Shown here: piece by piece, positions 1-64,000 of the stretch
How positions within the stretch are numbered: position 1 is the stretch's first letter
Layout: each line of letters opens with the position of its first letter
Assembly: GCA_018396695.1 (NCBI GenBank)
Contig: JAGTQU010000005.1
Span: 421 to 64,420, forward strand
Reading direction: 5' to 3'
Length of the DNA: 64,000 nucleotides
Origin: Candidatus Bathyarchaeota archaeon
GTDB lineage: Archaea; Thermoproteota; Bathyarchaeia; TCS64
Position numbers and translations under genes: made by a program
Notes under the pieces: model-generated
Databases searched by the model: none
Told to the model about the DNA's origin: nothing
Seen by the model: the letters and a program-made list of their open reading frames with translations, nothing else

Positions 1-138
1 TATTGGAAAGCCACAGCAACCAAAATCTCCATCAATAAGTTCAACTCCAAGCGCTCTAGCCACCTGCCGAGTAGATAGTTCATAGTTTACTTGTCTTGCA
101 GGTATGGTGCATCCTAGAAATAAAGAGTATCTCACATT
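1..138 (-). CDS. HdrB-like CCG-domain protein, N-terminal fragment (continues beyond window start)
   Basis: Minus-strand translation from GTG at 138 gives VRYSLFLGCTIPARQVNYELSTRQVARALGVELIDGDFGCCGFP, a Cys-rich CCG-type N-terminus; start abuts the stop of the hdrC-like ORF. Confidence 0.55.
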
Positions 139-618
139 TTAGTCCTCCAAGATCTTTTTAATGAATTCGAATTCAACTTTCACCACGGGTAATCCTCTTT
201 CCGCTCTTTCATCCATAATGAAATCATCTATTTTGTAGACCCTTCCAAATTTTGCAAGAACCTCGAGGAGTTTCTGAAGCTGCGGTGGAGCCACACGTTC
301 AGCTGCAGCCAAGTTCCTTAATACTGTCATAACTTCAGGAGGTCTAACATTTTGGGGGCAGCGCTCTTGACAAATGAAGCAGAGTGAACATAGCCAGATC
401 TCTTCACTTTTAAATAATTTATTTTTTAATCCTAATTTAGCAAGTTTCATAACTCTTCTGGGACTGAATTTCTCATCAATCTCCTTAACAGGGCAACTAG
501 CCGTGCATACGCCGCATTGGAAACACTTACTGAGGTCTGAGGAGCCAGGCTCTAAGGCTAGTTGACGGAGAAATTGAGGGTCGGCCTCATCTATATCGGT
601 GATATTATTGTACTCCAT
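139..618 (-). CDS. heterodisulfide reductase subunit C-like iron-sulfur protein (two 4Fe-4S ferredoxin motifs)
   Basis: CFQCGVCTASCP and CSLCFICQERCP CxxCxxCxxxCP motifs; 159 aa. Confidence 0.7.
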   Translation of the reverse strand: MEYNNITDIDEADPQFLRQLALEPGSSDLSKCFQCGVCTASCPVKEIDEKFSPRRVMKLAKLGLKNKLFKSEEIWLCSLCFICQERCPQNVRPPEVMTVLRNLAAAERVAPPQLQKLLEVLAKFGRVYKIDDFIMDERAERGLPVVKVEFEFIKKILED

Positions 619-758
619 TAAATATCAGAAAGTTCGTTAAATCCTACATTATAAAGTTTAGGATATTTAATAAATCTAAACTTAAACAGTTTTAACAAAA
701 CATTAACCTTCAAATTAGTTAGCACTGATTTCTATCTATTTTGTTCTGAAAATCCAGG

Positions 759-1772
759 TTATTGAGAGAATCTTCTACTCCGCATCCAGACGGCCATTTC
801 TACTAAACGTTTCACTCTTCGCCTCTTGGCAACCATGATGCAAAAGAAGATGATAACTCCAGGAATAATCATTAAAAGAAGTAAAGTGTAGACTGCATTG
901 AACGCTGGAGTTTCTTTGAGAAATAGGAATGATATTGGAACTGTGCTTCCTTGAACATACCACCAATTACTAGGCGTTATTCCTGTCAGCCACCAAGATA
1001 TGTCGCAAGAGATAGGTATGACAAATAATACTAGGTGGTAAAGCCATAACATAAAACATGTGTCATCATCAGTAAAAGCAAGAGGGGCGATTATGCAACC
1101 AGCATACCAACTTAAGAGAGCAAACATTTCTAATCCTAGATGTGCACCTGGCTGAAACAGGAAGTAAAGTATTCCCAGCGGAGAGATGGAAAAGGGGAGG
1201 AGAGACAGCCAAGGAAAACGACCTCTAATCTCAATATCGGGATTGCTCTTTTGAATTGGGAAAAAATCGTCTGCAAAAAATATGATCGCCATCAGAGATG
1301 CAATAAGAATGAAGCCTTTCAAGGTTTTAATTATTAGAGGGAAATAGCCTAAGACCGGGATCCTGCCTGCGAACTTGCCTACTATATTCTCTTCAGGTAC
1401 GGGTCTCCCGTCGGGGAAAAGATTATTATCGCCTTTAGTGACGAACATCCATCTGTCATCTTCTACGTATTTCTGTATAGCTCTGTGAACAATGTAATCT
1501 TCTGAAGAGCCTCGAGTGAAAACAATAATATCTCCCTCGGGGGCAGGAGAAGCAACTACCTCATTAAAATCGTTAATCTGCTCAACGAATATGAAGTCTC
1601 CAACCCCTAGAGTTGGAACCATACTTTGAGATACTACAACCATAAGAGGATATTCGGTTTTAAAGATCGATCTTAAAATATAAATGCTCCCGAAGGTCAT
1701 TGTGAATAGGATTACTATTAAAACCAGATATCCTATGACTTCTTTTTTCCCTGCCATTCCTTGACCTCGCAT
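759..1772 (-). CDS. signal peptidase I (S26B, archaeal Sec11-type) with long C-terminal polytopic membrane extension
   Basis: N-terminal TM then VVVSQSMVPTLGVGDFIFV (Ser nucleophile box) and conserved GDNN-like box; C-terminal about 170 aa is hydrophobic multi-TM. Confidence 0.7.
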   Translation of the reverse strand: MRGQGMAGKKEVIGYLVLIVILFTMTFGSIYILRSIFKTEYPLMVVVSQSMVPTLGVGDFIFVEQINDFNEVVASPAPEGDIIVFTRGSSEDYIVHRAIQKYVEDDRWMFVTKGDNNLFPDGRPVPEENIVGKFAGRIPVLGYFPLIIKTLKGFILIASLMAIIFFADDFFPIQKSNPDIEIRGRFPWLSLLPFSISPLGILYFLFQPGAHLGLEMFALLSWYAGCIIAPLAFTDDDTCFMLWLYHLVLFVIPISCDISWWLTGITPSNWWYVQGSTVPISFLFLKETPAFNAVYTLLLLMIIPGVIIFFCIMVAKRRRVKRLVEMAVWMRSRRFSQ

Positions 1773-1791
1773 CAGGTTTATTTTTTCTGCG

Positions 1792-2169
1792 TCAATAGGA
1801 ATTTAAATTAATCCATTGATCAAGCTGTCCACAATTTATGGGGGATTTTTCTCCTTCTATCATACATTTATCAATATCATCGCACTGTATACAAGGAGTA
1901 TCCAAAATCGACTTCAGATCTACTTTTTTCTGCTTAGAAAACAACTTGTAAGTCCACCTCCCTTCATGGAGCACTTTTCTCCTCTCGATGAAACCCCTCT
2001 CCTCAAGTCTTTGTGCAATCCTCGAACCGTCTCTACTGTTCAATCCTAATCTTTTCCATAGCTCGCTTTGAAATATCCCTTCGTTTCCAGCTTCGAAGAT
2101 GGTTTGAGTTGCTTTCTCTTCGAGATCGTGGCTTTTGAGAGACAATTTTCCACCGCGACGAGTTTGCAT
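1792..2169 (-). CDS. winged-helix DNA-binding protein with C-terminal Cys cluster
   Basis: wHTH-like SELWKRLGLNSRDGSRIAQRLEERGFIERRKV; C-terminal CIQCDDIDKC...C; immediately downstream of tbp. Confidence 0.45.
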   Translation of the reverse strand: MQTRRGGKLSLKSHDLEEKATQTIFEAGNEGIFQSELWKRLGLNSRDGSRIAQRLEERGFIERRKVLHEGRWTYKLFSKQKKVDLKSILDTPCIQCDDIDKCMIEGEKSPINCGQLDQWINLNSY

Positions 2170-2747
2170 TAATCATAATAGATGAGTTCCTCTTCTTCAA
2201 GAATATCATGAAGCTTCTCTACTGCTTCTCGAACCATTTTCTCATATTTTGCACCAGTACAGACGAGTTTGCCACTTGCAAATAATAACATTACTACTTT
2301 CGGTTCTCCCATTCTATAAATTAGTCCTGGAAACTGTTCCGGTTCATACATAACATTGTCCATAATGTTCGCCGCCATCTCCAGATCTATTTTACCTCCT
2401 AGGTTCGCTGACGCAACAATGTTCTGAATCATTATCTCCGGCTTTGCGAGAATAATAATCCCATTATTTTTCAGCTCACGTACAACCTTTTTAACGGCGC
2501 TTTTCGCTTGTTTTTCAGATTTCGCACCTGTACAAACCATTTTTCCCGAACCAAAGATGAGCGTAGCTGTCTTCGGACGTTTTAGCCTGAAGACAAGTCC
2601 TGGAAACTGTTTGGGCTTATACTCTACATTCCTGAAAACCTTCATTATCGATAGTAGATCAATTTTCTGGTCGAGGGTCGCCGAGGCGACAACATTTTCA
2701 ATGCTTATCTGCAATCTTTTTGAAGACGTATCAAACACACCTCTCAT
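2169..2747 (-). CDS. tbp: TATA-box binding protein
   Basis: Two internal TBP repeats (QNIVASANLGGKIDLE...FPGLIYRM...LLFASGKLVCTGAK and IENVVASATLDQKIDL...FPGLVFRL...LIFGSGKMVCTGAK). Confidence 0.92.
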   Translation of the reverse strand: MRGVFDTSSKRLQISIENVVASATLDQKIDLLSIMKVFRNVEYKPKQFPGLVFRLKRPKTATLIFGSGKMVCTGAKSEKQAKSAVKKVVRELKNNGIIILAKPEIMIQNIVASANLGGKIDLEMAANIMDNVMYEPEQFPGLIYRMGEPKVVMLLFASGKLVCTGAKYEKMVREAVEKLHDILEEEELIYYD

Positions 2748-2765
2748 TCAAGGTTATGAGATTAG

Positions 2766-3092
2766 TTAGGAGCCCTCTATGAGCTCTAATAGCTCATAGG
2801 TTAGAATATTCTGGTTTTTTATCTCCACTATTGGAAAAGAACTCATATTAGGTTCCACCTTAATCTTATCACTGAAACCGATCTCTCCCGAATACGCGTT
2901 ATATGTAACGAATTTGCCATCAAATCTCGTATTCTCTTTGACAAAGTATATGAAAGTCTCACTTAGAGTGCCACCAATGATAAAATATAGTTGAAAATCC
3001 GGCATAGACAGATGTTGAATAACATTCATTGAAGGACTAGAAGCTATGAGCATAACTAGATCTCTTATCGAACTAAGCTGGACGAACTTCAT
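2766..3092 (-). CDS. hypothetical protein
   Basis: 108-aa ORF, no recognisable motif. Confidence 0.35.
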   Translation of the reverse strand: MKFVQLSSIRDLVMLIASSPSMNVIQHLSMPDFQLYFIIGGTLSETFIYFVKENTRFDGKFVTYNAYSGEIGFSDKIKVEPNMSSFPIVEIKNQNILTYELLELIEGS

Positions 3093-3217
3093 AACCTTTC
3101 ACAGTATATAAATAAATATGCACCATTATTTAAATAATTTAGACATATCTGTTTAAAAACTGAAAAGTTAACCAAAACAGATACTTTTTATTTTACCATT
3201 TAAACGAGATCTGAAGA

Positions 3218-3727
3218 GTGTATCTGGCAATGTATTACAGTGGTCAGTCTCTAGCACCGTATGTAGCTTCTCCCGTAAATGTTGTAAAGAGAATGCTTGA
3301 AATCGCTGAAGTGAAACCTGGAGAAACTGTTTATGATCTGGGTTGTGGGGATGGCCGAATCGTAATAATCGCAGCGCAAGAGTTTGGAGCGAAAGGGGTA
3401 GGTGTGGAACTTAATCCTAACTTAGTCAAAGAATCAAGAGCAAAAGTTGAAGAGTTGAAACTTAACGATCGTGTTCAAATCATTCAAGGAGATCTCATGA
3501 AAGTGGATTTGAGTCAAGCGGATGTTGTTACAATGTATCTTACAACGGGTGCGAATGAGAAGATTAGACCAAAGTTGGAAACAGAGTTAAAATCTGGAGC
3601 AAGAGTTGTAACACATGACTTCACAATCCCTAAATGGAATATCCTCCAAGAGATAAGGTTTAGAGACGATTATCGATCGCACACAATATATCTGTATAAC
3701 AAATCTAAATCGATGAAGATTGTCTAA
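3218..3727 (+). CDS. small class I SAM-dependent methyltransferase
   Basis: Motif I VYDLGCGDGRIVIIAA, acidic motif II GVELN, motif III QGDL; true start may be ATG at 3230. Confidence 0.65.
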   Translation: MYLAMYYSGQSLAPYVASPVNVVKRMLEIAEVKPGETVYDLGCGDGRIVIIAAQEFGAKGVGVELNPNLVKESRAKVEELKLNDRVQIIQGDLMKVDLSQADVVTMYLTTGANEKIRPKLETELKSGARVVTHDFTIPKWNILQEIRFRDDYRSHTIYLYNKSKSMKIV

Positions 3728-3844
3728 AATAGATCAATTTCCTTTCTTATATGAATTTAGATCCAAGTTTTTTCTCTGTTTTTTGATCAGCTTAAATAGT
3801 AATAATTTAATGAGTTGTGTTGAAGAGCCCATAAAAATGCATTT

Positions 3845-4276
3845 TTGGCAATAATCGCTAATATTATCTCAGAGGGTACAGCAAAAAAGAATGTGGAAAC
3901 GGATTTGATCCAGATGAAGGGGGCCTATTGTCTCATAGTTCAAGTATCAAAGAGTTCAACGATTAAAATTGGTTCACTCGGGATAATTAATTTTGATCCA
4001 GGATATTATATATATGTTGGATCAGCCATGAATAGTTTAGAGTCGAGAGTTCATAGACACCTTAATACTGCTGAAAAAAAGTTTTGCAAGCTGAGATGGC
4101 ACATCGACTATTTGCTGACGGCGCCAGGAGTTAAGATAATTAGAGTATACGAATTTGTTTCCAAAAATAAGATCGAATGCACTATCGCCTATGTGCTATC
4201 TCAGAGGTATGCGCCAGTATCTAGATTTGGAAGTTCCGATTGCAAATGCGGGGGTCATCTTTTCAAAGTTAAATAA
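3845..4276 (+). CDS. GIY-YIG superfamily protein (archaeal DUF123-like) with C-terminal Cys/His pair
   Basis: GAY...YIYVGSA (GIY/YIG-like), R..RH, KLRWHIDYL motif, C-terminal CKCGGH. Confidence 0.55.
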   Translation: MAIIANIISEGTAKKNVETDLIQMKGAYCLIVQVSKSSTIKIGSLGIINFDPGYYIYVGSAMNSLESRVHRHLNTAEKKFCKLRWHIDYLLTAPGVKIIRVYEFVSKNKIECTIAYVLSQRYAPVSRFGSSDCKCGGHLFKVK

Positions 4277-4405
4277 TTGATCTTCAATCATTTGAACAGT
4301 ACCTGCAATAGCTTGGTTTAAATATTTTGGGATTGAAAAACATAAGAATATAATTCTAATATGCTCAATGGTTAAAAGTTGGGAGAGGAGAGTTAGCTGA
4401 AGAGT

Positions 4406-5038
4406 TTGAATGATTTCATTAAAGACATGGAAAAAGTAGTTGAAAAGATGAAGCCTGAGCTTGATGATGAAGCGTACTCCAAGCTTAAAGCATTAGAGAA
4501 TCGGCTCACCGATCTTTATCAAAAGAACTTGGTTAAGATTAACCACTCAATAATGGAGCTTGTCTGTGCGAAGCACCTTATCAAGAATGGCTTTGAAGTA
4601 GCGATTGAGCATACATTGAACGGGATATCCTGCGACATCTATGCTACCAAAGGATTTGGAACTATGATTGTTGAAGTTGAAACAGGTTTTGTTCCCCCAG
4701 AGAATGCGTTAGACCCTCAGTTATATTTGAATGGACGGGTCGCAAGTAAAATAACGCGTTACAGTGGGTTCGCTAACAAGTTTTGTCTTGCCACCCCTCT
4801 ATACTATGTCATGCAAATACCCGCAGTCTTTTTAAAGCCTCCGCGTTTCAGAACCGAAAAAGAGATCGAACTGATGAAGCAATTATGTGACCTTTACTAC
4901 ACTAAACCGCCCATAACATTCGAGGAGATAAAGAATGCAAGGCTACACTCTATTTACACAATAAACGTCGACTCCACCAATATAAAAGAGTGGGATATTA
5001 ACGAGTACATGGGTAAAGCTGCCCTCTGGAATGTATAA
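4406..5038 (+). CDS. hypothetical protein with Hjc-like PD-(D/E)xK-type fold signature (Lys replaced by Glu)
   Basis: ELVCAKHLIKNGFEV...SCDIYA...MIVEVETG resembles the E/PD/ExK layout of Hjc-type nucleases, but the third motif reads EVE. Confidence 0.35.
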   Translation: MNDFIKDMEKVVEKMKPELDDEAYSKLKALENRLTDLYQKNLVKINHSIMELVCAKHLIKNGFEVAIEHTLNGISCDIYATKGFGTMIVEVETGFVPPENALDPQLYLNGRVASKITRYSGFANKFCLATPLYYVMQIPAVFLKPPRFRTEKEIELMKQLCDLYYTKPPITFEEIKNARLHSIYTINVDSTNIKEWDINEYMGKAALWNV

Positions 5039-5521
5039 AATAGATTAGAGGGAGGCATACCCTCTTCAAGGACATGCCTTCAACGTTCACAACGTATTTT
5101 CAGTTTTATAATCTCTATTGACTATCGTGAAAAGTACATTGATGATCTTCAGTTTAAAAGCTTATGAAAAGGGTCGAAAATTGGATAGATTGCAATTTTA
5201 ACCATTTATTAACTTGTTTTTAGGGAAGACTTGCTTTTAATCACTCACATATTAGTCATTCATTGCTATAATCTGGTTTTTATTTTAATATAGATTTAAC
5301 TTAAAATAAGAATATAAAAACAGAACATGCTGTATATGTGGACTATATAATGCAATGAACCTCTGCACGTGATAGAATTGTTTGTGATGGTTGCTATAAT
5401 TCACCAAAGAAACACGAAAATTAACGGTAATTTTGAAATTTATTAATGTAGTCACATTTCAAGAAATTAAATCAAAAATGAAAACGTTTTTGACTCTACA
5501 ATTCATTTTCTGGTTAGTCCT

Positions 5522-6790
5522 TCATAACTCTAAAGTCTTTCTAATATCTCTCATAGAAGGTTCGACAATTTTTGAGCTATTTATGATGTTTGATTTTATC
5601 CCCGGCAAATCTCCTTCAAAATATCTAATAGTGGAGTCAGGGTCTTTTAGTATATTTCCTGTTAAAACGCAAACAATCTTCTCTCCTTTATCTATAACTC
5701 CAGAATCGAAAAGTCTTTTAGCTCCTGCAACAGAAGCTGCTGAAGCCGGCTCGCAGCCGATGCCGCTTCTATCTACTACAATTTTAGAATCCATGATCTC
5801 TTGGTCAGATACGTGCTCAACTACGCCATTTGTATTTTTTATTGCTGATAACGCCTTTTTCCAGTTGACAGGGTTACCTATCCTTATAGCAGATGCAACC
5901 GTTTTGGCCTCGCTGTTAGGCTCGAGGAGGCTAGAGCCTGTTGACCAGAGCCTGTAGAACGGGTCGGCACATTCAGCCTGTATGGCTGCTAAACGAGGCT
6001 TCTCATCAATGAGGTCTAACTCTTCTAACTCGGTTAAGGCTTTCCCGAATGCAGAGGTATTCCCAAGATTCCCTGCCGGCAAGATTATCCAATCTGGAGG
6101 TTTCCAGTTTAGTTGTTGGATAAGGTCGAAGACTATTGTTTTTTGCCCTTCGATTCGCCAGGGGTTTATCGAGTTCAGTAGATAGATGCCTAGTTCTTCA
6201 GAGGCTTGCTGCACAAGGCTCATTGCGTCGTCAAAGCTTCCTTTAACCTGGATCATGGTTGCTCCGTAAGCGAGCGTTTGAGCGAGTTTTCCATAAGCGA
6301 TCCTTCCTTCTGGAACAAAGACTATACACTTTAAGTCTGCTATGGCTGCATATGAAGCTAGTGAGGACGAGGTATTCCCTGTTGATGCACAAGCCACAAT
6401 ATTAACTCCTAAACGTTTAGCCTCGGAGACGCCTACAGTCATGCCTCTATCCTTGAAGGAGCCTGTTGGATTCTCCCCCTCATGCTTTAAATATAGGTTA
6501 GGCGTGCCTACGAAGCTCGAAATAAGTTTGCTGGTATAAAGATTCGTGTTACCTTCAGGTTTTGTTATAATGTGATTATTATCAAGTCCAGGGTATACTA
6601 ACTCTTTGAATCGCCACACACCGCTCTTTATGATGGGGTTTGGTGAACCCACCCTCTTATCAAATATGTCTCGCCTAATCCCCTCTCTGAACTCGTGTTT
6701 AACTTCGAAGAGTCCCCCGCACTCGCATTTCGTTTTAACCTCTAGAGGATAACTTTTCCCACAATCTATACATCTAAATATTGACGACAT
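5522..6790 (-). CDS. thrC: threonine synthase with N-terminal zinc ribbon
   Basis: CIDCGKSY...CECGG ribbon; PLP-lysine region TGSFKDRG; fold-type II PLP enzyme; 422 aa. Confidence 0.88.
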   Translation of the reverse strand: MSSIFRCIDCGKSYPLEVKTKCECGGLFEVKHEFREGIRRDIFDKRVGSPNPIIKSGVWRFKELVYPGLDNNHIITKPEGNTNLYTSKLISSFVGTPNLYLKHEGENPTGSFKDRGMTVGVSEAKRLGVNIVACASTGNTSSSLASYAAIADLKCIVFVPEGRIAYGKLAQTLAYGATMIQVKGSFDDAMSLVQQASEELGIYLLNSINPWRIEGQKTIVFDLIQQLNWKPPDWIILPAGNLGNTSAFGKALTELEELDLIDEKPRLAAIQAECADPFYRLWSTGSSLLEPNSEAKTVASAIRIGNPVNWKKALSAIKNTNGVVEHVSDQEIMDSKIVVDRSGIGCEPASAASVAGAKRLFDSGVIDKGEKIVCVLTGNILKDPDSTIRYFEGDLPGIKSNIINSSKIVEPSMRDIRKTLEL

Positions 6791-7702
6791 TCAGATCACT
6801 CTAACACCTTCAACGCTGGGTTTAGTGAAATAGGTGCTGCATTTAACGCCAGCTTCTTCGAAAGCTTCAGACATGGCGTTACCAATCTCCTCAAGATCCT
6901 CTCCAACTGCAAAAACCGATGGTCCTCCCCCTGCTATAGAGCACCCCAATGCTCCAGCGTCTAAAGCTTTCTCTTTCACCCGCCAGAAATTAGGGATGAT
7001 CTTAGCTCGGAAAGGCTCTACAAGTTTGTCACATATGCTTCTTCCGAAGAGGGTAGAATCTTTTAAAGCTACGGCCGCAGCCATCCTCGAAGCCTTTCCA
7101 ACATTCAAAACTGCCTCTTTCAGCCTAACGGATTCAGGTAATAGGGATCTCGCAAGCTTGGTTTTAGCCTCGTAGACGATTTCAGGTACTGCGATGACTA
7201 TTCGAATATTTGGAGGCTCCAATCGAACAACATCGTAGTCGAAATCTACTATAACGAAACCTCCTAAAAGAGAGGCGGAGACATTATCTGCATGCGCACT
7301 CCCAGATACCGCCGCCTCTCCTAAAGCAGCTAGTTTAACTAGTTCCCCTTTAGCTAAACCAAGGTTCAGCAGTTTATTAACCGCATACGCCGCTGCAGCA
7401 GCAGAAGCCCCTGAAGAGCCTAGCCCTCGTCCTGGAGGGATGCCTTTAATTATCTCAGCATGGAATCCGTGTGACAAGCCACGGCTTTCATAAATATACT
7501 TAAGAACAGTTCCAGCGCTGTTTCTAATCGCATCGCTTGGAATAGAATCCGCTCCCAGCCCGTTTACACTTATAGAGAGGGTTTTTTCCTTTATTATACT
7601 GAGCTTGAAGAAGTCGCCGATACCGTCAAGTGCTAGTCCAAAGACATCAAATCCTGGTCCAAGATTAGCTATGGAGGCTGGAGCATAAACTTCTATCTGT
7701 TT
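6791..7702 (-). CDS. thrB: homoserine kinase (GHMP kinase)
   Basis: Reading frame continues upstream of the track Met: KQIEVYAPASIANLGPGFDVFGLAL...PPGRGLGSSGASAAA (GHMP motif). No canonical start codon is found in frame before the upstream stop at 7703-7705. Confidence 0.75.
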   Translation of the reverse strand, partial: KQIEVYAPASIANLGPGFDVFGLALDGIGDFFKLSIIKEKTLSISVNGLGADSIPSDAIRNSAGTVLKYIYESRGLSHGFHAEIIKGIPPGRGLGSSGASAAAAAYAVNKLLNLGLAKGELVKLAALGEAAVSGSAHADNVSASLLGGFVIVDFDYDVVRLEPPNIRIVIAVPEIVYEAKTKLARSLLPESVRLKEAVLNVGKASRMAAAVALKDSTLFGRSICDKLVEPFRAKIIPNFWRVKEKALDAGALGCSIAGGGPSVFAVGEDLEEIGNAMSEAFEEAGVKCSTYFTKPSVEGVRVI

Positions 7703-7811
7703 CTAAGTCACCTGGCATTTCCTACACCTAGCCGAAAATATTCAGTTCAGATACTGTTTATAAGCTTTCTGGAAGATGTTAGAATAAGTTAAACCATGAC
7801 GATTTGATCGG

Positions 7812-8312
7812 TTAAGCTTCTTTAGTAGACGATGAGATTACGTCATAAGCAATTTCTGTAGCTATCTCTATAAAGTTTCGACATTTAGTATTCCAGACAT
7901 TGTATTCTCTATACTTCTTCAAGTCTTCTGTTCTTGATAGGTCTAATCCTATTAGATTATTACATTTAGAGTCTCCAAAAGTTTCAACAAAAAGATCGAT
8001 AAGTTGAGATGCATACCAGTATGGTCGTTTTCCATTAGGATGCACTATATGCTGATTTCTCCCAAATCTGAGACCTACCCCCATGATTGCTCCAGAAAGG
8101 GCACCACATATCTCCCCTCTCCTACCTATTCCCGCTCCGAAGCCTGTTGCCATCCGTGGGATAAGATTACTTGAAACACCTAAACATTCAGCTAACGCCA
8201 TTAACACTGATTCGGAACAGAGGAACCCTTCTTCTGCGTGAGTTGCGGCGCTTCGCTTAGCTTCCTCTTTAGACAGTTTCATTTTCGCATCGTTTACGAT
8301 TATTTTATTCAA
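7812..8312 (-). CDS. C_GCAxxG_C_C family redox protein
   Basis: CSESVLMALAECLG and ICGALSGA motifs. Confidence 0.65.
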   Translation of the reverse strand: MNKIIVNDAKMKLSKEEAKRSAATHAEEGFLCSESVLMALAECLGVSSNLIPRMATGFGAGIGRRGEICGALSGAIMGVGLRFGRNQHIVHPNGKRPYWYASQLIDLFVETFGDSKCNNLIGLDLSRTEDLKKYREYNVWNTKCRNFIEIATEIAYDVISSSTKEA

Positions 8313-8337
8313 AGACTTATGAAGATTGCTTTGAAGT

Positions 8338-8607
8338 TTGCCAAAGTTTATATTAAGGGATACCCATGCCTCATGGATAGAATTGGATCAGAAGATTGAA
8401 GTTTCCAAAGCGATCGAAGAGATTAGGCCTCATCTACAAGCCGACGGTGGAGACGTGCAACTGGTCGACGTTATCGATGGCGTTGTTAAAATAAAGCTTA
8501 AGGGAACATGTGCTGGCTGTCCGATGTCTCAGATGACGGTGAAATGGGGCGTAGAGAACTATCTAAAGAAAAAGGTACCTGGAGTAAAGTCCGTAGAGGC
8601 TGTTTAA
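8338..8607 (+). CDS. NifU/Nfu C-terminal domain Fe-S cluster scaffold-like protein
   Basis: ADGGDVQLVDV...KLKGTCAGCPMSQMT. Confidence 0.7.
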   Translation: MPKFILRDTHASWIELDQKIEVSKAIEEIRPHLQADGGDVQLVDVIDGVVKIKLKGTCAGCPMSQMTVKWGVENYLKKKVPGVKSVEAV

Positions 8608-8628
8608 TCCCTTAGGTGTCGCATGTAG

Positions 8629-9099
8629 ATGTCTTTATACGAGGAGTTGGAAAAGGCCAAAAACTATAGTGACATTTTCTCTCTAGTTAAAAAAGCTGTG
8701 AAAAAATCTCTTAAGGAGCATAGGGTAGGTCTCATGCTCTATCTTGGGAATCTTCCTATGAGAGTCGGGGCTTTCCATCCTATTGGGACAAACGATGTGG
8801 TTTTGAACAGACGGTTAATTAACGCTTTAAAATCTGAGGTTAAACAAAAATCCTATCTTTTCTCTATTCTCCTCCACGAGTATCTGCATAGTTTAGGCTA
8901 CCATGATGAAGAGCAGGTTAGAGCTTTAACATACAAGATTTCTGTTGAAAACTTTGGTAGCCAACATCCGGTAGTTGAAGCATCAATAGCTGGACCTTGG
9001 TGCGAATTAACTCAAGAAGACTATGAAGCGATTGAGCAGGATATAGATCTAGAAATGATTAAAGACTTTGAAAAGATTGAAATAGGATATATAATCTAA
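8629..9099 (+). CDS. hypothetical HExxH zinc-metallopeptidase-like protein
   Basis: SILLHEYLHSLGY (HExxH) in a 156-aa protein. Confidence 0.4.
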   Translation: MSLYEELEKAKNYSDIFSLVKKAVKKSLKEHRVGLMLYLGNLPMRVGAFHPIGTNDVVLNRRLINALKSEVKQKSYLFSILLHEYLHSLGYHDEEQVRALTYKISVENFGSQHPVVEASIAGPWCELTQEDYEAIEQDIDLEMIKDFEKIEIGYII

Positions 9100-9304
9100 G
9101 AAACACTATTCTAACTCGCCTTTTTATATTTATAAGAAATCAAAACAGCCTATAATTTCATCTTAATTTTTTAAGAACTTCCTTTTAAACTTAGGAGAGT
9201 TCAATTTGAAGTGTTCAGTCTTAAAATAATTCATTAAAAATTGGCAGTTTTTTGCCACATATTGAAGAAAAATTAAATTATAGAGAGGGGATAGATGAAT
9301 TTTT

Positions 9305-10068
9305 GTGACGGTCTTGGTAAGAGAGGAAATTGAATCGTTCGAGTTTATAGCTGAGACGGAGCGCCTTTTAAAAGGAAACGGGTTATTGCTCTGCACTATG
9401 GGTAAAGATGAAAAACCAAACCTAATGACTATTGGATGGGGTCTAATAGGCACTATGTGGAGACAACCCTTCTTTGCAGTAGCTGTTAGAGCTTCCAGAT
9501 ATACCTATAAACTTATTGAAGAGCATGGTGAGTTTACCGTGTGTCTTCCATCGAATAATATGGAACATGTATTAGATTTCTGCGGATCCAAATAAAAACT
9601 ATTTCATCAGAGAAGCTCATAATATTTTTTAGAGTTTTTTCAAAGCATCTTTTTCGGCGTATACTCCTTTAATTCGCCCGAAGTAAATAGTATGGTAATC
9701 GCCCAAGGGATAAACCTCTTTCTCTAAATCGGCATCAAGTTCCCCAAGTTTAACTTTTACCTTATATGCAACCTTACATTCATAATGAACAGGGCATTCA
9801 GCTACAAAAGGCACTTTAACGTTATAGCTTCTAACAGGAGTAAGAGTTAACTCTTACTCCTGTTAGAAGCTATAACGTTAAAGTGCCTTTTGTAGCTGAA
9901 TGCCCTGTTCATTATGAATGTAAGGTTGCATATAAGGTAAAAGTTAAACTTGGGGAACTTGATGCCGATTTAGAGAAAGAGGTTTATCCCTTGGGCGATT
10001 ACCATACTATTTACTTCGGGCGAATTAAAGGAGTATACGCCGAAAAAGATGCTTTGAAAAAACTCTAA
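9305..10068 (+). pseudogene. flavin reductase-like (FMN-binding split barrel) gene interrupted by a palindromic insertion
   Basis: N-terminal fragment 9305-9595 (NLMTIGWGL...EHGEFTVCLPSNNMEHVLDFCGSK*). C-terminal fragment is in frame from 9844 to 10068 (ELTLTPVRSYNVKVPFVAECPVHYECKV...). An exact reverse-complement copy of the C-terminal fragment lies at 9629-9814. Confidence 0.7.
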
Positions 10069-10111
10069 AAAATATTATGAGCTTCTCTGATGAAATAGTT
10101 TTTATTTGGAT
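9587..10111. repeat. perfect spacer-less palindrome (about 262-bp arms, centre 9848/9849 at GTTAAC)
   Basis: Track ORFs 9629-9814(-) and 9883-10068(+) encode identical 61-aa peptides. Arms checked by eye: 9587 atccaaataaaaactatttcatcag matches the reverse complement of ...ctgatgaaatagtttttatttggat at 10111. Confidence 0.9.
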
Positions 10112-10130
10112 AATGATCTGGTTTAAAAAA

Positions 10131-10135
10131 GGAGG
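10131..10135 (+). promoter_or_regulatory. Shine-Dalgarno-like GGAGG upstream of flavodoxin start
   Basis: aaaaaaggaggaattagATG. Confidence 0.45.
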
Positions 10136-10141
10136 AATTAG

Positions 10142-10615
10142 ATGAAGGTTCTCATAGTATATGATTCAAAAACCGGGAACACTGAGAAAATGGCGAGGGC
10201 TGTGGCTGAAGGTGTATCCTCCGAGAATATTGACGTAGATCTTATAAAGGTTGATGAAGCATCTGTTGAAGTCTTGCCGGAATATGATGGAGTAATCCTC
10301 GGCTCACCTGTTTACTATGGTCAACCTTCAGCGAAGATCAAGGAGTTCATAGACGCTTCAGTCAAGTTTCACGGAAAACTCGATGGGAAAGTAGGAGGAG
10401 CCTTTGCAAGCAGCGGTGGAACTCATTCTGGAGGAGAAACAACCGTATTAGCGCTCTTAGAGGCGCTTTTAGTTCACGGGATGATTGTACAGGGGACTTC
10501 AGGGAGAAACCATTACGGACCTGTTTCAGCAGGGGCTCCCGACGATTCTTCGAAAGAAGCTTGTAAACATTTAGGTAAAAGGGTCGCCAAGCTTGTAAAA
10601 AAGTTAGCTAGCTGA
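10142..10615 (+). CDS. flavodoxin-like FMN protein (WrbA/multimeric flavodoxin family)
   Basis: MKVLIVYDSKTGNTEKMA N-terminus, flavodoxin fold signature. Confidence 0.75.
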   Translation: MKVLIVYDSKTGNTEKMARAVAEGVSSENIDVDLIKVDEASVEVLPEYDGVILGSPVYYGQPSAKIKEFIDASVKFHGKLDGKVGGAFASSGGTHSGGETTVLALLEALLVHGMIVQGTSGRNHYGPVSAGAPDDSSKEACKHLGKRVAKLVKKLAS

Positions 10616-10823
10616 GGCTCAAAATCCAATCTTTTCCAGTTAAAGAATTTCAATCCTTTTATATCTTGTAAACCCTTCACTAATTTTTCTAATTATTAAA
10701 AATCATTATATTTAAAATGTAGAATGCACACAAAGGCAGAGAAACAAACATATAAATATCTAAAAGAGAGGAGAGTGCGTATGTTTTTAAAATGTTAATA
10801 ACTAGAAAAAAATTATCCCTATA

Positions 10824-11807
10824 ATGTTTCAAATTGGAGGCTTATGTTTGAGGGTTGTGGATGATATTTTAAAACTGATCGGGAATACCCCAATGGTTAG
10901 GCTGAAGAATATTCCAAAAAGCACGGATGCAAGTGTTTACGTAAAGCTTGAGTACTTGAATCCGAGTGGAAGCTTAAAGGACAGAATAGCTCTCGAGATG
11001 ATTCGCACAGCTGAGGAAGAAGGCAAGCTTAAACCAGGCTACACCATCATCGAAGCGAGTACTGGAAACACTGGAATTGCTTTGAGTTTTGTAGGTTCTC
11101 ATCTTGGCTACAAAGTTGTAATCTACATGCCGGAAGGGATGACTCAGGATAGAATTAACATAATGAAGAGTTACGGGGCAGAGGTTTACTTGATTAAACC
11201 TGAAGACTTGAAAAGCTCAGAAAAAAGTGTGGCAGGGGCTGAGATTGAGATCCCGACGCGTATGATGTGCCTTGAAAGAGAAAGATCGGATCCAAAAGTT
11301 TGGTGGGCACGGCAATTTAAAAACCCAGCTAACACTAAGGCACACATCAAAACTGGAAAAGAGATTCTTCAACAATTAGATGGGGAGGTTGACGCTTTCG
11401 CAGCATCCATAGGCACAGGCGGCACTCTCTTAGGTATATCCAAGGCTTTGAAAGATGAGCTGCCTAACATCAAAATAATCGGTATAGAACCCGCATCTGC
11501 CAAATATTCTCTTGTCTCAGGTTTTAAGAAAGTCCCTGGAGCAAGTGAAGAAGTTAGTGGAGGAATAGTAGCTGAACTGATAGATAGTGGTTTAGTTGAT
11601 GAGTTTGTTTCTGTGACAAACGATGATGCCATAGATATGACAAATAGACTACTTTTTGAAGAAGGACTTTTCGCAGGAGTATCCGGGGGCGCGAATGTTC
11701 TAGTGGCATATAAATTATCAAAGAAACTGGGAAAAAATAAGAGGATCGCCACTGTTCTGCCTGACAGTAGAGATCGATATTTGACCGAGATGAGATATAC
11801 TACGTGA
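10824..11807 (+). CDS. cysteine synthase / cystathionine beta-synthase family PLP enzyme
   Basis: NPSGSLKDRIA PLP-lysine motif, STGNTGIALS, GIGTGGT glycine loop; real start probably downstream of 10824. Confidence 0.75.
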   Translation: MFQIGGLCLRVVDDILKLIGNTPMVRLKNIPKSTDASVYVKLEYLNPSGSLKDRIALEMIRTAEEEGKLKPGYTIIEASTGNTGIALSFVGSHLGYKVVIYMPEGMTQDRINIMKSYGAEVYLIKPEDLKSSEKSVAGAEIEIPTRMMCLERERSDPKVWWARQFKNPANTKAHIKTGKEILQQLDGEVDAFAASIGTGGTLLGISKALKDELPNIKIIGIEPASAKYSLVSGFKKVPGASEEVSGGIVAELIDSGLVDEFVSVTNDDAIDMTNRLLFEEGLFAGVSGGANVLVAYKLSKKLGKNKRIATVLPDSRDRYLTEMRYTT

Positions 11808-12139
11808 TGTGCCCTATTTTATGGTTGGAAAATTTTCTTCTTTTCATCAATTAATTACTGAATGTTTCTTGGAGAAATCTAGATCCTGAAATTATAGTGT
11901 TTTCTGGTAATATCCAATAATAATCTTTAATTTGACTTTTTAATATTTTAATCAACTTAAATAAAAGGTTGGGAAATTATTAACGTGTCCTCTGACTATA
12001 AGTATTTTGACAAAGCAAAACATATTGTATTAGAATAGAATATAGAGGATTGGTGAAAAGATCGAATCTAAAAATATATTTAAGCATAATGCGTAGCTAT
12101 AGATAACGCTTTCAAAATATTAGTTTTAACAAATTTACT

Positions 12140-12343
12140 TTATACTAGCTGTTCTATATCCTCAAGTTTATCTAATGCAGATTTCTCGACGCCTCTAATT
12201 GGTTTATAGTTGCAAGGGTCTTTGCAATGAATATATATCTTCGTCTCCTTGAACCTATGTGCCAGTTTATTTGCACAACTGAAACATTCACAAGCTGATA
12301 GAATCCCTCTACTGATCCATGCATCGACCTTCTTAGGACTCAT
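12140..12343 (-). CDS. small Cys-rich hypothetical protein
   Basis: 67 aa, CECFSC...HCKDPC, in AT-rich intergenic island. Confidence 0.3.
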   Translation of the reverse strand: MSPKKVDAWISRGILSACECFSCANKLAHRFKETKIYIHCKDPCNYKPIRGVEKSALDKLEDIEQLV

Positions 12344-12584
12344 TCATATCAGAACCTAGTAACTATTATACGATTATAATGTATATTCTTTTTGATTCAT
12401 AATCTCTGAATATTTAAGATAAAAATCTACATATTATCAAAATTTTATATTTTAGAATCAAGAGTCTAAATTTAAGATGCAGAATAAGGGAGTTGGCTTA
12501 AGAGACTTGAAAAAGGCTGTTCGGAAATGTAGTTTTTTATACTCTAATAGCCTTTTTATTCTATAAGCTACAAGGGAAAAACGT

Positions 12585-12866
12585 ATGAGTCCAAGATCAG
12601 TCCTTTATTCCATTCTTGCTGTGTTAACAGGGTTCGCTCTCATAACCTCAGTAAACTGGGTAGGAAACAAAGCAGGAGAGCAACCTACGTTTAGTTTGGA
12701 GCGCCGATTAGATGAATTAACCGTTGAAAGCGACATGATTAAGGATTCCTTTGATCAGAATACCATGCAGAGTTTTTCTGAATGGGAGATAATCTTTGAA
12801 TCTCTTGCTTTAAATCTAATAATCGCTTTTGGGGTCTACTTTATAGCTAAGCGAAGATTTCAGTGA
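12585..12866 (+). CDS. small membrane protein (hypothetical)
   Basis: 93 aa with N- and C-terminal hydrophobic helices. Confidence 0.35.
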   Translation: MSPRSVLYSILAVLTGFALITSVNWVGNKAGEQPTFSLERRLDELTVESDMIKDSFDQNTMQSFSEWEIIFESLALNLIIAFGVYFIAKRRFQ

Positions 12867-12917
12867 AGGCTTAAACAAATGAAAAACCTAAAAAGAAAAA
12901 TGATAGTATCTTAGGGT

Positions 12918-13796
12918 CTATGTTATAACAGATTTTCCATCGAAATCTAACAGTCTTTGACGTTCGTTGTTAACCTCTTGCTGAACATAATCGATCTGTT
13001 CCTTATTGAGGTGACGGAACCTTGCTTGAGCCTTTAGATAATCCTCAATCGGTCGCTGTTTAGGCTTCAAAGTTAATCTAAGAACTCCGTTCTCAACCTC
13101 GTATAGTGGCCAAGCCCATGTTTCAACGCCTAGGCGTACAACTTCTACGCTCTTGGCAGGGTCGAAACGCCATCCAGTGGGGCAAGGCATGACTGTGTGA
13201 AGATACTTGAATCCGCTTATACTTTTTGCTTTAGTGATTTTAGCTTTAAGATCTCTAGGATAAGCAACGGAAATTGTTGCGACATATGGTACTCGATGTT
13301 GAGCTATTATCATCGGGATCCTTTTTTTAGGAGCTTCCTTTCCTTGAGGTGTTGTAGTTGTCCAAGCCCCATAAGGTGTGAGCCCACTCTTTTGGATCCC
13401 TGTGTTCATATATGCTTCATTATCGATGCAAATCTGGATCATGTTCTCATTTCTTTCAGCTGCAGCCGAAATCTTTCCAAAGCTAATATCCCCCGTGGCT
13501 CCGTCTCCAGCAGCCGAGATCACTGTCACATCGTTTCTGCCCTTCGCATTTAATGCTGCAACTATTCCAGTCGCACCATCTGCAGCGAAGGAAAAGTGTA
13601 TACCAAATGTCGGTAGTTTAATGTTTCTGATGGCGCATCCAGCGCATGGTCCATCTCCATATATGATCGAATTAGATCCTATGGCTTCAAGAGCCATGCG
13701 CCAAAACATCGGCCCCCCACAACCTGGGCAGCATGTACTCCCGCCTTGGAAGAGGCTTTTTTCATAGTATTCATCAAATAGCTTGTTTACCTCCAC
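12918..13796 (-). CDS. 2-oxoacid:ferredoxin oxidoreductase beta subunit (TPP-binding)
   Basis: CCPGCGG...GDG TPP motifs; part of G-D-A-B gene order. Confidence 0.85.
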   Translation of the reverse strand: MEVNKLFDEYYEKSLFQGGSTCCPGCGGPMFWRMALEAIGSNSIIYGDGPCAGCAIRNIKLPTFGIHFSFAADGATGIVAALNAKGRNDVTVISAAGDGATGDISFGKISAAAERNENMIQICIDNEAYMNTGIQKSGLTPYGAWTTTTPQGKEAPKKRIPMIIAQHRVPYVATISVAYPRDLKAKITKAKSISGFKYLHTVMPCPTGWRFDPAKSVEVVRLGVETWAWPLYEVENGVLRLTLKPKQRPIEDYLKAQARFRHLNKEQIDYVQQEVNNERQRLLDFDGKSVIT

Positions 13797-14996
13797 TCAC
13801 ATCACCTCTCCTAAATCTTTAAGCTCAACCCAATCGGTTTCGTCTTCTGCCTTCCCTGTTTGATATGCATCGAGGACTTTATCTGCAATATATCTAATCT
13901 GGCGCATTGTCACATCGCTTCCACCTAAGCCTACATGGAAATTCAGGAGGAGAGGTCTATCATCGAGCGAATAGAGTGCCCTTGCGACTTCCATTGCAAC
14001 TATGCCGCTGCCTGAGGCTGAACCGTAACTGGTGTTTCTGTCCACGATTCCTATCACTTTATATTTTTTAGCAAGCTTCCTCAGCTCTTCGGTTGGAAAC
14101 GGTCTAAAGCATCTCATCTTAATTAAACCCACCTTCTTTCCCTCCGCTTGGATCTCGTCGATTACATCCCTTGCGGTTCCAGTCATTGACCCCATCGTCA
14201 TGAAAACCGCTTCTATACCGTCACATGCGTACTCCTCTAAAGCCCCATCATAATATCTGCCAAATATCTCCCCATAGCTTTTATCGACTTCCTCAATGAC
14301 TCCTTTAGCCTTCTCCGTAGCCTTTTGAACCTCATAACGCGCCTTAGCAATATTTTGGGGAAATCCTCGTATAGTCCTGAATTCTCCAGGCATAAGATTG
14401 TACATCTCATGTTTATAAGGAGGCAAATAGTCATCCACCTCTTTCTGGTCTGGAATACTCGTTGGAGTAGCTGTAGCTGAAGCAAAATATCCGTCGTAAC
14501 AAACAGCTACGGGTAAATATACCCTCTTATCTTCCCCGACTTTATAAGCTTGAATAACCGTATCTAGAATCTCCTGACTATTCTCGCAATAAAACTGTAT
14601 CCAGCCAGTATCTCTTTGAAGAAGAGAGTCATTGTGATCTGGTCGTAACCCGCCAATCGGAGCCATAGCTCTATTCACCATGCACATAACTATAGGCAGT
14701 CTCATGCCAGGAGGCATCCATAAAGCCTCCTCCATAAATACAATGCCTTGTGAAGCTGATGCAGTGAACACTCTAGCTCCGGCAGCTGACGCACCTATCG
14801 CTGCTGCCATAGCTGTATGCTCACCTTCAACCTTTATGTACTGTGCTTTCATTTCACCATTTGCGATAAAAGAAGCTATCGTACTTATTAACTCGGTCTG
14901 AGGCGTAATAGGATATGCCGGAACAACTTCTGCTCTAGCAAGTTTGGCACCCCATGCCGCAGCTTCATTTCCTTCAAGCATTCTTATAATGCCCAA
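13797..14996 (-). CDS. 2-oxoacid:ferredoxin oxidoreductase alpha subunit
   Basis: 399 aa, POR/VOR alpha-type sequence; adjacent to beta/delta/gamma subunits. Confidence 0.85.
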   Translation of the reverse strand: MGIIRMLEGNEAAAWGAKLARAEVVPAYPITPQTELISTIASFIANGEMKAQYIKVEGEHTAMAAAIGASAAGARVFTASASQGIVFMEEALWMPPGMRLPIVMCMVNRAMAPIGGLRPDHNDSLLQRDTGWIQFYCENSQEILDTVIQAYKVGEDKRVYLPVAVCYDGYFASATATPTSIPDQKEVDDYLPPYKHEMYNLMPGEFRTIRGFPQNIAKARYEVQKATEKAKGVIEEVDKSYGEIFGRYYDGALEEYACDGIEAVFMTMGSMTGTARDVIDEIQAEGKKVGLIKMRCFRPFPTEELRKLAKKYKVIGIVDRNTSYGSASGSGIVAMEVARALYSLDDRPLLLNFHVGLGGSDVTMRQIRYIADKVLDAYQTGKAEDETDWVELKDLGEVM

Positions 14997-14998
14997 TT

Positions 14999-15217
14999 TT
15001 ACTCCTCCCTCCTCATTTTTATTGCCTTAACAGGACATTCATTGGCACATACTCCGCATCCCTTACAATATCGATAATCGAATACAACGCCCTCCTCGGT
15101 CAACATCACAGTGCCTTCAGGACAGTAGGTTTGACAGTTACCGCATTTAATACACGTGTTTTGATCCACTTCAGGTTGGAAGGCTCTTACTATTTGGCTC
15201 ATTTCGAACACTCCCAA
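14999..15217 (-). CDS. 2-oxoacid:ferredoxin oxidoreductase delta subunit (2x[4Fe-4S] ferredoxin)
   Basis: CIKCGNCQTYCP and CKGCGVCANECP. Confidence 0.85.
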   Translation of the reverse strand: MGVFEMSQIVRAFQPEVDQNTCIKCGNCQTYCPEGTVMLTEEGVVFDYRYCKGCGVCANECPVKAIKMRREE

Positions 15218-15804
15218 ACTCTCACTTCGTTATAGCCGCGAGTGCAGGCTTCAAAGTTAACTTCACCCATTCTTCCTGGAAACATATGAAGTATAGGACC
15301 TCTAAGAGACTCTAGTTTAACCCATCCTGTTGCTCTACTTACCGCACCTAGCATAATAGTGTTCGTTATTGGAATCGCCCTTGGCCCGAATACTTCTGCT
15401 GAGATACCTGTTGCGTCTACGGTAGCTATTTTCGATAAAGGAACGCCAAGATCGACTTCTTCAGGATTATTATTCACGTTTAATATAGCTGTCCCCCTCT
15501 GTTTGAGACCTTTACGTACCTCGGCTACGTTTAGTAGGGTGGGGTCGAGCACAACTAATGCATCTGGCTCGTAAATTCCGGAAGTCCTTCGAATAGGTTT
15601 ATCATCGAGTCTTAAAAAGACAGTCACATCGCCGCCTCGTCGCATTCCACCGTAGACTGGAATTTTCTGAGCGTATTTTCCTTCGCTAAAAGCAGCTTCA
15701 GCCAATGCTAGAGCTCCCATAACAGCGCCCTGTCCACCCATACCGTGGAATCTTATCTCTATCAACTCTATCTCCTTTGAATCTGGGTTCTTACTTATTA
15801 TCAA
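15199..15804 (-). CDS. 2-oxoacid:ferredoxin oxidoreductase gamma subunit
   Basis: FHGMGGQGAVMGA... gamma-subunit signature. Confidence 0.8.
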   Translation of the reverse strand: MIISKNPDSKEIELIEIRFHGMGGQGAVMGALALAEAAFSEGKYAQKIPVYGGMRRGGDVTVFLRLDDKPIRRTSGIYEPDALVVLDPTLLNVAEVRKGLKQRGTAILNVNNNPEEVDLGVPLSKIATVDATGISAEVFGPRAIPITNTIMLGAVSRATGWVKLESLRGPILHMFPGRMGEVNFEACTRGYNEVRVWECSK

Positions 15805-16045
15805 ACACTAGTTGATAAGTCTTTGGAAATCGAAAGCGAATCAAAATATCTCAAATATTTTATTCCATTTGATTTCGAAGATAATAAAGAGTTAACTAAT
15901 CTAGATTCTGTGTCATGAAGATTTTTATTTGATAGACTTTCGTGATGAGATCATTGATCTCTGATTGACTCAAATATATGAGATAATCTCGTATTATTTT
16001 CAGGCTCTGTAGAAACCCTCCCAAATTTATCTCATCCATGTTAAG

Positions 16046-16460
16046 ATGGATGCAGGGATAATGCGTATTGGGAGGGGTTCCAACTATGTTAGAATAGTCA
16101 AGGCGATAATAAAGGTTCTGGGGAAGGCTGATATACTACGCTATTTCAGCCGCTTCTCAAATAGGATCTACGATGCGTGGCAGCACGTGGTCCTCTTGGC
16201 CATCAGGCAGCTGGAGGATAAGTCCTAAAGGTGATTCGGAGGTTCCGATATGGAGGACGAGGGGCAAATACAGGAAAGAGATGAAGGGGGGCTACTCGAA
16301 GAAACTCTATAATCAGAGGAGCAAAGATGAGACGGTCTTCAGCGTCGTGAAGCGCCTCATGGGGGAGCACCTGTCATCTAGGCTGGTCAGGACGCGGAAC
16401 AGGGAGCTCGCCCTGAGGCTGGCCGCCTACAATGCTCACAGGCTGATCAACATCACATAG
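16046..16460 (+). mobile_element. IS5/IS4-family transposase remnant (C-terminal part, frameshifted, no DDE N-terminus)
   Basis: YNQRSKDETVFSVVKRLMGEHLSSRLVRTRNRELALRLAAYNAHRL matches the conserved IS5-family C-terminus; two overlapping frames; locally GC-rich. Confidence 0.6.
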
Positions 16461-16621
16461 GAAGGATTTCTACAGAGCCTCTTCAATAAAAAATTAAATA
16501 CTCGTTTATGATGCGAAATTCTTGTTATAGAGATAAAAAAATAATATTACTTTTTCAATGATCTAAGCGATTTAAGATGATTATAGCGAACTGAGAAAAA
16601 TAGGCTACCCGATCTAGGAGA

Positions 16622-17000
16622 TTGTTTAAAGATATAGCCCAAGCTGAGAGAATCCGCGCTTCAAACTGTTATAGAACATTAGCACAATGGAAGGAGATTC
16701 AACTTTCGCTGTGGCTGATTTTGAATCCTAAAAACTCTTCAGAAGACCTTGAAATTGGAATCGAAGGAGAAACCTTTGAAATATCTGAGATGTATTCTGC
16801 GTAAATAGAAGTAGTGAAAGCCCAGAGAGAGTACTCCGCTGAAATAGAGTTTCGTTACGCCTGGGAGGCTGAGAAGATGTATATTAGAGCTTAAACCAAT
16901 TAGTGTTTGCGAAGTCTGTGGCTACACCATAGAAGGAGAGCTCCCTGATGAGAGTCCAATATGTAAAGCCAGAAAGGAAAAATTCAAAATATTCTCGTAA
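16622..17000 (+). pseudogene. rubrerythrin pseudogene (N-terminally truncated, at least two frameshifts)
   Basis: Frame A ...EDLEIGIEGETFEISEMYSA*, frame B EVVKAQREYSAEIEFRYAWEAEKMYIRA*, frame C ...VCEVCGYTIEGELPDESPICKARKEKFKIFS*. The pieces are colinear with my recollection of the rubrerythrin C-terminal half (GIEGETFE..EMY, EAEK, C..CGY...P..CP.C.A.KEKF). Confidence 0.65.
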
Positions 17001-17039
17001 ACGTAAAAATATTTATTCGACCTTTCAGCTTTTGTTGAT

Positions 17040-17315
17040 ATGAAAAAAATCTTAGTCATCCCTCTATCAACTTTACTCATGGTAGCTATTCAAATTTTCA
17101 GTTTAATCTATGGAGTTGTTTATGATTGGCCAGATTTCTATCATATAAATTATGGATTCCCTCTAGTTTGGTCAACTCATACTCTTAATACTTTGATAGG
17201 CCCAGTTGACGTATGGAAAATAGATTTAACAAACTTAACGCTAGACTTAATCTTCTGGAATATTCTTGTTTTAGTTCTAATCTTTCTCTTAAGCAGCTAC
17301 TTTGAACGAAATTAG
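17040..17315 (+). CDS. small membrane protein (hypothetical)
   Basis: 91 aa, two hydrophobic segments. Confidence 0.35.
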   Translation: MKKILVIPLSTLLMVAIQIFSLIYGVVYDWPDFYHINYGFPLVWSTHTLNTLIGPVDVWKIDLTNLTLDLIFWNILVLVLIFLLSSYFERN

Positions 17316-17332
17316 AAGTAATGTATGGAGAG

Positions 17333-18853
17333 TTAAACTTTTTTACAGATTTTTCCTGAAAGCGCATCCTCAATTATTTTTGGGATCTTATCAATAAGAT
17401 CGGTGGGAAGTACATGGTATCCTTTCTCTTTGAAGACTTCATCCCCTGCTACACCATTAATGAATGCTCCTGCAGACGAAGACTCGAAGGGGTCAAACCC
17501 CATTGCCATGAACCCGACCACAATGCCTGATAATACATCTCCAGTACCTCCAACAGTCATTCCAGGATTTCCAGTCCAGTTATATCTTGTACGGTGACCA
17601 TCGCTGATTATGTCAACCTCTCCTTTTAACAAGATGGTTGCATTCATTTTTTCAGCCTCTTTTTGCACTGTTTCACCTCGCTCTCTATAATCTCCTATTA
17701 CCTTTTTTCCCGTGAGTGTTCTAAACTCCTCAGAATGAGGGGTTAAGACTGTGGGTGCCTTGAATTTTCTCACCCTAGTAGCATAGCTCTTTAATGCATC
17801 AGCGTCTATTAGCATTGGAAGGTTTTTTTCATCAACTAAATCTATAAGCGCATTAACCGCCTCGATAGTACCCTCACTAGTACCTAAACCAGGACCCATA
17901 GCTACAGAGTTCACACGATTTAGAAAAGGCTGTAGCTGAGTTAGGTTCTTCATTGTTAATCGACTCCCTTTAAGCTTGACTGTTACAAAGGCTGGAGAAA
18001 ATCCAGCTATTATCGTAGAAGCCGTCTCTGGTGCAGCGACGTATACCAAATCTACACCTGTTGCATATGCTCCCATTCCGGTAAGTGCTGGAGCTCCTGA
18101 GTAAGTTTCGCTTCCGCCTATCACAAGTACGTATCCGAAATCACCTTTATGAGCGTTCTTTGGCCTAGGTTTATTCGTTAGATAAACATCACCAGGACCT
18201 GTGAAGAGTTCAGCTTCTAGAGGTATCCCTATTGGCTTGATTATAACTTCTCCCAAATATTTTTCCGCATTTTTGAAACCGATCTTGTTTTTATGAATCG
18301 TGACTGTCAAATCTGCCTTAAAGCCTTCACCCTTAATATCTCCACTATCAGAATCGACGCCTGTAGGAACATCTATAGCAACTTTGAAGCCTTTAGATCT
18401 ATTCATCATCATTATAGCATTACTGAGAGGAGGCTCTAATGCTCCTTTTAATCCGGTTCCAAGAAGAGCATCAACTATAACATCTGCGTCAAAAGGTTTA
18501 ATGAGGGTGGAGTCTTTCAATTCCTGTATTTCGATGCTAGATCTCATATTTTGAATAATATTCCAGTTGATTTTAGCTTCCTCAGATCTAATATTTGTAG
18601 ATGAACCTACCAAAAACACTTGGACTTTAAATTTTTTAGATAGGTGGCGAGCTGCAACAAACCCGTCTCCACCATTCCCTCCAAGACCACAAATGATAGC
18701 TACTTTCTTACCAACTGGAATACGTTTCTCAACTTCTTCAGCTACCACTCTCCCGGCATTCTCCATTAATTGCAAAGTCGAGACACCCAGGTATACAGCA
18801 TTCATGTCAACTGCCTTGAACTCTTCGGATGTTAGGTATTCGTCCAGGATCAA
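17333..18853 (-). CDS. nnr: bifunctional NAD(P)H-hydrate repair enzyme Nnr (epimerase + ADP-dependent dehydratase)
   Basis: YjeF-N motif GLGGNGGDGFVAARHL and C-terminal dehydratase GDFGYVLVIGGS...GAPALTGMGA. Confidence 0.8.
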   Translation of the reverse strand: MILDEYLTSEEFKAVDMNAVYLGVSTLQLMENAGRVVAEEVEKRIPVGKKVAIICGLGGNGGDGFVAARHLSKKFKVQVFLVGSSTNIRSEEAKINWNIIQNMRSSIEIQELKDSTLIKPFDADVIVDALLGTGLKGALEPPLSNAIMMMNRSKGFKVAIDVPTGVDSDSGDIKGEGFKADLTVTIHKNKIGFKNAEKYLGEVIIKPIGIPLEAELFTGPGDVYLTNKPRPKNAHKGDFGYVLVIGGSETYSGAPALTGMGAYATGVDLVYVAAPETASTIIAGFSPAFVTVKLKGSRLTMKNLTQLQPFLNRVNSVAMGPGLGTSEGTIEAVNALIDLVDEKNLPMLIDADALKSYATRVRKFKAPTVLTPHSEEFRTLTGKKVIGDYRERGETVQKEAEKMNATILLKGEVDIISDGHRTRYNWTGNPGMTVGGTGDVLSGIVVGFMAMGFDPFESSSAGAFINGVAGDEVFKEKGYHVLPTDLIDKIPKIIEDALSGKICKKV

Positions 18854-19189
18854 AGTTGTTCATGCTCAGCTTAATTGAAGGAGTATATAGAATATTTCCT
18901 CGAGAACCTGAATAAACCCTCTATAATGCTTTTAATAGATTGCTGCAGAATCGTAGAGCTTCAGCTTCATTCCTAATCAAAATCTGTCTACGATTAAGAC
19001 TCATGAGATAAACATTCTCTCTAAAGAATAGATATACGGAAGGGGATAGCACTAGTCTTGATTAACTACAAAAATAGCAAACAGGTCTTCAGTGAACCTC
19101 TCTCAAAGGCAAAGTTTTAAAAAACATTATTGAATTCTGATAAGTTTTAAGTATTCGAGAAAGATAAGTAAAGTATAAGGGGGAATCGT

Positions 19190-19417
19190 ATGGCAACAGC
19201 TTTCGTTCTTATAAATGCAGAGATTGGTGCAGAAAGCGATGTTCTAAAAGATCTTAAGGCGATACCTGAAGTAAAGGAAGCTCACATGGTCTATGGCGTC
19301 TATGATATAATAGCTAGAGTTGAAACAGAAACGATGCAGGAGCTGAAAGATATCATAAGTTGGAAGATAAGACGTCTCGATAAAGTTAGATCAACGTTAA
19401 CCATGATAGTTGTGTAA
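19190..19417 (+). CDS. stand-alone RAM (Lrp/AsnC ligand-binding) domain protein
   Basis: 75 aa, FVLINAE...VYGVYDIIARVE pattern, no HTH. Confidence 0.55.
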   Translation: MATAFVLINAEIGAESDVLKDLKAIPEVKEAHMVYGVYDIIARVETETMQELKDIISWKIRRLDKVRSTLTMIVV

Positions 19418-19598
19418 CTTGCATTAATTCAATATTTTTTTAAATAAATCTAAATATTAAAAGGCATTTCTGTAACGGAGATCATCTTAATCGATTCCGA
19501 TTTATTAATTATAATCAACAATAAATTAGATTCCTTAAAACAAGATCAGATAGAATTAAATATTAGAAACTTGAACTCCGAAGAGAGGCGAGAAGCCT

Positions 19599-20945
19599 TT
19601 GGATAAATATATAGAAAGTGTGTATGAATCTATTGTAAAGAAAGACCCAGAGCAGAAAACGTTTCATCAAGCAGCTTACGAAGTTCTAGAGTCTCTAGAA
19701 CCAGCAATAAAAAAGTTCCCAAAGTTTCAGGAACACGCTATTCTTGAACGAATCGTTGAACCAGAGCGTATCATCATATTCCGTGTTCCTTGGAAGGATA
19801 AAGATGGAAAGATCCAGCTGAACAGAGGCTATAGGATACAGTTTAATTCTGCTATAGGTCCATATAAAGGAGGCTTCAGATTCCATCCAACAGTTAACCT
19901 AGACATATTGAAATTCCTTGGATTCGAGCAGATCTTCAAAAACAGTCTGACTGGTCTTCCAATGGGCGGAGGGAAAGGCGGTTCTGATTTTGATCCCAAG
20001 GGAAAAACCGATGCGGAAGTGGAAAGCTTCTGTTACAGCTTTATGATGGAGATGTTCAAACACATAGGACAGTTTACGGATGTACCCGCTGGGGACATCG
20101 GTGTTGGAGCTAGAGAGATTGGCTATATGTATGGTGCATATAGAAAGATCACTAATCTTCATGGAACATGTGTACTTACGGGTAAGGGGCTAGATTATGG
20201 AGGCTCTCTGATTCGGCCTGAAGCAACTGGGTATGGATGTGTCTACTTCGTTGATGAGATGTTGAAGACAAAGAAAAAAGAGTTGAAGGCGAAGACCGTA
20301 ACCGTATCTGGATCAGGAAACGTAGCTCAGTACGCTGTCGAGAAGTGCATTCAGATGGGTGCGAAAGTTGTCACCATGAGCGACTCTGATGGATGTATTT
20401 ATGATCCAGATGGTATAGATGAGAAAAAACTAAGCTATGTACTAGAGCTCAAAAACGTGAAAAGAGGGCGAATAAAAGAGTATGCTGAAAAATACAATGT
20501 TGAGTATGTTCCAAAGGGGAAACCGTGGATATATAAATGCGACATAGCTCTCCCATGCGCTACTCAGAACGAACTCGACGGCAATGATGCTAAGGCTCTC
20601 GTAGATAATGGAGTTATCGCTGTAGCTGAAGGCGCAAATATGCCTTGCACTCCCGAAGCTATCAAGGTATTCCAGGAGTTCGGAGTACTTTATTCGCCCG
20701 GAAAAGCTTCCAACGCAGGTGGTGTCGCAACATCTGGTCTAGAGATGGCTCAAAATAGTCAACGATACTTCTGGACTCGTGAGGAAGTAGATGCAAAACT
20801 ACATCAAATCATGATTAACATACATAAGACAGTCTACGAAACTGCTAAACTATTCGATCAACCTGGGAACTATCAGTTAGGAGCTAATATTGCAGGTTTC
20901 CTTAAAGTTGCTAATGCGATGATTGCACAGGGCTACTATGCCTGA
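19599..20945 (+). CDS. gdhA: glutamate dehydrogenase
   Basis: GGGKGGSDFDPKGK catalytic-lysine region; NAD(P)-binding GSGNVAQYA; 448 aa; TTG start. Confidence 0.9.
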   Translation: MDKYIESVYESIVKKDPEQKTFHQAAYEVLESLEPAIKKFPKFQEHAILERIVEPERIIIFRVPWKDKDGKIQLNRGYRIQFNSAIGPYKGGFRFHPTVNLDILKFLGFEQIFKNSLTGLPMGGGKGGSDFDPKGKTDAEVESFCYSFMMEMFKHIGQFTDVPAGDIGVGAREIGYMYGAYRKITNLHGTCVLTGKGLDYGGSLIRPEATGYGCVYFVDEMLKTKKKELKAKTVTVSGSGNVAQYAVEKCIQMGAKVVTMSDSDGCIYDPDGIDEKKLSYVLELKNVKRGRIKEYAEKYNVEYVPKGKPWIYKCDIALPCATQNELDGNDAKALVDNGVIAVAEGANMPCTPEAIKVFQEFGVLYSPGKASNAGGVATSGLEMAQNSQRYFWTREEVDAKLHQIMINIHKTVYETAKLFDQPGNYQLGANIAGFLKVANAMIAQGYYA

Positions 20946-20960
20946 GAGTAAAATAATATC

Positions 20961-20986
20961 CCACCTTTTTTGCCGTATTGTTTTTG
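20961..20986 (+). terminator. oligo-T tract downstream of gdhA (archaeal-type terminator candidate)
   Basis: cccaccttttttgccgtattgttttt. Confidence 0.35.
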
Positions 20987-21072
20987 AAGGTATGAAAAGC
21001 TGTTTTCTAAACCTTCAATTTTATTAACTACCTTTTCTCATTTCTTAAGAACCTCTCTTTGAAGGTGTCTCC

Positions 21073-21894
21073 GTGTATAGAATAGTCGAGAAGATTAAGT
21101 TAACGCCGACCGATAAGATGTTGGTTATAGAAGCTCCTGAAGCAGCGCGAAAAGCAAAACCGGGTCAGTTCGCCGTCCTTAGGATAAGCGAGAAGGGAGA
21201 GCGGATCCCCATAACTATTGCAGGAGTCGATCCCGATAAAGGAACTGTTGTAATTGTTTTTGCTGAGGTTGGTAAAACTTCTAAAGATCTTGGGAAACTT
21301 GGTGTTGGAGACTACATACTTAACTTTGCCGCTCCTCTCGGTAATCCCCTAAATATAAAGAATTATGGTACCGTTTTATGTGTCGGAGGGGGCGTATTTG
21401 TAGGCGCTCTTTTATTCTTGATAAAAGCTCTTCGCCAAGCCGGTAACGAAATCGTAACGATCATAGGGGCAAGGAATTCCGAGCATCTAATCTTTTTAGA
21501 CGATGCTGAGAAGTTAAGTGATGAGCTCTACATATCGACTGATGATGGCTCACGTGGTTATAAAGGTCTTGAATTTCTGAAAGAACTCTTGAATAAAAGA
21601 AAATTTGATCATGTTTTTACCATAGGTTCAACCTCTATGCAGAGGCTAGTCTCGGAGCTAACACACCCATATAGTATACCGACAACTGTTAATTTGTTTC
21701 CTATAATGGTCGATGCAACTGGAATGTGTGGGGCATGTAGAGTAATAGTTGGAGGAGCGACAAAGTTTGCTTGTGTCGATGGTCCAGACTTCGATGGTCA
21801 TAAGGTCGATTTTGATCAGCTTATCTCACGTATGAGATTCTATAACCCTCAGGAAAAGATAGCGATGGTCTATCATTATAAGGAGGTGGCTTAA
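21073..21894 (+). CDS. NfnA/SudB-like small subunit (PyrK-like FAD/NAD(P) domain with C-terminal 2Fe-2S)
   Basis: PyrK-like fold, MCGACRV...C cluster, translationally coupled to GltD-like subunit. Confidence 0.75.
   Translation: MYRIVEKIKLTPTDKMLVIEAPEAARKAKPGQFAVLRISEKGERIPITIAGVDPDKGTVVIVFAEVGKTSKDLGKLGVGDYILNFAAPLGNPLNIKNYGTVLCVGGGVFVGALLFLIKALRQAGNEIVTIIGARNSEHLIFLDDAEKLSDELYISTDDGSRGYKGLEFLKELLNKRKFDHVFTIGSTSMQRLVSELTHPYSIPTTVNLFPIMVDATGMCGACRVIVGGATKFACVDGPDFDGHKVDFDQLISRMRFYNPQEKIAMVYHYKEVA
21881..21886 (+). promoter_or_regulatory. Shine-Dalgarno-like AGGAGG before nfnB/gltD-like start
   Basis: aaggaggtggcttaATG. Confidence 0.45.
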
Positions 21895-23300
21895 TGCAGC
21901 GAAGAAATACTCAGGTCGAGATGCCCAAACAAGATCCTAAGGAACGCATCAGGAACTTCAATGAAGTAGCCAAAGGATATACAAGCGAGATGGCGGTTGA
22001 AGAGGCTCATAGATGCCTAAATTGCAAGAATCCGCAATGTCGTAAAGGTTGTCCCGTAGAAATTGATATCCCAGCTTTCATCAAGTTAATCAAAGAAAAG
22101 AAGTTTGGTGAAGCCATCAGGAAGATCAAGGAAAAGAATGCATTACCAGCTATCTGTGGGCGAGTATGTCCACAGGAAGAGCAGTGTCAGAAATTCTGTG
22201 TCTTAGGTCTTAAAGGGGAATCTGTAGCTATAGGTAGATTAGAGCGATTTGCAGCAGATTTTGAACGAGAAAACGGGATAATCAATGTTGAGAAATACGG
22301 ATCAGATGGTGGCAGAGTAGCCGTAATCGGGTCTGGCCCAGCAAGTCTAACTGTCGCAGCAGAACTAGCAAAATTAGGTCATCGCGTTGAAGTATTTGAA
22401 TCTCTACATACTGCTGGAGGTGTTCTCATGTATGGCATTCCCGAGTTTAGGCTTCCCAAAGCGATTGTTCAATCCGAGGTAGAGTACGTGAAAAAGCTAG
22501 GAGTTCTGTTCCATCTTGACGCTACAATCGGGAAGCTAACTACAATCCGAGAACTTTTTGAGAGTGGATTTGATGCAGTATTCATAGGGAGTGGTGCAGG
22601 TTTACCGAGCTTTTTACAAATTCCAGGTGAAAATCTTAATGGCGTATATTCTGCTAACGAGTTTCTTATCAGGACGAATCTTATGAAGGCTTACTTATTT
22701 CCGAGATATGATACTCCAATCAAAGTAGGTAAAATCGTTGCTGTGGTAGGTGGAGGAAATGTTGCGATGGATGCAGCTAGATCGGCTTTGAGGCTTGGTG
22801 CTGAAAAGGTTTACATCATCTATAGGCGTAGTAAAGAAGAGTTGCCTGCTAGACTGGAAGAGGTAGAGAACGCTGAGGAGGAGGGGATAATATTCATGCT
22901 TCTGACTAATCCTATTCGATTCATCGGAGATGAGCGAGGTAATCTCAAGGTGATGGAATGCATAAAGATGGAGCTCGGAGAACCTGACGAGTCTGGTAGA
23001 CGCCGGCCTGTCCCAATCAAAGGCTCAGAATTTAAAATGGATGTCGATACTGCGATTATTGCAATTGGACAGACGCCTAACCCCCTCATCCAAAGGTCGA
23101 CTGAAGGCTTGAAAACAACGAAATGGAATACCATTATTGTAGAAGAGGAAACATGTCAGACGAGCATTGAAGGAGTCTACGCAGGCGGAGACGTCGTAAG
23201 CGGTGCAGCTACAGTCATCAGTGCTATGGGCGCAGGTAAAAAGGCAGCTAAGGCTATTCATGAGTTCGTTATGAAGAAAAGATTGAAGTCTGGAACCTAA
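21894..23300 (+). CDS. NfnB/SudA (GltD-like) large subunit, NAD(P)H-dependent ferredoxin oxidoreductase
   Basis: CLNCKNPQCRKGCP and CGRVCP Fe-S motifs; FAD/NAD(P) Rossmann motifs VAVIGSGPASL and VAVVGGGNVAMD. Confidence 0.8.
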   Translation: MQRRNTQVEMPKQDPKERIRNFNEVAKGYTSEMAVEEAHRCLNCKNPQCRKGCPVEIDIPAFIKLIKEKKFGEAIRKIKEKNALPAICGRVCPQEEQCQKFCVLGLKGESVAIGRLERFAADFERENGIINVEKYGSDGGRVAVIGSGPASLTVAAELAKLGHRVEVFESLHTAGGVLMYGIPEFRLPKAIVQSEVEYVKKLGVLFHLDATIGKLTTIRELFESGFDAVFIGSGAGLPSFLQIPGENLNGVYSANEFLIRTNLMKAYLFPRYDTPIKVGKIVAVVGGGNVAMDAARSALRLGAEKVYIIYRRSKEELPARLEEVENAEEEGIIFMLLTNPIRFIGDERGNLKVMECIKMELGEPDESGRRRPVPIKGSEFKMDVDTAIIAIGQTPNPLIQRSTEGLKTTKWNTIIVEEETCQTSIEGVYAGGDVVSGAATVISAMGAGKKAAKAIHEFVMKKRLKSGT

Positions 23301-23343
23301 ATTTTGGTAAATACTTTAATTAATATTAAAGACAATATTTATT

Positions 23344-23664
23344 ATGAAATTGTCATCACATTATAGTGACAGATCCCTTAATATAGTAAGGGATATGCGG
23401 CTCATCGAGAAGAAGCTTGTTGAAATTAATAGTAGAATAAAAATTTACACCGCTATATACAATCAATGCTCGAATAAGCTTGAAGCTATGAGAAGAACTT
23501 ATTTGAATTCGATGAACTTTCGGGATGAAATTTTGATCGACGAGGATCTGGAGTATCAAAAAGAGGCTGATAGAATGAGGTTAGTTAGTCGACGCCTTGA
23601 AGAGTTGAATAAAGAGAAGGATAAATTGAGGAAGATTCTTGAAGACAATATGCACAGGTTTTAA
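23344..23664 (+). CDS. coiled-coil hypothetical protein
   Basis: 106 aa, heptad-rich, no motif. Confidence 0.35.
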   Translation: MKLSSHYSDRSLNIVRDMRLIEKKLVEINSRIKIYTAIYNQCSNKLEAMRRTYLNSMNFRDEILIDEDLEYQKEADRMRLVSRRLEELNKEKDKLRKILEDNMHRF

Positions 23665-23744
23665 ACTGTTGAAATTTCAGTTTCTTCCTTCCAGAGATTG
23701 GAAGACTTAAAACGGAGTATTCTAATTGTTTCTAGGAATTAAGA

Positions 23745-24716
23745 ATGTGCAGCAGTTTATGGACCGAGAAATATCGCCCTCAAACATTGGATGAGATAGT
23801 GAACCAGTCTGAAATAGTGTCTAGAATGAAGAAGTTTGTTAAAGAGCGAAATATACCTCATCTGCTATTCGTTGGCCCTGCAGGCGTGGGGAAAACAACG
23901 ACTATCTTAGCATTATCAAGAGATTTGTTTGGGCCATCGTATAGGAATTTTGTTATGGAGCTTAATGCTAGCGATGAGAGAGGGATCAACGTGATTAGAG
24001 AGAAAGTAAAATCTTTTGCTCAAACTGCTGCTATATCTCCTGAAGTTCCCTTCAAAATTTTAATCATGGATGAGGCTGATAGCTTAACCTCAGCGGCTCA
24101 ACATGCCCTGCGACGAACTATGGAGATCTACACAAAGACATGCCGTTTCTGTCTCATCGGGAACTACTCGGAGAATATTATAGAACCTATTCAGAGCAGA
24201 TGCTCGGTATTCCGCTTCAGCCCTTTAAGCGAACAGGATCTTAAAGGACGTATACGATCTATCTCCATTAAAGAGAATCTTCAACTTTTAGATGAGGGGT
24301 TAGACGCTATATATGAAGCTTCTGCGGGAGATGTGCGAAAGGCAATAAATCTCTTGCAAGCTGCCGCAGCCGTTCAGGGAGGAGTAATAGATGATGTATC
24401 AATCTATAGTGTACTCGGTCAGTTAAACCCTACAAGGATTAGGGAGATGGTAAAACTATGTTTGAAAGGTGACTTCCTTGAAGCCCGGGAAGTGTTACGT
24501 AGCTTACTTATTGAGGAAGGGATAGCTGCTGAAGATATCCTCAAACTCTTATATTTTGAAATTCTTAAAAGCGACATCGCTGAAGAGTGGAAGGTTAAAC
24601 TTTCGGATACTATAGGAGAAGTTGACTATAGGCTTACTCAAGGCTCTAGACCAGAGATCCAGCTCAGCGCTCTTCTCGCAAAACTAACGCTCGCCGGGGA
24701 AGAGATGCATCGATGA
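23745..24716 (+). CDS. rfcS: replication factor C small subunit
   Basis: EKYRPQTLDEIV, Walker A GPAGVGKTT, SRC motif region. Confidence 0.9.
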   Translation: MCSSLWTEKYRPQTLDEIVNQSEIVSRMKKFVKERNIPHLLFVGPAGVGKTTTILALSRDLFGPSYRNFVMELNASDERGINVIREKVKSFAQTAAISPEVPFKILIMDEADSLTSAAQHALRRTMEIYTKTCRFCLIGNYSENIIEPIQSRCSVFRFSPLSEQDLKGRIRSISIKENLQLLDEGLDAIYEASAGDVRKAINLLQAAAAVQGGVIDDVSIYSVLGQLNPTRIREMVKLCLKGDFLEAREVLRSLLIEEGIAAEDILKLLYFEILKSDIAEEWKVKLSDTIGEVDYRLTQGSRPEIQLSALLAKLTLAGEEMHR

Positions 24717-26137
24717 GAAACGAACCAGTATCTTGGACGATAAGGTTCAGACCTAAAAATAAGAAAGAAATAGTTGACAATAAAGAATCGGTTGAAAGGT
24801 TCCTCTCCTGGATGAAATCTTGGGTCAATGGTATTCCTGAAAAACATTCAGTCTTCTTGTATGGTCCTCCAGGCGTCGGAAAAACATCGACAGTTTTAGC
24901 ATTGGCGCGTGACCTAGGATTCGACGTTATCGAAGTGAATGCTAGTGATTACCGTACTAGCAAGAGATTAGAAGAGATAGTAGGCAGATCTATTTCTTTG
25001 AGTCTCACAGTTACGGGTAAGAGGAGAGTCATACTCTTCGATGAGATGGAGGGTATAAGTGGACGTGAGGATGAAGGTGGAATCTCTGAAATTATGAAGA
25101 TTATCAAAGAGAGCAGAATCCCTGTCGTCCTCATTTCAAATAGTATTCAAGAAAATTGGGAAAAATTCTTACCTCTTATATCTCTCTCAGAGTTGATAGA
25201 GTTTAATTCTATACCCTTCAAGGATGTTTTAAACTGGCTGAGAGATGTTTCAACTAAAGTCGGAGTCAAGGTTGAAGAAGAAGCTTTAGAACTGATCGCT
25301 GAAAGGTCTGCAGGGGACTTAAGATCGGCTTTAAACGACCTAGAAACCGTCGCCGGAGGGAGGACTCAAGTAACTCTAGAAGATGTTATAATTCTTGGTG
25401 ATAGAGATAGACAAACCTACACGCATGAAGCCCTTATGAAAATATTTTCTTCTAAGAGTGTTAAGGAAGCCAGACAAGTGATCTCTTCCTCATATATTAA
25501 CTATGATGAACTGTTCGAATGGATATATGAGAATATTCCCTACGTCCTGAATGATCCAAGGGATCTCTCAGAAGCTTTAAACCATCTCGCCTTAGCTGAC
25601 ATTTTTGAAGGTAGAGCTAATAGAACTCAAAATTATACTTTAATAAAATATATGTTCACTTTAATGACCGGGGGAGTTGCCCTTTCAAGGAAGCATTCAG
25701 ATGGAACAGGTCTATATAGACGCTTAGAGAGTAGGCTCTTGAACCTAGGTTTGCCACCAAATTCTTTTAAGATAAGCGATTCGCCTAGAGGGTTATCTGT
25801 CAAGCCTTCAAGATATCTTGGAAATGACTGGAGGAGGATTAACGAAACTATTCGTAAACTTGGTGGATATTGGAGAAAAACCGAAAAGATTTGGTTCCTA
25901 CCTTACTTCAGGAACCCTCAATACCTTCCAAATTTGAAGAGAACATGGTATATTAGACAAGCAAGAGATACTCTGATAGCAAAGATCTCGAAATATTGTC
26001 ATGTTTCAACAAGAGTAGCGTTAGTCGATCTCCTACCTTACCTCAAAATAGTCTTTGAAAAAGATGAGATGATGGCTAGAGAGTTTTCGAGACTGTTTGA
26101 GCTAAATGACAAAGAAGAAAACTACTTAAAATCTTAA
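24713..26137 (+). CDS. rfcL: replication factor C large subunit
   Basis: Walker A GPPGVGKTS, DEMEGI Walker B-like, overlaps rfcS by 4 nt. Confidence 0.85.
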   Translation: MRNEPVSWTIRFRPKNKKEIVDNKESVERFLSWMKSWVNGIPEKHSVFLYGPPGVGKTSTVLALARDLGFDVIEVNASDYRTSKRLEEIVGRSISLSLTVTGKRRVILFDEMEGISGREDEGGISEIMKIIKESRIPVVLISNSIQENWEKFLPLISLSELIEFNSIPFKDVLNWLRDVSTKVGVKVEEEALELIAERSAGDLRSALNDLETVAGGRTQVTLEDVIILGDRDRQTYTHEALMKIFSSKSVKEARQVISSSYINYDELFEWIYENIPYVLNDPRDLSEALNHLALADIFEGRANRTQNYTLIKYMFTLMTGGVALSRKHSDGTGLYRRLESRLLNLGLPPNSFKISDSPRGLSVKPSRYLGNDWRRINETIRKLGGYWRKTEKIWFLPYFRNPQYLPNLKRTWYIRQARDTLIAKISKYCHVSTRVALVDLLPYLKIVFEKDEMMAREFSRLFELNDKEENYLKS

Positions 26138-26156
26138 CTATTTCTTCTTAGTTTGT

Positions 26157-26711
26157 TTAAGGCTTCCACCAAGTGAAACCAAGATAATTAATATTCTTCT
26201 CGCCTACTACAGCGATTATGAAGGTTTTCCGCACAGTTGTCGCCAGCCTTCCAGCTTTAACTAATTCTGATGCAGATATTCCCTCATCTATCTTCTTGAC
26301 TTGAACTATGAAAGGTGCATGGTCTATTCCTGGTCCTATGCGATAAACCGCGAAATCGCATCCATACTTTATTCCTGGAGCAACAATGAAATTCCTCTCT
26401 CGTAAATCCTTATATACTCTATACTTCTCTTCGAAACCTTCTTGAGTCGAAGCAACTATCGTCTTAAACTCGTTTAGACTGAGCTCCTGATTTTTGGATC
26501 CTGAAAAGACTTTAATTAGTCCCCTTTCAAGAAGGTATACTCCTTCTATAGGATCTAATACTAGGGGAGTATCAAAATCTTCCTTGGGTTTTGAGATGCC
26601 GAGCGGTTTACCGAAATATCCCAATCTGTAAAGTCTTTGACTCTCATTCTTTGACCATACTATAAGCCTAGTATCCTTGAGTGCTTCAACTCTAGCTATC
26701 TGTTCGATCAA
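26157..26711 (-). CDS. endA: tRNA-splicing endonuclease catalytic subunit
   Basis: C-terminal catalytic domain KYGCDFAVYRIGPGIDHAPFIVQV...K; 184 aa. Confidence 0.65.
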   Translation of the reverse strand: MIEQIARVEALKDTRLIVWSKNESQRLYRLGYFGKPLGISKPKEDFDTPLVLDPIEGVYLLERGLIKVFSGSKNQELSLNEFKTIVASTQEGFEEKYRVYKDLRERNFIVAPGIKYGCDFAVYRIGPGIDHAPFIVQVKKIDEGISASELVKAGRLATTVRKTFIIAVVGEKNINYLGFTWWKP

Positions 26712-26721
26712 GTTTTCATCC

Positions 26722-27375
26722 TTAAAGCGCTAATAGCCGGATTAGATCTGCCTCTTCTTCAGCGGCATCGATCATTAGATCAAACTCTTCTAATACGTCT
26801 TTCACAGAGAGGATTATAGGTAGTTCGGTTTTGCTTGTAAATAGAGTCATATATAGGTTCCTGTAGATTTCATCAACGGTTCTCTCACCTTCGTCAACAT
26901 CTTTCGTAAGTTCTATCGCTTTTTCAGCGTTGAAGCTCAAACTGATTAGGCTTTCTCTAAGCCTAGTTAAAGTTTGAAAAGAAGCGTCTGATATCTTTAC
27001 TAATCCATCTAATACTTCTTTCGGCACTTTCCATCTTTTAGACGAGATGGCTCCTATTCTGTAAGCTATGCTTTCGATATAATCTGTTAGGTCCCGTGAT
27101 TTGCTGATTAGTCTATAGAAGTCTTCTCGATTTACAAGTACTCCACCTGACTCGTGAAGCTCTTTTAAAATTGATCTTTTAAGGTTCAGAGAATCTGCAT
27201 GGAGCTTTCCAATCTCCATAAAGTTTTCGTCAACCATTTTATAGTCGCCTTTCTTCAGTCCATCGATCATGACTAGTACTTTCCTAAACATTTCGATGAC
27301 CAAACGCATATGATCTTGGCTCAGCATGAGCAGGTTTCGCATCGTGCGGTCTTCGCTCTCTACTGGAAAAACCAT
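26722..27375 (-). CDS. DUF47/PhoU-like protein
   Basis: 217 aa all-helical, similarity pattern to the phosphate-transport-regulator-related DUF47 family. Confidence 0.5.
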   Translation of the reverse strand: MVFPVESEDRTMRNLLMLSQDHMRLVIEMFRKVLVMIDGLKKGDYKMVDENFMEIGKLHADSLNLKRSILKELHESGGVLVNREDFYRLISKSRDLTDYIESIAYRIGAISSKRWKVPKEVLDGLVKISDASFQTLTRLRESLISLSFNAEKAIELTKDVDEGERTVDEIYRNLYMTLFTSKTELPIILSVKDVLEEFDLMIDAAEEEADLIRLLAL

Positions 27376-27506
27376 CGCTATGGGCCTCGCATATTCAAAT
27401 TATTAAAAGGATCCAGTTTCCACTACTTACTTGGAAGTATCTATATTTAATTTTTTGTTTTCCCCGCATTTTTCAGCATAAATGTATATGATTTAATTAT
27501 GGATAG

Positions 27507-27722
27507 TCATTTATGCCCCTTTTTTTCTTTTAACCACCATTCCAGATACTCTTGATGCCGTTTATTCTTCAATTCTTCAGCATCTTCTCTAGGCGTATGA
27601 AGTCTTTCAAGGGCTTCCGATAATTCGGCTTCAGTGAACGTCATCCCACAACTCTGACAGCTATAATGCTTCAATTTTCTATCCCAAGTCAACCTTCCAC
27701 CGCATTCAGTGCAGTAAGGCAT
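27507..27722 (-). CDS. zinc-ribbon protein (hypothetical)
   Basis: CTECGG...CQSCG. Confidence 0.45.
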   Translation of the reverse strand: MPYCTECGGRLTWDRKLKHYSCQSCGMTFTEAELSEALERLHTPREDAEELKNKRHQEYLEWWLKEKKGHK

Positions 27723-28150
27723 CTCCCCCTCAACCCTTTACTCATGAGAGGAGGAGCACATAGGCTGATAAAAATGATTCGATATTAATAGCGATTCCAA
27801 AAAAGATATTATTCATCAACTGAAACTCATGCGTATCTGGTTTCTCATAAACTACCTAAAATGGTATATGTCATTATTGTTAAATATTTTGTGTTTTGTC
27901 AACTATCTTTGGTGTGTATTTGTCTTCGGGGGATTTGGCTCGTTGGGGAAGGCGTCTTGCTCGGGGTTCTTTTATTACGTGTATGATGGTTTTTAGGAAG
28001 TGGCGGCTTGGCTGAAGGGGAGGGGCGGCAGGGTGTGGAGGTGAAGAAGGAGTCACTAATCCATTATCTTATATTTTCCGGCGGAAATTGAGAATGCTAT
28101 GAACGGCCTTGCGGATAATCCTGTTATTATCTGAAATCTGAGGAAGGACG

Positions 28151-28282
28151 TTACTGAATCCTTCTTCGGTTTTTCTGGATGCTCATGATCTTCAGCTTAA
28201 TCTCTCCCCCGTGCTTCCTAACCAGATGCCTGTTCAGCTTCTGCTGATCGCTTAGTTTTTCCCCGCAGATTGGACAAATGAA
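28151..28282 (-). pseudogene. C2H2 zinc-finger ORF lacking a start codon
   Basis: FICPICGEKLSDQQKLNRHLVRKHGGEIKLKIMSIQKNRRRIQ* (C-x2-C-x12-H-x4-H), preceded in frame by TAG. Confidence 0.4.
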
Positions 28283-28332
28283 CTACATTCGAAAAATCAT
28301 CCTGCTAGTAAAAAGGAGATGTTTAAAGGAGT

Positions 28333-28554
28333 TTAGGACTCATATACAGCTTCAAAGCTTTTGATATCTCCAAGACCGAGCGTTCTTTTATAAGTCTCAC
28401 TGTAAGCGGCGAAACCATACATTGTCAGCCAGTGATCCACATCGTCATAGAGGTCATCCAAGCCCGCCCAGTGGCCGAACTTGTCACGATGTTCTGGATG
28501 TTCCCTCTTGCCCGCATTTCTCAATGTTTTGCATATTAAAGCACTTCCAATCAA
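28333..28554 (-). CDS. hypothetical protein
   Basis: 73-aa ORF upstream of the zinc-finger remnant. Confidence 0.3.
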   Translation of the reverse strand: MIGSALICKTLRNAGKREHPEHRDKFGHWAGLDDLYDDVDHWLTMYGFAAYSETYKRTLGLGDIKSFEAVYES

Positions 28555-28659
28555 AAATAATTTAACTTCTGAACCTAATGACTTTTTTAATAAAAAGTTT
28601 TAATCGTTCTCTTCGTACGTCTATTAGTATTGGTGGGTGAGTGGACCCTCCACCCGTTC

Positions 28660-29169
28660 CGCCATAAAAACCCCGGTAATAGGAAGGTGAAAGTAAAATT
28701 GAAAAGCAGAGATCTTTCAATGGTTACTATTTTTGCGGCGCTTTATGCGGCGTTGGTGTACATTTTTGCTCCAATATCGTTCTATGCCTTGCAGTTAAGA
28801 ATCGCAGGCATACTTAGGCCAGCTATTGCAAAAAAATGGGTTTTAGCTATCGGATATACTATCGGAGTATTAGTTGGCAATCTTTTCAGCCCATTTGCTG
28901 GCGTATATGAGCTTATCTTCATGCCTATTATGAGCTTATTTGCCGGAATACTTGGATATTTAGCAGCCCTAAAATTCAAAAACGACTATTACATCACAGG
29001 TGCAGTTATCGCCACAATAATATCGATGAGTGTTAGCTGGATGCTTAGTCAACTATTTAACTTGTCAATGCTTTTAACTCTACCATATTTGTTCATAAGC
29101 GAACATGCAGTATGCTTCATTGGAGCATCTATCTTTAAGGTTATTGAAAAAAGATTCAAATGGTGGTAG
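28660..29169 (+). CDS. queT: QueT-like queuosine/archaeosine-precursor transporter (ECF S-component-like)
   Basis: Five TM helices; MVTIFAALYAALVYIF... Start reassigned to ATG 28660 rather than the track start at 28630. Confidence 0.55.
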   Translation, partial: RHKNPGNRKVKVKLKSRDLSMVTIFAALYAALVYIFAPISFYALQLRIAGILRPAIAKKWVLAIGYTIGVLVGNLFSPFAGVYELIFMPIMSLFAGILGYLAALKFKNDYYITGAVIATIISMSVSWMLSQLFNLSMLLTLPYLFISEHAVCFIGASIFKVIEKRFKWW

Positions 29170-29173
29170 AGCA

Positions 29174-29830
29174 TTGGAAAAAGAAAATAAATGCATTGTT
29201 GTTCTTAGTGGCGGACTCGATTCAACAACGGTTGCATATTGGGCAAAAAACCAAGGATATAGCCTTTACCTACTAACTTTCAAATACGGTCAAATTGCAA
29301 CGAAGGAAGTCAAATATGCATTAAAGATAGCGAATAAGCTTAAAGCGCCTATAAGGCTGATTGATCTCTCCTCATTGAAAAAAATCTTTACTGGAGTCTC
29401 GTCGCTTTGCGATGCAGATATTCCTATGACATCAAAATTCAGCCAGCCAATAATAGTCCCATTTAGAAACGCCATTCTTCTTTCAATAGCCGTTGCTTAT
29501 GCGGTATCGATTAATGCCGCAAGAATTTTCTACGGTGCTCAAGGATCGGATGAGCCATTCTATCCGGATTGCAGAAGAGAATTCTATAAATCCTTTGAGG
29601 CGACCGCTAGGCTTGGGACAGACTTAGTTATAACAATCGAAGCACCATTTAGCAACATGCCCAAGTCAGAGATAATTAAACTAGGATCTAGCTTTGGTGT
29701 TCCATTCGACCTTACATGGTCTTGTTATTTGAATGGGCCTAAACACTGTGGAAAATGTGAGTCGTGTGTGAATCGCAAGAATGCTTTCGCTGAAGCTGGA
29801 ATTCTTGATCCTACCGAATACAATGAATGA
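29174..29830 (+). CDS. queC: 7-cyano-7-deazaguanine synthase
   Basis: VVLSGGLDSTT PP-loop and C-terminal CGKCESCVNR zinc motif; start placed at TTG 29174 just after the queT stop. Confidence 0.85.
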   Translation: MEKENKCIVVLSGGLDSTTVAYWAKNQGYSLYLLTFKYGQIATKEVKYALKIANKLKAPIRLIDLSSLKKIFTGVSSLCDADIPMTSKFSQPIIVPFRNAILLSIAVAYAVSINAARIFYGAQGSDEPFYPDCRREFYKSFEATARLGTDLVITIEAPFSNMPKSEIIKLGSSFGVPFDLTWSCYLNGPKHCGKCESCVNRKNAFAEAGILDPTEYNE

Positions 29831-30263
29831 CTTGACTACTATATTATCTTTGACAATGACATTTTCACGTGAAGAAATACAATCTTTTGCCGATCTTTCA
29901 ATAAAAGTTTCGTTGAAGCCTTGCTTCAAATTTTCTTTTGCTTTTCTGCCTCTTTCCTTCTAATAAGCACGCCCCATTTTCATAAGGGTCTAAACCCGTT
30001 GTCTTCATACCGAAAATTAATGGTGTAATTAATTATTCGAAGAGGTTTACGTTTAAGGTTTTTAGCGTACACACTTTTTAGGCGTTTAATTTTAGAACAT
30101 TAACCGCTCATCCTTGTTTTCATGGATCTCATTCTCCAAGCTTATAAAGAAGTGCAAGGGACATCCAACTCCCCCCAAAAAAGCGAACCAAAACACCCCC
30201 AAACCCCGCAAAAAACACCAAAAACACAAAAAAGAAAACAAAAAACACACAATACCTACAATA

Positions 30264-31514
30264 TTATTTAGCACATTTCGAGATCATAGAGATAAGTTTC
30301 TTCGCGATTTCCTTTTTATCTGTTAGAGGTAAGTGAGTAACGTTCTTTTCCGCATCTATTATATAAACTTCATTGGTATCTGTACCGAATCCGACACCTT
30401 TCTTTGAGACGTCGTTGGCTATGATGAAATCCATTCCCGTCTCCTTCAACCGTGAATACGATCTTTCAATTAACGTCTCTTTCGGAACGTTGTACTCCGC
30501 CTTGAACCCTACTAAAATAATCTCAGGATCAACTTTTTTTATCTGTTCTACAATCTTCGGAAGCGTTTTAAGCTTTAGAATCCAGGTTCCTTGGCTTGAA
30601 GGTGTTTTCACCATGTCTCTTTTAATTGGACCGAAATCAGAGGCGGCGGCTGTTAGAATCGCCACATCATGTTTCTTCTCTTTCAAAACTTTTATTGTGG
30701 ACTCTAGCATCTCTTCAGTAGACTCAACATTGATTACTCTAACTCCTGCTGGAGGTTTAGCTGATCCAGGGCCATAGATTAGAGTAACTTCCGCGCCTTG
30801 TTTAAGAGCTTCCTCAGCAACAGCTACTCCCATTTTCCCAGAACTTGGATTCGATACGAATCTGAAAGCGTCGATATACTCTCTTGTGGGTCCTGCAGTC
30901 ACTAGAACTCGCATCCCTTCGAGGCTTCTTTCCAAGGTTAGTCTATCTACAACAGCTTTAACTATCTCATTAGTATCTGGTATCTTAGCCTTACCTTCTT
31001 CGACTCTCGGCATGAGAACTTTTATCCCAATCTTCTCCAGCTTGTTTATGTTCTCAATCACTATCGGGTGATTATACATGGAGGCATGCATAGCTGGAGC
31101 AATGATCACAGGTATACCCGCTCCAATCCCGGTCGTTAGAGTAGTTGTCACAGGGGTATCGTCGATCCCAGAAGCAACTTTGCCGATAGTGTTTGCAGTA
31201 CACGGAGCCACTAGGATCAAATCAGCTCTTCCCTCATGCTCACCTGCATATGTAACGTGCTCTATTTGCCCTGTGAGTTTAGTCACTACAGGATTACCCG
31301 TAGCCCATTCTAGCATGTAAGGGTGGATTATCTCCTGCGCCATAGGAGTCATGACCGCGAAAACCTCTGATCCAAGCCTCATAAGCTCCCGTGCTATCTC
31401 TGGGCTCTTAACCGCTGCTACGCTTCCAGTCACACAAAGTATAATCCTTCTCCCCCTTAAGACACTGCTTTTGGAGCCGATTATCAGCTTAGATGTATGT
31501 TCTCCGAAGGACAC
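30264..31514 (-). CDS. coaBC: bifunctional phosphopantothenoylcysteine decarboxylase / phosphopantothenate-cysteine ligase
   Basis: N-terminal flavoprotein domain (ILCVTGSVAAVK) and C-terminal CoaB domain; 416 aa; GTG start. Confidence 0.85.
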   Translation of the reverse strand: MSFGEHTSKLIIGSKSSVLRGRRIILCVTGSVAAVKSPEIARELMRLGSEVFAVMTPMAQEIIHPYMLEWATGNPVVTKLTGQIEHVTYAGEHEGRADLILVAPCTANTIGKVASGIDDTPVTTTLTTGIGAGIPVIIAPAMHASMYNHPIVIENINKLEKIGIKVLMPRVEEGKAKIPDTNEIVKAVVDRLTLERSLEGMRVLVTAGPTREYIDAFRFVSNPSSGKMGVAVAEEALKQGAEVTLIYGPGSAKPPAGVRVINVESTEEMLESTIKVLKEKKHDVAILTAAASDFGPIKRDMVKTPSSQGTWILKLKTLPKIVEQIKKVDPEIILVGFKAEYNVPKETLIERSYSRLKETGMDFIIANDVSKKGVGFGTDTNEVYIIDAEKNVTHLPLTDKKEIAKKLISMISKCAK

Positions 31515-31734
31515 TTTTCCCTCATCTTTCCTTTTCAGATTTGAGTCTTTAAAGTTCTTCCATCTTCTCTTCTATTTCGTTGAGGCGATCTTCAATCTCC
31601 TCTAATCTTTCCTCTATCCTTTCAATCTTGTCTAGAAGAACCTTAAGCTCCTCTTCTATGTCCCGAATTTTATTTTCCAAGCTCAAGGTCTTTCCTCTTT
31701 TTTCTTTTCGATTTTCAAACCTTTATAAAGTTAC

Positions 31735-32784
31735 CTAATTTATTAACTTAATTATTTGTTCGAAATAACCTTCACCTTGGCTTAATGTTATCTGATTAAA
31801 GCATCTATTTTTCATCTCTACCTTTTCGAGCCTTCCAATAACTTGAGCTATCTCTCCAGTTTCTAGTTGCAACCTAAACTCTTCCATGTATGAGACTACT
31901 CTTTCAACCCCCTGTGCAACATTAGGATCTGTTCTAAGGGCCTCTACTGAGTAAACGGAAGGCATGAAACCTGAGTCTTCATCCGATATTATCTTCACCG
32001 TAGCTTCGATTCTCCCAATTTTTTCTATTTTAAGAGTCTCTTCATATTCGTTTCTGATTTCATCCCATCTCCTCACTGGCTCAAACTCGATTTTAACTCT
32101 CCTCCCAAGCCTTTTGCTCATTCGAGTTGCATATATGAGCTTCCTCTTCTGGTGCCATCCATATTCCTTCTTTGAGTAATTCGAGAAATTCCAATGTAAC
32201 GGGGGCATCTCTACAGTCCAATCATCGAATTCGTTAGATAGCAAGTTTTCACTGTATAAGCTTTTTAAAGCTTCGCGAAGCTCTTTCAGCTCTCTTTTAC
32301 CATAAACGATGAGATCAATATCGCTAAACTTAGGGCTATGAAAGCCATGAAATATTGACCCGAATACTCCAAAATCTCCTAAATCAAGGCTTGAAATCTC
32401 CAAAACAAGTTCTAGAACCTGGTTCAATTCTTCGATTAACGGGTCTTCTTTCGATATCAAGATCTCCTTTAACCTCTCATCTGGGCGGACTACCTGGATA
32501 ATTTGGTCTTCTCTGAGACCTACAAGCATTTCGCGTAGATGTTTGTGAAAAACCTGATATTCAGGAAAATGGTTATGGACGAATTTGAGTCCTTCATCAA
32601 AATAGAATTTGAAGAATCTTCTATTTCCCAGGGTTCTAACAGATTTTTGGATCCCGGAGGTGTAGACTTCTTCAGGTGCGTACTCCAAGTCACAGAAACA
32701 AGAATCTTCTGGATGATCATAACCGTATACTCTGAAAATTAATCCCTCTTGAGAGATTGGAGAATCTCTATCCCTAAGCCTCAT
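31735..32784 (-). CDS. predicted nucleotidyltransferase (Pol-beta superfamily)
   Basis: GDFGVFGSIFHGFHSPKFSDIDLIVYG (GS-x-DxD NTase motif), 349 aa. Confidence 0.5.
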   Translation of the reverse strand: MRLRDRDSPISQEGLIFRVYGYDHPEDSCFCDLEYAPEEVYTSGIQKSVRTLGNRRFFKFYFDEGLKFVHNHFPEYQVFHKHLREMLVGLREDQIIQVVRPDERLKEILISKEDPLIEELNQVLELVLEISSLDLGDFGVFGSIFHGFHSPKFSDIDLIVYGKRELKELREALKSLYSENLLSNEFDDWTVEMPPLHWNFSNYSKKEYGWHQKRKLIYATRMSKRLGRRVKIEFEPVRRWDEIRNEYEETLKIEKIGRIEATVKIISDEDSGFMPSVYSVEALRTDPNVAQGVERVVSYMEEFRLQLETGEIAQVIGRLEKVEMKNRCFNQITLSQGEGYFEQIIKLIN

Positions 32785-32842
32785 AAAGTGCCTCTATTCC
32801 TCTGAGTTATTTAAATAAATAGAGCTTTTAAAAATGGTTTCT

Positions 32843-33358
32843 CTAAATCTGTTTCTCACCTAATTTGAACTCTCGAGCCTTTTTTAATGATTCTCTATAC
32901 CACTCCGAATCTTCAATTATCCAGTCTTTAACGTTGAAATGGATAGGCCTCCCTTTATCGTCTAGGATTATAACCTCTTCGATCTCGCTATTTATTATCT
33001 TCCTTTTGCACCTCTTACATGGAATAGCATAAGTATATTTATTGTTTTCATCCAGTCCAGCGATGTATAGCTTAGAGCCTATCCTATCCGCTCTATTCGA
33101 ATTTATAATTGCGTTTTCTTCGGCGTGTACAGCAGGGCATAAGTCGTAAGATTCTGAGTGAGGAAGGTTCAAATCGTTTTTAATGCATCCTTCTTCAATA
33201 CAGTTAACGACTCCTTTCGCAGTCCCGTTGTATCCAGTCCCCACTATAGTATTATCTTTTACAATGACCGCGCCAAACCTTCTTCTAAGACAAGTGGATC
33301 TCGCAGCAACGGCTAGGGCGATGTTAAGGAAATACATCGTTTTGTCAGGTCTATACAA
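32843..33358 (-). CDS. dCMP/CMP deaminase
   Basis: HAEENAI and PCKRCKRKI zinc-binding motifs. Confidence 0.8.
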   Translation of the reverse strand: MYRPDKTMYFLNIALAVAARSTCLRRRFGAVIVKDNTIVGTGYNGTAKGVVNCIEEGCIKNDLNLPHSESYDLCPAVHAEENAIINSNRADRIGSKLYIAGLDENNKYTYAIPCKRCKRKIINSEIEEVIILDDKGRPIHFNVKDWIIEDSEWYRESLKKAREFKLGEKQI

Positions 33359-33412
33359 ATAATCAACCTCCTTTGAAAAAAGGACAAGCAGTTTAAAAAG
33401 AATATTAGATTC

Positions 33413-34405
33413 TCAGCGAATATTTATAGACACTTTTTCTTTCAGTTTACGTTCAGCTTCGTTTATAGGGTGAGCGAAGGCTTTATCAAGAAGCTTCTTG
33501 AAGACTGGGAAGCCCGAATACTGTTCTAACTGCCACTCTCGGGCAAATGTGCCCTCCTGTATTTCCCTGACTATCTGACGAATGAACTCTTTCTCAGAAT
33601 CAGGCATGACTCTTTCAGCATATATGAGCTGACCATACTGGCTTGTTCTACTATGGAAAGGAAGTTGAGCTACGATTCCATCGGTAGCCATCGCTTTAGC
33701 AACTTCGCTGAGTTCGCCGCTAGCATATAGCTCAAGGAGAACGGCCTCAGGTGTATAACCCATCTCGCATAATACTTCGAAACTTAGAATCAAAGCGCGA
33801 CTAATTACAGGTGCAATAAAATGCTCAGAAAAATGATCAAGCTCAGTCTCTTCGGCGAAGGATATCTCCATAGCCCCTACGCGTGCTGCACCTATCGCCT
33901 TAGCTAGCGCTAGAGTCTTCTCTTTAGCTTTTCCAGACGCGTTATTCTGCACACTGAGGAATACTGGCGCCCCTGAGCCCCTTGTGAATAGTTCTCTAAC
34001 GAACTTTCCAACCATCCTAGGAGCAAGAAGGATAACATCCACAAAGCTTGGTGGCTGGATGAAACCGTAGTGAATATTGTATCCATGAGCGAATACTATT
34101 GCTTTTCCTGGCTTGAGATGGTGGCTTATCTCTGTTTCAAAGACCTTCTTCTGGACCTCGTCGGGCAGTAGTATGAATAGTATCGTCCCTTTTTCTGCAG
34201 CCTCAGAAATAGGATAAGCTTCAAAACCATCCTCTAAAGCTCGGTTAAAACTCTCATCTTTGATATTCCCGACTATGACTTTTAAGCCGCTGTCGCGCAT
34301 ATTCAATGCTTGAGCTCGCCCTTGATTTCCATAGCCGATGACAGCTATAGTCTCTTTCTCGAGAATTGAAAGATCAGCATCTTTGTCATGATATACGTTT
34401 ACCAT
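33413..34405 (-). CDS. ilvC: ketol-acid reductoisomerase
   Basis: IAVIGYGNQGRAQALNMRDSG Rossmann motif, class I KARI length. Confidence 0.88.
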   Translation of the reverse strand: MVNVYHDKDADLSILEKETIAVIGYGNQGRAQALNMRDSGLKVIVGNIKDESFNRALEDGFEAYPISEAAEKGTILFILLPDEVQKKVFETEISHHLKPGKAIVFAHGYNIHYGFIQPPSFVDVILLAPRMVGKFVRELFTRGSGAPVFLSVQNNASGKAKEKTLALAKAIGAARVGAMEISFAEETELDHFSEHFIAPVISRALILSFEVLCEMGYTPEAVLLELYASGELSEVAKAMATDGIVAQLPFHSRTSQYGQLIYAERVMPDSEKEFIRQIVREIQEGTFAREWQLEQYSGFPVFKKLLDKAFAHPINEAERKLKEKVSINIR

Positions 34406-34480
34406 TTCTATACCTTCTTACTTTCTTATTTTCTTTCATTAATAAAAACTTAGTACTCGAAATGGAGAAGTATATTCTTC

Positions 34481-35044
34481 TTATTTCAGATTAAATGGCC
34501 TTCCATTCTCTATCACATTGACGGGTATAAGCTTCCGCCACCTACTCAACCAAGCAATATCTTTATCCTTCTCGCGTAAGTCGTCAGGTAGTAATTCAGG
34601 GATAGTCTCCACCGAACTTCCAATAGGATACCATCTTTCGCATTTCGAACACACAAGTAACCCCGATTCAACCTCGACCAAGTTGAAGAAACAATGAAGC
34701 ACATCAAGTTCGCTTTGAAAACTCTTTAAAAGTAAATCCTCCGATTTGTCTTGAGCGGCTTCAATCTTATCGAGTGATTTGACGGCTTCGGAAAAGAGCA
34801 GCTTCGAATATTTCGAAGCTGACCGATCTTCCAAAACTCTAATTGACTGTGGGCTTATGGTGCCATCGATCAATTGCTTTACAAGATTTTGATAGTTTTT
34901 CTTGAATCGTTCTTTAAATAATCCGATCTCTGAGACTAGCTTCTGCATTTCTTCTTCAGAGGTCTCCCAAGTGAAAAAATATGCGTTTAAAGGATGATGC
35001 TTATCGATAGGACAAGCAAGAATATTTAGAAGCCAGGGTTTCAT
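34481..35044 (-). CDS. Trm112-like protein with large central insertion
   Basis: N-terminal LLNILACPIDK and C-terminal LLVCSKCERWYPIGSSVETIPELL Trm112 half-motifs separated by about 110 aa of helical sequence. Confidence 0.5.
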   Translation of the reverse strand: MKPWLLNILACPIDKHHPLNAYFFTWETSEEEMQKLVSEIGLFKERFKKNYQNLVKQLIDGTISPQSIRVLEDRSASKYSKLLFSEAVKSLDKIEAAQDKSEDLLLKSFQSELDVLHCFFNLVEVESGLLVCSKCERWYPIGSSVETIPELLPDDLREKDKDIAWLSRWRKLIPVNVIENGRPFNLK

Positions 35045-35164
35045 ATTTTATCTGTATAAACTTATCCCAACTTTAGTTAAAAAGACTTTTTTTCCGTAGT
35101 GGATGATTTATTTAGTACAGAAATCGTTTTCCTTTTCCATTCACAATATTAAACTTGGAAACCT

Positions 35165-37492
35165 TTGAAAGTCAGTTTTTGGTTGCTAGATATAGGATAC
35201 GAAGTCGTAGAGGATAGTCCCGAGATAAGACTTTGGGGGTTTGACGGTGATGGGAATCGCATCTTAGTCATCGACCGTAGTCTTACTCCATATTTCTACT
35301 TCGCGCCTAAAGAAGGTAGCGTAGAATCCCTCTACGATCAAATCACTAAGTTAAAAGGAGAACTACCTTACATTATCAGGCATCATATAGTTGAGAAAAA
35401 AATTTTTGGAAAGCCTATAAAAGCCATAAAAGTTGACTGTAAAAACCCTGATAACCTATCTAAATATGCAAACCATCTTAAAAAAACTCTAAACGCTGGA
35501 TCTAGTTTTGAAGATGATGTCAGATTCTCTATGCGTTATCTCGTAGATAAAGAGGTAAACCCCTGCTCATGGATGGAGTTCGAGGTTGAAGAAATCAAGA
35601 ATGAGAATTTTAGAATAGATCAGATCTATCTAGCCAAATCTAATCCTAAGAAATTAGATGGACTTGCCCCTCCAAAATTTAGGGTATTGAGTTTTGATAT
35701 AATAGTCTATGGAGTGAAGGGCGCTGCAAAGGCAGCTCAAGATCCCATCATAATCATATCGGCGATGGATAATAAAGGTGTAAAGACTCAATTCATCTCT
35801 GAAAATAAAGATGATGAGACGATCATTGAAAAATTTAGAAATTTCGTTAACGAAGTCGATCCAGACATAGTAGTAAGCTATGAGGCAAACCAAGTGCATC
35901 TTCCTTATCTAATTTCGAGAGCTGAAAGCCATGGCATTGATTTTTCAATAAATAGGGATGGTGGTGTACCTCATAGAAGCGTATATGGCCACGTCTCTGT
36001 AACAGGTAGAGCCAATTTAGACCTCTATGATTTCTCTGATGAGTTCCCTCAAGTAAAAGTCAAGAGTCTTGAGAACATTGCACACTTCTTAGGATTATTA
36101 AAAACAGGTGAATCAGTTGTTATTGATGATTTTGATATCCCAAGTTTTTGGGATGCTGAAGAAAATCGCCAACGTCTTTTAAGATTCTCAGAGACTCGAG
36201 CTCAACTGGTACTCCAAATTTCTCAGGCTATTCTAGATAATGCAATCCAACTCTCAACGCTAGTTGGTTTACCCCTCGACCATATAGGGACGGCTGCAAC
36301 AGGTTTTAAAGTGGAATGGTATCTGATGCGACATGCCCACAGGATCGGAGAATTATTCCCTAACCGGTTAGAGCATCCTTACTATACCTATGAAGGGGGT
36401 CTTGTGCTTCCTCCTAAGCCAGGAATCCATAACAACGTTATGGTTCTTGACTTCAAATCAATGTATCCTAATATCATGATATCTAAAAACATCTCCCCAG
36501 ACACCTTGATTCAACCTGGCGAGCCTGAACCTCCAGAAGGCGTTTGGGAGGCGCCGAAGGTAGGATATCGTTTTAGAAGAGCCCCTTCAGGATTCTACAA
36601 AGAAGTTCTCACTGATTTAATTAAGCGTAGAAGCGAAATAAGCATAAAAATGAGAGAGCTTGATGAGGGTAGCTTTGAGTATCGAATACTCGACGCTCAA
36701 CAGCGGGCGATAAAGTTGTTAACAAACGCTACTTATGGCTATGCTGGATGGTTGGGTGCTCGCTGGTACTCAAAAGCGGTAGCCGAAACTACATCAGCTT
36801 GGGGGAGAGAAACGATACAGAATACTATCAAGCTTGCTAAAGTGATAGGTCTTGAAGTCATCTATAGTGATACTGATAGCATCTTTGTAGTTTACGATCA
36901 AGCTAAAGTAGAAGAATTATTGGAAAGAGTGAAAAAGGCGTTAGGCCTCGAAATCAAACCTGAGACAATTTATCGCAGCATTCTTTTCACCGAGGCTAAG
37001 AAGAGATACTGCGGGTTACTGCCCGATGGTCGATTAGATATCGTCGGATTGGAGGTGATTCGAGGAGATTGGGCTGAGGTCTCTAAGAAAGTGCAAGAAG
37101 ACGTTCTAGGCATCGTTTTGAGGGAGAGAGACATCAAAAAGGCAATTGAGGTCGTTAAGAAGTATATATCAGAGCTACGGGATAGGAAGACGCCCTTCAA
37201 GGATTTAATTATATGGAAAACCCTGACTAAACCAATAGAAAAATATAAGGTGAAGACTGCTCATGTAGAGGCGGCTTTGATGCTAAAAAAGGCGGGGCGA
37301 TCTCTATCCTTAGGGGACAAGATTGGCTATATAATAACGCTAAATGGAAGCAAACTGTATGAAAAGGCGAAGCCATACAATTTTGCGAGCTGGGATGAGA
37401 TAGACTTGGATTATTACGTTGAAAACCAAATCAAACCTGCAGCTTTAAGGATACTTGAACAATTCAACATAACCAGCGAAGAGTTGAATTGA
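35165..37492 (+). CDS. polB: family B DNA polymerase (polymerase motifs intact, exonuclease motifs degenerate)
   Basis: Motif A DFKSMYPNIM, motif B KLLTNATYGYAGW, motif C YSDTDS. Exo I reads FDII (not FDIE), exo II NQVHLPYL (no FD), exo III FSETRA (not Y...D). Confidence 0.85.
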   Translation: MKVSFWLLDIGYEVVEDSPEIRLWGFDGDGNRILVIDRSLTPYFYFAPKEGSVESLYDQITKLKGELPYIIRHHIVEKKIFGKPIKAIKVDCKNPDNLSKYANHLKKTLNAGSSFEDDVRFSMRYLVDKEVNPCSWMEFEVEEIKNENFRIDQIYLAKSNPKKLDGLAPPKFRVLSFDIIVYGVKGAAKAAQDPIIIISAMDNKGVKTQFISENKDDETIIEKFRNFVNEVDPDIVVSYEANQVHLPYLISRAESHGIDFSINRDGGVPHRSVYGHVSVTGRANLDLYDFSDEFPQVKVKSLENIAHFLGLLKTGESVVIDDFDIPSFWDAEENRQRLLRFSETRAQLVLQISQAILDNAIQLSTLVGLPLDHIGTAATGFKVEWYLMRHAHRIGELFPNRLEHPYYTYEGGLVLPPKPGIHNNVMVLDFKSMYPNIMISKNISPDTLIQPGEPEPPEGVWEAPKVGYRFRRAPSGFYKEVLTDLIKRRSEISIKMRELDEGSFEYRILDAQQRAIKLLTNATYGYAGWLGARWYSKAVAETTSAWGRETIQNTIKLAKVIGLEVIYSDTDSIFVVYDQAKVEELLERVKKALGLEIKPETIYRSILFTEAKKRYCGLLPDGRLDIVGLEVIRGDWAEVSKKVQEDVLGIVLRERDIKKAIEVVKKYISELRDRKTPFKDLIIWKTLTKPIEKYKVKTAHVEAALMLKKAGRSLSLGDKIGYIITLNGSKLYEKAKPYNFASWDEIDLDYYVENQIKPAALRILEQFNITSEELN

Positions 37493-37514
37493 TGTCAAAA
37501 ATAGGAAAATTTTG

Positions 37515-37772
37515 TTATGGGACAGCCGTCTCTGCTTCTCCAATCTTCTCAGAGTATTCTGCCTCTAAGTTAGCTACGGAGTATATCATTATGTAAAAGT
37601 TTGAGAGGAGGATGATCGACAAAAATGGCTCTTCTCTCGCTAGACTATAGAATGCATAGATCATGTTAAGTATCGCTCCAATGTACATTGCTAAGCCGTA
37701 CTTAGTCCAGCCCATACCTCTACACCCTAACTTAAGATCAAATCGTTTAGAAAGATATAAAACTATTTTCAA
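37515..37772 (-). CDS. small membrane protein (hypothetical)
   Basis: 85 aa, two TM helices. Confidence 0.3.
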   Translation of the reverse strand: MKIVLYLSKRFDLKLGCRGMGWTKYGLAMYIGAILNMIYAFYSLAREEPFLSIILLSNFYIMIYSVANLEAEYSEKIGEAETAVP

Positions 37773-37830
37773 ATCTAAAGAAAAGTATTCATTGGAAATT
37801 AGTTTTTCAAGGATTAAGCATATAGATGAT

Positions 37831-38829
37831 TCAACGAAACATTTTTCGGAAGACTCTTAGATGATTCTCCCCTAGGATCTTTCTAATATCCTCTTCACAG
37901 TACCCTCTATCAACAAGCTCTCTCGTAATGTTAGGTATCTTGGAAACATCTTCAAGCCCAGCTGGGGTTGACGAGATCCCATCGAAATCGGATCCTAACC
38001 CGACATAATCTACCCCTGCGACCTTTACTATGTGTTCGATATGGTCTACAAGACGTTTAACATCTGCCTTTTCTACTGAGATGAAATTGGGTGCGAAATT
38101 AACTCCTATTACTCCCTCATGGTCTGCGATAGCTTTGATCATGTCATCAGTCAAATTTCTAGGATGGTCGCATAAAGCTCGGCAATTCGAATGCGAAGCT
38201 ATGAAAGGGGTCTTTTTAACATCTGCAACATCCCAAAAACAGCTATCGCTTAAATGGGATACGTCGTAAACTATTCCTAGCTTATCCATCTCTTCAATGG
38301 CTTCGACGCCCAGTTCCGTGAGCTTGCTTTGAGATCTCTTGGCTGAAATACCATCCGCGAAAGATGTTCGCCAATTCCATGTTAAGCTAACCATCCTAAC
38401 ACCGAGTTTATAGAAGATCCTCAGAAGCTTAGGGTCAGACATTAATGGTTCAGCTCCTTCAAGAGATAAAAGAGCTCCGACTTTTCCCCTTTTGTTCGCG
38501 TCTAAAATCTCCTCATAGTTATGAACCAAGACTATATCCGGAGTTTTTTGCAGCTCTCTGTCGAAAGCTTCTATCATTTGGAGCGATTTCAGAAGAGCGT
38601 CATGCTGATTCTCCTGTCTTGCAGTATAAATCGCAAAGCATTGGCAGTCGACTCCACCTTCAATTAAACGTGGGAGATCAATATGACCTGTCTCAGAACG
38701 CTCATTCAGCTTCCTCGTCTTGGGTCCACGTTCTTGTGTAGGTAAAAGATGCATGATCGTATCGCAGTGTGTATCCACCACCAAGGACTCTCTATGTAAT
38801 CTCGAAACATGCTCTTCATTCACTCTCAT
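37831..38829 (-). CDS. membrane dipeptidase (peptidase M19 family)
   Basis: VVDTHCDTIMH zinc-binding motif and M19 family pattern. Confidence 0.8.
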   Translation of the reverse strand: MRVNEEHVSRLHRESLVVDTHCDTIMHLLPTQERGPKTRKLNERSETGHIDLPRLIEGGVDCQCFAIYTARQENQHDALLKSLQMIEAFDRELQKTPDIVLVHNYEEILDANKRGKVGALLSLEGAEPLMSDPKLLRIFYKLGVRMVSLTWNWRTSFADGISAKRSQSKLTELGVEAIEEMDKLGIVYDVSHLSDSCFWDVADVKKTPFIASHSNCRALCDHPRNLTDDMIKAIADHEGVIGVNFAPNFISVEKADVKRLVDHIEHIVKVAGVDYVGLGSDFDGISSTPAGLEDVSKIPNITRELVDRGYCEEDIRKILGENHLRVFRKMFR

Positions 38830-38959
38830 ATTTAGTCACTCAATAATAAATGTGAGCAATAGCAGAAAAAACTTGGCATTAATCTCAAAGAAATCAGAAA
38901 TATAGATGAGGAAAAATGGCGTTAAGTCTCTTCCAGGAGTCCAATAACTCCTTTATCTT

Positions 38960-39922
38960 CTATACGATTACGTTTTCAACGGTTTCTCCGCGCAACATTT
39001 TCACGACTCCTTCTGAGACTTGAACTGCCATACGTTTCATGGCTTCCAGGCTGCTCGCTGCTATATGGGGTGTGAGTATAACATTATCCATATGTAATAG
39101 GGGATTAGGAGGTTCTATCGGCTCCTCTTCGAAAACGTCGAGGGCTGCTCCTGCAATTCTACCCTCTCTTAAAGATTCGATTAAAGCCTTTTGATTAACT
39201 ATCTTCCCTCTGGCCGTATTGACGAGATAGGTTTCCTTCTTCATCAGTTTAAACTCTCTATGGGAGATCAAGTTCCTCGTCTCAGGTGTTAGAGGAACAT
39301 GAACCGTTATTATGTCACTTTCCCTTAAAAGATGGTCTAGATCAACTCTTTTAATGTGGAGCTCATCTGCGAAATTGCTCCTATCCAAAACATCGAAATA
39401 GGCCAGATTCGCTTTGAAAGCCTTCAAGCGATATGCTACCGCTGCTCCGATCCTCCCTAAGCCGATGATTCCAATAGTCTTACCCATGATCTCTGTGCCG
39501 ATAAGGTCTACATATTTTCTTGCCCATTCTCTTGATCGGACTGCTTTATCAGCGCTTACTATCCTACGAGTCAGAGCTAAAATGAGAGCTATAGTCATCT
39601 CCGCAACCGTATCCGTCAGCGCGGTCGGAGTATTGAAGATCCTCATACCGAGGCTCCTAGCCGCCTCAAGGTCGATATGATCGTAACCTACACCATGGAC
39701 TCCTATGACTTTCAGCTTTGGAGATGCATTCATAACTTCTTTAGTTATTTTCAAACCGCCCCTTGTTATTAGTGCATCAGTCTTGGAGACTATTCTAAGA
39801 AGATCTGCTTCAATCGAGTTTGGGGGCATCTCAACGACTTCGACACCCTCGCTTTTCAAATAGTTTATACCTGAAAGATGAATCGGTTCAGTAACTATAA
39901 CCGTAAATCTTGTTTTATCCAT
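38960..39922 (-). CDS. D-isomer-specific 2-hydroxyacid dehydrogenase (phosphoglycerate dehydrogenase/glyoxylate reductase family)
   Basis: GIIGLGRIGAAVA NAD-binding motif; catalytic R/E/H pattern. Confidence 0.8.
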   Translation of the reverse strand: MDKTRFTVIVTEPIHLSGINYLKSEGVEVVEMPPNSIEADLLRIVSKTDALITRGGLKITKEVMNASPKLKVIGVHGVGYDHIDLEAARSLGMRIFNTPTALTDTVAEMTIALILALTRRIVSADKAVRSREWARKYVDLIGTEIMGKTIGIIGLGRIGAAVAYRLKAFKANLAYFDVLDRSNFADELHIKRVDLDHLLRESDIITVHVPLTPETRNLISHREFKLMKKETYLVNTARGKIVNQKALIESLREGRIAGAALDVFEEEPIEPPNPLLHMDNVILTPHIAASSLEAMKRMAVQVSEGVVKMLRGETVENVIV

Positions 39923-40005
39923 ATTCAGATAATTAGATACACATAAAGTATTTAATAATAAGATAGGCTCATCACTATACGATTATAGACCTTCCATTTT
40001 CTCTT

Positions 40006-41145
40006 TTAATCATTTCTGTCAATAGTCTTTAGGTCTTTTCCTTTCTTTAGCTCTTTTTCGAGTTTTTCGCATAATATTTTGAAAGTATTTAAAATATCCC
40101 TGCCTTTAGCTTCAGCTATGTAGGTCTCTCCTGCACTTATAGTTTGAGCTATTATCTCATATCTAGTTTTTATCCCAAGAGCTTTCGTTCTTTTAATGTT
40201 TATTCTCACCTCTTCAACATGTGGATGAAGCCTTTGCGTACGCTTTAAAATGCGGCGAATACTTTCCTCAGCTAATTTTTTCTCCAGCAACTCTTGCGTT
40301 TCGAATCCAATCATATAAATTGGCGTCTCCTCCTCAGCTGTTAAAGTCAGAAGCGGTCTCATGATCTCTCTTGGAGTTACAATTCCAATTACTTTACGAT
40401 CCCCGTCTATAATGGTGCAAGCTCCTTTTTTTCGTTCCGATAGCCCACAAGCTATACTTCTCCAATGGGCGTTGACATCTGCAGTGAAAGGATGTTGATC
40501 CATAACTCTTCCCACTATTCCTGACAATTGTCCCCCCCTTTCCCAAGCAGCTCCTCCCATTAATGCTTCTTCTATATACATTAAGAAATGATTGATTATG
40601 ATCCCAGCTGTTATCATGCCTACTAGGCCTCCGTATTCTATGATGGGGATGTTACTGATTCCTTCCTGTAGCATTAGACTTCTCGCGACTGATATTCTCT
40701 CGTTAATATCTAGAGATGTGACAGGAGTCTTCATAAGCTCTCTAGCCTTTATGTCAGGTAGCTCTTCCACTCTGCAAATAGCTTCACATAGATTAACCTG
40801 AGTGAAACATCCGAGAACTTCATCCTCCTCCATAACTGGTACGGCTCTGACACCGATTTGATTCATCATTCGCACAGCGTCTAAAATTTTTTCATCCTTT
40901 GTAATGTAGCCTGTCACTCTCCATACATCTTTGAGTCTGGTTGCATCGGGTTGGGAGACTCGTAGCATATCACTTAACGTGACTATCCCAGCTTTTCTCC
41001 CAGATTTTACGACAGCTTCATATCTTTCAGATTTAATAAAATCTCTTATAACCTTTAATGCAAAATCCTCAACGCAATATACCTTCGAATTTTTATCGTA
41101 AAAATGACCAATCTTCGAGTTACACAGCTCAGCTAGATTCTTCAT
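40006..41145 (-). CDS. CBS-domain protein fused to C-terminal ribosome hibernation factor (HPF/RaiA, S30AE)-like domain
   Basis: Tandem CBS-like repeats in the N-terminal 280 aa. The C-terminal 90 aa (LAEESIRRILKRTQRLHPHVEEVRINIKRTKALGIKTRYEIIAQTISAGETYIAEAKGRDILNTFKILCEKLEKELKKGKD) aligns with the HPF/YfiA pattern. Confidence 0.55.
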   Translation of the reverse strand: MKNLAELCNSKIGHFYDKNSKVYCVEDFALKVIRDFIKSERYEAVVKSGRKAGIVTLSDMLRVSQPDATRLKDVWRVTGYITKDEKILDAVRMMNQIGVRAVPVMEEDEVLGCFTQVNLCEAICRVEELPDIKARELMKTPVTSLDINERISVARSLMLQEGISNIPIIEYGGLVGMITAGIIINHFLMYIEEALMGGAAWERGGQLSGIVGRVMDQHPFTADVNAHWRSIACGLSERKKGACTIIDGDRKVIGIVTPREIMRPLLTLTAEEETPIYMIGFETQELLEKKLAEESIRRILKRTQRLHPHVEEVRINIKRTKALGIKTRYEIIAQTISAGETYIAEAKGRDILNTFKILCEKLEKELKKGKDLKTIDRND

Positions 41146-41231
41146 TAAACCCTAATAATATTGAGCCAAGTTTAATAAATAGTTAAAATGGTTCAATAAA
41201 AAATTGATGGATTTTATGGCTTTTGAAGGCA

Positions 41232-42209
41232 TCAAATTTCTCTTCCGATGCCGTTTCTTTTCGCTATCTGATATACTTTGAACGCTGTTACAACGTCTTG
41301 GATGGCTAGTCCTGTCGCTTTATAAAGTGTAATCTCTTCATCACCTGTTCTTCCAAGCTTCTTTCCAGTCACTATCTCTCCAAGTTCAGCGTAAACATCT
41401 TCTTTTCTTATTGTACCCTCTTTTAGGGGGACTGAAAAGTCTCCTACTACAAAGGCTTGATCCCTGAAATCTACGACAATCTTGTTAACCTTCTTAAGGA
41501 CGCTTGTATCAATCTCCCTCTTAGAGGCTGTGTCTGCCCCGATAGCTGAGATATGGGTTCCCTTAGAAATCATTTCAGCCGTTAGAATCGGCTTAGTTGA
41601 TGGAGTACACGTTACAATTATATCTGAATTCTTAGCCACTTCGACAACGGATCCCACTGCCTCAACATCTATGCCTAACTCTCTAGACATATCCTCTACA
41701 AATAATTTAGATGCAGATGGCACCAAATCAAAGGCTTTAACTTTCTCAATTCTTCGAACGGAGCACATGGCTCTAAGGTTTGAGCGCCCTTGCACGCCTA
41801 AGCCTATGACTCCAGCTATTTTAGCATCTTTCCTAGCCAGGTACTTTATTCCTACAGCCCCAGCAGCACCAGTTCTCATTGCAGTAATATACGTGCCGTC
41901 CATGATGGCTAGAGGCTCACCTTTCTCAGGGTCATTTAATATGATCCTCGCGATTACTGCCGGGAGATCATGCTTTTTCGGGTTCTCAGGGTGGACTGTT
42001 ACAACCTTCAAACCTGCAGCGTCTATCGGTTTCAAGTAGGCTGGCATAGCGATTAAAACCCCGTTGTATTTCTCAAAATGCAAGTATACTCTGGGAGGCA
42101 TCTCAACGTTTCCTTGACCCATCGCTTTAAAGCTCTCCTCAACGGCTTCGATGGTGGAATCCATATCTAGAACGGATTTTACTTCATTCTGAGTCAGATA
42201 AAGCGTCAT
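41232..42209 (-). CDS. ornithine cyclodeaminase/mu-crystallin family protein (possibly archaeal alanine dehydrogenase)
   Basis: VIGLGVQGRSNLRAM Rossmann motif, OCD family length. Confidence 0.75.
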   Translation of the reverse strand: MTLYLTQNEVKSVLDMDSTIEAVEESFKAMGQGNVEMPPRVYLHFEKYNGVLIAMPAYLKPIDAAGLKVVTVHPENPKKHDLPAVIARIILNDPEKGEPLAIMDGTYITAMRTGAAGAVGIKYLARKDAKIAGVIGLGVQGRSNLRAMCSVRRIEKVKAFDLVPSASKLFVEDMSRELGIDVEAVGSVVEVAKNSDIIVTCTPSTKPILTAEMISKGTHISAIGADTASKREIDTSVLKKVNKIVVDFRDQAFVVGDFSVPLKEGTIRKEDVYAELGEIVTGKKLGRTGDEEITLYKATGLAIQDVVTAFKVYQIAKRNGIGREI

Positions 42210-42259
42210 ATCATAGTCGAATTGAAAAATAGCACTAATAAGCTATAACAGTTTCCTTC

Positions 42260-43021
42260 TCAAGGGGTTAATGGTTCCCCGCCTGTGAGAACTCTTAGAA
42301 GCTCCGAGTATAGCCAGCTAAAACCTTCATTGGATTTAGAGGAGACTGGTCCTGGAAAGAAATCGAGGCCGAGTCTATATATTATATCTAACATGTCGCT
42401 GCTGATCATTTTATTCGTCCCCGTGAGCCTTTCATCGATCGCTTTCTCGAGGAGCTCCGGATCTTCTGACCATCCTAATATTTCTTCAAGTTCCTCATCT
42501 TTGAGGAGGTCAGATCTTGATAGCACAGACACCTGTGGCAAAAGGAAGCGAGTATTGATCGCTGATGCTATGAACATGTTCATAACATAGTTTAAAGGGT
42601 CTCTACAATAGACTGAGTCAAAAAGGTAGATTATAGCCTTTGAATCTCCAATCATCCCTTCTGCAATCTTCGCTCCTGTATTTCTGAAGGCGAAGAGCTC
42701 CATCTGTCCAGGAGTGTCTATTATTGCCAAGTCCGCCCCGAAGCTATCGACTTCAAAAGCAAGCTTGTCGATTATGTCTATGAGCATATCGCAGGCTAGA
42801 ACCAACCCTCCGTTTGGTCCTAAAGAGTAGTTCTCCATTATCGCGTTAACTTGAATATAATCCCGAGCATCAACGCTGGCTGGGTAAGGAACAATGGTGG
42901 CACCAGGATCCAAGTTCACGGCTATAACATTTTCTCCCTGAAGTTGTAGCCAGTTTGTGAATGCGCCCGTGAGTTCAGATTTACCCGAGCCCGCAGTCCC
43001 CAGTATAAAAACGATGTTCAA
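42260..43021 (-). CDS. GPN-loop GTPase
   Basis: Walker A GTAGSGKS and LGPNGG GPN motif. Confidence 0.8.
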   Translation of the reverse strand: MNIVFILGTAGSGKSELTGAFTNWLQLQGENVIAVNLDPGATIVPYPASVDARDYIQVNAIMENYSLGPNGGLVLACDMLIDIIDKLAFEVDSFGADLAIIDTPGQMELFAFRNTGAKIAEGMIGDSKAIIYLFDSVYCRDPLNYVMNMFIASAINTRFLLPQVSVLSRSDLLKDEELEEILGWSEDPELLEKAIDERLTGTNKMISSDMLDIIYRLGLDFFPGPVSSKSNEGFSWLYSELLRVLTGGEPLTP

Positions 43022-43040
43022 TATTTTTCACGCTACGATA

Positions 43041-44060
43041 TTACTCGATGAATCGTTTAAACTCATTGTAGGCTTTGGATACTGTACACTTTTTAGGCGC
43101 ATTCTTAAACCCGTATGACGATATGGGGTGGATGACTCCTTTTAAACCTCTTTTTCGGGCGAGTTTTAATCCACGGATGGCATCTATCAGGATCGATCCA
43201 GCGTTAGGTGCGTCAATGGTGCTTAACTTAACGTCCATTGTGAATGACGCTCCACTGAAATATCTTCCTTTAAACCAAAAGAAACTATCTCTTTGATTAT
43301 TCATAAAATCAACATAATCTGTTGATCCTGAAACAAGTGGGAAACTATATGATACTGATTTTGACACAGCTTCGGTTTTTATCTTTCTTTTAAGGTCTCT
43401 CGTCTTCTCGAAAGTACTCCTCGATTCTGCGCCACCACCTACATCTAACTGGTAACTTTCGTCTATCCTTACACCTCTGGAGTTTAAGAATTCAAGGATG
43501 CCCATATGTAATGCCGTAGCCCCTATCTGATCTAAAAGATCATCTCCGACAAGGGGAAGTCCACGATCTTCGAAGAGTTTTACGAGTGTGGTGTCGCATG
43601 CAATGATCGCTGGCGTAGCGTTTAAGAAACTGCAATCAGCTTCAAGTGCAGCTTCAGCGTAAAGTCTTGAAGATTTATGAGCGCTTCCTGAGATTAAATT
43701 CAATAGAATCTCCGCATCACTTTCAACTAATTTATTTACTACATTGCTACGTGCAGTCTCAATATTTCTCCCGGACTCTCCATCTACCCCCTCTGTAACT
43801 TTGACATCGAGTTTTGGGAGTTCTCTAATTTTTGGAGCAGTGTTAAGGGGAGAAAAGATGGATTCTGAAAGGTCTCTACCAATTTTTGAAGGCTCGATAT
43901 CGAAGGCTGCGACAAACTCTATATCCTTTGCTTTGAACCCGCCTACCGTTTCATGAACAAGCCCAAGAGAGTCCCAATGTTCACGATAATAATGAACTCC
44001 CTGGATTAGAGCAGAGCAGCAATTTCCGACCCCAGTTACAGCTACTTTTATTGAACCCAA
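43041..44060 (-). CDS. myo-inositol-1-phosphate synthase (archaeal type)
   Basis: VAVTGVGNCCSALIQG N-terminus; family pattern. Confidence 0.75.
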   Translation of the reverse strand: MGSIKVAVTGVGNCCSALIQGVHYYREHWDSLGLVHETVGGFKAKDIEFVAAFDIEPSKIGRDLSESIFSPLNTAPKIRELPKLDVKVTEGVDGESGRNIETARSNVVNKLVESDAEILLNLISGSAHKSSRLYAEAALEADCSFLNATPAIIACDTTLVKLFEDRGLPLVGDDLLDQIGATALHMGILEFLNSRGVRIDESYQLDVGGGAESRSTFEKTRDLKRKIKTEAVSKSVSYSFPLVSGSTDYVDFMNNQRDSFFWFKGRYFSGASFTMDVKLSTIDAPNAGSILIDAIRGLKLARKRGLKGVIHPISSYGFKNAPKKCTVSKAYNEFKRFIE

Positions 44061-44146
44061 TTCATGATCACCCTAAGTCTTTAGGCATTGGTATTTAATT
44101 TTAACCTAACTAGAATAAACCTAATTAACGATCTGAGGTTTAATAA

Positions 44147-44611
44147 CTAAAGAGTTTTGCTCATTATCAAAGCGTCCTCGCCAGGATAGTAAGCTTTGAC
44201 CCGACCGATCTCTTGGTACCCTCTATTAAGATAGAAATGTATCGCCGAGAGATCAGACTCCCTGACTTCAAGGGTTACTTTCGAAGCTCCACTCTTTTTA
44301 AACTTCTCCTCTATTTCTTCCATTAATTGAGTACCGATGCCCATCCGCCTTGTAGTCTTTTTTACCGCTATGTTAAGTACATGCCCTACTTTGAATTTAT
44401 GCGATATTCCACTGAACATGATTTCTCTAATTTCTCCTATGACGAAACCAAATATCATCTCTCCTTGAACGGCTACTAGAAAAAGGTCTGGCGCTTTTTG
44501 ATGCATATAAATAAAAAAGTGTCTCGGCCAAGCATCGTCGAATGATTCTTTCTCAATTGAAAGTACAGGTTCAATATCCTTTGCTGTGAATGTTCTTATG
44601 TGAATAGACAA
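44147..44611 (-). CDS. GNAT N-acetyltransferase (RimI-like)
   Basis: RRMGIGTQLM acetyl-CoA binding motif. Confidence 0.75.
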   Translation of the reverse strand: MSIHIRTFTAKDIEPVLSIEKESFDDAWPRHFFIYMHQKAPDLFLVAVQGEMIFGFVIGEIREIMFSGISHKFKVGHVLNIAVKKTTRRMGIGTQLMEEIEEKFKKSGASKVTLEVRESDLSAIHFYLNRGYQEIGRVKAYYPGEDALIMSKTL

Positions 44612-45062
44612 AAGGGCCTCAATATTTTAACAATCTATGATGTCTATAAAATTTGTTTTTTCTCACTGAAATTGAATAGTCTTTCCGAGTTAGGAGAAGT
44701 TAATAACTTAGATAATATGCTGAAGAAGAGATGGCGTAGTCTTAGATAAAATGAAAATTTTATTTCGACTTCAGGCTTCACGACTTTTATTCGCGTCTCT
44801 CTAATCCGTTAAAGGATATAATCTAATTCACAAATCCCTTATAACCTTGTCTTATGGAGTAGTTATAGCGGCAGCTTTCGAAGCCATAATTTTAAGCTCT
44901 ACCAAGCATTCCCTCCAGATCCGCATTAGATGGTTCACGATATCTGAATAGCCTCTAGCATATTCCGTCTCCTCGTCTTAAAATGCTTTAAAAGCGTTTT
45001 GAGACCAACTTGAAACCGAATTATTGAAAATTCATAAATGTTAAGATGCTGTCTGAATTATC

Positions 45063-46067
45063 ATGCTTCGACTCGGGATCGTAGGGTGTGGCAGAGTCAC
45101 TACAATGTTCCACTTAAGAGCGATCAAGGAGACTGGAGAGCTAAGTTCTTTTGCTGTGATGGATCGAAACGAATCAAACATGTATAGAGTTAAAAAAATG
45201 TGTGGGGCTGAGAGGTGTTACTCTAGTTTCCACCAGTTGCTAATGGATGCAGAAGTCGATGCTCTAGTGATTAATACTCCTCCTGAATTTCATGAAGGCA
45301 TGGTTTTAGATGCTCTTAAAGCAGGCAAACATGTCCTCTGCGAGAAGCCTTTAGCTACAAGCGTTGAAGGCGGTTTAAGGATTAAGGAGGAGTCCGAGAA
45401 GTCTGGCTTAACAGTTATGACGGTGCATAACTATTCTTTCACACCCTGTCTTGGAGAAATTGAATCGCAGATCCGTTCAGGAATCTTAGGCGATATCCAA
45501 AAAATTTGTATAAAGTTTGAGACGAATCTTAGAAATTATGGCGCTAAGACTGATTTTCGATTGAAGAAAGAGTTTGGAATAGTTGAAGATGTTCTCCCTC
45601 ATATTCTTTCCTGTACGCATAAGATTGCAGGAGGCTCCGTGAGAGTTTTAGACGGAGACCCAGCAAAAAGATCCTTCAGAGTTGTTGACAACTTAAATCT
45701 GATTATGGAAACTGACAAAGGAGTGGAAATCGATTCATTTATGAGTTGGACGAAAGTTATTCCAACCTTCAAGATGAGCTTTAAAGGAACTTGTGGAAGC
45801 ATAACTACTGATTTGATCAGGATGCCCTTTGGATATAAAATAGAAATTGGTGGAGAGAGGAAAGAAGTGTTTGGGAAAAAGGGTCTAAAAGTTTACTTAG
45901 ACCTTTTGAGGTTTAGACATCCAGGATTTGTAAACCAATACTCGCATTTTAGAAAAGTTATCATGAAAAATGAAACCCCCAGGTTTACTATGGATGATGA
46001 GATAACTATGATAAAAATGATGCAGAATGCCCTTCATTATTTAACTAGAAACAATGGACTGGGATAG
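45063..46067 (+). CDS. Gfo/Idh/MocA family oxidoreductase
   Basis: N-terminal LRLGIVGCGRV Rossmann, EKP motif (CEKPLA). Confidence 0.75.
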   Translation: MLRLGIVGCGRVTTMFHLRAIKETGELSSFAVMDRNESNMYRVKKMCGAERCYSSFHQLLMDAEVDALVINTPPEFHEGMVLDALKAGKHVLCEKPLATSVEGGLRIKEESEKSGLTVMTVHNYSFTPCLGEIESQIRSGILGDIQKICIKFETNLRNYGAKTDFRLKKEFGIVEDVLPHILSCTHKIAGGSVRVLDGDPAKRSFRVVDNLNLIMETDKGVEIDSFMSWTKVIPTFKMSFKGTCGSITTDLIRMPFGYKIEIGGERKEVFGKKGLKVYLDLLRFRHPGFVNQYSHFRKVIMKNETPRFTMDDEITMIKMMQNALHYLTRNNGLG

Positions 46068-46075
46068 TGGTTTAA

Positions 46076-46945
46076 TTGAAAGTTGCGATAGTCAAGGTAG
46101 TTGGAGACGTATCTGAAGCGATCATTAATGCAGTCAATCTTATAGGCGGTCTCAATCTCGAAAAAGGAGCGCGAGTCGTCATAAAACCGAATGTTTGTAG
46201 CTCGAAAAATCCTTATAGGATGGTTATAACTGATTTAAGCGTCTTAGAGGCTGTCATAAGGTTAATCAAAACTATGACTAGCAACATAGTCGTGGTAGAG
46301 TCTGACAATATCTCTGGTGATGCCGAGAGAAGGATTAAAGACTCGGGTGTTTCAGATCTGGTTAGGTCTCTGGATGTAGACTTCTTTAACCTAAGTAAAG
46401 ATGACTATGAAACTTATTCATTTTCAGGTATTGAGATTAGGTTGCCGAAGACTGTTCTTGAAGCCGATTATTTCATAAATTTGCCGAAAATGAAGACTGA
46501 GGGACATGTTTTAGTCACCCTATCAATGAAAAATCTTTTAGGAGTTCTGCAGAGGAAAAAGAAGAGTGTTTTACACAAACATCTAGATGGTCTTCTCCCT
46601 TTTCTAGCCCAGAAGATAAGAAACGATCTAATAATAGTTGATGGAATAGTGGCTATGGAGGGGAATGGACCACTGATAGGAACTCCGAAAAAACTTGATT
46701 TAATTATTGCAGGGACTAATCCGGTTTCAGTTGACTCTGTATGTTGCAGGTTGATGGGGTTTGAGCCTAAAGAGGTGAAACATATTATTAATGCTGAAAA
46801 GATGGGTATTGGAGAATCTAGTTTAAAAAACATTGAATTGGTAGGAGACATTCACGAGTTTAGATCATATAACTTTGAAAAACCATACTCTCTAAGAGCC
46901 TCAATTAAATCAATTAAATCTTTGAGAGAGATCTATCTCAGATGA
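46076..46945 (+). CDS. DUF362 domain protein
   Basis: VAIVKV...ARVVIKPN DUF362 N-terminal pattern. Confidence 0.55.
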   Translation: MKVAIVKVVGDVSEAIINAVNLIGGLNLEKGARVVIKPNVCSSKNPYRMVITDLSVLEAVIRLIKTMTSNIVVVESDNISGDAERRIKDSGVSDLVRSLDVDFFNLSKDDYETYSFSGIEIRLPKTVLEADYFINLPKMKTEGHVLVTLSMKNLLGVLQRKKKSVLHKHLDGLLPFLAQKIRNDLIIVDGIVAMEGNGPLIGTPKKLDLIIAGTNPVSVDSVCCRLMGFEPKEVKHIINAEKMGIGESSLKNIELVGDIHEFRSYNFEKPYSLRASIKSIKSLREIYLR

Positions 46946-47075
46946 TCAATCCCGAAGGACGAGAAGATTAAAAAGAAAAATACGACAATTGACGATTTTT
47001 ACTACGACCAAAGTCGAATTATTTAAATAGTTTTTTGATACGTTCAATTCAGTCTATTCTGGTGAATGTTGAGGC

Positions 47076-48116
47076 ATGAAGACGAATTCAACAGTCGGGA
47101 TCTTGGGTTACGGAGCTTACGTTCCTATGAATAGGCTGAAAGGCTCAGAAATATGTCGCATATGGGGCGGATACGAATCTCCGATTGAAGAAAAAGCAGT
47201 CGCAAATATGGATGAAGACGCTGTGACAATCTCTGTGGAATGTGCGAAATATGCCTTGAAAAGAGCGAACATAAACCCAGAAGAGATAGGGGCAGTATAT
47301 GTCGGAACCGAGTCTAAACCATATGCAGTAAAACCCTGCGGTTCCATTGTTGCTGAGGCAATCGGTGCAACCCCCAAAGTCACAGCAGCGGATTATGAGT
47401 TTGCGTGCAAAGCGGGGACAGAAGCCTTCCAAACCTGTATAGGTCTAGTCTCAAGCGGGATGGTGAAGTATGCAATGGCTATTGGAGCTGATACGGCTCA
47501 AGGAAGACCCGCTGACGCTCTCGAATATACTGTGGCGTGCGGGGGAGCCGCCTTCATTTTCGGGCTAAAATCAAACAGTACTATTGCATATCTTGAAGGA
47601 TCTTATTCTTTCGTTACTGATACGCCGGATTTCTGGAGAAGGGGTCTGGAGATGTATCCCCGACACGGTAATAGATTCACAGGCGACCCCGCCTATTTCT
47701 ACCATATAATAGGCGCTGCTAAAGGTCTGATGGGTGAGCTAGGATATAACCCGAGTGATTTCACTTATGCTGTCTTCCATCAGCCGAATGTCAAATTTCC
47801 AATAAAAGTCGCTCGAACCCTCGGTTTCACCATGGATGCTTTAAAACCTGGTCTAGTTGTCCCATTAGTCGGGAATACCTATGCTGGTTCAACTCCATTA
47901 GGGTTAGCCTCAACTCTTGATTTTGCTAATCCAGGAGATAGAATCTTAGTGGTATCATATGGGTCTGGAGCTGGAAGCGACGCTTTCAGTTTTGTCGTTC
48001 AAGATGCGATAACCAGGGATCGGGATCTTGATCCTCCAGTCTCAAGATTCATAAATCGAAAACGGTACATTGACTATTCAACATACGTTAAAATTAGGGG
48101 AAAGATCATTAGATGA
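47076..48116 (+). CDS. hydroxymethylglutaryl-CoA synthase (archaeal)
   Basis: Thiolase-fold, catalytic Cys in ACKAGTEA, clustered with thiolase and DUF35. Confidence 0.85.
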
Positions 48117-49255
48117 GACGAGTTGCAGTAGCCGGTATCGGTCTGACACCGATAAGTGAGCATTGGGATAAATCTCTCGTAGATTTAGCTGTCGAATCTT
48201 CGTGTAGAGCCATAGATGACTCTGGCTCACTCAATTTTGATACTCTTTACGTCGCAAATGTTGGATCTGCATTCATACAAAGGCAGCAAAATCTTGGTTC
48301 GATGATCTCTGACGCCCTCGGGATTAAAGGTATAAATTCACTGAGCATTGAAGCGTCTTCTGCGAGTGGGGGATTCGCTTTTAACGAGGCTGTGCGCGCT
48401 GTTGCGTCAGGAGTTTCCGATTCGGTCTTAGTCATCGGGGTTGAAAAGATGAGCGACGCATTACCAGAAGAAGTTGCTTCGACTCTAGCAATGTCTGAAG
48501 ACCAGGAATATATCGCATATACTGGAATAACTAACTTCGGACTTAATGCATTGATCCATAGATTCTATATGGAATGTTATGGTGTAACTGCTTCCGATAT
48601 TGCGATGTTTGCTGTGAGGTGCCATGAACATGCTGAAGGGTGTAATCATGCGCAGTATCCTTTTAAGATAAGCGTTGATAGGGTTCTTACATCTCCCATG
48701 GAGTCTGATCCGATTCACGCTCTCGAATGCTCTGGGATCGGTGATGGTGCTGCTGCGGTTATACTGAAGCCCTTTGAAGGGAAGGATAGAGAAGTAGAGG
48801 TGCTAGCCACAGCCACCTCAACAGATATTTTCCACCTTACTCAGAGACGAGACATCACCACGTTAAACGCTGTATGTTCAGCCGCTGAAAAAGCATTCAG
48901 AACCGCGGGCATCTCAAGGAAAGAAGTAGACCTATTAGAACTTCACGACGATTCTACTATAATGGGGGTTCTCTCACTAGAAGACCTAGGCTTCGCTGAG
49001 AAGGGTAAAGGCAGTACTCTAGTGGTCAGTGGAGTTACTTCTAGAACTGGAGAATTGCCGACTAATACTTTCGGAGGTTTAAAGGCTCGAGGAAATCCAA
49101 TCGGTGCTACAGGCATCTACCAAATATCTGAACTTGTAATGCAGCTTCGCGGAGAAGCAGGTAAATGCCAAATAGAAAATGCGAGAGTCGGGCTAGCTGA
49201 AAACCTTGGCGGCGTTGGTTCTTCATGTTCAGTAGCTATACTTAGGAGGCTTTAG
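48113..49255 (+). CDS. acetyl-CoA C-acetyltransferase (archaeal thiolase)
   Basis: Thiolase fold; overlaps HMGCS stop; followed by DUF35. Confidence 0.85.
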
Positions 49256-49256
49256 A

Positions 49257-49652
49257 TTGAGTGTACCAAGATATTGGAGAGAAGAAAAGTATCGGTATAG
49301 GCTTATTGGAAGTAGGTGCTCAAAATGTGGAGAGATCTTCTTCCCGAGGAGACTAGTCTGCTCGAAATGTCGTTCGAGGCAACTTAGAGATTACAAGTTA
49401 AGTGAAAAAGGTCGAATAGTTTCATGGACGATTATAAGGAACCCGCCTAAAGAGTATGAAAAATATGCTCCATATGCTGTGGGATTAATAGAACTCGATG
49501 ACGGACTTAAGATAATTTCTCAGCTAGTAGATCTTGAACCAGAAGAGATTAAAACCGGGATGAGAGTCGAGGCAACTTTTAGGAAGATACGGGAGGAAGG
49601 GTCTTCGGGAATCATTGAGTATGGGTATAAATTTAGACCTGTAATCGAATAG
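49257..49652 (+). CDS. DUF35 OB-fold/zinc-ribbon scaffold protein of the thiolase/HMGCS complex
   Basis: CSKCGEIFFPRRLVCSKC ribbon plus OB-fold. Confidence 0.8.
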   Translation: MSVPRYWREEKYRYRLIGSRCSKCGEIFFPRRLVCSKCRSRQLRDYKLSEKGRIVSWTIIRNPPKEYEKYAPYAVGLIELDDGLKIISQLVDLEPEEIKTGMRVEATFRKIREEGSSGIIEYGYKFRPVIE

Positions 49653-49747
49653 GAAAAGATGATTTGGTCCTGATAAGGTGCTCTCAGGCTTGAAAGAGTT
49701 GACATCTTTATAAGCGCAAATATTTTCATTAGCTCTTAAGCTGCTAA

Positions 49748-51277
49748 ATGAGAGTCCCTAACATGTACGAGAAAATCTTAGAGATAGCTTCTAGAAGAGG
49801 CTTCTTCTGGCCCTCCTTTGAGATTTATGGAGGTCTCAGTGGTTTCATTACATATGGAAATATCGGTACAAAGTTTAAGAGAAACATCGAGGATCTTTGG
49901 CGGACATTTTTCATTAAACCTCAGATCATTCTAGAGATCGATGACCCCATAATTAACCCTGAAAAGGTTTTCTCAGCCTCAGGTCATCTCGAACATTTTA
50001 AAGAATATCTGGTTGAATGTAGCGTATGTTCCAACGTTTATCGCGCGGATCACTTGGTTGAGGAGCAGTTGAAGATCGAGCATGCTGAAGCACTTGGTTC
50101 AGAGAAAATAATAAGCCTATTGAAAAAGAGCAGAGTCAAATGTCCTCAATGCGGCGGAGCGCTTAAAGAGCCGATGACGCTTCTTACAATGTTTCAAATG
50201 ACGATCGGCCTTAAAGGAGATGAAATAGCGTATGGGAGACCAGAAACTGCTCAGGGTATGTTCCTAAATTTTCGTAGAGGCTTCCAACATGCTCATGAGA
50301 AGATGCCTTTCGGTTTAGCTCAGATAGGAAAGGCTGTGAGAAATGAGATCTCTCCAAGGCGTGGTATAATTAGATTGAGAGAGTTTACAATGATGGAGCT
50401 AGAGTTCTTCTTCGATCCTAAGCAAGAAACATGCCCTTGGCTTCGTGAAGTAGGTGATGAAGAGGTTAATATTATAACTGAGGAGATGGAGGAACAAAAT
50501 GTCAAGACTCCGATCAAAGAAAAGATAATCAATTTATCTGATATAGGATACGTAAAGACTGAGTGGCAATCATATTTCATGGGAGTTTCCAAAAAATTCC
50601 TGAAGGCCCTAGGGGTCCAAGATGAGAAGCAAAGGTTTAGAGCCCATCTTCCAAATGAGAGATCTCATTATTCAGCACAGACATATGATCACGAGATCTT
50701 GACTGAAGCTTGGGGGTGGATAGAGGTTGCAGGCCATGCTTATAGGACCGATTATGATCTTAAAGCCCATCAAAAGGGTTCAGGCGCCGATTTTTCAGTT
50801 CTTCGGAGCGACTCTTCAAGATTCGTTCCCCATGTCATCGAACCTAGTTTTGGTTTAGATAGACTTGTATACGTGACTTTAGAATGTTCGTACAGAAGAA
50901 AGAAGGATAGAAATATTTTCGCGCTTCCAAAAAGATTAGCTCCAATTAAAATCTCGGTTTTTCCACTCGTTTCAAAGGATGGATTACCTGAGAAAGCTGG
51001 TGAAGTCTATAAACTGCTCTTAGATTCAGGATTTCCAGTCGATTATGAAGAGGGTTCCTCCATAGGAAAAATGTATGCTAGGGCTGATGAGATAGGAGTT
51101 CCCATAGCTGTAACTGTAGATTATAGATCTATGGAAGACGAAACAGTGACTTTAAGAGATCGGGATACATGGACCCAGGTAAGACAAAAAATAAAGCTGC
51201 TCCCAAAAATTTTAGACCAGTATTTCAAAGATCAGATAACCTTTAGAGAGTTAGGATCGAATCTAAATATAGCTTAG
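49748..51277 (+). CDS. glyS: glycyl-tRNA synthetase (archaeal/eukaryal alpha2 type)
   Basis: N-terminal RRGFFWPSFEIYGGLSGF..., class II motifs, anticodon-binding C-terminus. Confidence 0.88.
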   Translation: MRVPNMYEKILEIASRRGFFWPSFEIYGGLSGFITYGNIGTKFKRNIEDLWRTFFIKPQIILEIDDPIINPEKVFSASGHLEHFKEYLVECSVCSNVYRADHLVEEQLKIEHAEALGSEKIISLLKKSRVKCPQCGGALKEPMTLLTMFQMTIGLKGDEIAYGRPETAQGMFLNFRRGFQHAHEKMPFGLAQIGKAVRNEISPRRGIIRLREFTMMELEFFFDPKQETCPWLREVGDEEVNIITEEMEEQNVKTPIKEKIINLSDIGYVKTEWQSYFMGVSKKFLKALGVQDEKQRFRAHLPNERSHYSAQTYDHEILTEAWGWIEVAGHAYRTDYDLKAHQKGSGADFSVLRSDSSRFVPHVIEPSFGLDRLVYVTLECSYRRKKDRNIFALPKRLAPIKISVFPLVSKDGLPEKAGEVYKLLLDSGFPVDYEEGSSIGKMYARADEIGVPIAVTVDYRSMEDETVTLRDRDTWTQVRQKIKLLPKILDQYFKDQITFRELGSNLNIA

Positions 51278-51442
51278 AATAAGTCTAGTCTTAGTAACGT
51301 TTACTTCAACTATTTTGACCCCTTTAAAACTAGTAGTGTTACCTACTACATCTTGAAGAACCGTTATATTGTCTTCTGTTTTAGCATAGATGACGTCTTC
51401 CATAACAATTTCATTATTAAGAGAAACCTTAAATTCACACAT
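51263..51442 (-). CDS. CooT-like small protein (59 aa, Cys2)
   Basis: MCEFKVSLNNEIVMEDVIYAKTEDNITVLQDVVGNTTSFKGVKIVEVNVTKTRLILSYI*; below the track length cutoff; 3' end overlaps the glyS stop convergently. Confidence 0.45.
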   Translation of the reverse strand: MCEFKVSLNNEIVMEDVIYAKTEDNITVLQDVVGNTTSFKGVKIVEVNVTKTRLILSYI

Positions 51443-51563
51443 ACTATATCAAAATTATCTTTGCCTTAAAGTATTTAAACCAAATCCCACTAAAATATTT
51501 GTTTGCATCAAATGAAGATAATTAAAAATACCGTCAGAATCTGTTTTGGAATCTCTAGAAGGT

Positions 51564-52388
51564 TTAGCTTTTTAGAATTAGTTCTCCACTCTTAATTTTT
51601 AATCTCTTCTCGAACTCATCGAGGAAGACTCTCATTTCAGATTCGCATTCTAAAATAGATGATGTTTCAACTAAAATGTCTACGTAAATTTCATGAACCA
51701 GTTCTCTCTCTTCAGACCTAATCGGTGGGACCGCTTTGTTTTTAATATATATATGTGGAAAGTCACGTATAAGCGACTCGTAGATTGGGAAAAACTCTTT
51801 CCAAACAATTCGTGCCATAACGGTTTTGGCAAGTATTTTTGAGGGTGCTTCCTCTTCGATAATTTTTTCGATATGTTCTTCAAATATTGCCTTCATCTCA
51901 TCCGGGATTCCTGGCATAGCTACTATTTTAGATGAGCCTACTTTAACTAGCATTCCGGGAGCCATCCCCACTGGGTTATGGAGTGGTATGGCATCTTCAA
52001 GAAGTCGAGCCATTCTCTCTCTTCTAGGTGTTAGCTCTATGCCGAGTTCACTGCATTTTTTCTCCAGCATCGCTTTTGCTGTAGGGTTAATCTCCACTCT
52101 ACGTCCAAGAGCTTTCCCTATCGAGTCTATTGTAAGATCGTCGGTTGATGGCCCAAGACCGCCAGTCGTTATTATGAGGTCAGCTCCCCTTGAAAGAGAT
52201 TCCTTCACCGCATTAGCTATCTCGTCTATATCATCTCCAACACAAACTATCCGTCTCAATACTGCACCTTTTTCAGTAGCCTTCTTCGCGATCCATGAAG
52301 AGTTTGTATCGATGATTCTACCGAACAGTATCTCATTTCCGGTCACAATAACCTCTATGATATACCTTTTTCTCGGCTTCATCCACAC
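51564..52388 (-). CDS. CinA-like / MoCF-biosynthesis-domain protein
   Basis: ITTGGLGPSTDDLT motif. Confidence 0.7.
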   Translation of the reverse strand: MWMKPRKRYIIEVIVTGNEILFGRIIDTNSSWIAKKATEKGAVLRRIVCVGDDIDEIANAVKESLSRGADLIITTGGLGPSTDDLTIDSIGKALGRRVEINPTAKAMLEKKCSELGIELTPRRERMARLLEDAIPLHNPVGMAPGMLVKVGSSKIVAMPGIPDEMKAIFEEHIEKIIEEEAPSKILAKTVMARIVWKEFFPIYESLIRDFPHIYIKNKAVPPIRSEERELVHEIYVDILVETSSILECESEMRVFLDEFEKRLKIKSGELILKS

Positions 52389-52479
52389 TTTCTCATACGA
52401 ATCTAGATAATAGGATATCTATCAAGATTATGCGCAAAGCTAATATTGATACTTGCCAAAAATATGGAAGGTAGTTTAA

Positions 52480-52941
52480 ATGTCTAAATGGTCGCTCGAT
52501 GAAATCCTTGATCTAGCCATTTTAATGGAGGACCAGTCTATTCAGATTTATACTTCAGCCCAAGATAAAGTTGTAAATCCCGGCTCGAAGGAGATGCTTA
52601 AAACCCTCGTAATCGAGGAGAAAGGGCATAAAAAAAGACTCCTCGAGATTAAGGAGAAAGCAAAACTTTTAGAAAAATTTTCTTCGATTGAGAAGATTCA
52701 AGATCTAAAAATAGCTGACGATTTAGTGAAAGAGTCTCTTTCTGCTGAATCAGGTTACCAAGAGATCTTGGTATTCGCAGCTAAAAGAGAGAAAGAAACT
52801 CACGATATGTACATAAATCTTGCTAAAAAGTATAAAGGTAGTGGGATCGAAAACACTTTCATGATGCTGGCTCAAGAAGAACTTAAGCATAAGTACCTTT
52901 TAGAAAAAGAATACGATGATAATGTGCTTATCTGGATGTGA
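52480..52941 (+). CDS. rubrerythrin-family ferritin-like diiron protein (no rubredoxin domain)
   Basis: Two E...ExxH-like helices (EEKGHKK, EELKHKY). Confidence 0.55.
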   Translation: MSKWSLDEILDLAILMEDQSIQIYTSAQDKVVNPGSKEMLKTLVIEEKGHKKRLLEIKEKAKLLEKFSSIEKIQDLKIADDLVKESLSAESGYQEILVFAAKREKETHDMYINLAKKYKGSGIENTFMMLAQEELKHKYLLEKEYDDNVLIWM

Positions 52942-53016
52942 CTCATAGCTTCTCTATTTCTTTCTGATTTCTGTAAAAACATATTCTGGATGGATGCTGA
53001 CTATGCTAAAACTAGT

Positions 53017-54195
53017 CTAGTCGCAGAACCCTAGCATTCTTTCCGATATTCTATCTGTACTGAAGATTGCGAAGTCCTTATACCCTAATGCTTCCGCTTT
53101 AGTCATCTTTCCAGAGGCAGTCTCGACAAGTGCATTAAATATTCTTTCACCTACTGAGTTTAATGATTCACTTCCATCTAAAATCGTTCCAGCGTTGATA
53201 TCCATATTATCTTCCATCCTAGCATAAGTCTCAGGGTTCCCAGTTATCTTGAGAACTGGGGCTATAGCATGTCCCACAGTGGAGCCTCTTCCAGTTGTGA
53301 AAGCTACGATCTGGGCTCCAGCTGCAACCATGTGTGTAACGGAGGCAACATCCCATCCCGTACCATCTTGGATCCAAAGTCCGTTACAAGTGGGTTTATC
53401 AAAAGCCTTTCTATTATTTTCAAGAACTCCTTGAATTGGCTTGGTTCCCCCTTTACGTATAGCACCTAAACTTTTCTCTTCTATAGTTGTAAGACCTCCA
53501 TCTATGTTTCCTTTCGACATGAAACGGCTGTCGACGCCCATCGCTTTCATACGTTGCTCCTGGCGACTAATCATCTCGTATATCTTCTTTGAAACATTCT
53601 CATTGATTGCTCTCTGAGCCAAGATGTGTTCAGTCCCAGTCATCTCCTGAGGCTCGCTTATTATTACTGTCCCTCCTTCTTCGATCAGCAGATCAGAAGC
53701 TACGCCCACGGCAGGGTTAGCTGCCAGACCTGATGTTGCATCGGATCCGCCGCATTCGACTGCAAGGATGAGTTTATTGAGTGGAAACGGCTCTCGTTTA
53801 GCTTCTGAAGCTTCCTGAGCTATTTTACGGAGTTTACGAACTCCATCCTCTATAGTTTTAAGTGTTCCACCGTCTCTTTGGCATATCACAATGTCGAGAG
53901 GCTTACCAGTCGACGCGATCCTTTCAGCTATCAATTCAGAGGTCAGCGTCTCGCATCCTAATCCTACTAATAGGACACCTGCAACATTAGGATTACAACC
54001 TGTTCCAACGAGATTGTTGAGAACCATCTCATTGATCCCGCATCCGTAATACTGAGTTACTGCTACTGCTCCCTCAACTTGAGCTGCTATACGTTTTGCA
54101 GGCTCAAAACTGCAGTCTATAGGAGCAATTACAAGGAGATGGTTACGTAATCCCACCGACCCATCTTGTCTTTCAAAACCGTAGAACTCTGTCAC
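53017..54195 (-). CDS. UxaA-family (altronate/galactarate dehydratase-like) catalytic subunit
   Basis: 392 aa UxaA C-terminal domain pattern; overlaps upstream SAF-domain ORF by 4 nt. Confidence 0.7.
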   Translation of the reverse strand: MTEFYGFERQDGSVGLRNHLLVIAPIDCSFEPAKRIAAQVEGAVAVTQYYGCGINEMVLNNLVGTGCNPNVAGVLLVGLGCETLTSELIAERIASTGKPLDIVICQRDGGTLKTIEDGVRKLRKIAQEASEAKREPFPLNKLILAVECGGSDATSGLAANPAVGVASDLLIEEGGTVIISEPQEMTGTEHILAQRAINENVSKKIYEMISRQEQRMKAMGVDSRFMSKGNIDGGLTTIEEKSLGAIRKGGTKPIQGVLENNRKAFDKPTCNGLWIQDGTGWDVASVTHMVAAGAQIVAFTTGRGSTVGHAIAPVLKITGNPETYARMEDNMDINAGTILDGSESLNSVGERIFNALVETASGKMTKAEALGYKDFAIFSTDRISERMLGFCD

Positions 54196-54506
54196 GCTGC
54201 CTCACCTTTACCTAGATTTGATGCGGGGACTGTTGAACTCTCCAAATTGTTGATGTGAATCCACTCTCCGATTCTAATATCCTTTGAGGCAACTCCGATA
54301 ACTTCGCCGTATTTAACCACTTTATCACCCTTTTTCAGATTCTGCAAAGCTATCTTATGGCCGAAGGGTATTGAATCTAGGCTTTTAGTTTTTATTATTA
54401 CCTTACCTTCAGGCGACAGGACTTCAACCTCTTCATTGTCTTGGGTATCTGAAGTAACTGTAGCAATGTTATCTTCTTCATCTATTTGTATGGCTTTATG
54501 ACTCAT
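54192..54506 (-). CDS. SAF-domain small subunit of split UxaA-type dehydratase
   Basis: 104 aa, SAF-like N-terminal domain, translationally coupled. Confidence 0.6.
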   Translation of the reverse strand: MSHKAIQIDEEDNIATVTSDTQDNEEVEVLSPEGKVIIKTKSLDSIPFGHKIALQNLKKGDKVVKYGEVIGVASKDIRIGEWIHINNLESSTVPASNLGKGEAA

Positions 54507-54540
54507 GTTGAGTCAATGAATGTCGAGGTTATACGTAAAT

Positions 54541-55203
54541 TTAACGAAAAAGAGGATTGACTTGAGTTGCTCTTTCAATGAATTGTTTTACATGTGGGAT
54601 GATCCCATTTAAGTCATCGTTTACAACAATCTTGGCTTTAGCTTTAACGCAATCCTTAGCGTGGAAGGCTATGCTGAGCCCTGCTATCTTCATCATAGGA
54701 ATATCATTGGCTCCATCCCCCACAGCAATACATCTATCTAAACCAAACCCGAATTTTTTAGATAGATAGATCAGATATTTTGCTTTCATTTCAGGAGTGA
54801 CAATGGGTTTTTTCACGGAAGTGATCCTACCATTAGTCAAAAGAAATCTGTTCGAGTATACTATGCCTATGTCGAGTTCTCGTGCAACCCTCTCAGCTAA
54901 AATATCAAACCCTCCTGTGATGATGGTTGGTATGCAGCCTAAATCCTTCAATTCTTTAATTGTTTCTTTCACTCCTCTATTGAGAGATAGCTTTCGACAT
55001 ATTTCTTTGACATCTTCAATAGGAACTCCTTTGATAATGTTTATACGTTTGAATAGAGACTCCTCAAAACTTAGTTCCCCTCTAATACCTTTCAAAGTTA
55101 TTTCTCTTAAAGCCTCGATGTTTAAGGCTCTGCCCATCTCTGGAAACAATTCTCCATCAAGCAGCGTTCCCTCTAGATCAAATGCGATTAACAATAAAGT
55201 CAC
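54541..55203 (-). CDS. HAD-family phosphoserine phosphatase-like
   Basis: Motif I AFDLEGTL (DxE variant), motif IV GDGANDIPM. Confidence 0.65.
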   Translation of the reverse strand: MTLLLIAFDLEGTLLDGELFPEMGRALNIEALREITLKGIRGELSFEESLFKRINIIKGVPIEDVKEICRKLSLNRGVKETIKELKDLGCIPTIITGGFDILAERVARELDIGIVYSNRFLLTNGRITSVKKPIVTPEMKAKYLIYLSKKFGFGLDRCIAVGDGANDIPMMKIAGLSIAFHAKDCVKAKAKIVVNDDLNGIIPHVKQFIERATQVNPLFR

Positions 55204-55412
55204 CCTGAAACGGATCTGAAAATCTTGAGAGCGACCTTATTGTGCTATAGGCTGAGACGAGCTTTTAGACGACAGGCATAAAATTTCAAATAGGAAACTT
55301 CGATCGCTCAGCTTAGACCCCCTCAATCTCTAATTTTTTCATTTTAGAGAATAAGGAGGATATTTTAAAACTTTTCTGCAGCTCTAAACTATTAGTATTT
55401 AGTTTTTATGGC

Positions 55413-56666
55413 TCAGATATTTTCAGGGATCCCTAAGGTGGAGTCTGGAATAACTGCTACCTTAGCATTAGACCCATGTTCCGCTTTTAAGATTTCAATG
55501 ACTTCCGTCCAATCTTTTATCCAAACCGTTTGTTCAGGTAGACCAATCTTCATGTCATGCGTCCTCTCTTTGTAAGGTGAATATATTATGAGTCTCTTCC
55601 CTTTTTTAAGCGGGTGTCTAACAGGGTTCCAGAGTCTAGCCCCCCTATTTTTACCGTGCCTTCCAAAGATCCAGTGGTTTATATCCCCGTCAGGCGCGTT
55701 TGCAATCAAGACTATTGACCCATCATTTTTCACAGACTGATAAGCAGGCCACATCCCAATCTGCGCCTCATTCGCTCTAGCATATGTGTTTGCAACTACG
55801 ATATCCATTTCCGTCGGCTGGGGGCATCTATGCCACTTTAAAGCCGACTCTGAAGCCCTCCTTTGAGTTTCAACAAAGTCTCCTGCATATATCTCAACGG
55901 GGTCCCTCTTAAGATTTAGAACGGTGTCAATTTTAAAGTCTAGACCAGATATCTTCGCAAACTCTTCGGCGTCGAGACGCATTGAATTTCCCTCATTTTT
56001 AAGATAACCTGTTGATGGATGGGGTGTTAATCCGGGACCGAAGCCACCAATATCTCCATGATTGTGTTTAATAGAGTCGATGCCAGCTATACCTGGCATG
56101 ATCATCTTAGCACCACCGCTGAACCCCATTAATCTATGAAATAGTATGGTTCCAACCCCTATCTTCAAATCGCAACCCATGTACTCGGCATTCACATATA
56201 CGGGGGTCCCTCGGCTAGTTTCTCCTAAGTATTCAAGATACTCGTAAGGGTTATGATTGAAACATTGGTACTCTCCGACTATGTCTTCACCCAACTTCTT
56301 CGCAAAGTCTAATCTACCAAAAGGTCCATGGCTTCCACTAGCCATTATGAACCTTATATTATCGCGTTTTATCTTAGCCTTCTCCAATATGTCTAGAATA
56401 GGCCTCACGAATTGATAGCTTTTCGTCGGCCGCGTCATATCATCAATTAGGATTACCACCTCTTCGCTTTTTTCAGCTAACTTACTCAGGGGCTTAGTAC
56501 CAAAGGGGTTTTCAAGAGCGTAATAGATTTTTTTCTCATCCAGCCCGATTGAGTCTTCACATGCTACTCTGCAGCGGTTTACACTCCAGCTTGACGGAAA
56601 CTCGAGTTTAAGTGGTTCATCACCGAACCAAGCAATATTAGGGACGGAAATTTCAATATTTTTCAA
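55413..56666 (-). CDS. LarA-like (nickel-pincer lactate racemase family / DUF2088) protein
   Basis: 417 aa with LarA N-terminal pattern. Confidence 0.55.
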   Translation of the reverse strand: MKNIEISVPNIAWFGDEPLKLEFPSSWSVNRCRVACEDSIGLDEKKIYYALENPFGTKPLSKLAEKSEEVVILIDDMTRPTKSYQFVRPILDILEKAKIKRDNIRFIMASGSHGPFGRLDFAKKLGEDIVGEYQCFNHNPYEYLEYLGETSRGTPVYVNAEYMGCDLKIGVGTILFHRLMGFSGGAKMIMPGIAGIDSIKHNHGDIGGFGPGLTPHPSTGYLKNEGNSMRLDAEEFAKISGLDFKIDTVLNLKRDPVEIYAGDFVETQRRASESALKWHRCPQPTEMDIVVANTYARANEAQIGMWPAYQSVKNDGSIVLIANAPDGDINHWIFGRHGKNRGARLWNPVRHPLKKGKRLIIYSPYKERTHDMKIGLPEQTVWIKDWTEVIEILKAEHGSNAKVAVIPDSTLGIPENI

Positions 56667-56881
56667 AGGGATATTCTCCGCTTAGAGATATAACCTGCCT
56701 TTAGGATTTAAAAATATGCATCGTTTATTCTCACCGAATCACTTGCGTCTGGCTTGCTAAATTTAGGTGAGGTATAGATTTCGGACTAAGCTAATCATTA
56801 GTCGATTAAAAGGAGGAAAGTTGTTTAGGTTCGTGACAAGTCTTTATTAAGAATAAACTAAACATCTATCATGGTGTCTTT

Positions 56882-58036
56882 ATGAATTTCGAGCGAGAGT
56901 TGCTCATGATCCCTGGGCCTACAATGGTTTCCCCTAGGGTTTTAAGAGTCCTGTCGAAACCGATTCTAAGTCATGGTAGCAAAGAGTTCGTGGAAGGGTT
57001 TGCTGAAGCGCTTGAACTTCAGAAACGGATCTTCATGACTGAGGGGATCCCCTTTATGTTAGCTGGTAGCGGGACACTTTCAATGGAAGCTACCGTTGCT
57101 AATCTAGTTGAGAAGGGGGATAAGGTACTCTGCGTGGAGAATGGCTTCTTCGGAGAAAGGTGGGCTGATATCGTTCATGCTCATGGAGGATTCGCTGATA
57201 GGCTTAACTTCGGCTGGGGGAGAGCGATAGACCTAGAAATTCTTAAGGAGAAACTTGAAGACGGAGATTATAAAGCTATGACTGTTGAACACGTTGATAC
57301 TTCTACAGGAGTAGCGAATCCGATTGACAAGATAGGTGAGATCTTGAAAAATACTAGCACTTTATACGTCGTTGATTCCGTATGCGGGATAGGCGGTATG
57401 CCTCTAAAGATGGATGAATGGAACATTGATGTTTGTATAACTGGAAGCCAGAAAGCGCTAGGGGCTCCTCCTGGAATCACAATGCTTTGTGTTAACGAAC
57501 TGGCATGGAGGATAATCGAGAATCGGACTTCAATTGTATCAGATTATTATGCTGATTTGAAAAAATGGAGAGCTGTGATGGACGATCCTAAAAGGTATTT
57601 CGCGACACCTGCCACAGGGCTAGTTTTAGGGATATTGGAAGCGTTTCGCATCGTAGAGGAAGAGGGGCTTGAAGCTAGGTGGAGAAGGCACAGATTATTT
57701 TCGGATGCCTTCAAAGCTGGACTGTCTGCTATAAATCTCCAAACATTTCCATCTAAGGGCTTTGAGGCTCATACCCTGTCCGTTCCTATAATGCCAAATG
57801 CGGTTAAAGATTCTGATCTACGAAGCATGATGCAGTCAAAATACGGAGTCATTATAGCTAGTGGTATAGGTGAGACGGCTGGTAAAGTAGTCAGAATAGG
57901 CCACATGGGGAGTGTAACCGTGAACGATTTGATTGCGACTCTGAGCTCACTAGAGATGGCTTTAATGTGTCTAGGATTTGAAATAGATCCAGGAAAAGGC
58001 GTTGGAGCGGCTGAGAAGATACTGTCTAAAGGATAA
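56882..58036 (+). CDS. class V aminotransferase (serine-pyruvate / phosphoserine aminotransferase type)
   Basis: ITGSQKALGAPPG PLP-lysine motif. Confidence 0.8.
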   Translation: MNFERELLMIPGPTMVSPRVLRVLSKPILSHGSKEFVEGFAEALELQKRIFMTEGIPFMLAGSGTLSMEATVANLVEKGDKVLCVENGFFGERWADIVHAHGGFADRLNFGWGRAIDLEILKEKLEDGDYKAMTVEHVDTSTGVANPIDKIGEILKNTSTLYVVDSVCGIGGMPLKMDEWNIDVCITGSQKALGAPPGITMLCVNELAWRIIENRTSIVSDYYADLKKWRAVMDDPKRYFATPATGLVLGILEAFRIVEEEGLEARWRRHRLFSDAFKAGLSAINLQTFPSKGFEAHTLSVPIMPNAVKDSDLRSMMQSKYGVIIASGIGETAGKVVRIGHMGSVTVNDLIATLSSLEMALMCLGFEIDPGKGVGAAEKILSKG

Positions 58037-58503
58037 ATATGATCGTTTATAAATACCTCTCGAAAGCTCAGTCTATTAAAATATTAACTCTCTTTTTCAA
58101 ATGCTTTTTACGATGTTGATCTTTGGATTACTTTTCTGCATATTGTATGGCGAATCTCGATTTTAAATCTTCCATTTATCCTAACGCCTTACACGTAAAA
58201 ATTGTATACTCCAAATTTTGGGTAGGCTTTCCAACAGTTTTATCGCGTATTCTCTGAAGGTTCAGGACTATCTAAGCCAATTTTTCGTCGATGAAAGCTT
58301 GTTTTTTCATAATGATAATTTCTTTAGTGATTCTTAATTAGATTGTGTAACTATAATCTATATATTTTTCAAACATATTATAATGACGATTAAATTGATC
58401 ATGATTTTATTTCCACATGATAAATTTACTTAACCTAGTTTCAGTTGTTTTTAGAGAATATTTCCGATAACTATTTACCCTGAGAAACTCGTTCGAATAA
58501 TTA

Positions 58504-59454
58504 ATGGACGTTACAGAGATTTATTCTGCCCAAAAGCGTATAAGAAGCTTTATTAGGAGCACCCCGATGGAGCGTTCAGATTTTCTAAGCGAGTTGACTG
58601 GTGGAGAAGTATACTTAAAACTTGAAAATCAGCAAATTACAGGCTCATTTAAGATTAGAGGCGCGCTTAACAAATTTTTAAAACTCTCGGGAAATGCGAA
58701 AGCAAGAGGGGTTGTAACAGCATCGTCTGGAAACCATGCACAGGGGGTGGCTTATGCATCCATACTTTTAGGTATAGAATCAACGATAGTTGTTCCTGAA
58801 AATACTCCGAAAGTCAAGATCGAAGCCATACGCAAGTATGGTGTTAATCCATTAATCTATGGAAAAGAGTATTTAGAAGCCGAAAAATTTGCGAGGAGGA
58901 TTGAAAAAGAGGAGGGGAAAGTCTTCATTTCAGCCTATAACGATTTGGATGTAATCGCTGGTCAAGGTACCATCGCCATCGAGATGTTCAATGAGAACCC
59001 AGATTTAAACACGGTTCTTGTTCCTGTTGGAGGAGGTGGATTAATTTCTGGTATTGCGAGCTATGTGAAAAATGCTTTTGGCTGTGAAGTTTTAGGGGTA
59101 CAATCAGAAAACTCGCCAGTCATGTTTGAAAGTCTAAAACAAGGAAAGATCGTAGAAATGGAGTCGAAGAGCTCAGTGGCTGAGGCTCTCCACGGGGGGA
59201 TAGAAGATGGCTCGGTTACATTTGAGATATGTCGAAGATTAGTTGATGAAATTGTTCTTGTGAAAGAAGAGAGTATTATAAACGGTATTAGGCTTATGAT
59301 TCAAACCCATCATCAAGTAGTAGAAGGCGGGGGCGCGGTTGGAGTTGCTGCTTTACTGGAATCCCCTGAGAGATATAGGGAAAAGTCGATAGGCATTGTG
59401 ATCAGTGGCGGAAATCTGGATGAGAAAATTCTAAACATGCTTATTAAAGCATAA
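58504..59454 (+). CDS. threonine dehydratase / serine racemase-like PLP enzyme
   Basis: SFKIRGA PLP-lysine motif, GGGG loop. Confidence 0.8.
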   Translation: MDVTEIYSAQKRIRSFIRSTPMERSDFLSELTGGEVYLKLENQQITGSFKIRGALNKFLKLSGNAKARGVVTASSGNHAQGVAYASILLGIESTIVVPENTPKVKIEAIRKYGVNPLIYGKEYLEAEKFARRIEKEEGKVFISAYNDLDVIAGQGTIAIEMFNENPDLNTVLVPVGGGGLISGIASYVKNAFGCEVLGVQSENSPVMFESLKQGKIVEMESKSSVAEALHGGIEDGSVTFEICRRLVDEIVLVKEESIINGIRLMIQTHHQVVEGGGAVGVAALLESPERYREKSIGIVISGGNLDEKILNMLIKA

Positions 59455-59572
59455 AGGTTGGAATCATAGTGTCTAGAATAAAAGTTTCTGCTTTTTAGTC
59501 TCCTTTAAATTCGATTTTATTAGGAAACTTTATAAGCTTTAATCTTTCCAGCGATTTCAGGAGGCAGATCAG

Positions 59573-59815
59573 ATGCCCACATGTGAAATCTGTGGAATGG
59601 AAGCACCGATCCTATACGAGTGCGAATGCGGAACGAAGTTTTGTGAAGAATGTGGTGACCCTAAAAGAAAACTCTGTTATGACTGTTTAGGCTGGGGGGA
59701 CGAAGAAGAGGACAAATGGAGCGAAAAAGAAGACTACTGGGAAGATGAAGAAGAGATAGAAGAAGACTGGGAAGACTATGAAGACGAGGACTGGGATGAA
59801 GAGGATCTCAATTAA
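59573..59815 (+). CDS. small zinc-ribbon protein with Trp-rich acidic tail
   Basis: CEICG...CECGTKFCEECG...CYDC then WEDEEEIEEDWEDYEDEDWDEED. Confidence 0.45.
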   Translation: MPTCEICGMEAPILYECECGTKFCEECGDPKRKLCYDCLGWGDEEEDKWSEKEDYWEDEEEIEEDWEDYEDEDWDEEDLN

Positions 59816-59914
59816 ACTTTATGTTATGAGATGATAAACATTCGTTCAAAGGTAGGATAAGGTGAAAATTGTTTTTATTAACCGTCTTTTTATATTAATT
59901 GAAAACCGGTTAAA

Positions 59915-60517
59915 ATGAGAATGAAAAAGGATAACTTAGGCTTAGACAAAGTACATTTTAGATTACGCGATGCTTTGAGGCTGAGCTACGAGCATTTAAA
60001 GATTTTGGAACGAACATTTATCAATATAGGTTCTATTACATTAGGGATCATGCTTTTTTCAATGATCATTTTCTCTAACCTCCTTCGCGGTGATTATGAT
60101 GGTTTAACATTAAACTTTGAATCATACCAGTCTTGGCTAATAGTTGCTTCCATTATGGTATCAATAGTTAGCGTAGCTAACGTAATGATGATCACTGTTT
60201 TTGAACGATTTAATGAGATAGGCACGCTTAAATGTTTAGGTGCCCTCGACAGGCATATACTAACGATGTTTTTAATTGAGGCAGCCATCCAAGGAATAGT
60301 AGGAGGCGCTACAGGATCGATATGTGGCCTTTTTATCGCATTCATTTCATCAGCAGTATCAGTAGGTTTCGAATCAGTTCACTTCTCAATTGAAGCGCTT
60401 CTTATTTTTATATCCTCCATCTCTCTTTCCATTGTGATGAGTATCTTGGCGGCATTGTATCCTGCATATAGAGCGGCTGTGTTAAATCCCGTGGAGGCTC
60501 TTAGATTTGAGTTCTGA
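59915..60517 (+). CDS. minimal FtsX-like permease (4 TM, no large extracytoplasmic domain)
   Basis: IGTLKCLGALDRHILTMFLIEAAIQGIVGGATGS FtsX signature. Confidence 0.6.
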   Translation: MRMKKDNLGLDKVHFRLRDALRLSYEHLKILERTFINIGSITLGIMLFSMIIFSNLLRGDYDGLTLNFESYQSWLIVASIMVSIVSVANVMMITVFERFNEIGTLKCLGALDRHILTMFLIEAAIQGIVGGATGSICGLFIAFISSAVSVGFESVHFSIEALLIFISSISLSIVMSILAALYPAYRAAVLNPVEALRFEF

Positions 60518-61199
60518 TTTCGTTATCGAGTTGGAGAATCTTTCCCGAAGATTCTACAAGGGTGGAGAAGTGATTAATGCTCTTGACGGAATAAATCTCC
60601 AGATCGGTAAAGGTGAATACGTATCGATCGTAGGTCCGTCTGGCTCAGGAAAGACAACTCTTTTTAATATGATTGGAGGTCTCGATAAACCTACCGAAGG
60701 TAGGGTCTACATCGACGGAGTAGATATCTCAATGCTCGACGCTTACGAGCTTGCTTGGCTTCGATGTCGAAAAATCGGATACATTTTCCAAAACTTCAAT
60801 CTCATCCAAGTCTTGACAGCTCTTGAGAATGTGGCTCTACCCACGGTATTTGCTGGAGTCCCAAGAGACGAGGGATTAATGAAGGCGAAAAAACTGCTTA
60901 TTTCTGTAGGTTTAGGAGATAGGCTACATCATAAGCCGATGGAGCTATCTGCAGGACAGCAGCAACGTGTAGCCATAGCTCGCGCTATGATTAATGAACC
61001 TGAGATCATCCTGGCAGATGAGCCAACTGGTAACCTCGATCTGAAGACGGGAATCGAGATAATAGATCTTTTACATGGGTTAAATAAGTCTAAAGAAGTC
61101 ACATTAGTCGCTGCGACGCATGATTTAAAGATGATTAAAGCTAGTGATAGGATAATATGGATGAGGGATGGGAAAATCGAAAAAATTGAACGAGCATGA
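60507..61199 (+). CDS. ABC transporter ATP-binding protein (MacB/LolD type)
   Basis: Walker [11 protein letters not shown]-loop, signature [14 protein letters not shown], Walker B ILADEPT. Confidence 0.88.
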
Positions 61200-61221
61200 G
61201 TCTTATCTCCTTGATGCTTTG

Positions 61222-63990
61222 TTAAACTCGTTTAGTGCTCCACTCCATCACCAAGAATCTAATCATAGAACCAGTTTCGTGTACCGACTCTTTGTTCCCA
61301 TATGAGATTAGTCGTACCTGTATGATTCCCTGGTTATTGGTCAGTATGATTGAATTCTTAGAGTAGAAGTTGCTCAACATGGTTTGAACTTCCTTATAAA
61401 CGAAGTCGATCTTAACCTCGTCGCAGGCTCTCTTAGAAACTTTTATGGAAGAGGTCTGCCTTAGAGGCATATTTTCCCGTTCCCTTAAAGAGTCTAAAAG
61501 AAAGCCTACAAACCCATCAGCCTCCTCCGGTAGAATCTTAACTGGAAGAGTTATGATCCATGGCTCGGAGAATTTTTTATCTTCTTCTGGCATGCTCCAT
61601 CTCCTCGTTAAAGAGGGGGTTATCACTGTCGACCTCTTCAAGGCGAATAAGGCTCCAACGAGTATCGAGACCATAGCTAAGCCTAAAGCCGCTATGCTCC
61701 AAATCGCTGATACTTTCTGATGTACGTCTAGAGCGATGTTGAAATAGTTCATTAGCTTATAGAAGCTCAATCCAGTTATGTAGCCAACTCCTCCGGCTGC
61801 GACTCCGATAATCGACGCCTCTGCAATAAAGATGGAAGATATTTGAGAAGGATTCAATCCGATGGAGGATAAGATCCCAATTTCGCTCCTCCGCTCATAC
61901 ATAGAGTTGAGCATGGTCGCAACGACGTTGAGTACCACGATGATCCAAGGGATGAATAAAGGTACGCCTTTACCTTCGAAATATCCGCTTAGTTGCATGT
62001 AAAAAAGACCCTGATCGGAGTTCACCCATACAGAGTATCCTCTCTCAAGTGCGAGACGTTTCGCAAATTCACTTGGATCGAAAGATTCTTCGACGATTAT
62101 GCCTATCCTTGACACTCCTGTTAGTGGTATGTTGAAGGATTCGGATGTGGAAGCGATTATGATTTCATCTGGTTCGCACTCCACTACAACCCAATTCGGA
62201 AGTTCTCCTGGAGGGTTTAGATTAACCAATTTCCTAGGAAGGTATGGGCTACCATCAGCGTCTTTAAGCATTCGCATAGCATCATCCTTGAATATTCCCT
62301 GTATCTTTACTTTCATCAAGTTGAGTTCTATTTCATCACCAATATTGATGTTCAGTTTTTTTCTCAGATTTTCACTTATCATAATTCCCCCTTCCTTCGA
62401 AAACTCGCCTTCTTTTACGATCTCGCTAAATCTAAGAAACTTGGACTCTAGTTCAGGGTTTATCATTACAAAACCGTAGAGAGGAATCCCATCTAGGTCA
62501 GCTATCGGATGCTCAAGAGGTAGATTCTCGATTTTCGGAGACACAACTTCAGTCTCTCTCTGTCGCTCAATCCACCCGGAATTCAAGTCTATTGCATTTA
62601 TGAAGGTGGGGTTCTTTTCATTGTACCCTCTCGCACGTACAATGATGTCTCTATTTTGATGCACTTCATCCGATATTTTTCTAATGTTGAGTCCGTAGCC
62701 TTCCGAGAAGGATGTAAACGTTACAAAACATGTTACAAGTATTGTGATGGTTGTAAAGGTTAATACGAATCTCAGTTTCCTTCGTTGTAAATTTCTTTTA
62801 GCGATCGAGAATACAGGTATTATCATGTTCCTTAACGCTACTCTTCCAGTTGAACTCTTAGATTTCAAGAAGTAAGGGGCAAAGTATGCGATGAAAAAGG
62901 AGACTAGTAGAGAGGATGCCCCTAACTGGGCGAAAAGAGTCTTCGGTATCAATAAACTTCCAGGATATATGAAGAATAAGATGGTTGACAGAATGGAGTG
63001 AATAATTATGCTTCCGAGAAGCTTTAGTAACCATCTGTTTCCTAGTAGAAATGCTATCGCTACAGAAGTGAATCCTAAAAAATAGATCAAAATATAGACT
63101 GAGATCTTGGCTTCATTATAAAGCGTTACAAGATCATTAATTATGTTTTTCAGCAATATGTAGCATCTCTTAGATGTCGTAAAAGCTTCAGTATAGCCCC
63201 CTTTTTTGTAGAGTTCCTCTGCTTCAGACTTCAGCTTCGAAGCATTTTCTAGAAGATTTTTCTGCACGGGAAGGTAGAACCCAAAAAGCCTCATCTCCTC
63301 AATCTTCTCGTAGGCTTCTATAGCCATGTTTTCTAACGATTGGAAAGTGAAAGGTAAAACAAAGCTTTTAACATCTAAAACAAGTTTTTCGCCTTTACTT
63401 AACATGAAATAGCTTGAGTTAAGGGCGACGAACGTGAACTCCTTTAGAGACGAGTCTATTAAAACTGAACAGTTTATTCTGATATTTACTTGCGTATCGG
63501 CGGGAACGATGATATGAGACGGTTTTAAGTCAAGGAATGCTCCTTCGGCTTCTGGAGATAAGCCATATATTAATTGAAACCCTGAAATGTTGATTAGTCT
63601 CATTGAAGAAGGCTCAACAACAGAATAAGAGATTAGAGACGGCAACTCCTCAGACTCGACAAGCTGGAGATCCCCCTTGAGAAGGATAGATGCTGCAGGG
63701 AATAATACAAATGTTAGAGTCTCCGCTTGATTGGGTTCAACTATTTTTCGTGAAGGTAAGTAATCAAATCCTTCAGTATCTTCTTCATCTTTATATATGT
63801 ATACTGTATAGGCTCTGTCTGGGTCAACCGGTAGTTCAAAGAATCCGTTAGAATCTGTTTCAATATTTGCTATATCGTTACCCGACCAAACATAAACCTT
63901 CGCTCCGGATAAGAATGCTCCAGATTCGTCTTTTACGAAACCCTTTAGAGAGATTTGTGCCCCTGTTAACGATATCGTGAACGATGTCAA
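61222..63990 (-). CDS. large MacB-like ABC permease with N-terminal carboxypeptidase-regulatory-like domain and FtsX domains
   Basis: 922 aa; N-terminal [29 protein letters not shown]...TDSNGFFEL; C-terminal FtsX motif. Confidence 0.6.
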
Positions 63991-64000
63991 AATGTAGGCT

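Follow-up and report, generated by a model that had tools for sequence, protein, structure and literature searches.

The window, that is, the whole stretch of 64,000 nucleotides that was analysed, lies on a contig of 79,966 bp from a hot-spring Bathyarchaeia MAG (locus tags KEJ47_, proteins MBS76304xx), and it contains a gene of the flavin reductase family that is split. The truncated N-terminal fragment at 9398..9595 on the forward strand, taken from the ORF list, comprises 65 aa from the ATG used in a sister MAG, or 96 aa when read from the GTG at 9305. It matches Pfam PF01613 (Flavin_Reduct) at positions 7-74 with an E value of 3.5e-7 and 30.9 bits (cut-off 27), is identical to residues 1-65 of the intact sister protein, and ends in ...DFCGSK, followed by a TAA stop codon that is made by the junction. 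The C-terminal fragment, in frame from 9850 (TLTPVRSYNVKVPF...), matches PF01613 at positions 89-138 with 24.0 bits, which is under the cut-off of 27. A continuous Flavin_Reduct domain above the gathering score is found in the intact sister gene and not in the window, where the domain is split.

Downstream of the split gene, a flavodoxin/FMN-reductase-like gene (10142..10615, forward strand; Pfam FMN_red and Flavodoxin_1) is unaffected. This gene was used as the anchor for finding the sister locus, and exactly the same protein is encoded on JAGTQW010000026.1. The wider context is that of ordinary chromosomal housekeeping, with genes at 35165-37492 (+), 24713-26137 (+) and 17333-18853 (-); the housekeeping genes include those for a family B DNA polymerase (775 aa), the large subunit of replication factor C and an NAD(P)H-hydrate repair enzyme (YjeF_N and Carb_kinase).

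At the split lies a perfect inverted repeat, as revealed by a repeat search and a direct reverse-complement test. Its arms at 9586-9848 and 9849-10111 are 263 nt each and 100% complementary with 0 nt between them, which gives a spacer-less palindrome of 526 bp in total. A sequence-only reading of this DNA had described a perfect palindrome without a spacer, which is borne out, although the 525 bp that it gave, with a left arm starting at 9587, places the left boundary one base short. A single strand of the palindrome folds into one 263-bp hairpin of -320.8 kcal/mol, compared with -50 +/- 4.8 for shuffled sequences (z = -56), and its stability is far above chance. In the repeat search of the 64-kb window, no other inverted repeat of at least 30 nt with high identity was found.

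The two arms differ in origin. The right arm (9849..10111, +) is native, being identical to and collinear with the sister locus, and it encodes the flavin reductase's C-terminal part, which is in frame from 9850 and ends in a stop codon at 10066-10068, followed by 43 nt of 3' intergenic DNA, in agreement with the earlier assignment. The left arm (9586..9848, -) is the inverted copy of 9849-10111 that the same reading had taken it to be, 100% complementary to the right arm. Its non-native part (9594-9841, 248 nt) stands in place of 24 native nucleotides, CAGGGAGAGACTTTGATAAGTTTA; in the BLAST comparison, the sister locus L001 matches at 3701-3970 to window positions 9855-9586 in reverse, and L001 3677-3700 is missing from the window. 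The inverted arm also contains a spurious 61-aa ORF (9629..9814, -), an inverted duplicate of the C-terminal fragment that is listed in GenBank as a hypothetical protein, and its translation is identical to that of the ORF at 9883-10068 (+). The same 61-aa sequence is annotated twice in GenBank, both times as hypothetical (MBS7630424.1 and MBS7630425.1; KEJ47_02435 and its neighbour), and these twin database entries are created by the palindrome.

An intact 148-aa Flavin_Reduct gene is present on JAGTQW010000026.1 (GCA_018397005.1), which belongs to the sister MAG from the same study. The match between this contig and the window extends over 3,676 bp on the left side at 100% identity and over 4,774 bp on the right side at 99.98%, and the sister MAG as a whole shares ~99.9% identity with the window over ~37.7 kb. 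Relative to the sister, the window has lost the 24 nt, or 8 codons, that contain the conserved SGRDxDKF motif and has 248 nt of inverted sequence instead; at the junction, GGATCCAAAT is followed by CAGGG in the sister and by AAAAAC in the window. The estimate of about 8-10 missing conserved codons made from the window is thus refined to exactly 8 by the intact allele. The proposal that the N-terminal fragment is joined to the inverted arm also stands, although the join does not lie right after ...DFCG; it is placed after ...DFCGSK, since the codons for Ser and Lys belong to the native gene and fall within an 8-nt microhomology.

The locus is also uninterrupted in two Logan assemblies of unrelated sequencing runs, SRR8371833 (~95% identity) and SRR20820566 (~84%). 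Relatives of the protein are encoded at 21 loci in other genomes, and the 8 orthologues that were aligned (8/8) are all uninterrupted and all keep the SGRDxDKF motif that is deleted in the window. The sequence-only reading had proposed comparison with the orthologous locus as a check, and that comparison returned an intact gene in the ~99.9% identical sister MAG and in two further assemblies. Because the gene is intact in the sister MAG, in the Logan assemblies and in the aligned orthologues, the palindromic state is derived and recent, and the change is predicted to inactivate the gene. Moreover, no difference separates the two arms from each other or from the sister allele and there is no spacer between them; the event was therefore either extremely recent or took place in vitro.

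The symmetry of the sequence, taken alone, would also suit a palindromic element that is functional or mobile, for instance a hairpin-telomere or resolution site, the inverted repeats of a transposon, or an invertible segment present in two orientations. Both arms are made up solely of the 3' part of the gene and the intergenic tail behind it. Three other assemblies carry an ordinary chromosomal locus that is collinear with the flanks, and there is no adjacent transposase or recombinase; neither the ORF list nor the Pfam matches reveal mobile-element genes, a transposase or a recombinase near the palindrome. A mobile element or telomere-like palindrome was rejected on the basis of arm content and flank collinearity, and an element of this general kind is barely conceivable here.

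A comparison of the two alleles resolves the anatomy of the rearrangement. The order in the intact allele is left flank, a (ATCCAAAT), x (24 nt), p (AAGAGTTAACTCTT, 14 nt), B (248 nt), a' (ATTTGGAT) and right flank, and the order in the window is left flank, a, rc(B), p, B, a' and right flank. In the window, a occupies 9586..9593 (+), where it is native to the gene and also forms the first 8 nt of the inverted arm, and its inverted partner a' occupies 10104..10111 (+), the point of the second, or return, switch. The natural 14-nt palindrome p (9842..9855, encoding the codons K-E-L-T-L) is the centre of the large palindrome and the first switch point, and it is already present in the intact sister allele (L001 3701-3714) and in the SRR8371833 strain (L023). 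A sequence built from the sister allele on this two-switch model equals the window from 5918 to 14615 at 8,697 of 8,698 positions, and the sole mismatch is an unrelated SNP at 11034. A simple inversion between ATCCAAAT and ATTTGGAT, assembled from mixed orientations, was rejected because the central B'-p-B junction exists in neither orientation and the 14-nt palindrome is shorter than any k used in the assembly.

Both breakpoints coincide with sequence features that are rare by chance. Only 7 centres with a palindrome half-length of at least 7 are present in the repaired 63.8-kb window, and the large palindrome sits on one of them; within -400/+800 nt, five 8-nt inverted pairs lie across the centre, and the a/a' pair is one of these. 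A random inverted junction would have at least 8 nt of microhomology with P ~2e-4, and the chance probabilities of the two microhomology breakpoints are P ~1e-4 and 2e-4. These estimates exclude random ligation for both microhomologies. Since the breakpoints did not arise by chance, they point to either a polymerase step primed by annealing or an algorithm that merges overlaps. Breakpoints at pre-existing inverted microhomology, here the 8-nt pair and the 14-nt palindrome, are as found for fold-back events in vivo, yet a switch in vitro fits them equally.

In the proposed mechanism, a strand being synthesised leftwards would copy p and then switch to the complementary template, copying B back; this first switch is possible because p is self-complementary. 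After making ATTTGGAT, the strand would return to the original template by re-annealing at ATCCAAAT, which lies 24 nt upstream of the point of departure. The same product would result if a break within x led to fold-back priming and the ends were then rejoined through microhomology. If such switching took place in vitro, it would produce chimeric library molecules at natural palindromes or inverted repeats, and SPAdes could then route the scaffold through the hairpin edge and the junction edge, with the result that a chimeric palindromic sequence is deposited. We infer that the switches took place in the tube rather than in the cell and that the assembler preferred the palindromic path.

The same steps could have taken place in the cell, and the palindrome would then be a real and very recent mutation in the population of one hot-spring pool, with an inactivated flavin reductase. 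It would have formed by a template switch during replication, or by fold-back priming at a double-strand break with microhomology-mediated rejoining, with use of the 14-nt palindrome and the 8-nt pair. Such an origin is possible, although we regard it as rather doubtful. The two-switch model is exact and microhomology primes both junctions, as expected for such an event, and the formation of fold-back inverted duplications at short inverted repeats is an established mechanism (PMC10622511, PMC10766183). The substrate itself also varies among the strains. In the SRR8371833 strain (~95%; L023 ~3660-3970), the outer inverted pair is degraded (ATCCAAGT, ATCTGGAT) and the 14-nt palindrome is kept, and in the SRR20820566 strain (~84%; L024 ~1100-1442), the centre is not palindromic (AAGAGTTGGCTCTT). 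Therefore, the substrate for the rearrangement exists only in the lineage of the window and its sister, and this specificity also favours an event in vivo. Against such an origin, there is zero divergence between the arms, and long spacer-less perfect palindromes are highly unstable or lethal where this has been tested (PMC4245961).

The sister MAG provides a second line of evidence on where the switches occurred. Approximately 37.7 kb of the window was compared with four sister-MAG contigs, which are collinear with it at 99.2-100% identity, and the structural differences between the two are nearly all microhomology chimeras. A 1-nt indel at window position ~16535 is the only ordinary indel in the ~37.7 kb. 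A 62-nt patch that does not align (window 1302-1363) was considered as an inversion and rejected, because the sister scaffold consists of N at these positions.

The tail of one sister contig (L026 1-98) runs from window 18684-18722 (+) to 18569-18500 (-) and then to 15005 onward (+). Its joints show microhomologies of 11 nt (CAACTGGAATA, inverted) and ~13 nt, and sites up to 3.5 kb apart are joined within less than one read length. Similar junctions are found at the edges of two gaps. At L025 13225-13235, beside the N run at 13236-13286 (window ~1302-1363), a 14-mer equals the inverted window sequence 2375-2388, ~1 kb away, and at the N run of L026 3810-3827 (window ~18730), a 16-mer equals window 21806-21821, ~3 kb away. 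Chimeras on contig tips can hardly be population alleles and are best taken as read-level artefacts, and such tips appear to be routine in the assemblies of this study. As the tip chimeras are technical, molecules of this type must have occurred in these libraries.

Additionally, JAGTQW010000054.1 of the sister MAG (L026 6508-6659) has an internal insertion of 76 nt in a gene for a PyrK-like Fe-S subunit. The gene is intact in the window (21073-21894) and frameshifted in the sister, where no gene is called. The insertion consists of a 59-nt direct duplication (window 21409-21467) and an inverted 26-nt piece (21616-21591), and its path follows the + strand to 21467, the - strand from 21616 to 21591, and then returns to 21409 via a 9-nt microhomology, CTTTTATTC. 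This path makes it a second product of double template switching. Chimeric junctions of the same type from the same pipeline are thus present, all of them in the sister MAG and none in the window's own assembly, where the palindrome is the sole structural anomaly over the ~37.7 kb compared.

These junctions bear on both origins. Since the same junction class is necessarily technical at the sister contig tips, it argues against an event in vivo. If the palindrome and the 76-nt insertion were both real, two ~99.9% identical populations would each have had to fix a rare, gene-disrupting and strand-inverting double switch within 38 kb, almost without ordinary indels. On the other hand, no further anomaly marks the window contig in the comparison with the sister over this distance, which speaks against an artefact and for an event in the cell.

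The provenance of the data narrows the ways in which an artefact could have formed. Qi et al. 2021 (PMC8407382) reported 35 MAGs from hot-spring sediments of Tibet and Yunnan, in an accession series that includes the window's contig. Within this set, the window may belong to the Family-1.3 QZM bins (GC ~41%, N50 72 kb). The pipeline used Illumina HiSeq 4000 reads, assembly of each sample with metaSPAdes 3.9.0 (k = 21 to 127) and binning with MetaBAT, after which reads were recruited to the bins with BBMap and reassembled by SPAdes with the --careful option (PMC8407382). The wet-lab protocol cited there comprises PowerSoil extraction, 350-bp inserts and 2x150 reads at ~30 Gbp per sample (PMC6053391). 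Neither whole-genome amplification nor MDA is mentioned in the methods text of PMC8407382 or PMC6053391; on the methods text of these two papers alone, which describes no strand-displacing amplification, a chimera formed by MDA was set aside. That no amplification is reported counts against an artefact and on the side of an event in vivo.

With 8 and 14 nt, neither microhomology reaches the minimum k of 21, and reads or contigs that contained the junctions must therefore have existed. At k = 21, the outer junction requires 12 novel k-mers and the centre 3 canonical novel k-mers. A pure de Bruijn graph error was rejected for this reason, with both repeats below the smallest k and novel junction k-mers required. 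In SPAdes, the contigs of each k feed the next k, and weak support at a small k could be carried up to k = 127. The earlier suggestion of a foldback chimera from amplification or assembly is upheld in that a chimera remains the leading explanation, with two refinements: the libraries have no reported amplification, and an error of the graph alone is excluded.

A purely computational join with no chimeric reads, made by a scaffolder, a gap-closer or an overlap merge through the 8-nt and 14-nt overlaps, would leave short overlaps at both junctions, as are found here. The deposited sequences are scaffolds, the sister contains runs of N, and an earlier pipeline of the same group used SOAP GapCloser after SPAdes. 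However, the Bathyarchaeia paper (PMC8407382) does not mention GapCloser, the a' end lies inside continuous sequence and provides no free contig end for tip-joining, normal read pairs would be wrongly oriented for a link from A to the inverted B, and every k used exceeds the overlaps of 8 nt and 14 nt. With the a' end internal and GapCloser appearing only in the group's earlier paper, an origin by tip-joining or by GapCloser was judged unlikely, and a computational join of any sort is very improbable.

We regard it as probable that the palindrome is an artefact of chimeric reads and a SPAdes hairpin rather than native genome architecture. The authors of SPAdes described two types of chimeric connection, the "chimeric loop" and the "double-strand hairpin" (rnaSPAdes paper, PMC6736328), and the preparation of Illumina libraries yields recurrent chimeric reads that are centred on natural palindromes or inverted repeats (PMC10908179). 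The window palindrome and the 76-nt insertion of the sister match the hairpin and the loop types, respectively. The exact adjacent reverse complement without spacer or divergence is as found in hairpin artefacts, as is the uninterrupted sequence in independent assemblies of close relatives, here the sister MAG and the two Logan assemblies. In the chromosome of E. coli, a perfect palindrome of 460 bp is lethal when SbcCD is present (PMC4245961). The sequence-only reading had ranked an artefact above a real inverted duplication, and this ranking gains circumstantial support from the sister chimeras, the SPAdes hairpin artefact and the lethality in E. coli. Mre11-Rad50, the homologue of SbcCD, is widespread in archaea.

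Searches for the palindromic allele elsewhere gave no match. The truncated ORFs of 65 aa and 96 aa are absent from a collection of 15 billion proteins, in which the 61-aa ORF occurs only from this record. Exact protein look-ups of gene positions likewise returned nothing for these three ORFs, the 156-aa neighbour, a 327-aa PALP protein or RFC of the window. The left flank has 0 exact DNA matches in GTDB representatives and JGI metagenomes, which are collections without this strain, and the palindrome centre has 0 exact DNA matches in JGI metagenomes, from which the strain itself is absent. That no other assembly shows the palindrome (in GTDB representatives, JGI metagenomes and the protein collection) counts against an event in vivo, and the lack of an independent sighting is weak evidence; the sister MAG aside, those collections do not contain the strain. 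To our knowledge, there is no description of a natural archaeal population in which a spacer-less palindrome of 526 bp is fixed.

Several observations count against the artefact. Library chimeras are normally of low frequency (PMC10908179), and the true path through the 24 nt should win in the assembly graph unless local coverage fell or the path was lost. The scaffold of 80 kb instead crosses both junctions and lacks the native 24-nt segment, which is what a dominant allele in vivo would give. Furthermore, the two junctions form one coherent product, which arises more naturally from a single-molecule event that is copied many times, as by cell division.

A comparison with known systems reveals likenesses and differences in each case. 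The window palindrome resembles the SPAdes "double-strand hairpin", and the 76-nt duplication of the sister resembles the companion "chimeric loop" (PMC6736328). However, the hairpin type comes from RNA-seq and single-cell MDA data, and the present case from a bulk metagenome reassembled in isolate mode; moreover, the second junction (a/a') returns the path to the chromosome, and the palindrome lies within a scaffold of 80 kb instead of at the end of a contig. The library chimeras of the PDSM model, which arise in standard sonication or enzymatic Illumina libraries, similarly consist of a strand and its inverted complement nucleated at short natural palindromes or inverted repeats of at least ~8 bp (PMC10908179). 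Those chimeras are soft-clipped reads of low allele frequency with short-range partners, whereas the outer pair here is 286 nt apart in the intact allele and the product is the consensus.

In the study by Lasken and Stockwell 2007 (PMC1855051), more than 85% of the MDA (phi29) chimeras were inverted sequences with an intervening deletion, and more than 70% were primed at 2-21 nt of complementarity. The geometry and microhomology of the window palindrome are similar; however, MDA chimeras have one junction each, the window structure has two, and MDA is unreported for these samples. Fold-back inversions and quasi-palindrome template switching in vivo likewise involve short natural inverted repeats that nucleate an inverted duplication (PMC10622511, PMC10766183), and the two-switch geometry here amounts to the conversion of a quasi-palindrome to a perfect palindrome. 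The in vivo cases from yeast, human and E. coli differ in that they usually have a spacer, or dicentric, triplicated or short (tens of nt) products.

If the palindrome is an artefact, as we consider probable, the public MAG record (KEJ47_) holds a false pseudogene and two spurious 61-aa "hypothetical proteins", and the sister MAG holds a false frameshift and chimeric contig ends. Such chimeras can skew pseudogene counts, inferences of "genome reduction" and protein databases. A signature for screening would be a zero-spacer perfect palindrome on a natural short palindrome, combined with a return junction at microhomology and an intact sister allele.

Only tentatively do we consider the palindrome as a genuine recent allele that dominates one Tibetan hot-spring population of a Bathyarchaeon, tolerated after a double template switch of the replisome or of break repair. 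Were this true, long perfect palindromes would be far more stable in this thermophilic archaeon than in bacteria, and short Okazaki fragments, high temperature and perhaps relaxed or positively supercoiled DNA are the traits of the archaeon that may be named beside such tolerance. The locus would then be a rare natural case of the formation of a large palindrome by double template switching in an archaeon, and would provide a way to study palindrome tolerance beyond bacteria and eukaryotes.

What the first reader, a model, noticed from the sequence alone, without database searches (positions are those of the whole stretch)
35165..37492. Family-B DNA polymerase with intact polymerase motifs but all three exonuclease motifs degenerate
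Pol motifs A (DFKSMYPNIM), B (KLLTNATYGYAGW) and C (YSDTDS) keep their catalytic Asp residues. Exo I reads FDII instead of FDIE, exo II NQVHLPYL lacks the FD, and exo III FSETRA lacks both Tyr and Asp. This predicts a polymerase-proficient, proofreading-deficient PolB. It differs from the known fully inactivated archaeal PolB family and would matter for replication fidelity if this is the main replicase.
Basis: partly seen in the sequence, partly recalled or inferred. Interest (0 to 1): 0.55.

Follow-up and report, generated by a model that had tools for sequence, protein, structure and literature searches.

The report
Proofreading-dead PolB3 polymerase of Bathyarchaeia
This gene encodes a normal-looking archaeal family-B (PolB3) DNA polymerase whose copying site is intact but whose built-in proofreading site has lost its catalytic residues, and the same loss is shared by every Bathyarchaeia relative examined, so it looks like a lineage-wide, selected change rather than a defect of this one gene.

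Summary
ORF 35165-37492 (+) encodes a 775-aa family-B DNA polymerase. HMMER alignments to solved PolBs (5mdn, KOD) are gapless at the exo motifs. They place I, H, F and R at KOD E143, D215, Y311 and D315; only D141 survives. Pol motifs A, B and C are canonical.

It is a PolB3 orthologue from a hot-spring Bathyarchaeia genome. The identical protein is in MAG contig JAGTQW010000056.1. The exo-dead state is not private to this gene. None of the 120 nearest database proteins and none of 80 species-level Bathyarchaeia genomes has an intact exo site, while all 80 genome copies keep the three polymerase aspartates.

The gene is under purifying selection (dN/dS 0.12-0.15). The exo domain still folds (AlphaFold pLDDT 92, TM 0.89 to 5mdn). 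It is not PolB2: no iRadA/PPB2 operon, an intact DTD, and the Exo III helix is present.

Most likely it is a non-proofreading accessory polymerase working beside PolD, in lagging-strand, gap-filling or strand-displacement synthesis. That role is inferred. I could not test PolD co-occurrence in the same genome.

I found no description of this exo-dead PolB3 lineage in the searchable literature. I rate it a new variant of a known kind, of moderate interest.

The parts
35165..37492 (+). Family-B DNA polymerase gene (PolB3 orthologue), 775 aa. TTG start; an alternative TTG start lies at 35183.
35165..35665 (+). N-terminal domain (residues 1-167). Residues at the archaeal uracil/hypoxanthine read-ahead pocket positions (KOD Y7, P36, Y37, P90, V93, I114, P115, F116) read Y, P, Y, P, L, V, R, F.
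   Evidence: The same pattern (YPYPVIRF) occurs in exo-intact relatives including the Sulfolobaceae protein P0126. These positions are conserved across the Bathyarchaeia clade.
35666..36259 (+). 3'-5' exonuclease-fold domain (residues 168-365). It is structurally retained but catalytically degenerate.
   Evidence: PF03104 hit. AF2 model pLDDT 92, TM 0.89 to 5mdn. dN/dS 0.15-0.37. Column entropy lies between that of the N-terminal domain and the pol domain.
35693..35710 (+). Exo I motif FDIIVY. D141 equivalent kept; E143 equivalent is Ile.
35879..35911 (+). Exo II motif YEANQVHLPYL. N210 becomes E, F214 becomes V, D215 becomes H.
36182..36205 (+). Exo III motif RFSETRAQ. Y311 becomes F, D315 becomes R. 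The helix itself is present.
36449..36478 (+). Pol motif A DFKSMYPNIM. Catalytic Asp and steric-gate Tyr are kept.
   Evidence: (D429, Y434 and P435 invariant)
36713..36751 (+). Pol motif B KLLTNATYGYAGW.
36863..36880 (+). Pol motif C YSDTDS. Both catalytic Asp are kept.
   Evidence: (Y567, D569, T570, D571 and S572 invariant)
37427..37489 (+). C-terminus ...ILEQFNITSEELN. The protein ends without the PIP-like tail (..TLxxFF) that most Bathyarchaeia homologues carry.

Best explanation
The gene encodes the Bathyarchaeia orthologue of archaeal PolB3. Its polymerase active site is canonical: motif A Asp, steric-gate Tyr, motif B, and motif C DTD. Its DEDDy proofreading site has lost E143, D215, Y311 and D315 (KOD numbering). 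It should therefore synthesise DNA but not excise its own errors. The exonuclease domain is kept as a folded, selected structural module.

I infer that it serves as an accessory, non-proofreading polymerase beside the proofreading family-D polymerase. Likely tasks are lagging-strand or Okazaki-fragment strand-displacement synthesis, gap filling and repair synthesis. Loss of the exonuclease would remove idling and favour strand displacement.

Shown here: identity, orthology, loss of catalytic residues, retention of the fold, purifying selection, and lineage-wide distribution.

Inferred: absence of exonuclease activity, and the cellular role.

Not tested: co-occurrence with PolD in the same genome.
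For: - Family membership and motif assignments come from alignment to solved structures.
- The AF2 model has pLDDT 92 and pTM 0.87, and superposes on PolB3 5mdn at TM 0.89 over 774 columns.
- None of the 120 nearest proteins and none of 80 GTDB-species Bathyarchaeia loci has an intact D-E-D-Y-D. All 80 loci keep the pol Asp triad.
- dN/dS is 0.12-0.15 for the gene, 0.15-0.37 for the exo domain and 0.07-0.13 for the pol domain.
- The exo domain is more conserved than the N-terminal domain. The replacement residues are themselves conserved across the main clade (S-I-D-F-N).
- PolB3 orthology: 5mdn is PolB3 (PMC7544198). dnaG lies convergently downstream in 32 related loci and scores 466 bits against NF003108. 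This is the context reported for crenarchaeal polB3 (PMC4104785).
- NJ bootstrap is 99 for the Bathyarchaeia clade that contains the query.
- Uracil-pocket residues are conserved, as in exo-intact PolB3. This argues for a replicative-type rather than a lesion-bypass enzyme.
- Literature: D141A/E143A abolishes PolB exonuclease activity, and an exo-minus allele is tolerated in T. kodakarensis. There PolB is dispensable and performs lagging-strand and Okazaki-maturation synthesis, while PolD does the bulk synthesis (PMC13136892).
- Literature: PolD is absent only from Crenarchaeota (PMC6355029).
Against: - No biochemical data exist for any member of the clade.
- PolD, or any second polymerase, could not be looked for in the same genome.
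- None of the 11 ORFs of 399 aa or more in the 64-kb window is another polymerase, which says little about the rest of the genome.
- The query's subclade lacks the C-terminal PIP-like tail, so coupling to PCNA is uncertain for this particular protein.
- The conserved replacement residues (S-I-D-F-N) could mean the old exo site has a new role that this model does not specify.
- The statement that loss of exo activity favours strand displacement comes from my general knowledge of exo-minus family-B enzymes. It was not tested here.
Confidence: 0.6

Rival explanations
1. It is a translesion or mismatch-extender polymerase. Functionally it would resemble PolB2/Dpo2 or eukaryotic Pol zeta, whose exo sites are also dead. 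It might even belong to the basal 'PolB2 with intact DxD' group reported from TACK archaea.
For: - The exo active site is lost while the pol site is kept, as in Pol zeta and in DxD-type TACK PolB2 (PMC11791011).
- PolB2/Dpo2 is described as a TLS extender (title and abstract of PMC8764526, listed).
- The query's subclade lacks the C-terminal PIP-like tail.
Against: - No iRadA or PPB2 genes lie next to the gene, in the window or in the 83 loci analysed (the 80 genome loci, two close relatives and the window).
- The Exo III helix is present and the whole exo domain is well folded. B2 is described as lacking Exo III altogether.
- The protein shows strong full-length similarity to bona fide PolB3 (5mdn: 689 bits, E 4e-206, about 50% identity by eye in the phmmer alignment, 41% in the Foldseek alignment), and relatives show dnaG synteny.
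- Uracil-pocket residues are conserved. Such a pocket would stall, not bypass, deaminated templates.
Confidence: 0.2
2. It is the main replicative polymerase of this organism. It would run without intrinsic proofreading, with error removal supplied in trans by another nuclease or by mismatch repair.
For: - Exactly one copy was found per genome among the 80 loci.
- The gene is under strong purifying selection.
- It lies about 9 kb from the RFC small and large subunit genes in the window.
- In an unrelated exo-dead PolB locus, a RecJ-family nuclease gene directly follows the polymerase gene.
Against: - PolD is reported in all archaeal superphyla and is absent only from Crenarchaeota (PMC6355029).
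- Where tested, PolD is the essential replicase and PolB is dispensable (PMC13136892).
- This copy has no PIP tail.
- A replicase without proofreading would be unprecedented for a cellular chromosome of about 2 Mb.
Confidence: 0.07
3. The exonuclease is still active through a non-canonical set of residues. In the query these would be the retained first Asp, E240, E343 and His245. In the main clade they would be the retained D215.
For: - One carboxylate is always retained: D141 in the query's subclade, D215 in the main clade.
- The replacement residues are conserved.
- PolB2 was wrongly predicted to be inactive as a polymerase from motif loss (PMC7544198).
Against: - Two-metal DEDDy catalysis needs the four carboxylates.
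- A double D141A/E143A substitution alone is enough to compromise the activity in Thermococcus PolB (PMC13136892).
- The query and the main clade keep different single carboxylates, so no common alternative site exists.
- Arg and His at the D315 and D215 positions would occupy the metal sites.
Confidence: 0.05
4. It is a decaying or non-functional gene copy.
For: Catalytic residues of one domain have been lost.
Against: - The 775-codon frame is uninterrupted.
- dN/dS is 0.12-0.15.
- The pol catalytic residues are invariant in 80 of 80 genomes.
- Synteny is conserved in close relatives.
- The structure prediction is confident.
Confidence: 0.02

Closest known systems
Archaeal PolB3, e.g. Pyrobaculum calidifontis PolB (PDB 5mdn) and Sulfolobaceae Dpo3-type enzymes
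   Same: - Same five-domain architecture and length.
- 689 bits (E 4e-206) to 5mdn over the full length; about 50% identity by eye in the phmmer alignment and 41% in the Foldseek alignment; TM 0.89.
- Same pol motifs and the same uracil-pocket residue pattern.
- Relatives share the convergent dnaG neighbour.
   Different: - The exo catalytic residues E143, D215, Y311 and D315 are replaced.
- The C-terminal PIP-like tail is missing in this subclade.
- The protein scores below the NCBIfam equivalog cut-off (254.6 against 570 bits).
Archaeal PolB2 (Dpo2), including the DxD-retaining TACK members (PMC11791011)
   Same: The exonuclease active site is absent while polymerase activity is kept or predicted. 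Both occur in TACK lineages.
   Different: - No PolB2-iRadA-PPB2 operon.
- The Exo III helix and the whole exo domain are structurally complete.
- The protein is far closer to PolB3.
- Motif C is the canonical YxDTDS.
Eukaryotic Pol alpha and Pol zeta catalytic subunits
   Same: Family-B polymerases that keep the exonuclease fold but have lost its catalytic residues. They work alongside proofreading replicases (PMC7544198; PMC12680538).
   Different: - No C-terminal Zn-finger domain for a B-subunit.
- Independent origin within PolB3.
- No known partner subunits.
Engineered exo-minus archaeal PolBs (D141A/E143A variants of Vent, 9°N, KOD)
   Same: The same catalytic positions are neutralised, giving polymerase-proficient, exonuclease-deficient enzymes. 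An exo-minus allele is tolerated in vivo in T. kodakarensis.
   Different: Here the loss is natural, affects three motifs, is ancient and is fixed across a whole class.

Membership tests
Family-B DNA polymerase | DNA_pol_B (palm, fingers, thumb) plus DNA_pol_B_exo1 domains above the Pfam gathering scores | tested here: met
   PF00136 217.7 bits (cut-off 23). PF03104 82 bits (cut-off 23)..
Family-B DNA polymerase | Pol motifs A (DxxSLYPS-like), B (KxxxNSxYG-like) and C (YxDTDS) with catalytic Asp residues | tested here: met
   DFKSMYPNIM, KLLTNATYG, YSDTDS. D429, D569 and D571 are invariant in the 100-sequence alignment and in 80 of 80 genomes.
DEDDy 3'-5' proofreading exonuclease (active) | Four catalytic carboxylates (D141, E143, D215, D315) plus Tyr311 | tested here: not met
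   The query reads D, I, H, F, R at these positions in gapless alignments to 5mdn and KOD.
Archaeal PolB3 | Closest sequence and structure relatives are bona fide PolB3 | tested here: met
   5mdn at E 4e-206 and TM 0.89. PolB1 (1s5j) matches only at 8e-40 and only in the pol domain. 5mdn is named PolB3 in PMC7544198.
Archaeal PolB3 | Conserved convergent dnaG neighbour (the crenarchaeal PolB3 context) | tested here: inconclusive
   Present in 32 of the 83 loci analysed (DnaG NF003108, 466 bits) but absent from this window and from its close relatives.
Archaeal PolB3 | Curated NCBIfam equivalog score | tested here: not met
   Best model NF004421 scores 254.6 bits against a cut-off of 570.
Archaeal PolB3 | C-terminal PCNA-interacting (PIP-like) tail | tested here: not met
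   The query ends at ...ITSEELN. Most Bathyarchaeia homologues end in ..TLxxFF-type tails.
Archaeal PolB3 | N-terminal deaminated-base (uracil) pocket residues | tested here: inconclusive
   Residues read Y, P, Y, P, L, V, R, F at KOD positions 7, 36, 37, 90, 93, 114, 115 and 116. Exo-intact relatives including the Sulfolobaceae protein show the same pattern. Function was not tested.
Archaeal PolB2 (Dpo2) | Operon with iRadA and PPB2 (arCOG07300) | tested here: not met
   The neighbours in the window are a Trm112-like protein, KARI, dCMP deaminase and an M19 dipeptidase. No RadA-like neighbour family appears in the 83 loci analysed.
Archaeal PolB2 (Dpo2) | Exo III missing and motif C with a single Asp, in most members | tested here: not met
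   The Exo III helix is aligned and modelled (helix 332-367). Motif C is YSDTDS. The criterion is taken from PMC7544198.
Eukaryotic Pol alpha / Pol zeta-like | C-terminal Zn-finger domain binding a B-subunit | tested here: not met
   The protein ends right after the thumb, at KOD position ~755. There is no Cys-rich tail.
PolD-dependent replisome (accessory role of PolB) | DP1 and DP2 genes present in the same genome | not testable with these tools
A DP2 query, verified against PDB 6hms, returned only short fragments. There are no DP2 hits in the loci held. Support comes from the literature only (PMC6355029).

The most novel reading that the evidence does not exclude
Bathyarchaeia are among the most abundant archaea. 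Together with at least Culexarchaeia and some Nitrososphaerota, they have converted their PolB3 into a dedicated non-proofreading polymerase. This would be an independent archaeal parallel to the evolution of Pol alpha and Pol zeta from proofreading ancestors. The former exonuclease pocket, with its conserved S-I-D-F-N residues, may have been repurposed. It might for example hold or sense the 3' end and hand it to PolD/DP1 or another nuclease for proofreading in trans.
Probability: 0.3. Interest if true: 0.72.

Novelty: new variant of a known kind. Interest (0 to 1): 0.55.

Why it matters
Archaeal PolB3 is the textbook proofreading family-B enzyme and the source of Pfu, KOD and Vent. Here a whole class of abundant archaea carries a naturally exonuclease-dead but otherwise canonical PolB3.

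This bears on three questions:
- How replication labour and fidelity are divided between PolB and PolD.
- Whether loss of proofreading in Pol alpha and Pol zeta has archaeal precedents.
- How mutation rates are controlled in Bathyarchaeia.

It also offers natural exo-minus scaffolds for enzyme engineering. Finally, genome annotations that name these proteins plain 'DNA polymerase II' or 'DNA-directed DNA polymerase' hide the difference.

Tried and rejected
1. **PolD co-occurrence.**
   - A DP2 sequence recalled from memory was verified as genuine against PDB 6hms_B (1212.8 bits).
   - tblastn of it against the window and all loci held found nothing.
   - A 97-aa catalytic-core query returned only 44 short fragments, none named as Bathyarchaeia.
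   - Supplements of three papers held no usable table.
2. **ORFs of 850 aa or more in the 80 loci.** By inspection of their N-terminal sequences none looks like DP2. None was scanned against a family library.
3. **Literature.** The searches aimed at Bathyarchaeia PolB exonuclease or proofreading found no description of an exo-dead PolB3. The others sought PolD distribution. Absence from this library is not proof of novelty.
4. **PolB2 membership.** Considered because of PMC11791011 and rejected on operon context, the Exo III helix and similarity.
5. **Pseudogene.** Rejected on dN/dS and conservation.
6. **Single versus multiple losses.** The NJ bootstrap does not resolve whether all exo-dead PolB3-like proteins form one clade (48%).
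7. **Uracil-pocket mapping.** My first two attempts used a wrong residue offset and were discarded. anchors on motif strings and is the valid one.
8. **Source contig.** Look-up of the 769-aa form of the protein failed. The 775-aa form succeeded.
9. **RNA genes.** Rfam and tRNA scans of the window found nothing.
Full report

The ORF at 35165-37492 (+) is uninterrupted and encodes 775 aa from a TTG start. Pfam recognises both the family-B polymerase domain (PF00136, 3.6e-64) and the family-B exonuclease domain (PF03104, 5.8e-23).

The best solved relative is the Pyrobaculum calidifontis PolB, 5mdn (E 4e-206, full length). The Thermococcales enzymes (KOD, Pfu, Tgo, 9°N) follow at about 1e-100.

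In those HMMER alignments the three exo motifs are aligned without gaps and with high posterior support:
- FDIIVY against FDIEVY / FDIETL.
- YEANQVHLPYL against YNSNGFDWPYL / YNGDNFDFAYL.
- RFSETRAQ against RYVLDDVR / RYSMEDAK.

In KOD numbering, D141 is kept. E143 becomes I, D215 becomes H, Y311 becomes F and D315 becomes R. N210 and F214 are also lost. Pol motifs A, B and C are canonical.

**2. What is it, and whose is it?**

The exact 775-aa protein is encoded on NCBI contig JAGTQW010000056.1 (GCA_018397005.1) with the same neighbours. That accession lies in the range deposited for hot-spring Ca. Bathyarchaeia MAGs from Tibet and Yunnan (PMC8407382).

The 120 nearest proteins in the 5.8-billion-protein collection are 52-93% identical to the query. 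Those that carry a source name are all Bathyarchaeia or Bathyarchaeota. The 80 best loci in the one-genome-per-species collection are almost all titled Bathyarchaeia or Bathyarchaeota MAGs. Three carry other or generic titles (L031, L045, L058). Each comes from a different genome, and identity is at most 56%.

An AlphaFold model built with a 100-sequence alignment is confident (pLDDT 92, pTM 0.87). It superposes on 5mdn at TM 0.89 over 774 columns, exonuclease domain included.

5mdn is explicitly called PolB3 by Kazlauskas et al..

In 32 of the 83 loci analysed, a gene scoring 466 bits against the archaeal DnaG equivalog lies convergently downstream of the polymerase. This is the context Makarova et al. 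describe for crenarchaeal polB3.

In the window itself that context is replaced by housekeeping genes: a Trm112-like protein, ketol-acid reductoisomerase, dCMP deaminase and an M19 dipeptidase. Close relatives at 93% and 87% identity conserve this arrangement.

**3. The loss is lineage-wide and selected.**

None of the 120 nearest proteins has an intact exo site. Most read FSIICY / NRxDxPYL / FSMENT.

In the 80 genome loci the five diagnostic positions read S-I-D-F-N or variants. No locus has D-E-D-Y-D, and all 80 keep the three polymerase aspartates.

The query belongs to a divergent subclade (with P0001-P0004) that reads D-[I/V/T]-[H/N]-F-R. It has 100% NJ bootstrap support and is nested in the Bathyarchaeia clade, which has 99%.

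So the query's subclade retains the first Exo I Asp, while the main clade retains the Exo II Asp. This is the pattern expected if catalysis was lost before the two diverged.

Nei-Gojobori dN/dS between the window and its two close relatives:
- 0.12-0.15 for the gene.
- 0.07-0.13 for the pol domain.
- 0.15-0.37 for the exo domain.

Across 196 clade members, column entropy of the exo domain (1.23 bits) lies between that of the N-terminal domain (1.53) and the pol domain (0.91). The replacement residues are themselves conserved. The exonuclease domain is thus a maintained structural module with a dead active site, not a decaying remnant.

**4. Beyond Bathyarchaeia.**

A search of 1.84 billion 50%-identity representatives gave 13,229 relatives. 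Among the best 150, exo-dead but pol-intact proteins fall in three places:
- The Bathyarchaeia clade. Its sister is Ca. Culexarchaeum nevadense (P0121; 77% bootstrap).
- A long-branched set. Its members are named by their sources as Nitrososphaeria/Nitrososphaerota, other Bathyarchaeia, an 'Aciduliprofundum' bin and 'bacterium HR11'.
- A small set nested among PolBs whose motifs look halobacterial or Methanomicrobia-like. I did not check their taxonomy.

The nearest exo-intact relatives include a Sulfolobaceae PolB (P0126) and several unnamed sequences. Whether all exo-dead PolB3-like proteins share one loss is unresolved (48% bootstrap). The tree is a distance tree and should be treated as rough.

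**5. Known families considered.**

PolB2 is the classical 'inactivated' archaeal PolB. A 2025 study reports that some TACK PolB2 keep the DxD motif, sit next to PolB3 in the tree, and have an exo domain without an active site. That is the serious rival. I reject membership for three reasons:
- PolB2 in that work is defined by the PolB2-iRadA-PPB2 operon. No RadA-like neighbour exists in the window or in the 83 loci analysed.
- B2 is described as lacking Exo III altogether. Here the helix is present.
- Similarity to bona fide PolB3 is very high.

Two members of the second exo-dead set also lack that operon.

The resemblance to Pol alpha and Pol zeta is functional only. They share a dead exo site in a retained fold, but this protein has no Zn-finger C-terminal domain.

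**6. How it most likely works.**

Substitution of D141 and E143 alone compromises the exonuclease of Thermococcus PolB. Here three carboxylates and the Tyr are gone, with Arg and His at two metal-ligand positions. Absence of proofreading is therefore a strong inference.

The pol site, the steric-gate Tyr and the residues of the uracil/hypoxanthine read-ahead pocket are conserved as in exo-intact PolB3. This fits a replicative-type enzyme better than a lesion-bypass enzyme.

PolD is reported in all archaeal superphyla and is absent only from Crenarchaeota. In T. kodakarensis PolD does the bulk synthesis. [quoted passage not shown]

I therefore favour an accessory, non-proofreading polymerase working beside PolD (confidence about 0.6 for the package). 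The idea that loss of the exonuclease favours strand displacement comes from my general knowledge of exo-minus family-B enzymes. It is not tested here.

The main weakness is that PolD could not be sought in the same genome. A second weakness is that this subclade lacks the C-terminal PIP-like tail present in most homologues.

**7. Novelty and score.**

The full-text searches aimed at this question found no description of an exo-dead PolB3 lineage. The two main PolB surveys do not mention it either. The proteins are in public databases under generic names.

I rate this a new variant of a known kind. It is of moderate interest as it stands (0.55). Interest would be higher if biochemistry confirms a dedicated non-proofreading role or a repurposed exo pocket.

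Noticed in passing
window 37427-37489 (C-terminus of the PolB): The query ends without the C-terminal PIP-like tail (..(K/Q)TLxxFF) that most Bathyarchaeia PolB3 homologues carry. A set of relatives also ends without it: P0001-P0008, P0016, P0023, P0025, P0045, P0049, P0065 and P0085. PCNA coupling may differ in this group.
   Followed up: partly
window 23745-24716 (+) and 24713-26137 (+): Overlapping genes for the replication factor C small subunit (NF001679, 443 bits) and large subunit (NF003229, 375 bits). They lie about 9 kb upstream of the PolB gene.
   Followed up: partly
L001-L080, downstream of the PolB (e.g. L041:2960-4177, L035:4421-4969): In 32 loci an archaeal DnaG primase gene lies convergently downstream of the PolB. 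In 38 loci a small Toprim-domain protein (PRK04017-like) lies there. Both are absent from the window, whose subclade has a rearranged neighbourhood.
   Followed up: partly
Bathyarchaeia PolB3 clade, alignment positions equivalent to KOD 141/143/215/311/315: The residues that replaced the catalytic ones are themselves conserved across the main clade: S (168 of 196), I/V, D (173 of 196), F (180 of 196), N (172 of 196). D to N and Y to F are isosteric changes. This suggests a maintained, possibly repurposed, pocket rather than free drift.
   Followed up: partly
L084:6001-9544: Another exo-dead, pol-intact PolB (P0129, unnamed metagenome contig of 524 kb) overlaps at its 3' end with a RecJ-family DHH nuclease gene on the same strand. 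A DNA ligase gene lies 2 kb further on. This could be a nuclease supplied in trans, but that is speculation.
   Followed up: no
proteins P0128/P0304, P0125/P0288, P0138/P0346, P0121/P0271: Exo-dead PolB3-like proteins are also attributed by their sources to 'bacterium HR11', Nitrososphaeria/Nitrososphaerota MAGs and Ca. Culexarchaeum nevadense. The bacterial attribution could be horizontal transfer or a binning error.
   Followed up: no
proteins P0166, P0168, P0183, P0189, P0261, P0267: A third small group of exo-dead PolBs (Exo I like MALEFA; motif C often YADTDG). It is nested among PolBs whose motifs look halobacterial or Methanomicrobia-like in the NJ tree. Taxonomy was not checked.
   Followed up: no
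window 35165 vs 35183: There are two in-frame TTG start candidates. NCBI annotates the 775-aa form. Callers of the close relatives chose the 769-aa form. The family consensus begins ..FWLLD, which favours the upstream start.
   Followed up: partly
window 37515-37772 (-) / L087:7012-7212 (-): A small ORF of unknown function (66 aa as called in L087 and L081, 60 aa in L082) lies immediately downstream and convergent to the PolB. It is conserved in position in the three close relatives and has no Pfam hit on record.
   Followed up: no
representatives P0123, P0125, P0143, P0147-P0153 and others (1150-1730 aa): Many PolB3 representatives are 1150-1730 aa long and match the query in two or more separate stretches, as expected for intein insertions. 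These include the exo-dead Nitrososphaeria-type P0125. The window's gene has no such insertion.
   Followed up: no

Follow-up and report, generated by a model that had tools for sequence, protein, structure and literature searches.

A CBS-tetrad protein with an HPF/RaiA-like domain from Bathyarchaeota, very probably a divergent HibA/AHA-type ribosome hibernation factor

The fusion of CBS motifs to an HPF domain was described in 2025–2026 as HibA/AHA, a widespread family of archaeal ribosome hibernation factors; the Bathyarchaeota copy reported here is very probably a divergent member. HibA (Madru et al., Nat Commun 2026; PMC13324472) was characterised as PAB0961 (Q9UYR4) of Pyrococcus abyssi and as hibA of Thermococcus barophilus, with structures under PDB 9SR9–9SRF and 9T7H, and AHA was reported by Souza et al. 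(bioRxiv 2026; PMC12934967). By cryo-EM and knockouts, HibA/AHA has been shown to obstruct both the decoding centre and the peptidyl-transferase centre (PTC); the assignment of function to these homologues draws on cryo-EM, on the inhibition of translation in vitro and on deletion phenotypes (PMC13324472; PMC12934967). P. abyssi HibA binds AMP with a higher affinity than ADP or ATP, and its ribosome binding is unaltered by nucleotides (PMC13324472); in AHA, the CBS3/CBS4 junction was seen occupied by two AMP molecules, in sites 3 and 4 (PMC12934967). The archaeal HPF domains form a clade separate from bacterial HPF/RaiA, and the characterised archaeal homologues occupy the same small-subunit site as the bacterial factors. 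Reports describe HibA and two other groups of archaeal hibernation factors, Dri and Sri/ARC, as largely mutually exclusive between genomes. HibA is reported from ~47% of archaeal genomes (PMC13324472) and AHA from 2,723 species in 17 phyla (PMC12934967), and because the family is this widespread, a preliminary description of this DNA is outdated in its premise that archaeal translation control does not normally include HPF-type factors.

The gene under study lies on the minus strand of a 64-kb window (the whole stretch of DNA that was analysed). Its boundaries agree exactly with those given before, and its features are as follows.

41171..41180, minus strand: TATA-box-like A/T-rich element ATTTATTAAA, 26–35 nt upstream of the ATG, 86-bp spacer
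40006..41145, minus strand: probable HibA/AHA-type ribosome hibernation factor gene, complete, 379 aa plus stop codon
40957..41118, minus strand: CBS motif 1, residues ~10–63, canonical ribose-binding Thr56/Asp59 retained
40771..40938, minus strand: CBS motif 2, residues ~70–125, Thr115/Asn118, Asp absent
40561..40752, minus strand: CBS motif 3, residues ~132–195, Thr179/Ile182, ribose-binding Asp lost
40510..40578, minus strand: extended post-CBS3 loop, residues 190–212, equivalent to the HibA 'PTC loop' and AHA 'loop 3'
40342..40521, minus strand: CBS motif 4, residues ~209–268, Thr257/Glu260
40024..40320, minus strand: HPF/RaiA-like domain, residues 276–374, HMM, profile and fold evidence
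40009..40023, minus strand: short C-terminal tail, residues 375–379, truncated and weakly charged

The ATG is the earliest possible start because the stop-to-stop frame adds only two codons upstream of it, and the N-terminus of the 379-aa protein agrees with the N-termini of its homologues. The A/T-rich element ATTTATTAAA suggests that the gene is transcribed from a promoter of its own into an mRNA with a short leader or none. The protein is identical to NCBI MBS7620245.1 / MBS7630459.1 (Candidatus Bathyarchaeota archaeon), which are labelled 'CBS domain-containing protein' only, and one homologue is named 'CBS domain-containing protein/ribosome-associated translation inhibitor RaiA' at JGI. 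The PDB name for the HibA chain is 'Dehydrogenase'.

The tandem CBS motifs previously proposed for the N-terminal part are confirmed: Pfam CBS recognised four stretches (E=4.9e-26, 91 bits versus a cutoff of 24), and the AlphaFold model (pLDDT 84) contains four beta-alpha-beta-beta-alpha units spanning residues ~10 to ~268. When the full model was compared with the PDB using Foldseek, only CBS tetrads were returned, the best matches having a target TM of 0.8; the fold matches of the N-terminal module are likewise CBS tetrads, including the ribosome-bound SriA/B/D and Dri, together with AMPK-gamma. The four nucleotide sites are not equally preserved. CBS1 is the sole motif with an intact canonical Thr/Asp ribose-binding pair; Asn118 of CBS2 occupies the position at which, in ARC-A, an Asp-to-Asn change goes with an empty site. 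Of the 142 family members, 78 have Asp at the ribose-binding position of CBS3, where this protein has Ile182; at that of CBS4, 114 have Asp and 22 Glu, and this protein has Glu260. The tetrad probably binds adenine nucleotides, and the protein may sense energy in this way; however, nucleotide gating of ribosome binding is less certain here because the ribose-binding Asp is replaced in at least two of the four motifs. The earlier proposal that the fusion couples energy charge directly to ribosome silencing is not established, and even in P. abyssi HibA nucleotides did not change the binding to the ribosome.

Behind the tetrad, residues 276–374 were modelled as four strands (276–279, 310–320, 328–337 and 340–348) and two helices (283–302 and 351–374), and this HPF-type order of secondary structure is present in the full-length model and in a model of the isolated domain alike. 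The best 35 PDB fold matches of the domain are HPF/RaiA/pY hibernation factors without exception, with a TM up to 0.77–0.80, and most of them come from ribosome-bound structures. The structure prediction therefore confirmed the HPF/RaiA-type fold that had been suggested for the C-terminal region, and sequence profiles agree with it. The outcome of the HMM searches was divided: the CBS match lies above its cutoff, whereas the S30AE/HPF matches are borderline, with all direct ones below the curated cutoffs. Pfam Ribosomal_S30AE (PF02482) aligned residues 298–371 with profile positions 17–85 of 88 (E=0.012, 16.7 bits, cutoff 23.7), and TIGR00741 yfiA aligned residues 296–371 (E=0.0031, 18 bits, cutoff 40.9); these two sub-threshold matches agree in register. 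With the isolated domain as query, the S30AE match reached E=7.9e-4 and 20.6 bits, still below 23.7. The HPF assignment holds despite these scores because profile and fold evidence support it. When a family profile restricted to the C-terminal domain was searched against the PDB, the ten best matches were bacterial HPF/RaiA/YfiA, and an HMM of 142 C-terminal domains matched almost the entire E. coli HPF (29 bits). Since both profiles find HPF, the assignment is more than chance. Moreover, 7 of the 11 members of the family profile match Pfam S30AE, and the shallow 11-sequence C-terminal profile aligned with E. coli HPF over 37 columns at 73% probability (hhalign). The strongest sequence similarity to bacterial HPF is in the beta4–alpha2 region; the segment AEAKGRDILNTFKILCEKLEKELKK, earlier quoted as a helix, corresponds to strand beta4 plus helix alpha2. 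By analogy with its homologues, the domain would be a 30S-binding module that blocks the decoding centre.

Homology to HibA extends over the whole protein. An 11-member profile matched P. abyssi HibA (9SR9 chain H; 9SR9 is named as HibA in the data availability statement of PMC13324472) in one stretch with E=5.4e-51 and 177 bits, running collinearly from profile positions 10–380 to chain positions 4–382. This is the sole full-length match, and it exceeds every CBS-only protein by 50 bits. By pairwise BLASTP, the identity to P. abyssi HibA is 24%, and the CBS region alone was aligned. At E<=1e-30, the family numbers 761 cluster representatives (clustered at 50% identity), and most of the 150 representatives listed are 360–410 aa in length with full-length, single-stretch matches. 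A single-protein query of GTDB species-representative genomes returned two distant loci (Parvarchaeota and Methanosarcinales) and is uninformative on the distribution in Bathyarchaeia; Bathyarchaeia is mentioned 149 times in the genome list of the HibA paper (PMC13324472). In the literature library searched, no paper joins Bathyarchaeia, hibernation and HPF. HibA entries (9SR9 and others) were absent from the Foldseek matches against PDB releases up to 2026-04-08. The HibA paper is dated 2026-04-27, and its PDB entries were probably released after 2026-04-08. Established here are the domain architecture, the fold and, by profile, full-length homology with P. abyssi HibA, and the fusion of a CBS sensor to an HPF/RaiA domain, as first proposed for this gene, is the same architecture that has been shown experimentally in homologues (PMC13324472; PMC12934967). 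Taken together, these results indicate that 40006–41145 very probably encodes a Bathyarchaeota member of the HibA/AHA family; from this kinship we infer that the protein binds ribosomes, silences translation and senses nucleotides.

If the protein acts as its homologues do, the CBS tetrad (residues ~10–268) would dock onto the 50S subunit and the extended CBS3 loop (residues 190–212) would reach into the PTC. The loop region between the anchors F187 and M215 measures 29 residues, which equals both P. abyssi HibA and the family median; residues 197–206 are of low confidence in the AlphaFold model, and the loop is flexible there. Its Glu202/Arg203 correspond to E201/K202 of P. abyssi HibA, which touch the A-loop and A2834 (PMC13324472). 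Given 50S docking, a loop in the PTC and an HPF domain, a single polypeptide would span and bridge both subunits, with the mRNA path and all three tRNA sites (A, P and E) blocked, and idle 70S ribosomes would be kept whole and protected in starvation or stress.

Some of the residues expected to contact the 30S subunit are retained. R298 and K364 match the h44-contacting R299 and R366 of P. abyssi HibA, and among 51 published contact positions of the 30S domain, 5 are identical and 19 identical or similar. Trp351 of P. abyssi is replaced by Arg349, and R336 by Gln334. This Trp, which touches the decoding bases G496 and A1461 (G530/A1492 in E. coli numbering) in HibA (PMC13324472), is present in 118 of 142 family members; the two closest relatives likewise lack it (Arg or Gly), and P0004, which is 64% identical, keeps it. 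The C-terminal tail is short in the protein, where its net charge is +1 versus a family median of +5, and in its three closest relatives. In P. abyssi HibA, a longer basic tail extends to the mRNA exit channel, where it reaches h23, uS7, uS11 and eS28 (PMC13324472).

The protein could be a HibA derivative with rewired regulation or ribosome engagement, which may bind ribosomes differently, for instance through the core HPF fold only, and may sense another ligand, or none, through CBS1. The Thr/Asp pair left in CBS1 alone, Thr179/Ile182 in CBS3 and Glu260 in CBS4, the Arg349 and Gln334 replacements, the short tails and the ARC-A precedent for an empty site would all fit this reading. However, no domain is missing, neither the loop length nor the fold is altered, Glu stands in for the CBS4 Asp elsewhere in the family, Arg too can contact RNA, and as close a relative as P0004 retains the Trp. 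Furthermore, divergence at the contact positions is not unusual, because the family as a whole is poorly conserved there. We therefore consider a rewired derivative unlikely. The proposal that the Bathyarchaeota subclade containing this protein is a HibA variant with altered regulation and binding is prompted by the loss of the site-3 Asp to a hydrophobic residue, Glu at site 4, replacement of the decoding-centre Trp and a largely missing exit-channel tail; we hold it to be doubtful, a little less so than the rewired derivative. If it were true, nucleotides would be sensed via CBS1 or not at all, and the set of 30S contacts would be reduced.

It is much less probable that the gene encodes a generic CBS regulator carrying an unrelated small alpha/beta RNA-binding fold (e.g., dsRBD-like) and having no role in hibernation. 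The sub-threshold HMM matches to HPF models, the dsRBD and RNase III domains that the fold search returned at weaker ranks (36–49) and the bare NCBI label are compatible with such a protein, but the sequence profiles select HPF/RaiA independently and exclusively, and the full-length collinear homology is to HibA, which has itself been visualised on ribosomes. A dsRBD-like C-terminal domain was rejected on its scores (E>=0.026 and query TM<=0.50, versus E=3.5e-5 and TM 0.77 for HPF). Membership in another archaeal CBS-tetrad family (SriA-D/ARC, Dri or HhpR-type transcription regulators) is scarcely credible, for although the ribosome-bound CBS protein 9zni_6 of M. acetivorans equals HibA in a single-sequence search (59.1 versus 58.7 bits) and SriA/B/D and Dri give good superpositions with the tetrad, the profile places HibA first, and Sri, ARC, Dri and HhpR were rejected on architecture, with no HPF domain there and one tetrad plus HPF here.

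Around the gene, we found an OCD (ornithine cyclodeaminase/mu-crystallin) gene and genes for a 2-hydroxyacid dehydrogenase, an M19 dipeptidase, a GPN GTPase and an inositol-1-phosphate synthase-like protein. These neighbours are syntenic in relatives, which was treated as shared ancestry; an operon logic was rejected, as the neighbours point to no functional tie with translation. Genes for TBP, RFC subunits, a tRNA-splicing endonuclease, a family-B DNA polymerase and a GPN-loop GTPase are likewise present in the window and, together with the identical NCBI protein, mark the genome as archaeal; within the 64 kb there is no second CBS-tetrad or HPF ORF and no tRNA gene or Rfam family. The case illustrates that the real architecture can be recovered from sequence alone where public annotation (NCBI, PDB) misses it, and its practical value is a better annotation for a gene of an uncultured lineage. 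In addition, the substitutions of the CBS3 Asp, the decoding-centre Trp and the C-terminal tail could help to sort out which features of HibA are essential.

Among known systems, the protein is most readily compared with HibA, to which it is tied by full-length collinear profile homology, archaeal origin, the Glu-Lys/Arg pair of the PTC loop and two conserved h44-contacting basic residues. It differs in its shorter, weakly basic tail, in the Asp positions of CBS3 and CBS4 (Ile and Glu) and in lacking, like most family members, the Phe325/Arg326 insertion, through which HibA touches A1461 and uS12. With AHA, compared by description, it has in common the 4xCBS plus HPF organisation, the proposed mechanism (the small subunit bound by HPF, the large subunit by the CBS tetrad, and the PTC entered by loop 3), and a terminal helix (351–374 here) longer than that of E. 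coli HPF; by contrast, sites 3 and 4 are AMP-occupied in AHA and bear Ile and Glu here.

Bacterial HPF/RaiA (YfiA) and chloroplast PSRP1 (pY) share the C-terminal fold (TM 0.6–0.8), but the Bathyarchaeota domain falls short of the curated PF02482/TIGR00741 cutoffs. The bacterial proteins either stand alone, at ~95–115 aa, or are of the long-HPF type, which ends in a dimerisation domain, whereas the HPF domain described here sits behind a CBS tetrad in a 379-aa protein.

Dri of Pyrobaculum calidifontis (9E6Q/9E7F) is, like the present protein, assigned to archaeal CBS-tetrad hibernation factors, and the tetrads superpose and share sequence similarity; however, Dri has two tetrads in a polypeptide of ~655 aa and no HPF, and 9e6q_3 matches via the CBS repeats only. 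The same kind of likeness links SriA-D and ARC-A/P of Methanosarcina and Methanolobus (9ZNF/9ZNG/9ZNI), CBS-tetrad archaeal hibernation factors whose tetrads also superpose on ours, but these are standalone tetrads, single or paired, with a small occlusion element and without an HPF domain, and the Sri chains (257–339 aa) match the CBS part only. Lastly, AMPK gamma has the CBS-tetrad fold (Foldseek E~1e-16, TM 0.55–0.58 over ~300 columns) and the same Thr/Asp ribose-binding site logic; at 14% identity, it differs in its output, which in the Bathyarchaeota protein would be a cis-fused HPF domain in place of the alpha/beta kinase partners.

The gene lies on the reverse strand of the Bathyarchaeota contig:

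40006..41145 (-), HibA/AHA-type gene of 379 codons with an ATG start, as read from the ORF.

No start codon upstream of the ATG at 41145 is possible, because the stop-to-stop frame, which reaches 41151, adds only two codons on that side; the encoded N-terminus (MKNLAELCNSKI...) aligns with the N-termini of homologues. In the 86-bp spacer upstream of the gene, ATTTATTAAA stands 26–35 nt before the ATG; as a sequence, it fits a candidate archaeal TATA box with a leaderless or short-leader transcript. The product matches MBS7620245.1 / MBS7630459.1 exactly, which NCBI names 'CBS domain-containing protein [Candidatus Bathyarchaeota archaeon]'; JGI already labels a homologue of 42% identity 'CBS domain-containing protein/ribosome-associated translation inhibitor RaiA'.

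Pfam detected four CBS stretches in the protein (E=4.9e-26, 91 bits, cutoff 24), bearing out the tandem CBS motifs of the preliminary description. The HPF/RaiA-like domain proposed there for the C-terminus was matched in the expected place but below the cutoffs: residues 298–371 aligned with positions 17–85 of the 88 of Ribosomal_S30AE (Pfam; E=0.012, 16.7 bits, cutoff 23.7) and residues 296–371 with TIGR00741 HPF/YfiA (NCBIfam; E=0.0031, 18 bits, cutoff 40.9). By themselves, these direct matches are suggestive, not significant. A profile of the C-terminal ~108 residues was then built from 11 homologues, seven of which matched Pfam S30AE individually (best E 1e-4), and searched against all PDB sequences. 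Its ten best matches were all bacterial HPF/RaiA/YfiA proteins (E=0.0027–0.04), with profile positions ~61–107 aligned to chain positions ~51–97, i.e., strand beta4 and helix alpha2; the helix quoted in the preliminary description is this alpha2 with the preceding beta4, the stretch most similar to HPF. A deeper HMM of 142 full-length family members scored 29.0 bits with E. coli HPF (profile 16–103 to HPF 11–93) and 25.6 bits with E. coli RaiA; the E value of 4.8e-11 refers to a single comparison and would be ~1e-5 for a database as large as the PDB sequence set. Of the two E. coli sequences used, the C-terminal halves are consistent with those in the PDB alignments.

AlphaFold modeled the whole protein with pLDDT 84 and pTM 0.68 and the isolated C-terminal domain with pLDDT 83 and pTM 0.70, and both models gave the same order of elements for this domain: beta(276–279), alpha(283–302), beta(310–320), beta(328–337), beta(340–348), and alpha(351–374). 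The best 35 PDB matches of the domain model in Foldseek were all HPF, RaiA/protein Y, chloroplast pY/PSRP1, mycobacterial MPY, or RafH (E from 3.5e-5, probability 1.00, TM up to 0.77–0.80), most of them from ribosome-bound structures. A dsRBD-type fold appeared only from rank 36 onward (E≥0.026, query TM≤0.50). The C-terminal profile, the 142-member HMM, and Foldseek all point to HPF/RaiA, and on sequence comparison and predicted structure the domain is HPF-like.

The joining of a CBS tetrad to an HPF domain was described in 2025–2026 for two archaeal hibernation factors, HibA of Pyrococcus abyssi (Madru et al., PMC13324472) and its Haloferax volcanii orthologue AHA (Souza et al., bioRxiv 2026, PMC12934967). 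HibA is reported from 47% of archaeal genomes, spanning every major lineage (Madru et al., PMC13324472), and the earlier view that HPF-type factors are not standard in archaea is therefore outdated. The N-terminal module superposes on the CBS tetrads of SSO3205 with AMP, MJ1225, and AMPK-gamma, as well as on SriA/B/D and Dri, ribosome-bound archaeal factors with CBS tetrads and no HPF domain. Positions 10–380 of the 11-member family profile aligned with residues 4–382 of PDB 9SR9 chain H in a single stretch (E=5.4e-51, 177 bits), 50 bits over the best CBS-only protein. Entries 9SR9, 9SRA–9SRF, and 9T7H are HibA, according to the data availability statement (Madru et al., PMC13324472); the deposited molecule name in 9SR9 chain H and the seven related entries is 'Dehydrogenase'. 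With that name on HibA and 'CBS domain-containing protein' on the window protein, name-based look-ups would miss the hibernation function. The family is a large and uniform one: at E≤1e-30 it takes in 761 sequences, each representing a cluster at 50% identity, and among the 150 listed, most are 360–410 aa long and match over their full length in a single stretch. Taken together, these comparisons place the gene in the HibA/AHA family, which upholds in substance the proposed fusion of a CBS sensor and a hibernation factor, and its product is very probably a HibA/AHA-type hibernation factor.

In cryo-EM structures, the HibA C-terminal domain occupies the 30S mRNA/tRNA channel (Madru et al., PMC13324472), and the CBS module takes three 50S positions: the peptidyl-transferase centre (PTC), uL5, and the L1 stalk (PMC13324472). 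A 'PTC loop' (residues 190–207) lies around A2834 (PMC13324472). By homology, the HPF-like domain of the Bathyarchaeota protein would fill the decoding centre and the mRNA path of the 30S subunit, and the CBS tetrad would take tRNA positions on the 50S side and place its loop in the PTC. The covalent CBS–HPF link would then clamp the subunits into silent 70S ribosomes resistant to degradation, and nucleotides bound by the tetrad may adjust how available the factor is or how it is released.

The gene sits in a same-strand run that is followed by a divergent gene:

Same-strand run: GNAT acetyltransferase, inositol-1-phosphate synthase-like, GPN-loop GTPase, ornithine cyclodeaminase/mu-crystallin (OCD), HibA, D-2-hydroxyacid dehydrogenase, M19 dipeptidase.
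After the M19 dipeptidase end of the run, divergent orientation: family-B DNA polymerase gene.

This order is common to the contigs with the 64%- and 42%-identical homologues; we attribute it to shared ancestry and not to an operon, since none of the neighbours is evidently connected with translation. Relatives carry a ~1-kb LPG_synthase_TM gene (lysylphosphatidylglycerol synthase-like membrane protein) between the GNAT and GFO/IDH/MocA genes (L001 1377–2393; L003 1262–2290, both loci on relatives' contigs). The corresponding gap in the window (44612–45062) is only ~450 bp, so this gene is absent or degraded there. L003 also holds, ~5.6 kb downstream of the 42%-identical homologue, a second, small CBS-domain gene (12833–13191, 145 aa) that extends past the end of the retrieved locus; the published work reports that genomes with HibA mostly lack standalone CBS modules, and vice versa. 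The 64-kb window contains no such small gene, no second CBS-tetrad or HPF ORF, and no tRNA genes or Rfam families.

The other window genes are ordinary archaeal housekeeping genes: TBP, the small and large RFC subunits, tRNA-splicing endonuclease, subunits of pyruvate:ferredoxin oxidoreductase, glutamate dehydrogenase, and QueC/QueT. Two stretches, 15805–17332 (1.5 kb) and 27376–28629 (1.25 kb), are without an ORF of ≥110 aa, tRNA gene, or Rfam match; the latter is directly upstream of the QueT/QueC genes (28630–29830), whose mechanically listed ORFs overlap by 65 bp. Three ORFs are without a Pfam match at E≤1e-5: 759–1772 (-), 337 aa, which adjoins a small Rpc34-like winged-helix ORF (1792–2169) and the TBP gene (2169–2747); 4406–5038 (+), 210 aa; and 8629–9099 (+), 156 aa. 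A GHMP-kinase ORF with a TTG start (6791–7477 (-), 228 aa), abutting a PALP-enzyme gene (5522–6790), has a match to the N-terminal Pfam domain that begins only at profile position 16; its true start may be elsewhere, or its N-terminus may be truncated.

The Bathyarchaeota copy differs considerably from P. abyssi HibA (residues 4–382, rebuilt from the family-profile alignment): pairwise BLASTP aligned the CBS module only, at 24% identity. Residues were compared using the 142-sequence alignment and the contact list in Supplementary Data 1 of the HibA paper. The ribose-binding pairs are as follows:

CBS1: T56/D59, the sole intact pair of the four.
CBS2: T115/N118.
CBS3: T179/I182 (family: Asp in 78/142).
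CBS4: T257/E260 (family: Asp in 114/142, Glu in 22/142).

In the paper on ARC, another archaeal CBS-tetrad factor, the Thr/Asp pair tracks nucleotide occupancy, and an Asp-to-Asn change leaves the site empty. Since the nucleotides seen in HibA and AHA occupy the CBS3/CBS4 interface (PMC13324472; PMC12934967) and only CBS1 has an intact pair here, adenylate sensing is plausible for the Bathyarchaeota protein but not assured. Ribosome binding by HibA in vitro was unchanged by AMP or ATP (PMC13324472); coupling of energy charge to silencing is unproven for the family and especially for the Bathyarchaeota copy.

The PTC-loop region has 29 residues, as in P. abyssi HibA and the family median, and keeps E202/R203, equivalent to HibA E201/K202, which touch A-loop G2785 and A2834; the remainder differs and is less basic. 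Of the 51 published contacts of the 30S-binding domain, just 5 have the identical residue and 19 an identical or similar one, and most of the 51 vary family-wide. Well-conserved contacts are kept at R298 (R299, h44), K364 (similar to R366, h44), and S337 (similar to T339), whereas W351, which touches G496 of h18 and A1461 of h44 and is Trp in 118/142 members, is replaced by Arg349, and R336 by Gln334. The basic C-terminal tail of P. abyssi HibA extends, at the mRNA exit channel, to h23, uS7, uS11, and eS28 (PMC13324472); in the Bathyarchaeota protein and its three closest relatives, the tail is short, with a net charge of +1 versus a family median of +5. P. abyssi Phe325/Arg326, which contact decoding base A1461 and uS12, fall in columns gapped in 125–131 of the 142 members (MAFFT; window 40171–40179, residues 323–325), so at least part of the archaeal-specific insertion in the paper looks lineage-specific, possibly to Thermococcales, rather than family-wide.

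We regard these differences in ribose pairs, PTC loop, 30S contacts, and tail as variation within the family that does not count against membership. A functionally rewired HibA derivative is an unlikely reading of this copy, and all other readings together are very improbable. Structures, genetics, and phyletic surveys of the HibA/AHA family are already published, and the Bathyarchaeota protein is an uncharacterised, divergent member of it.
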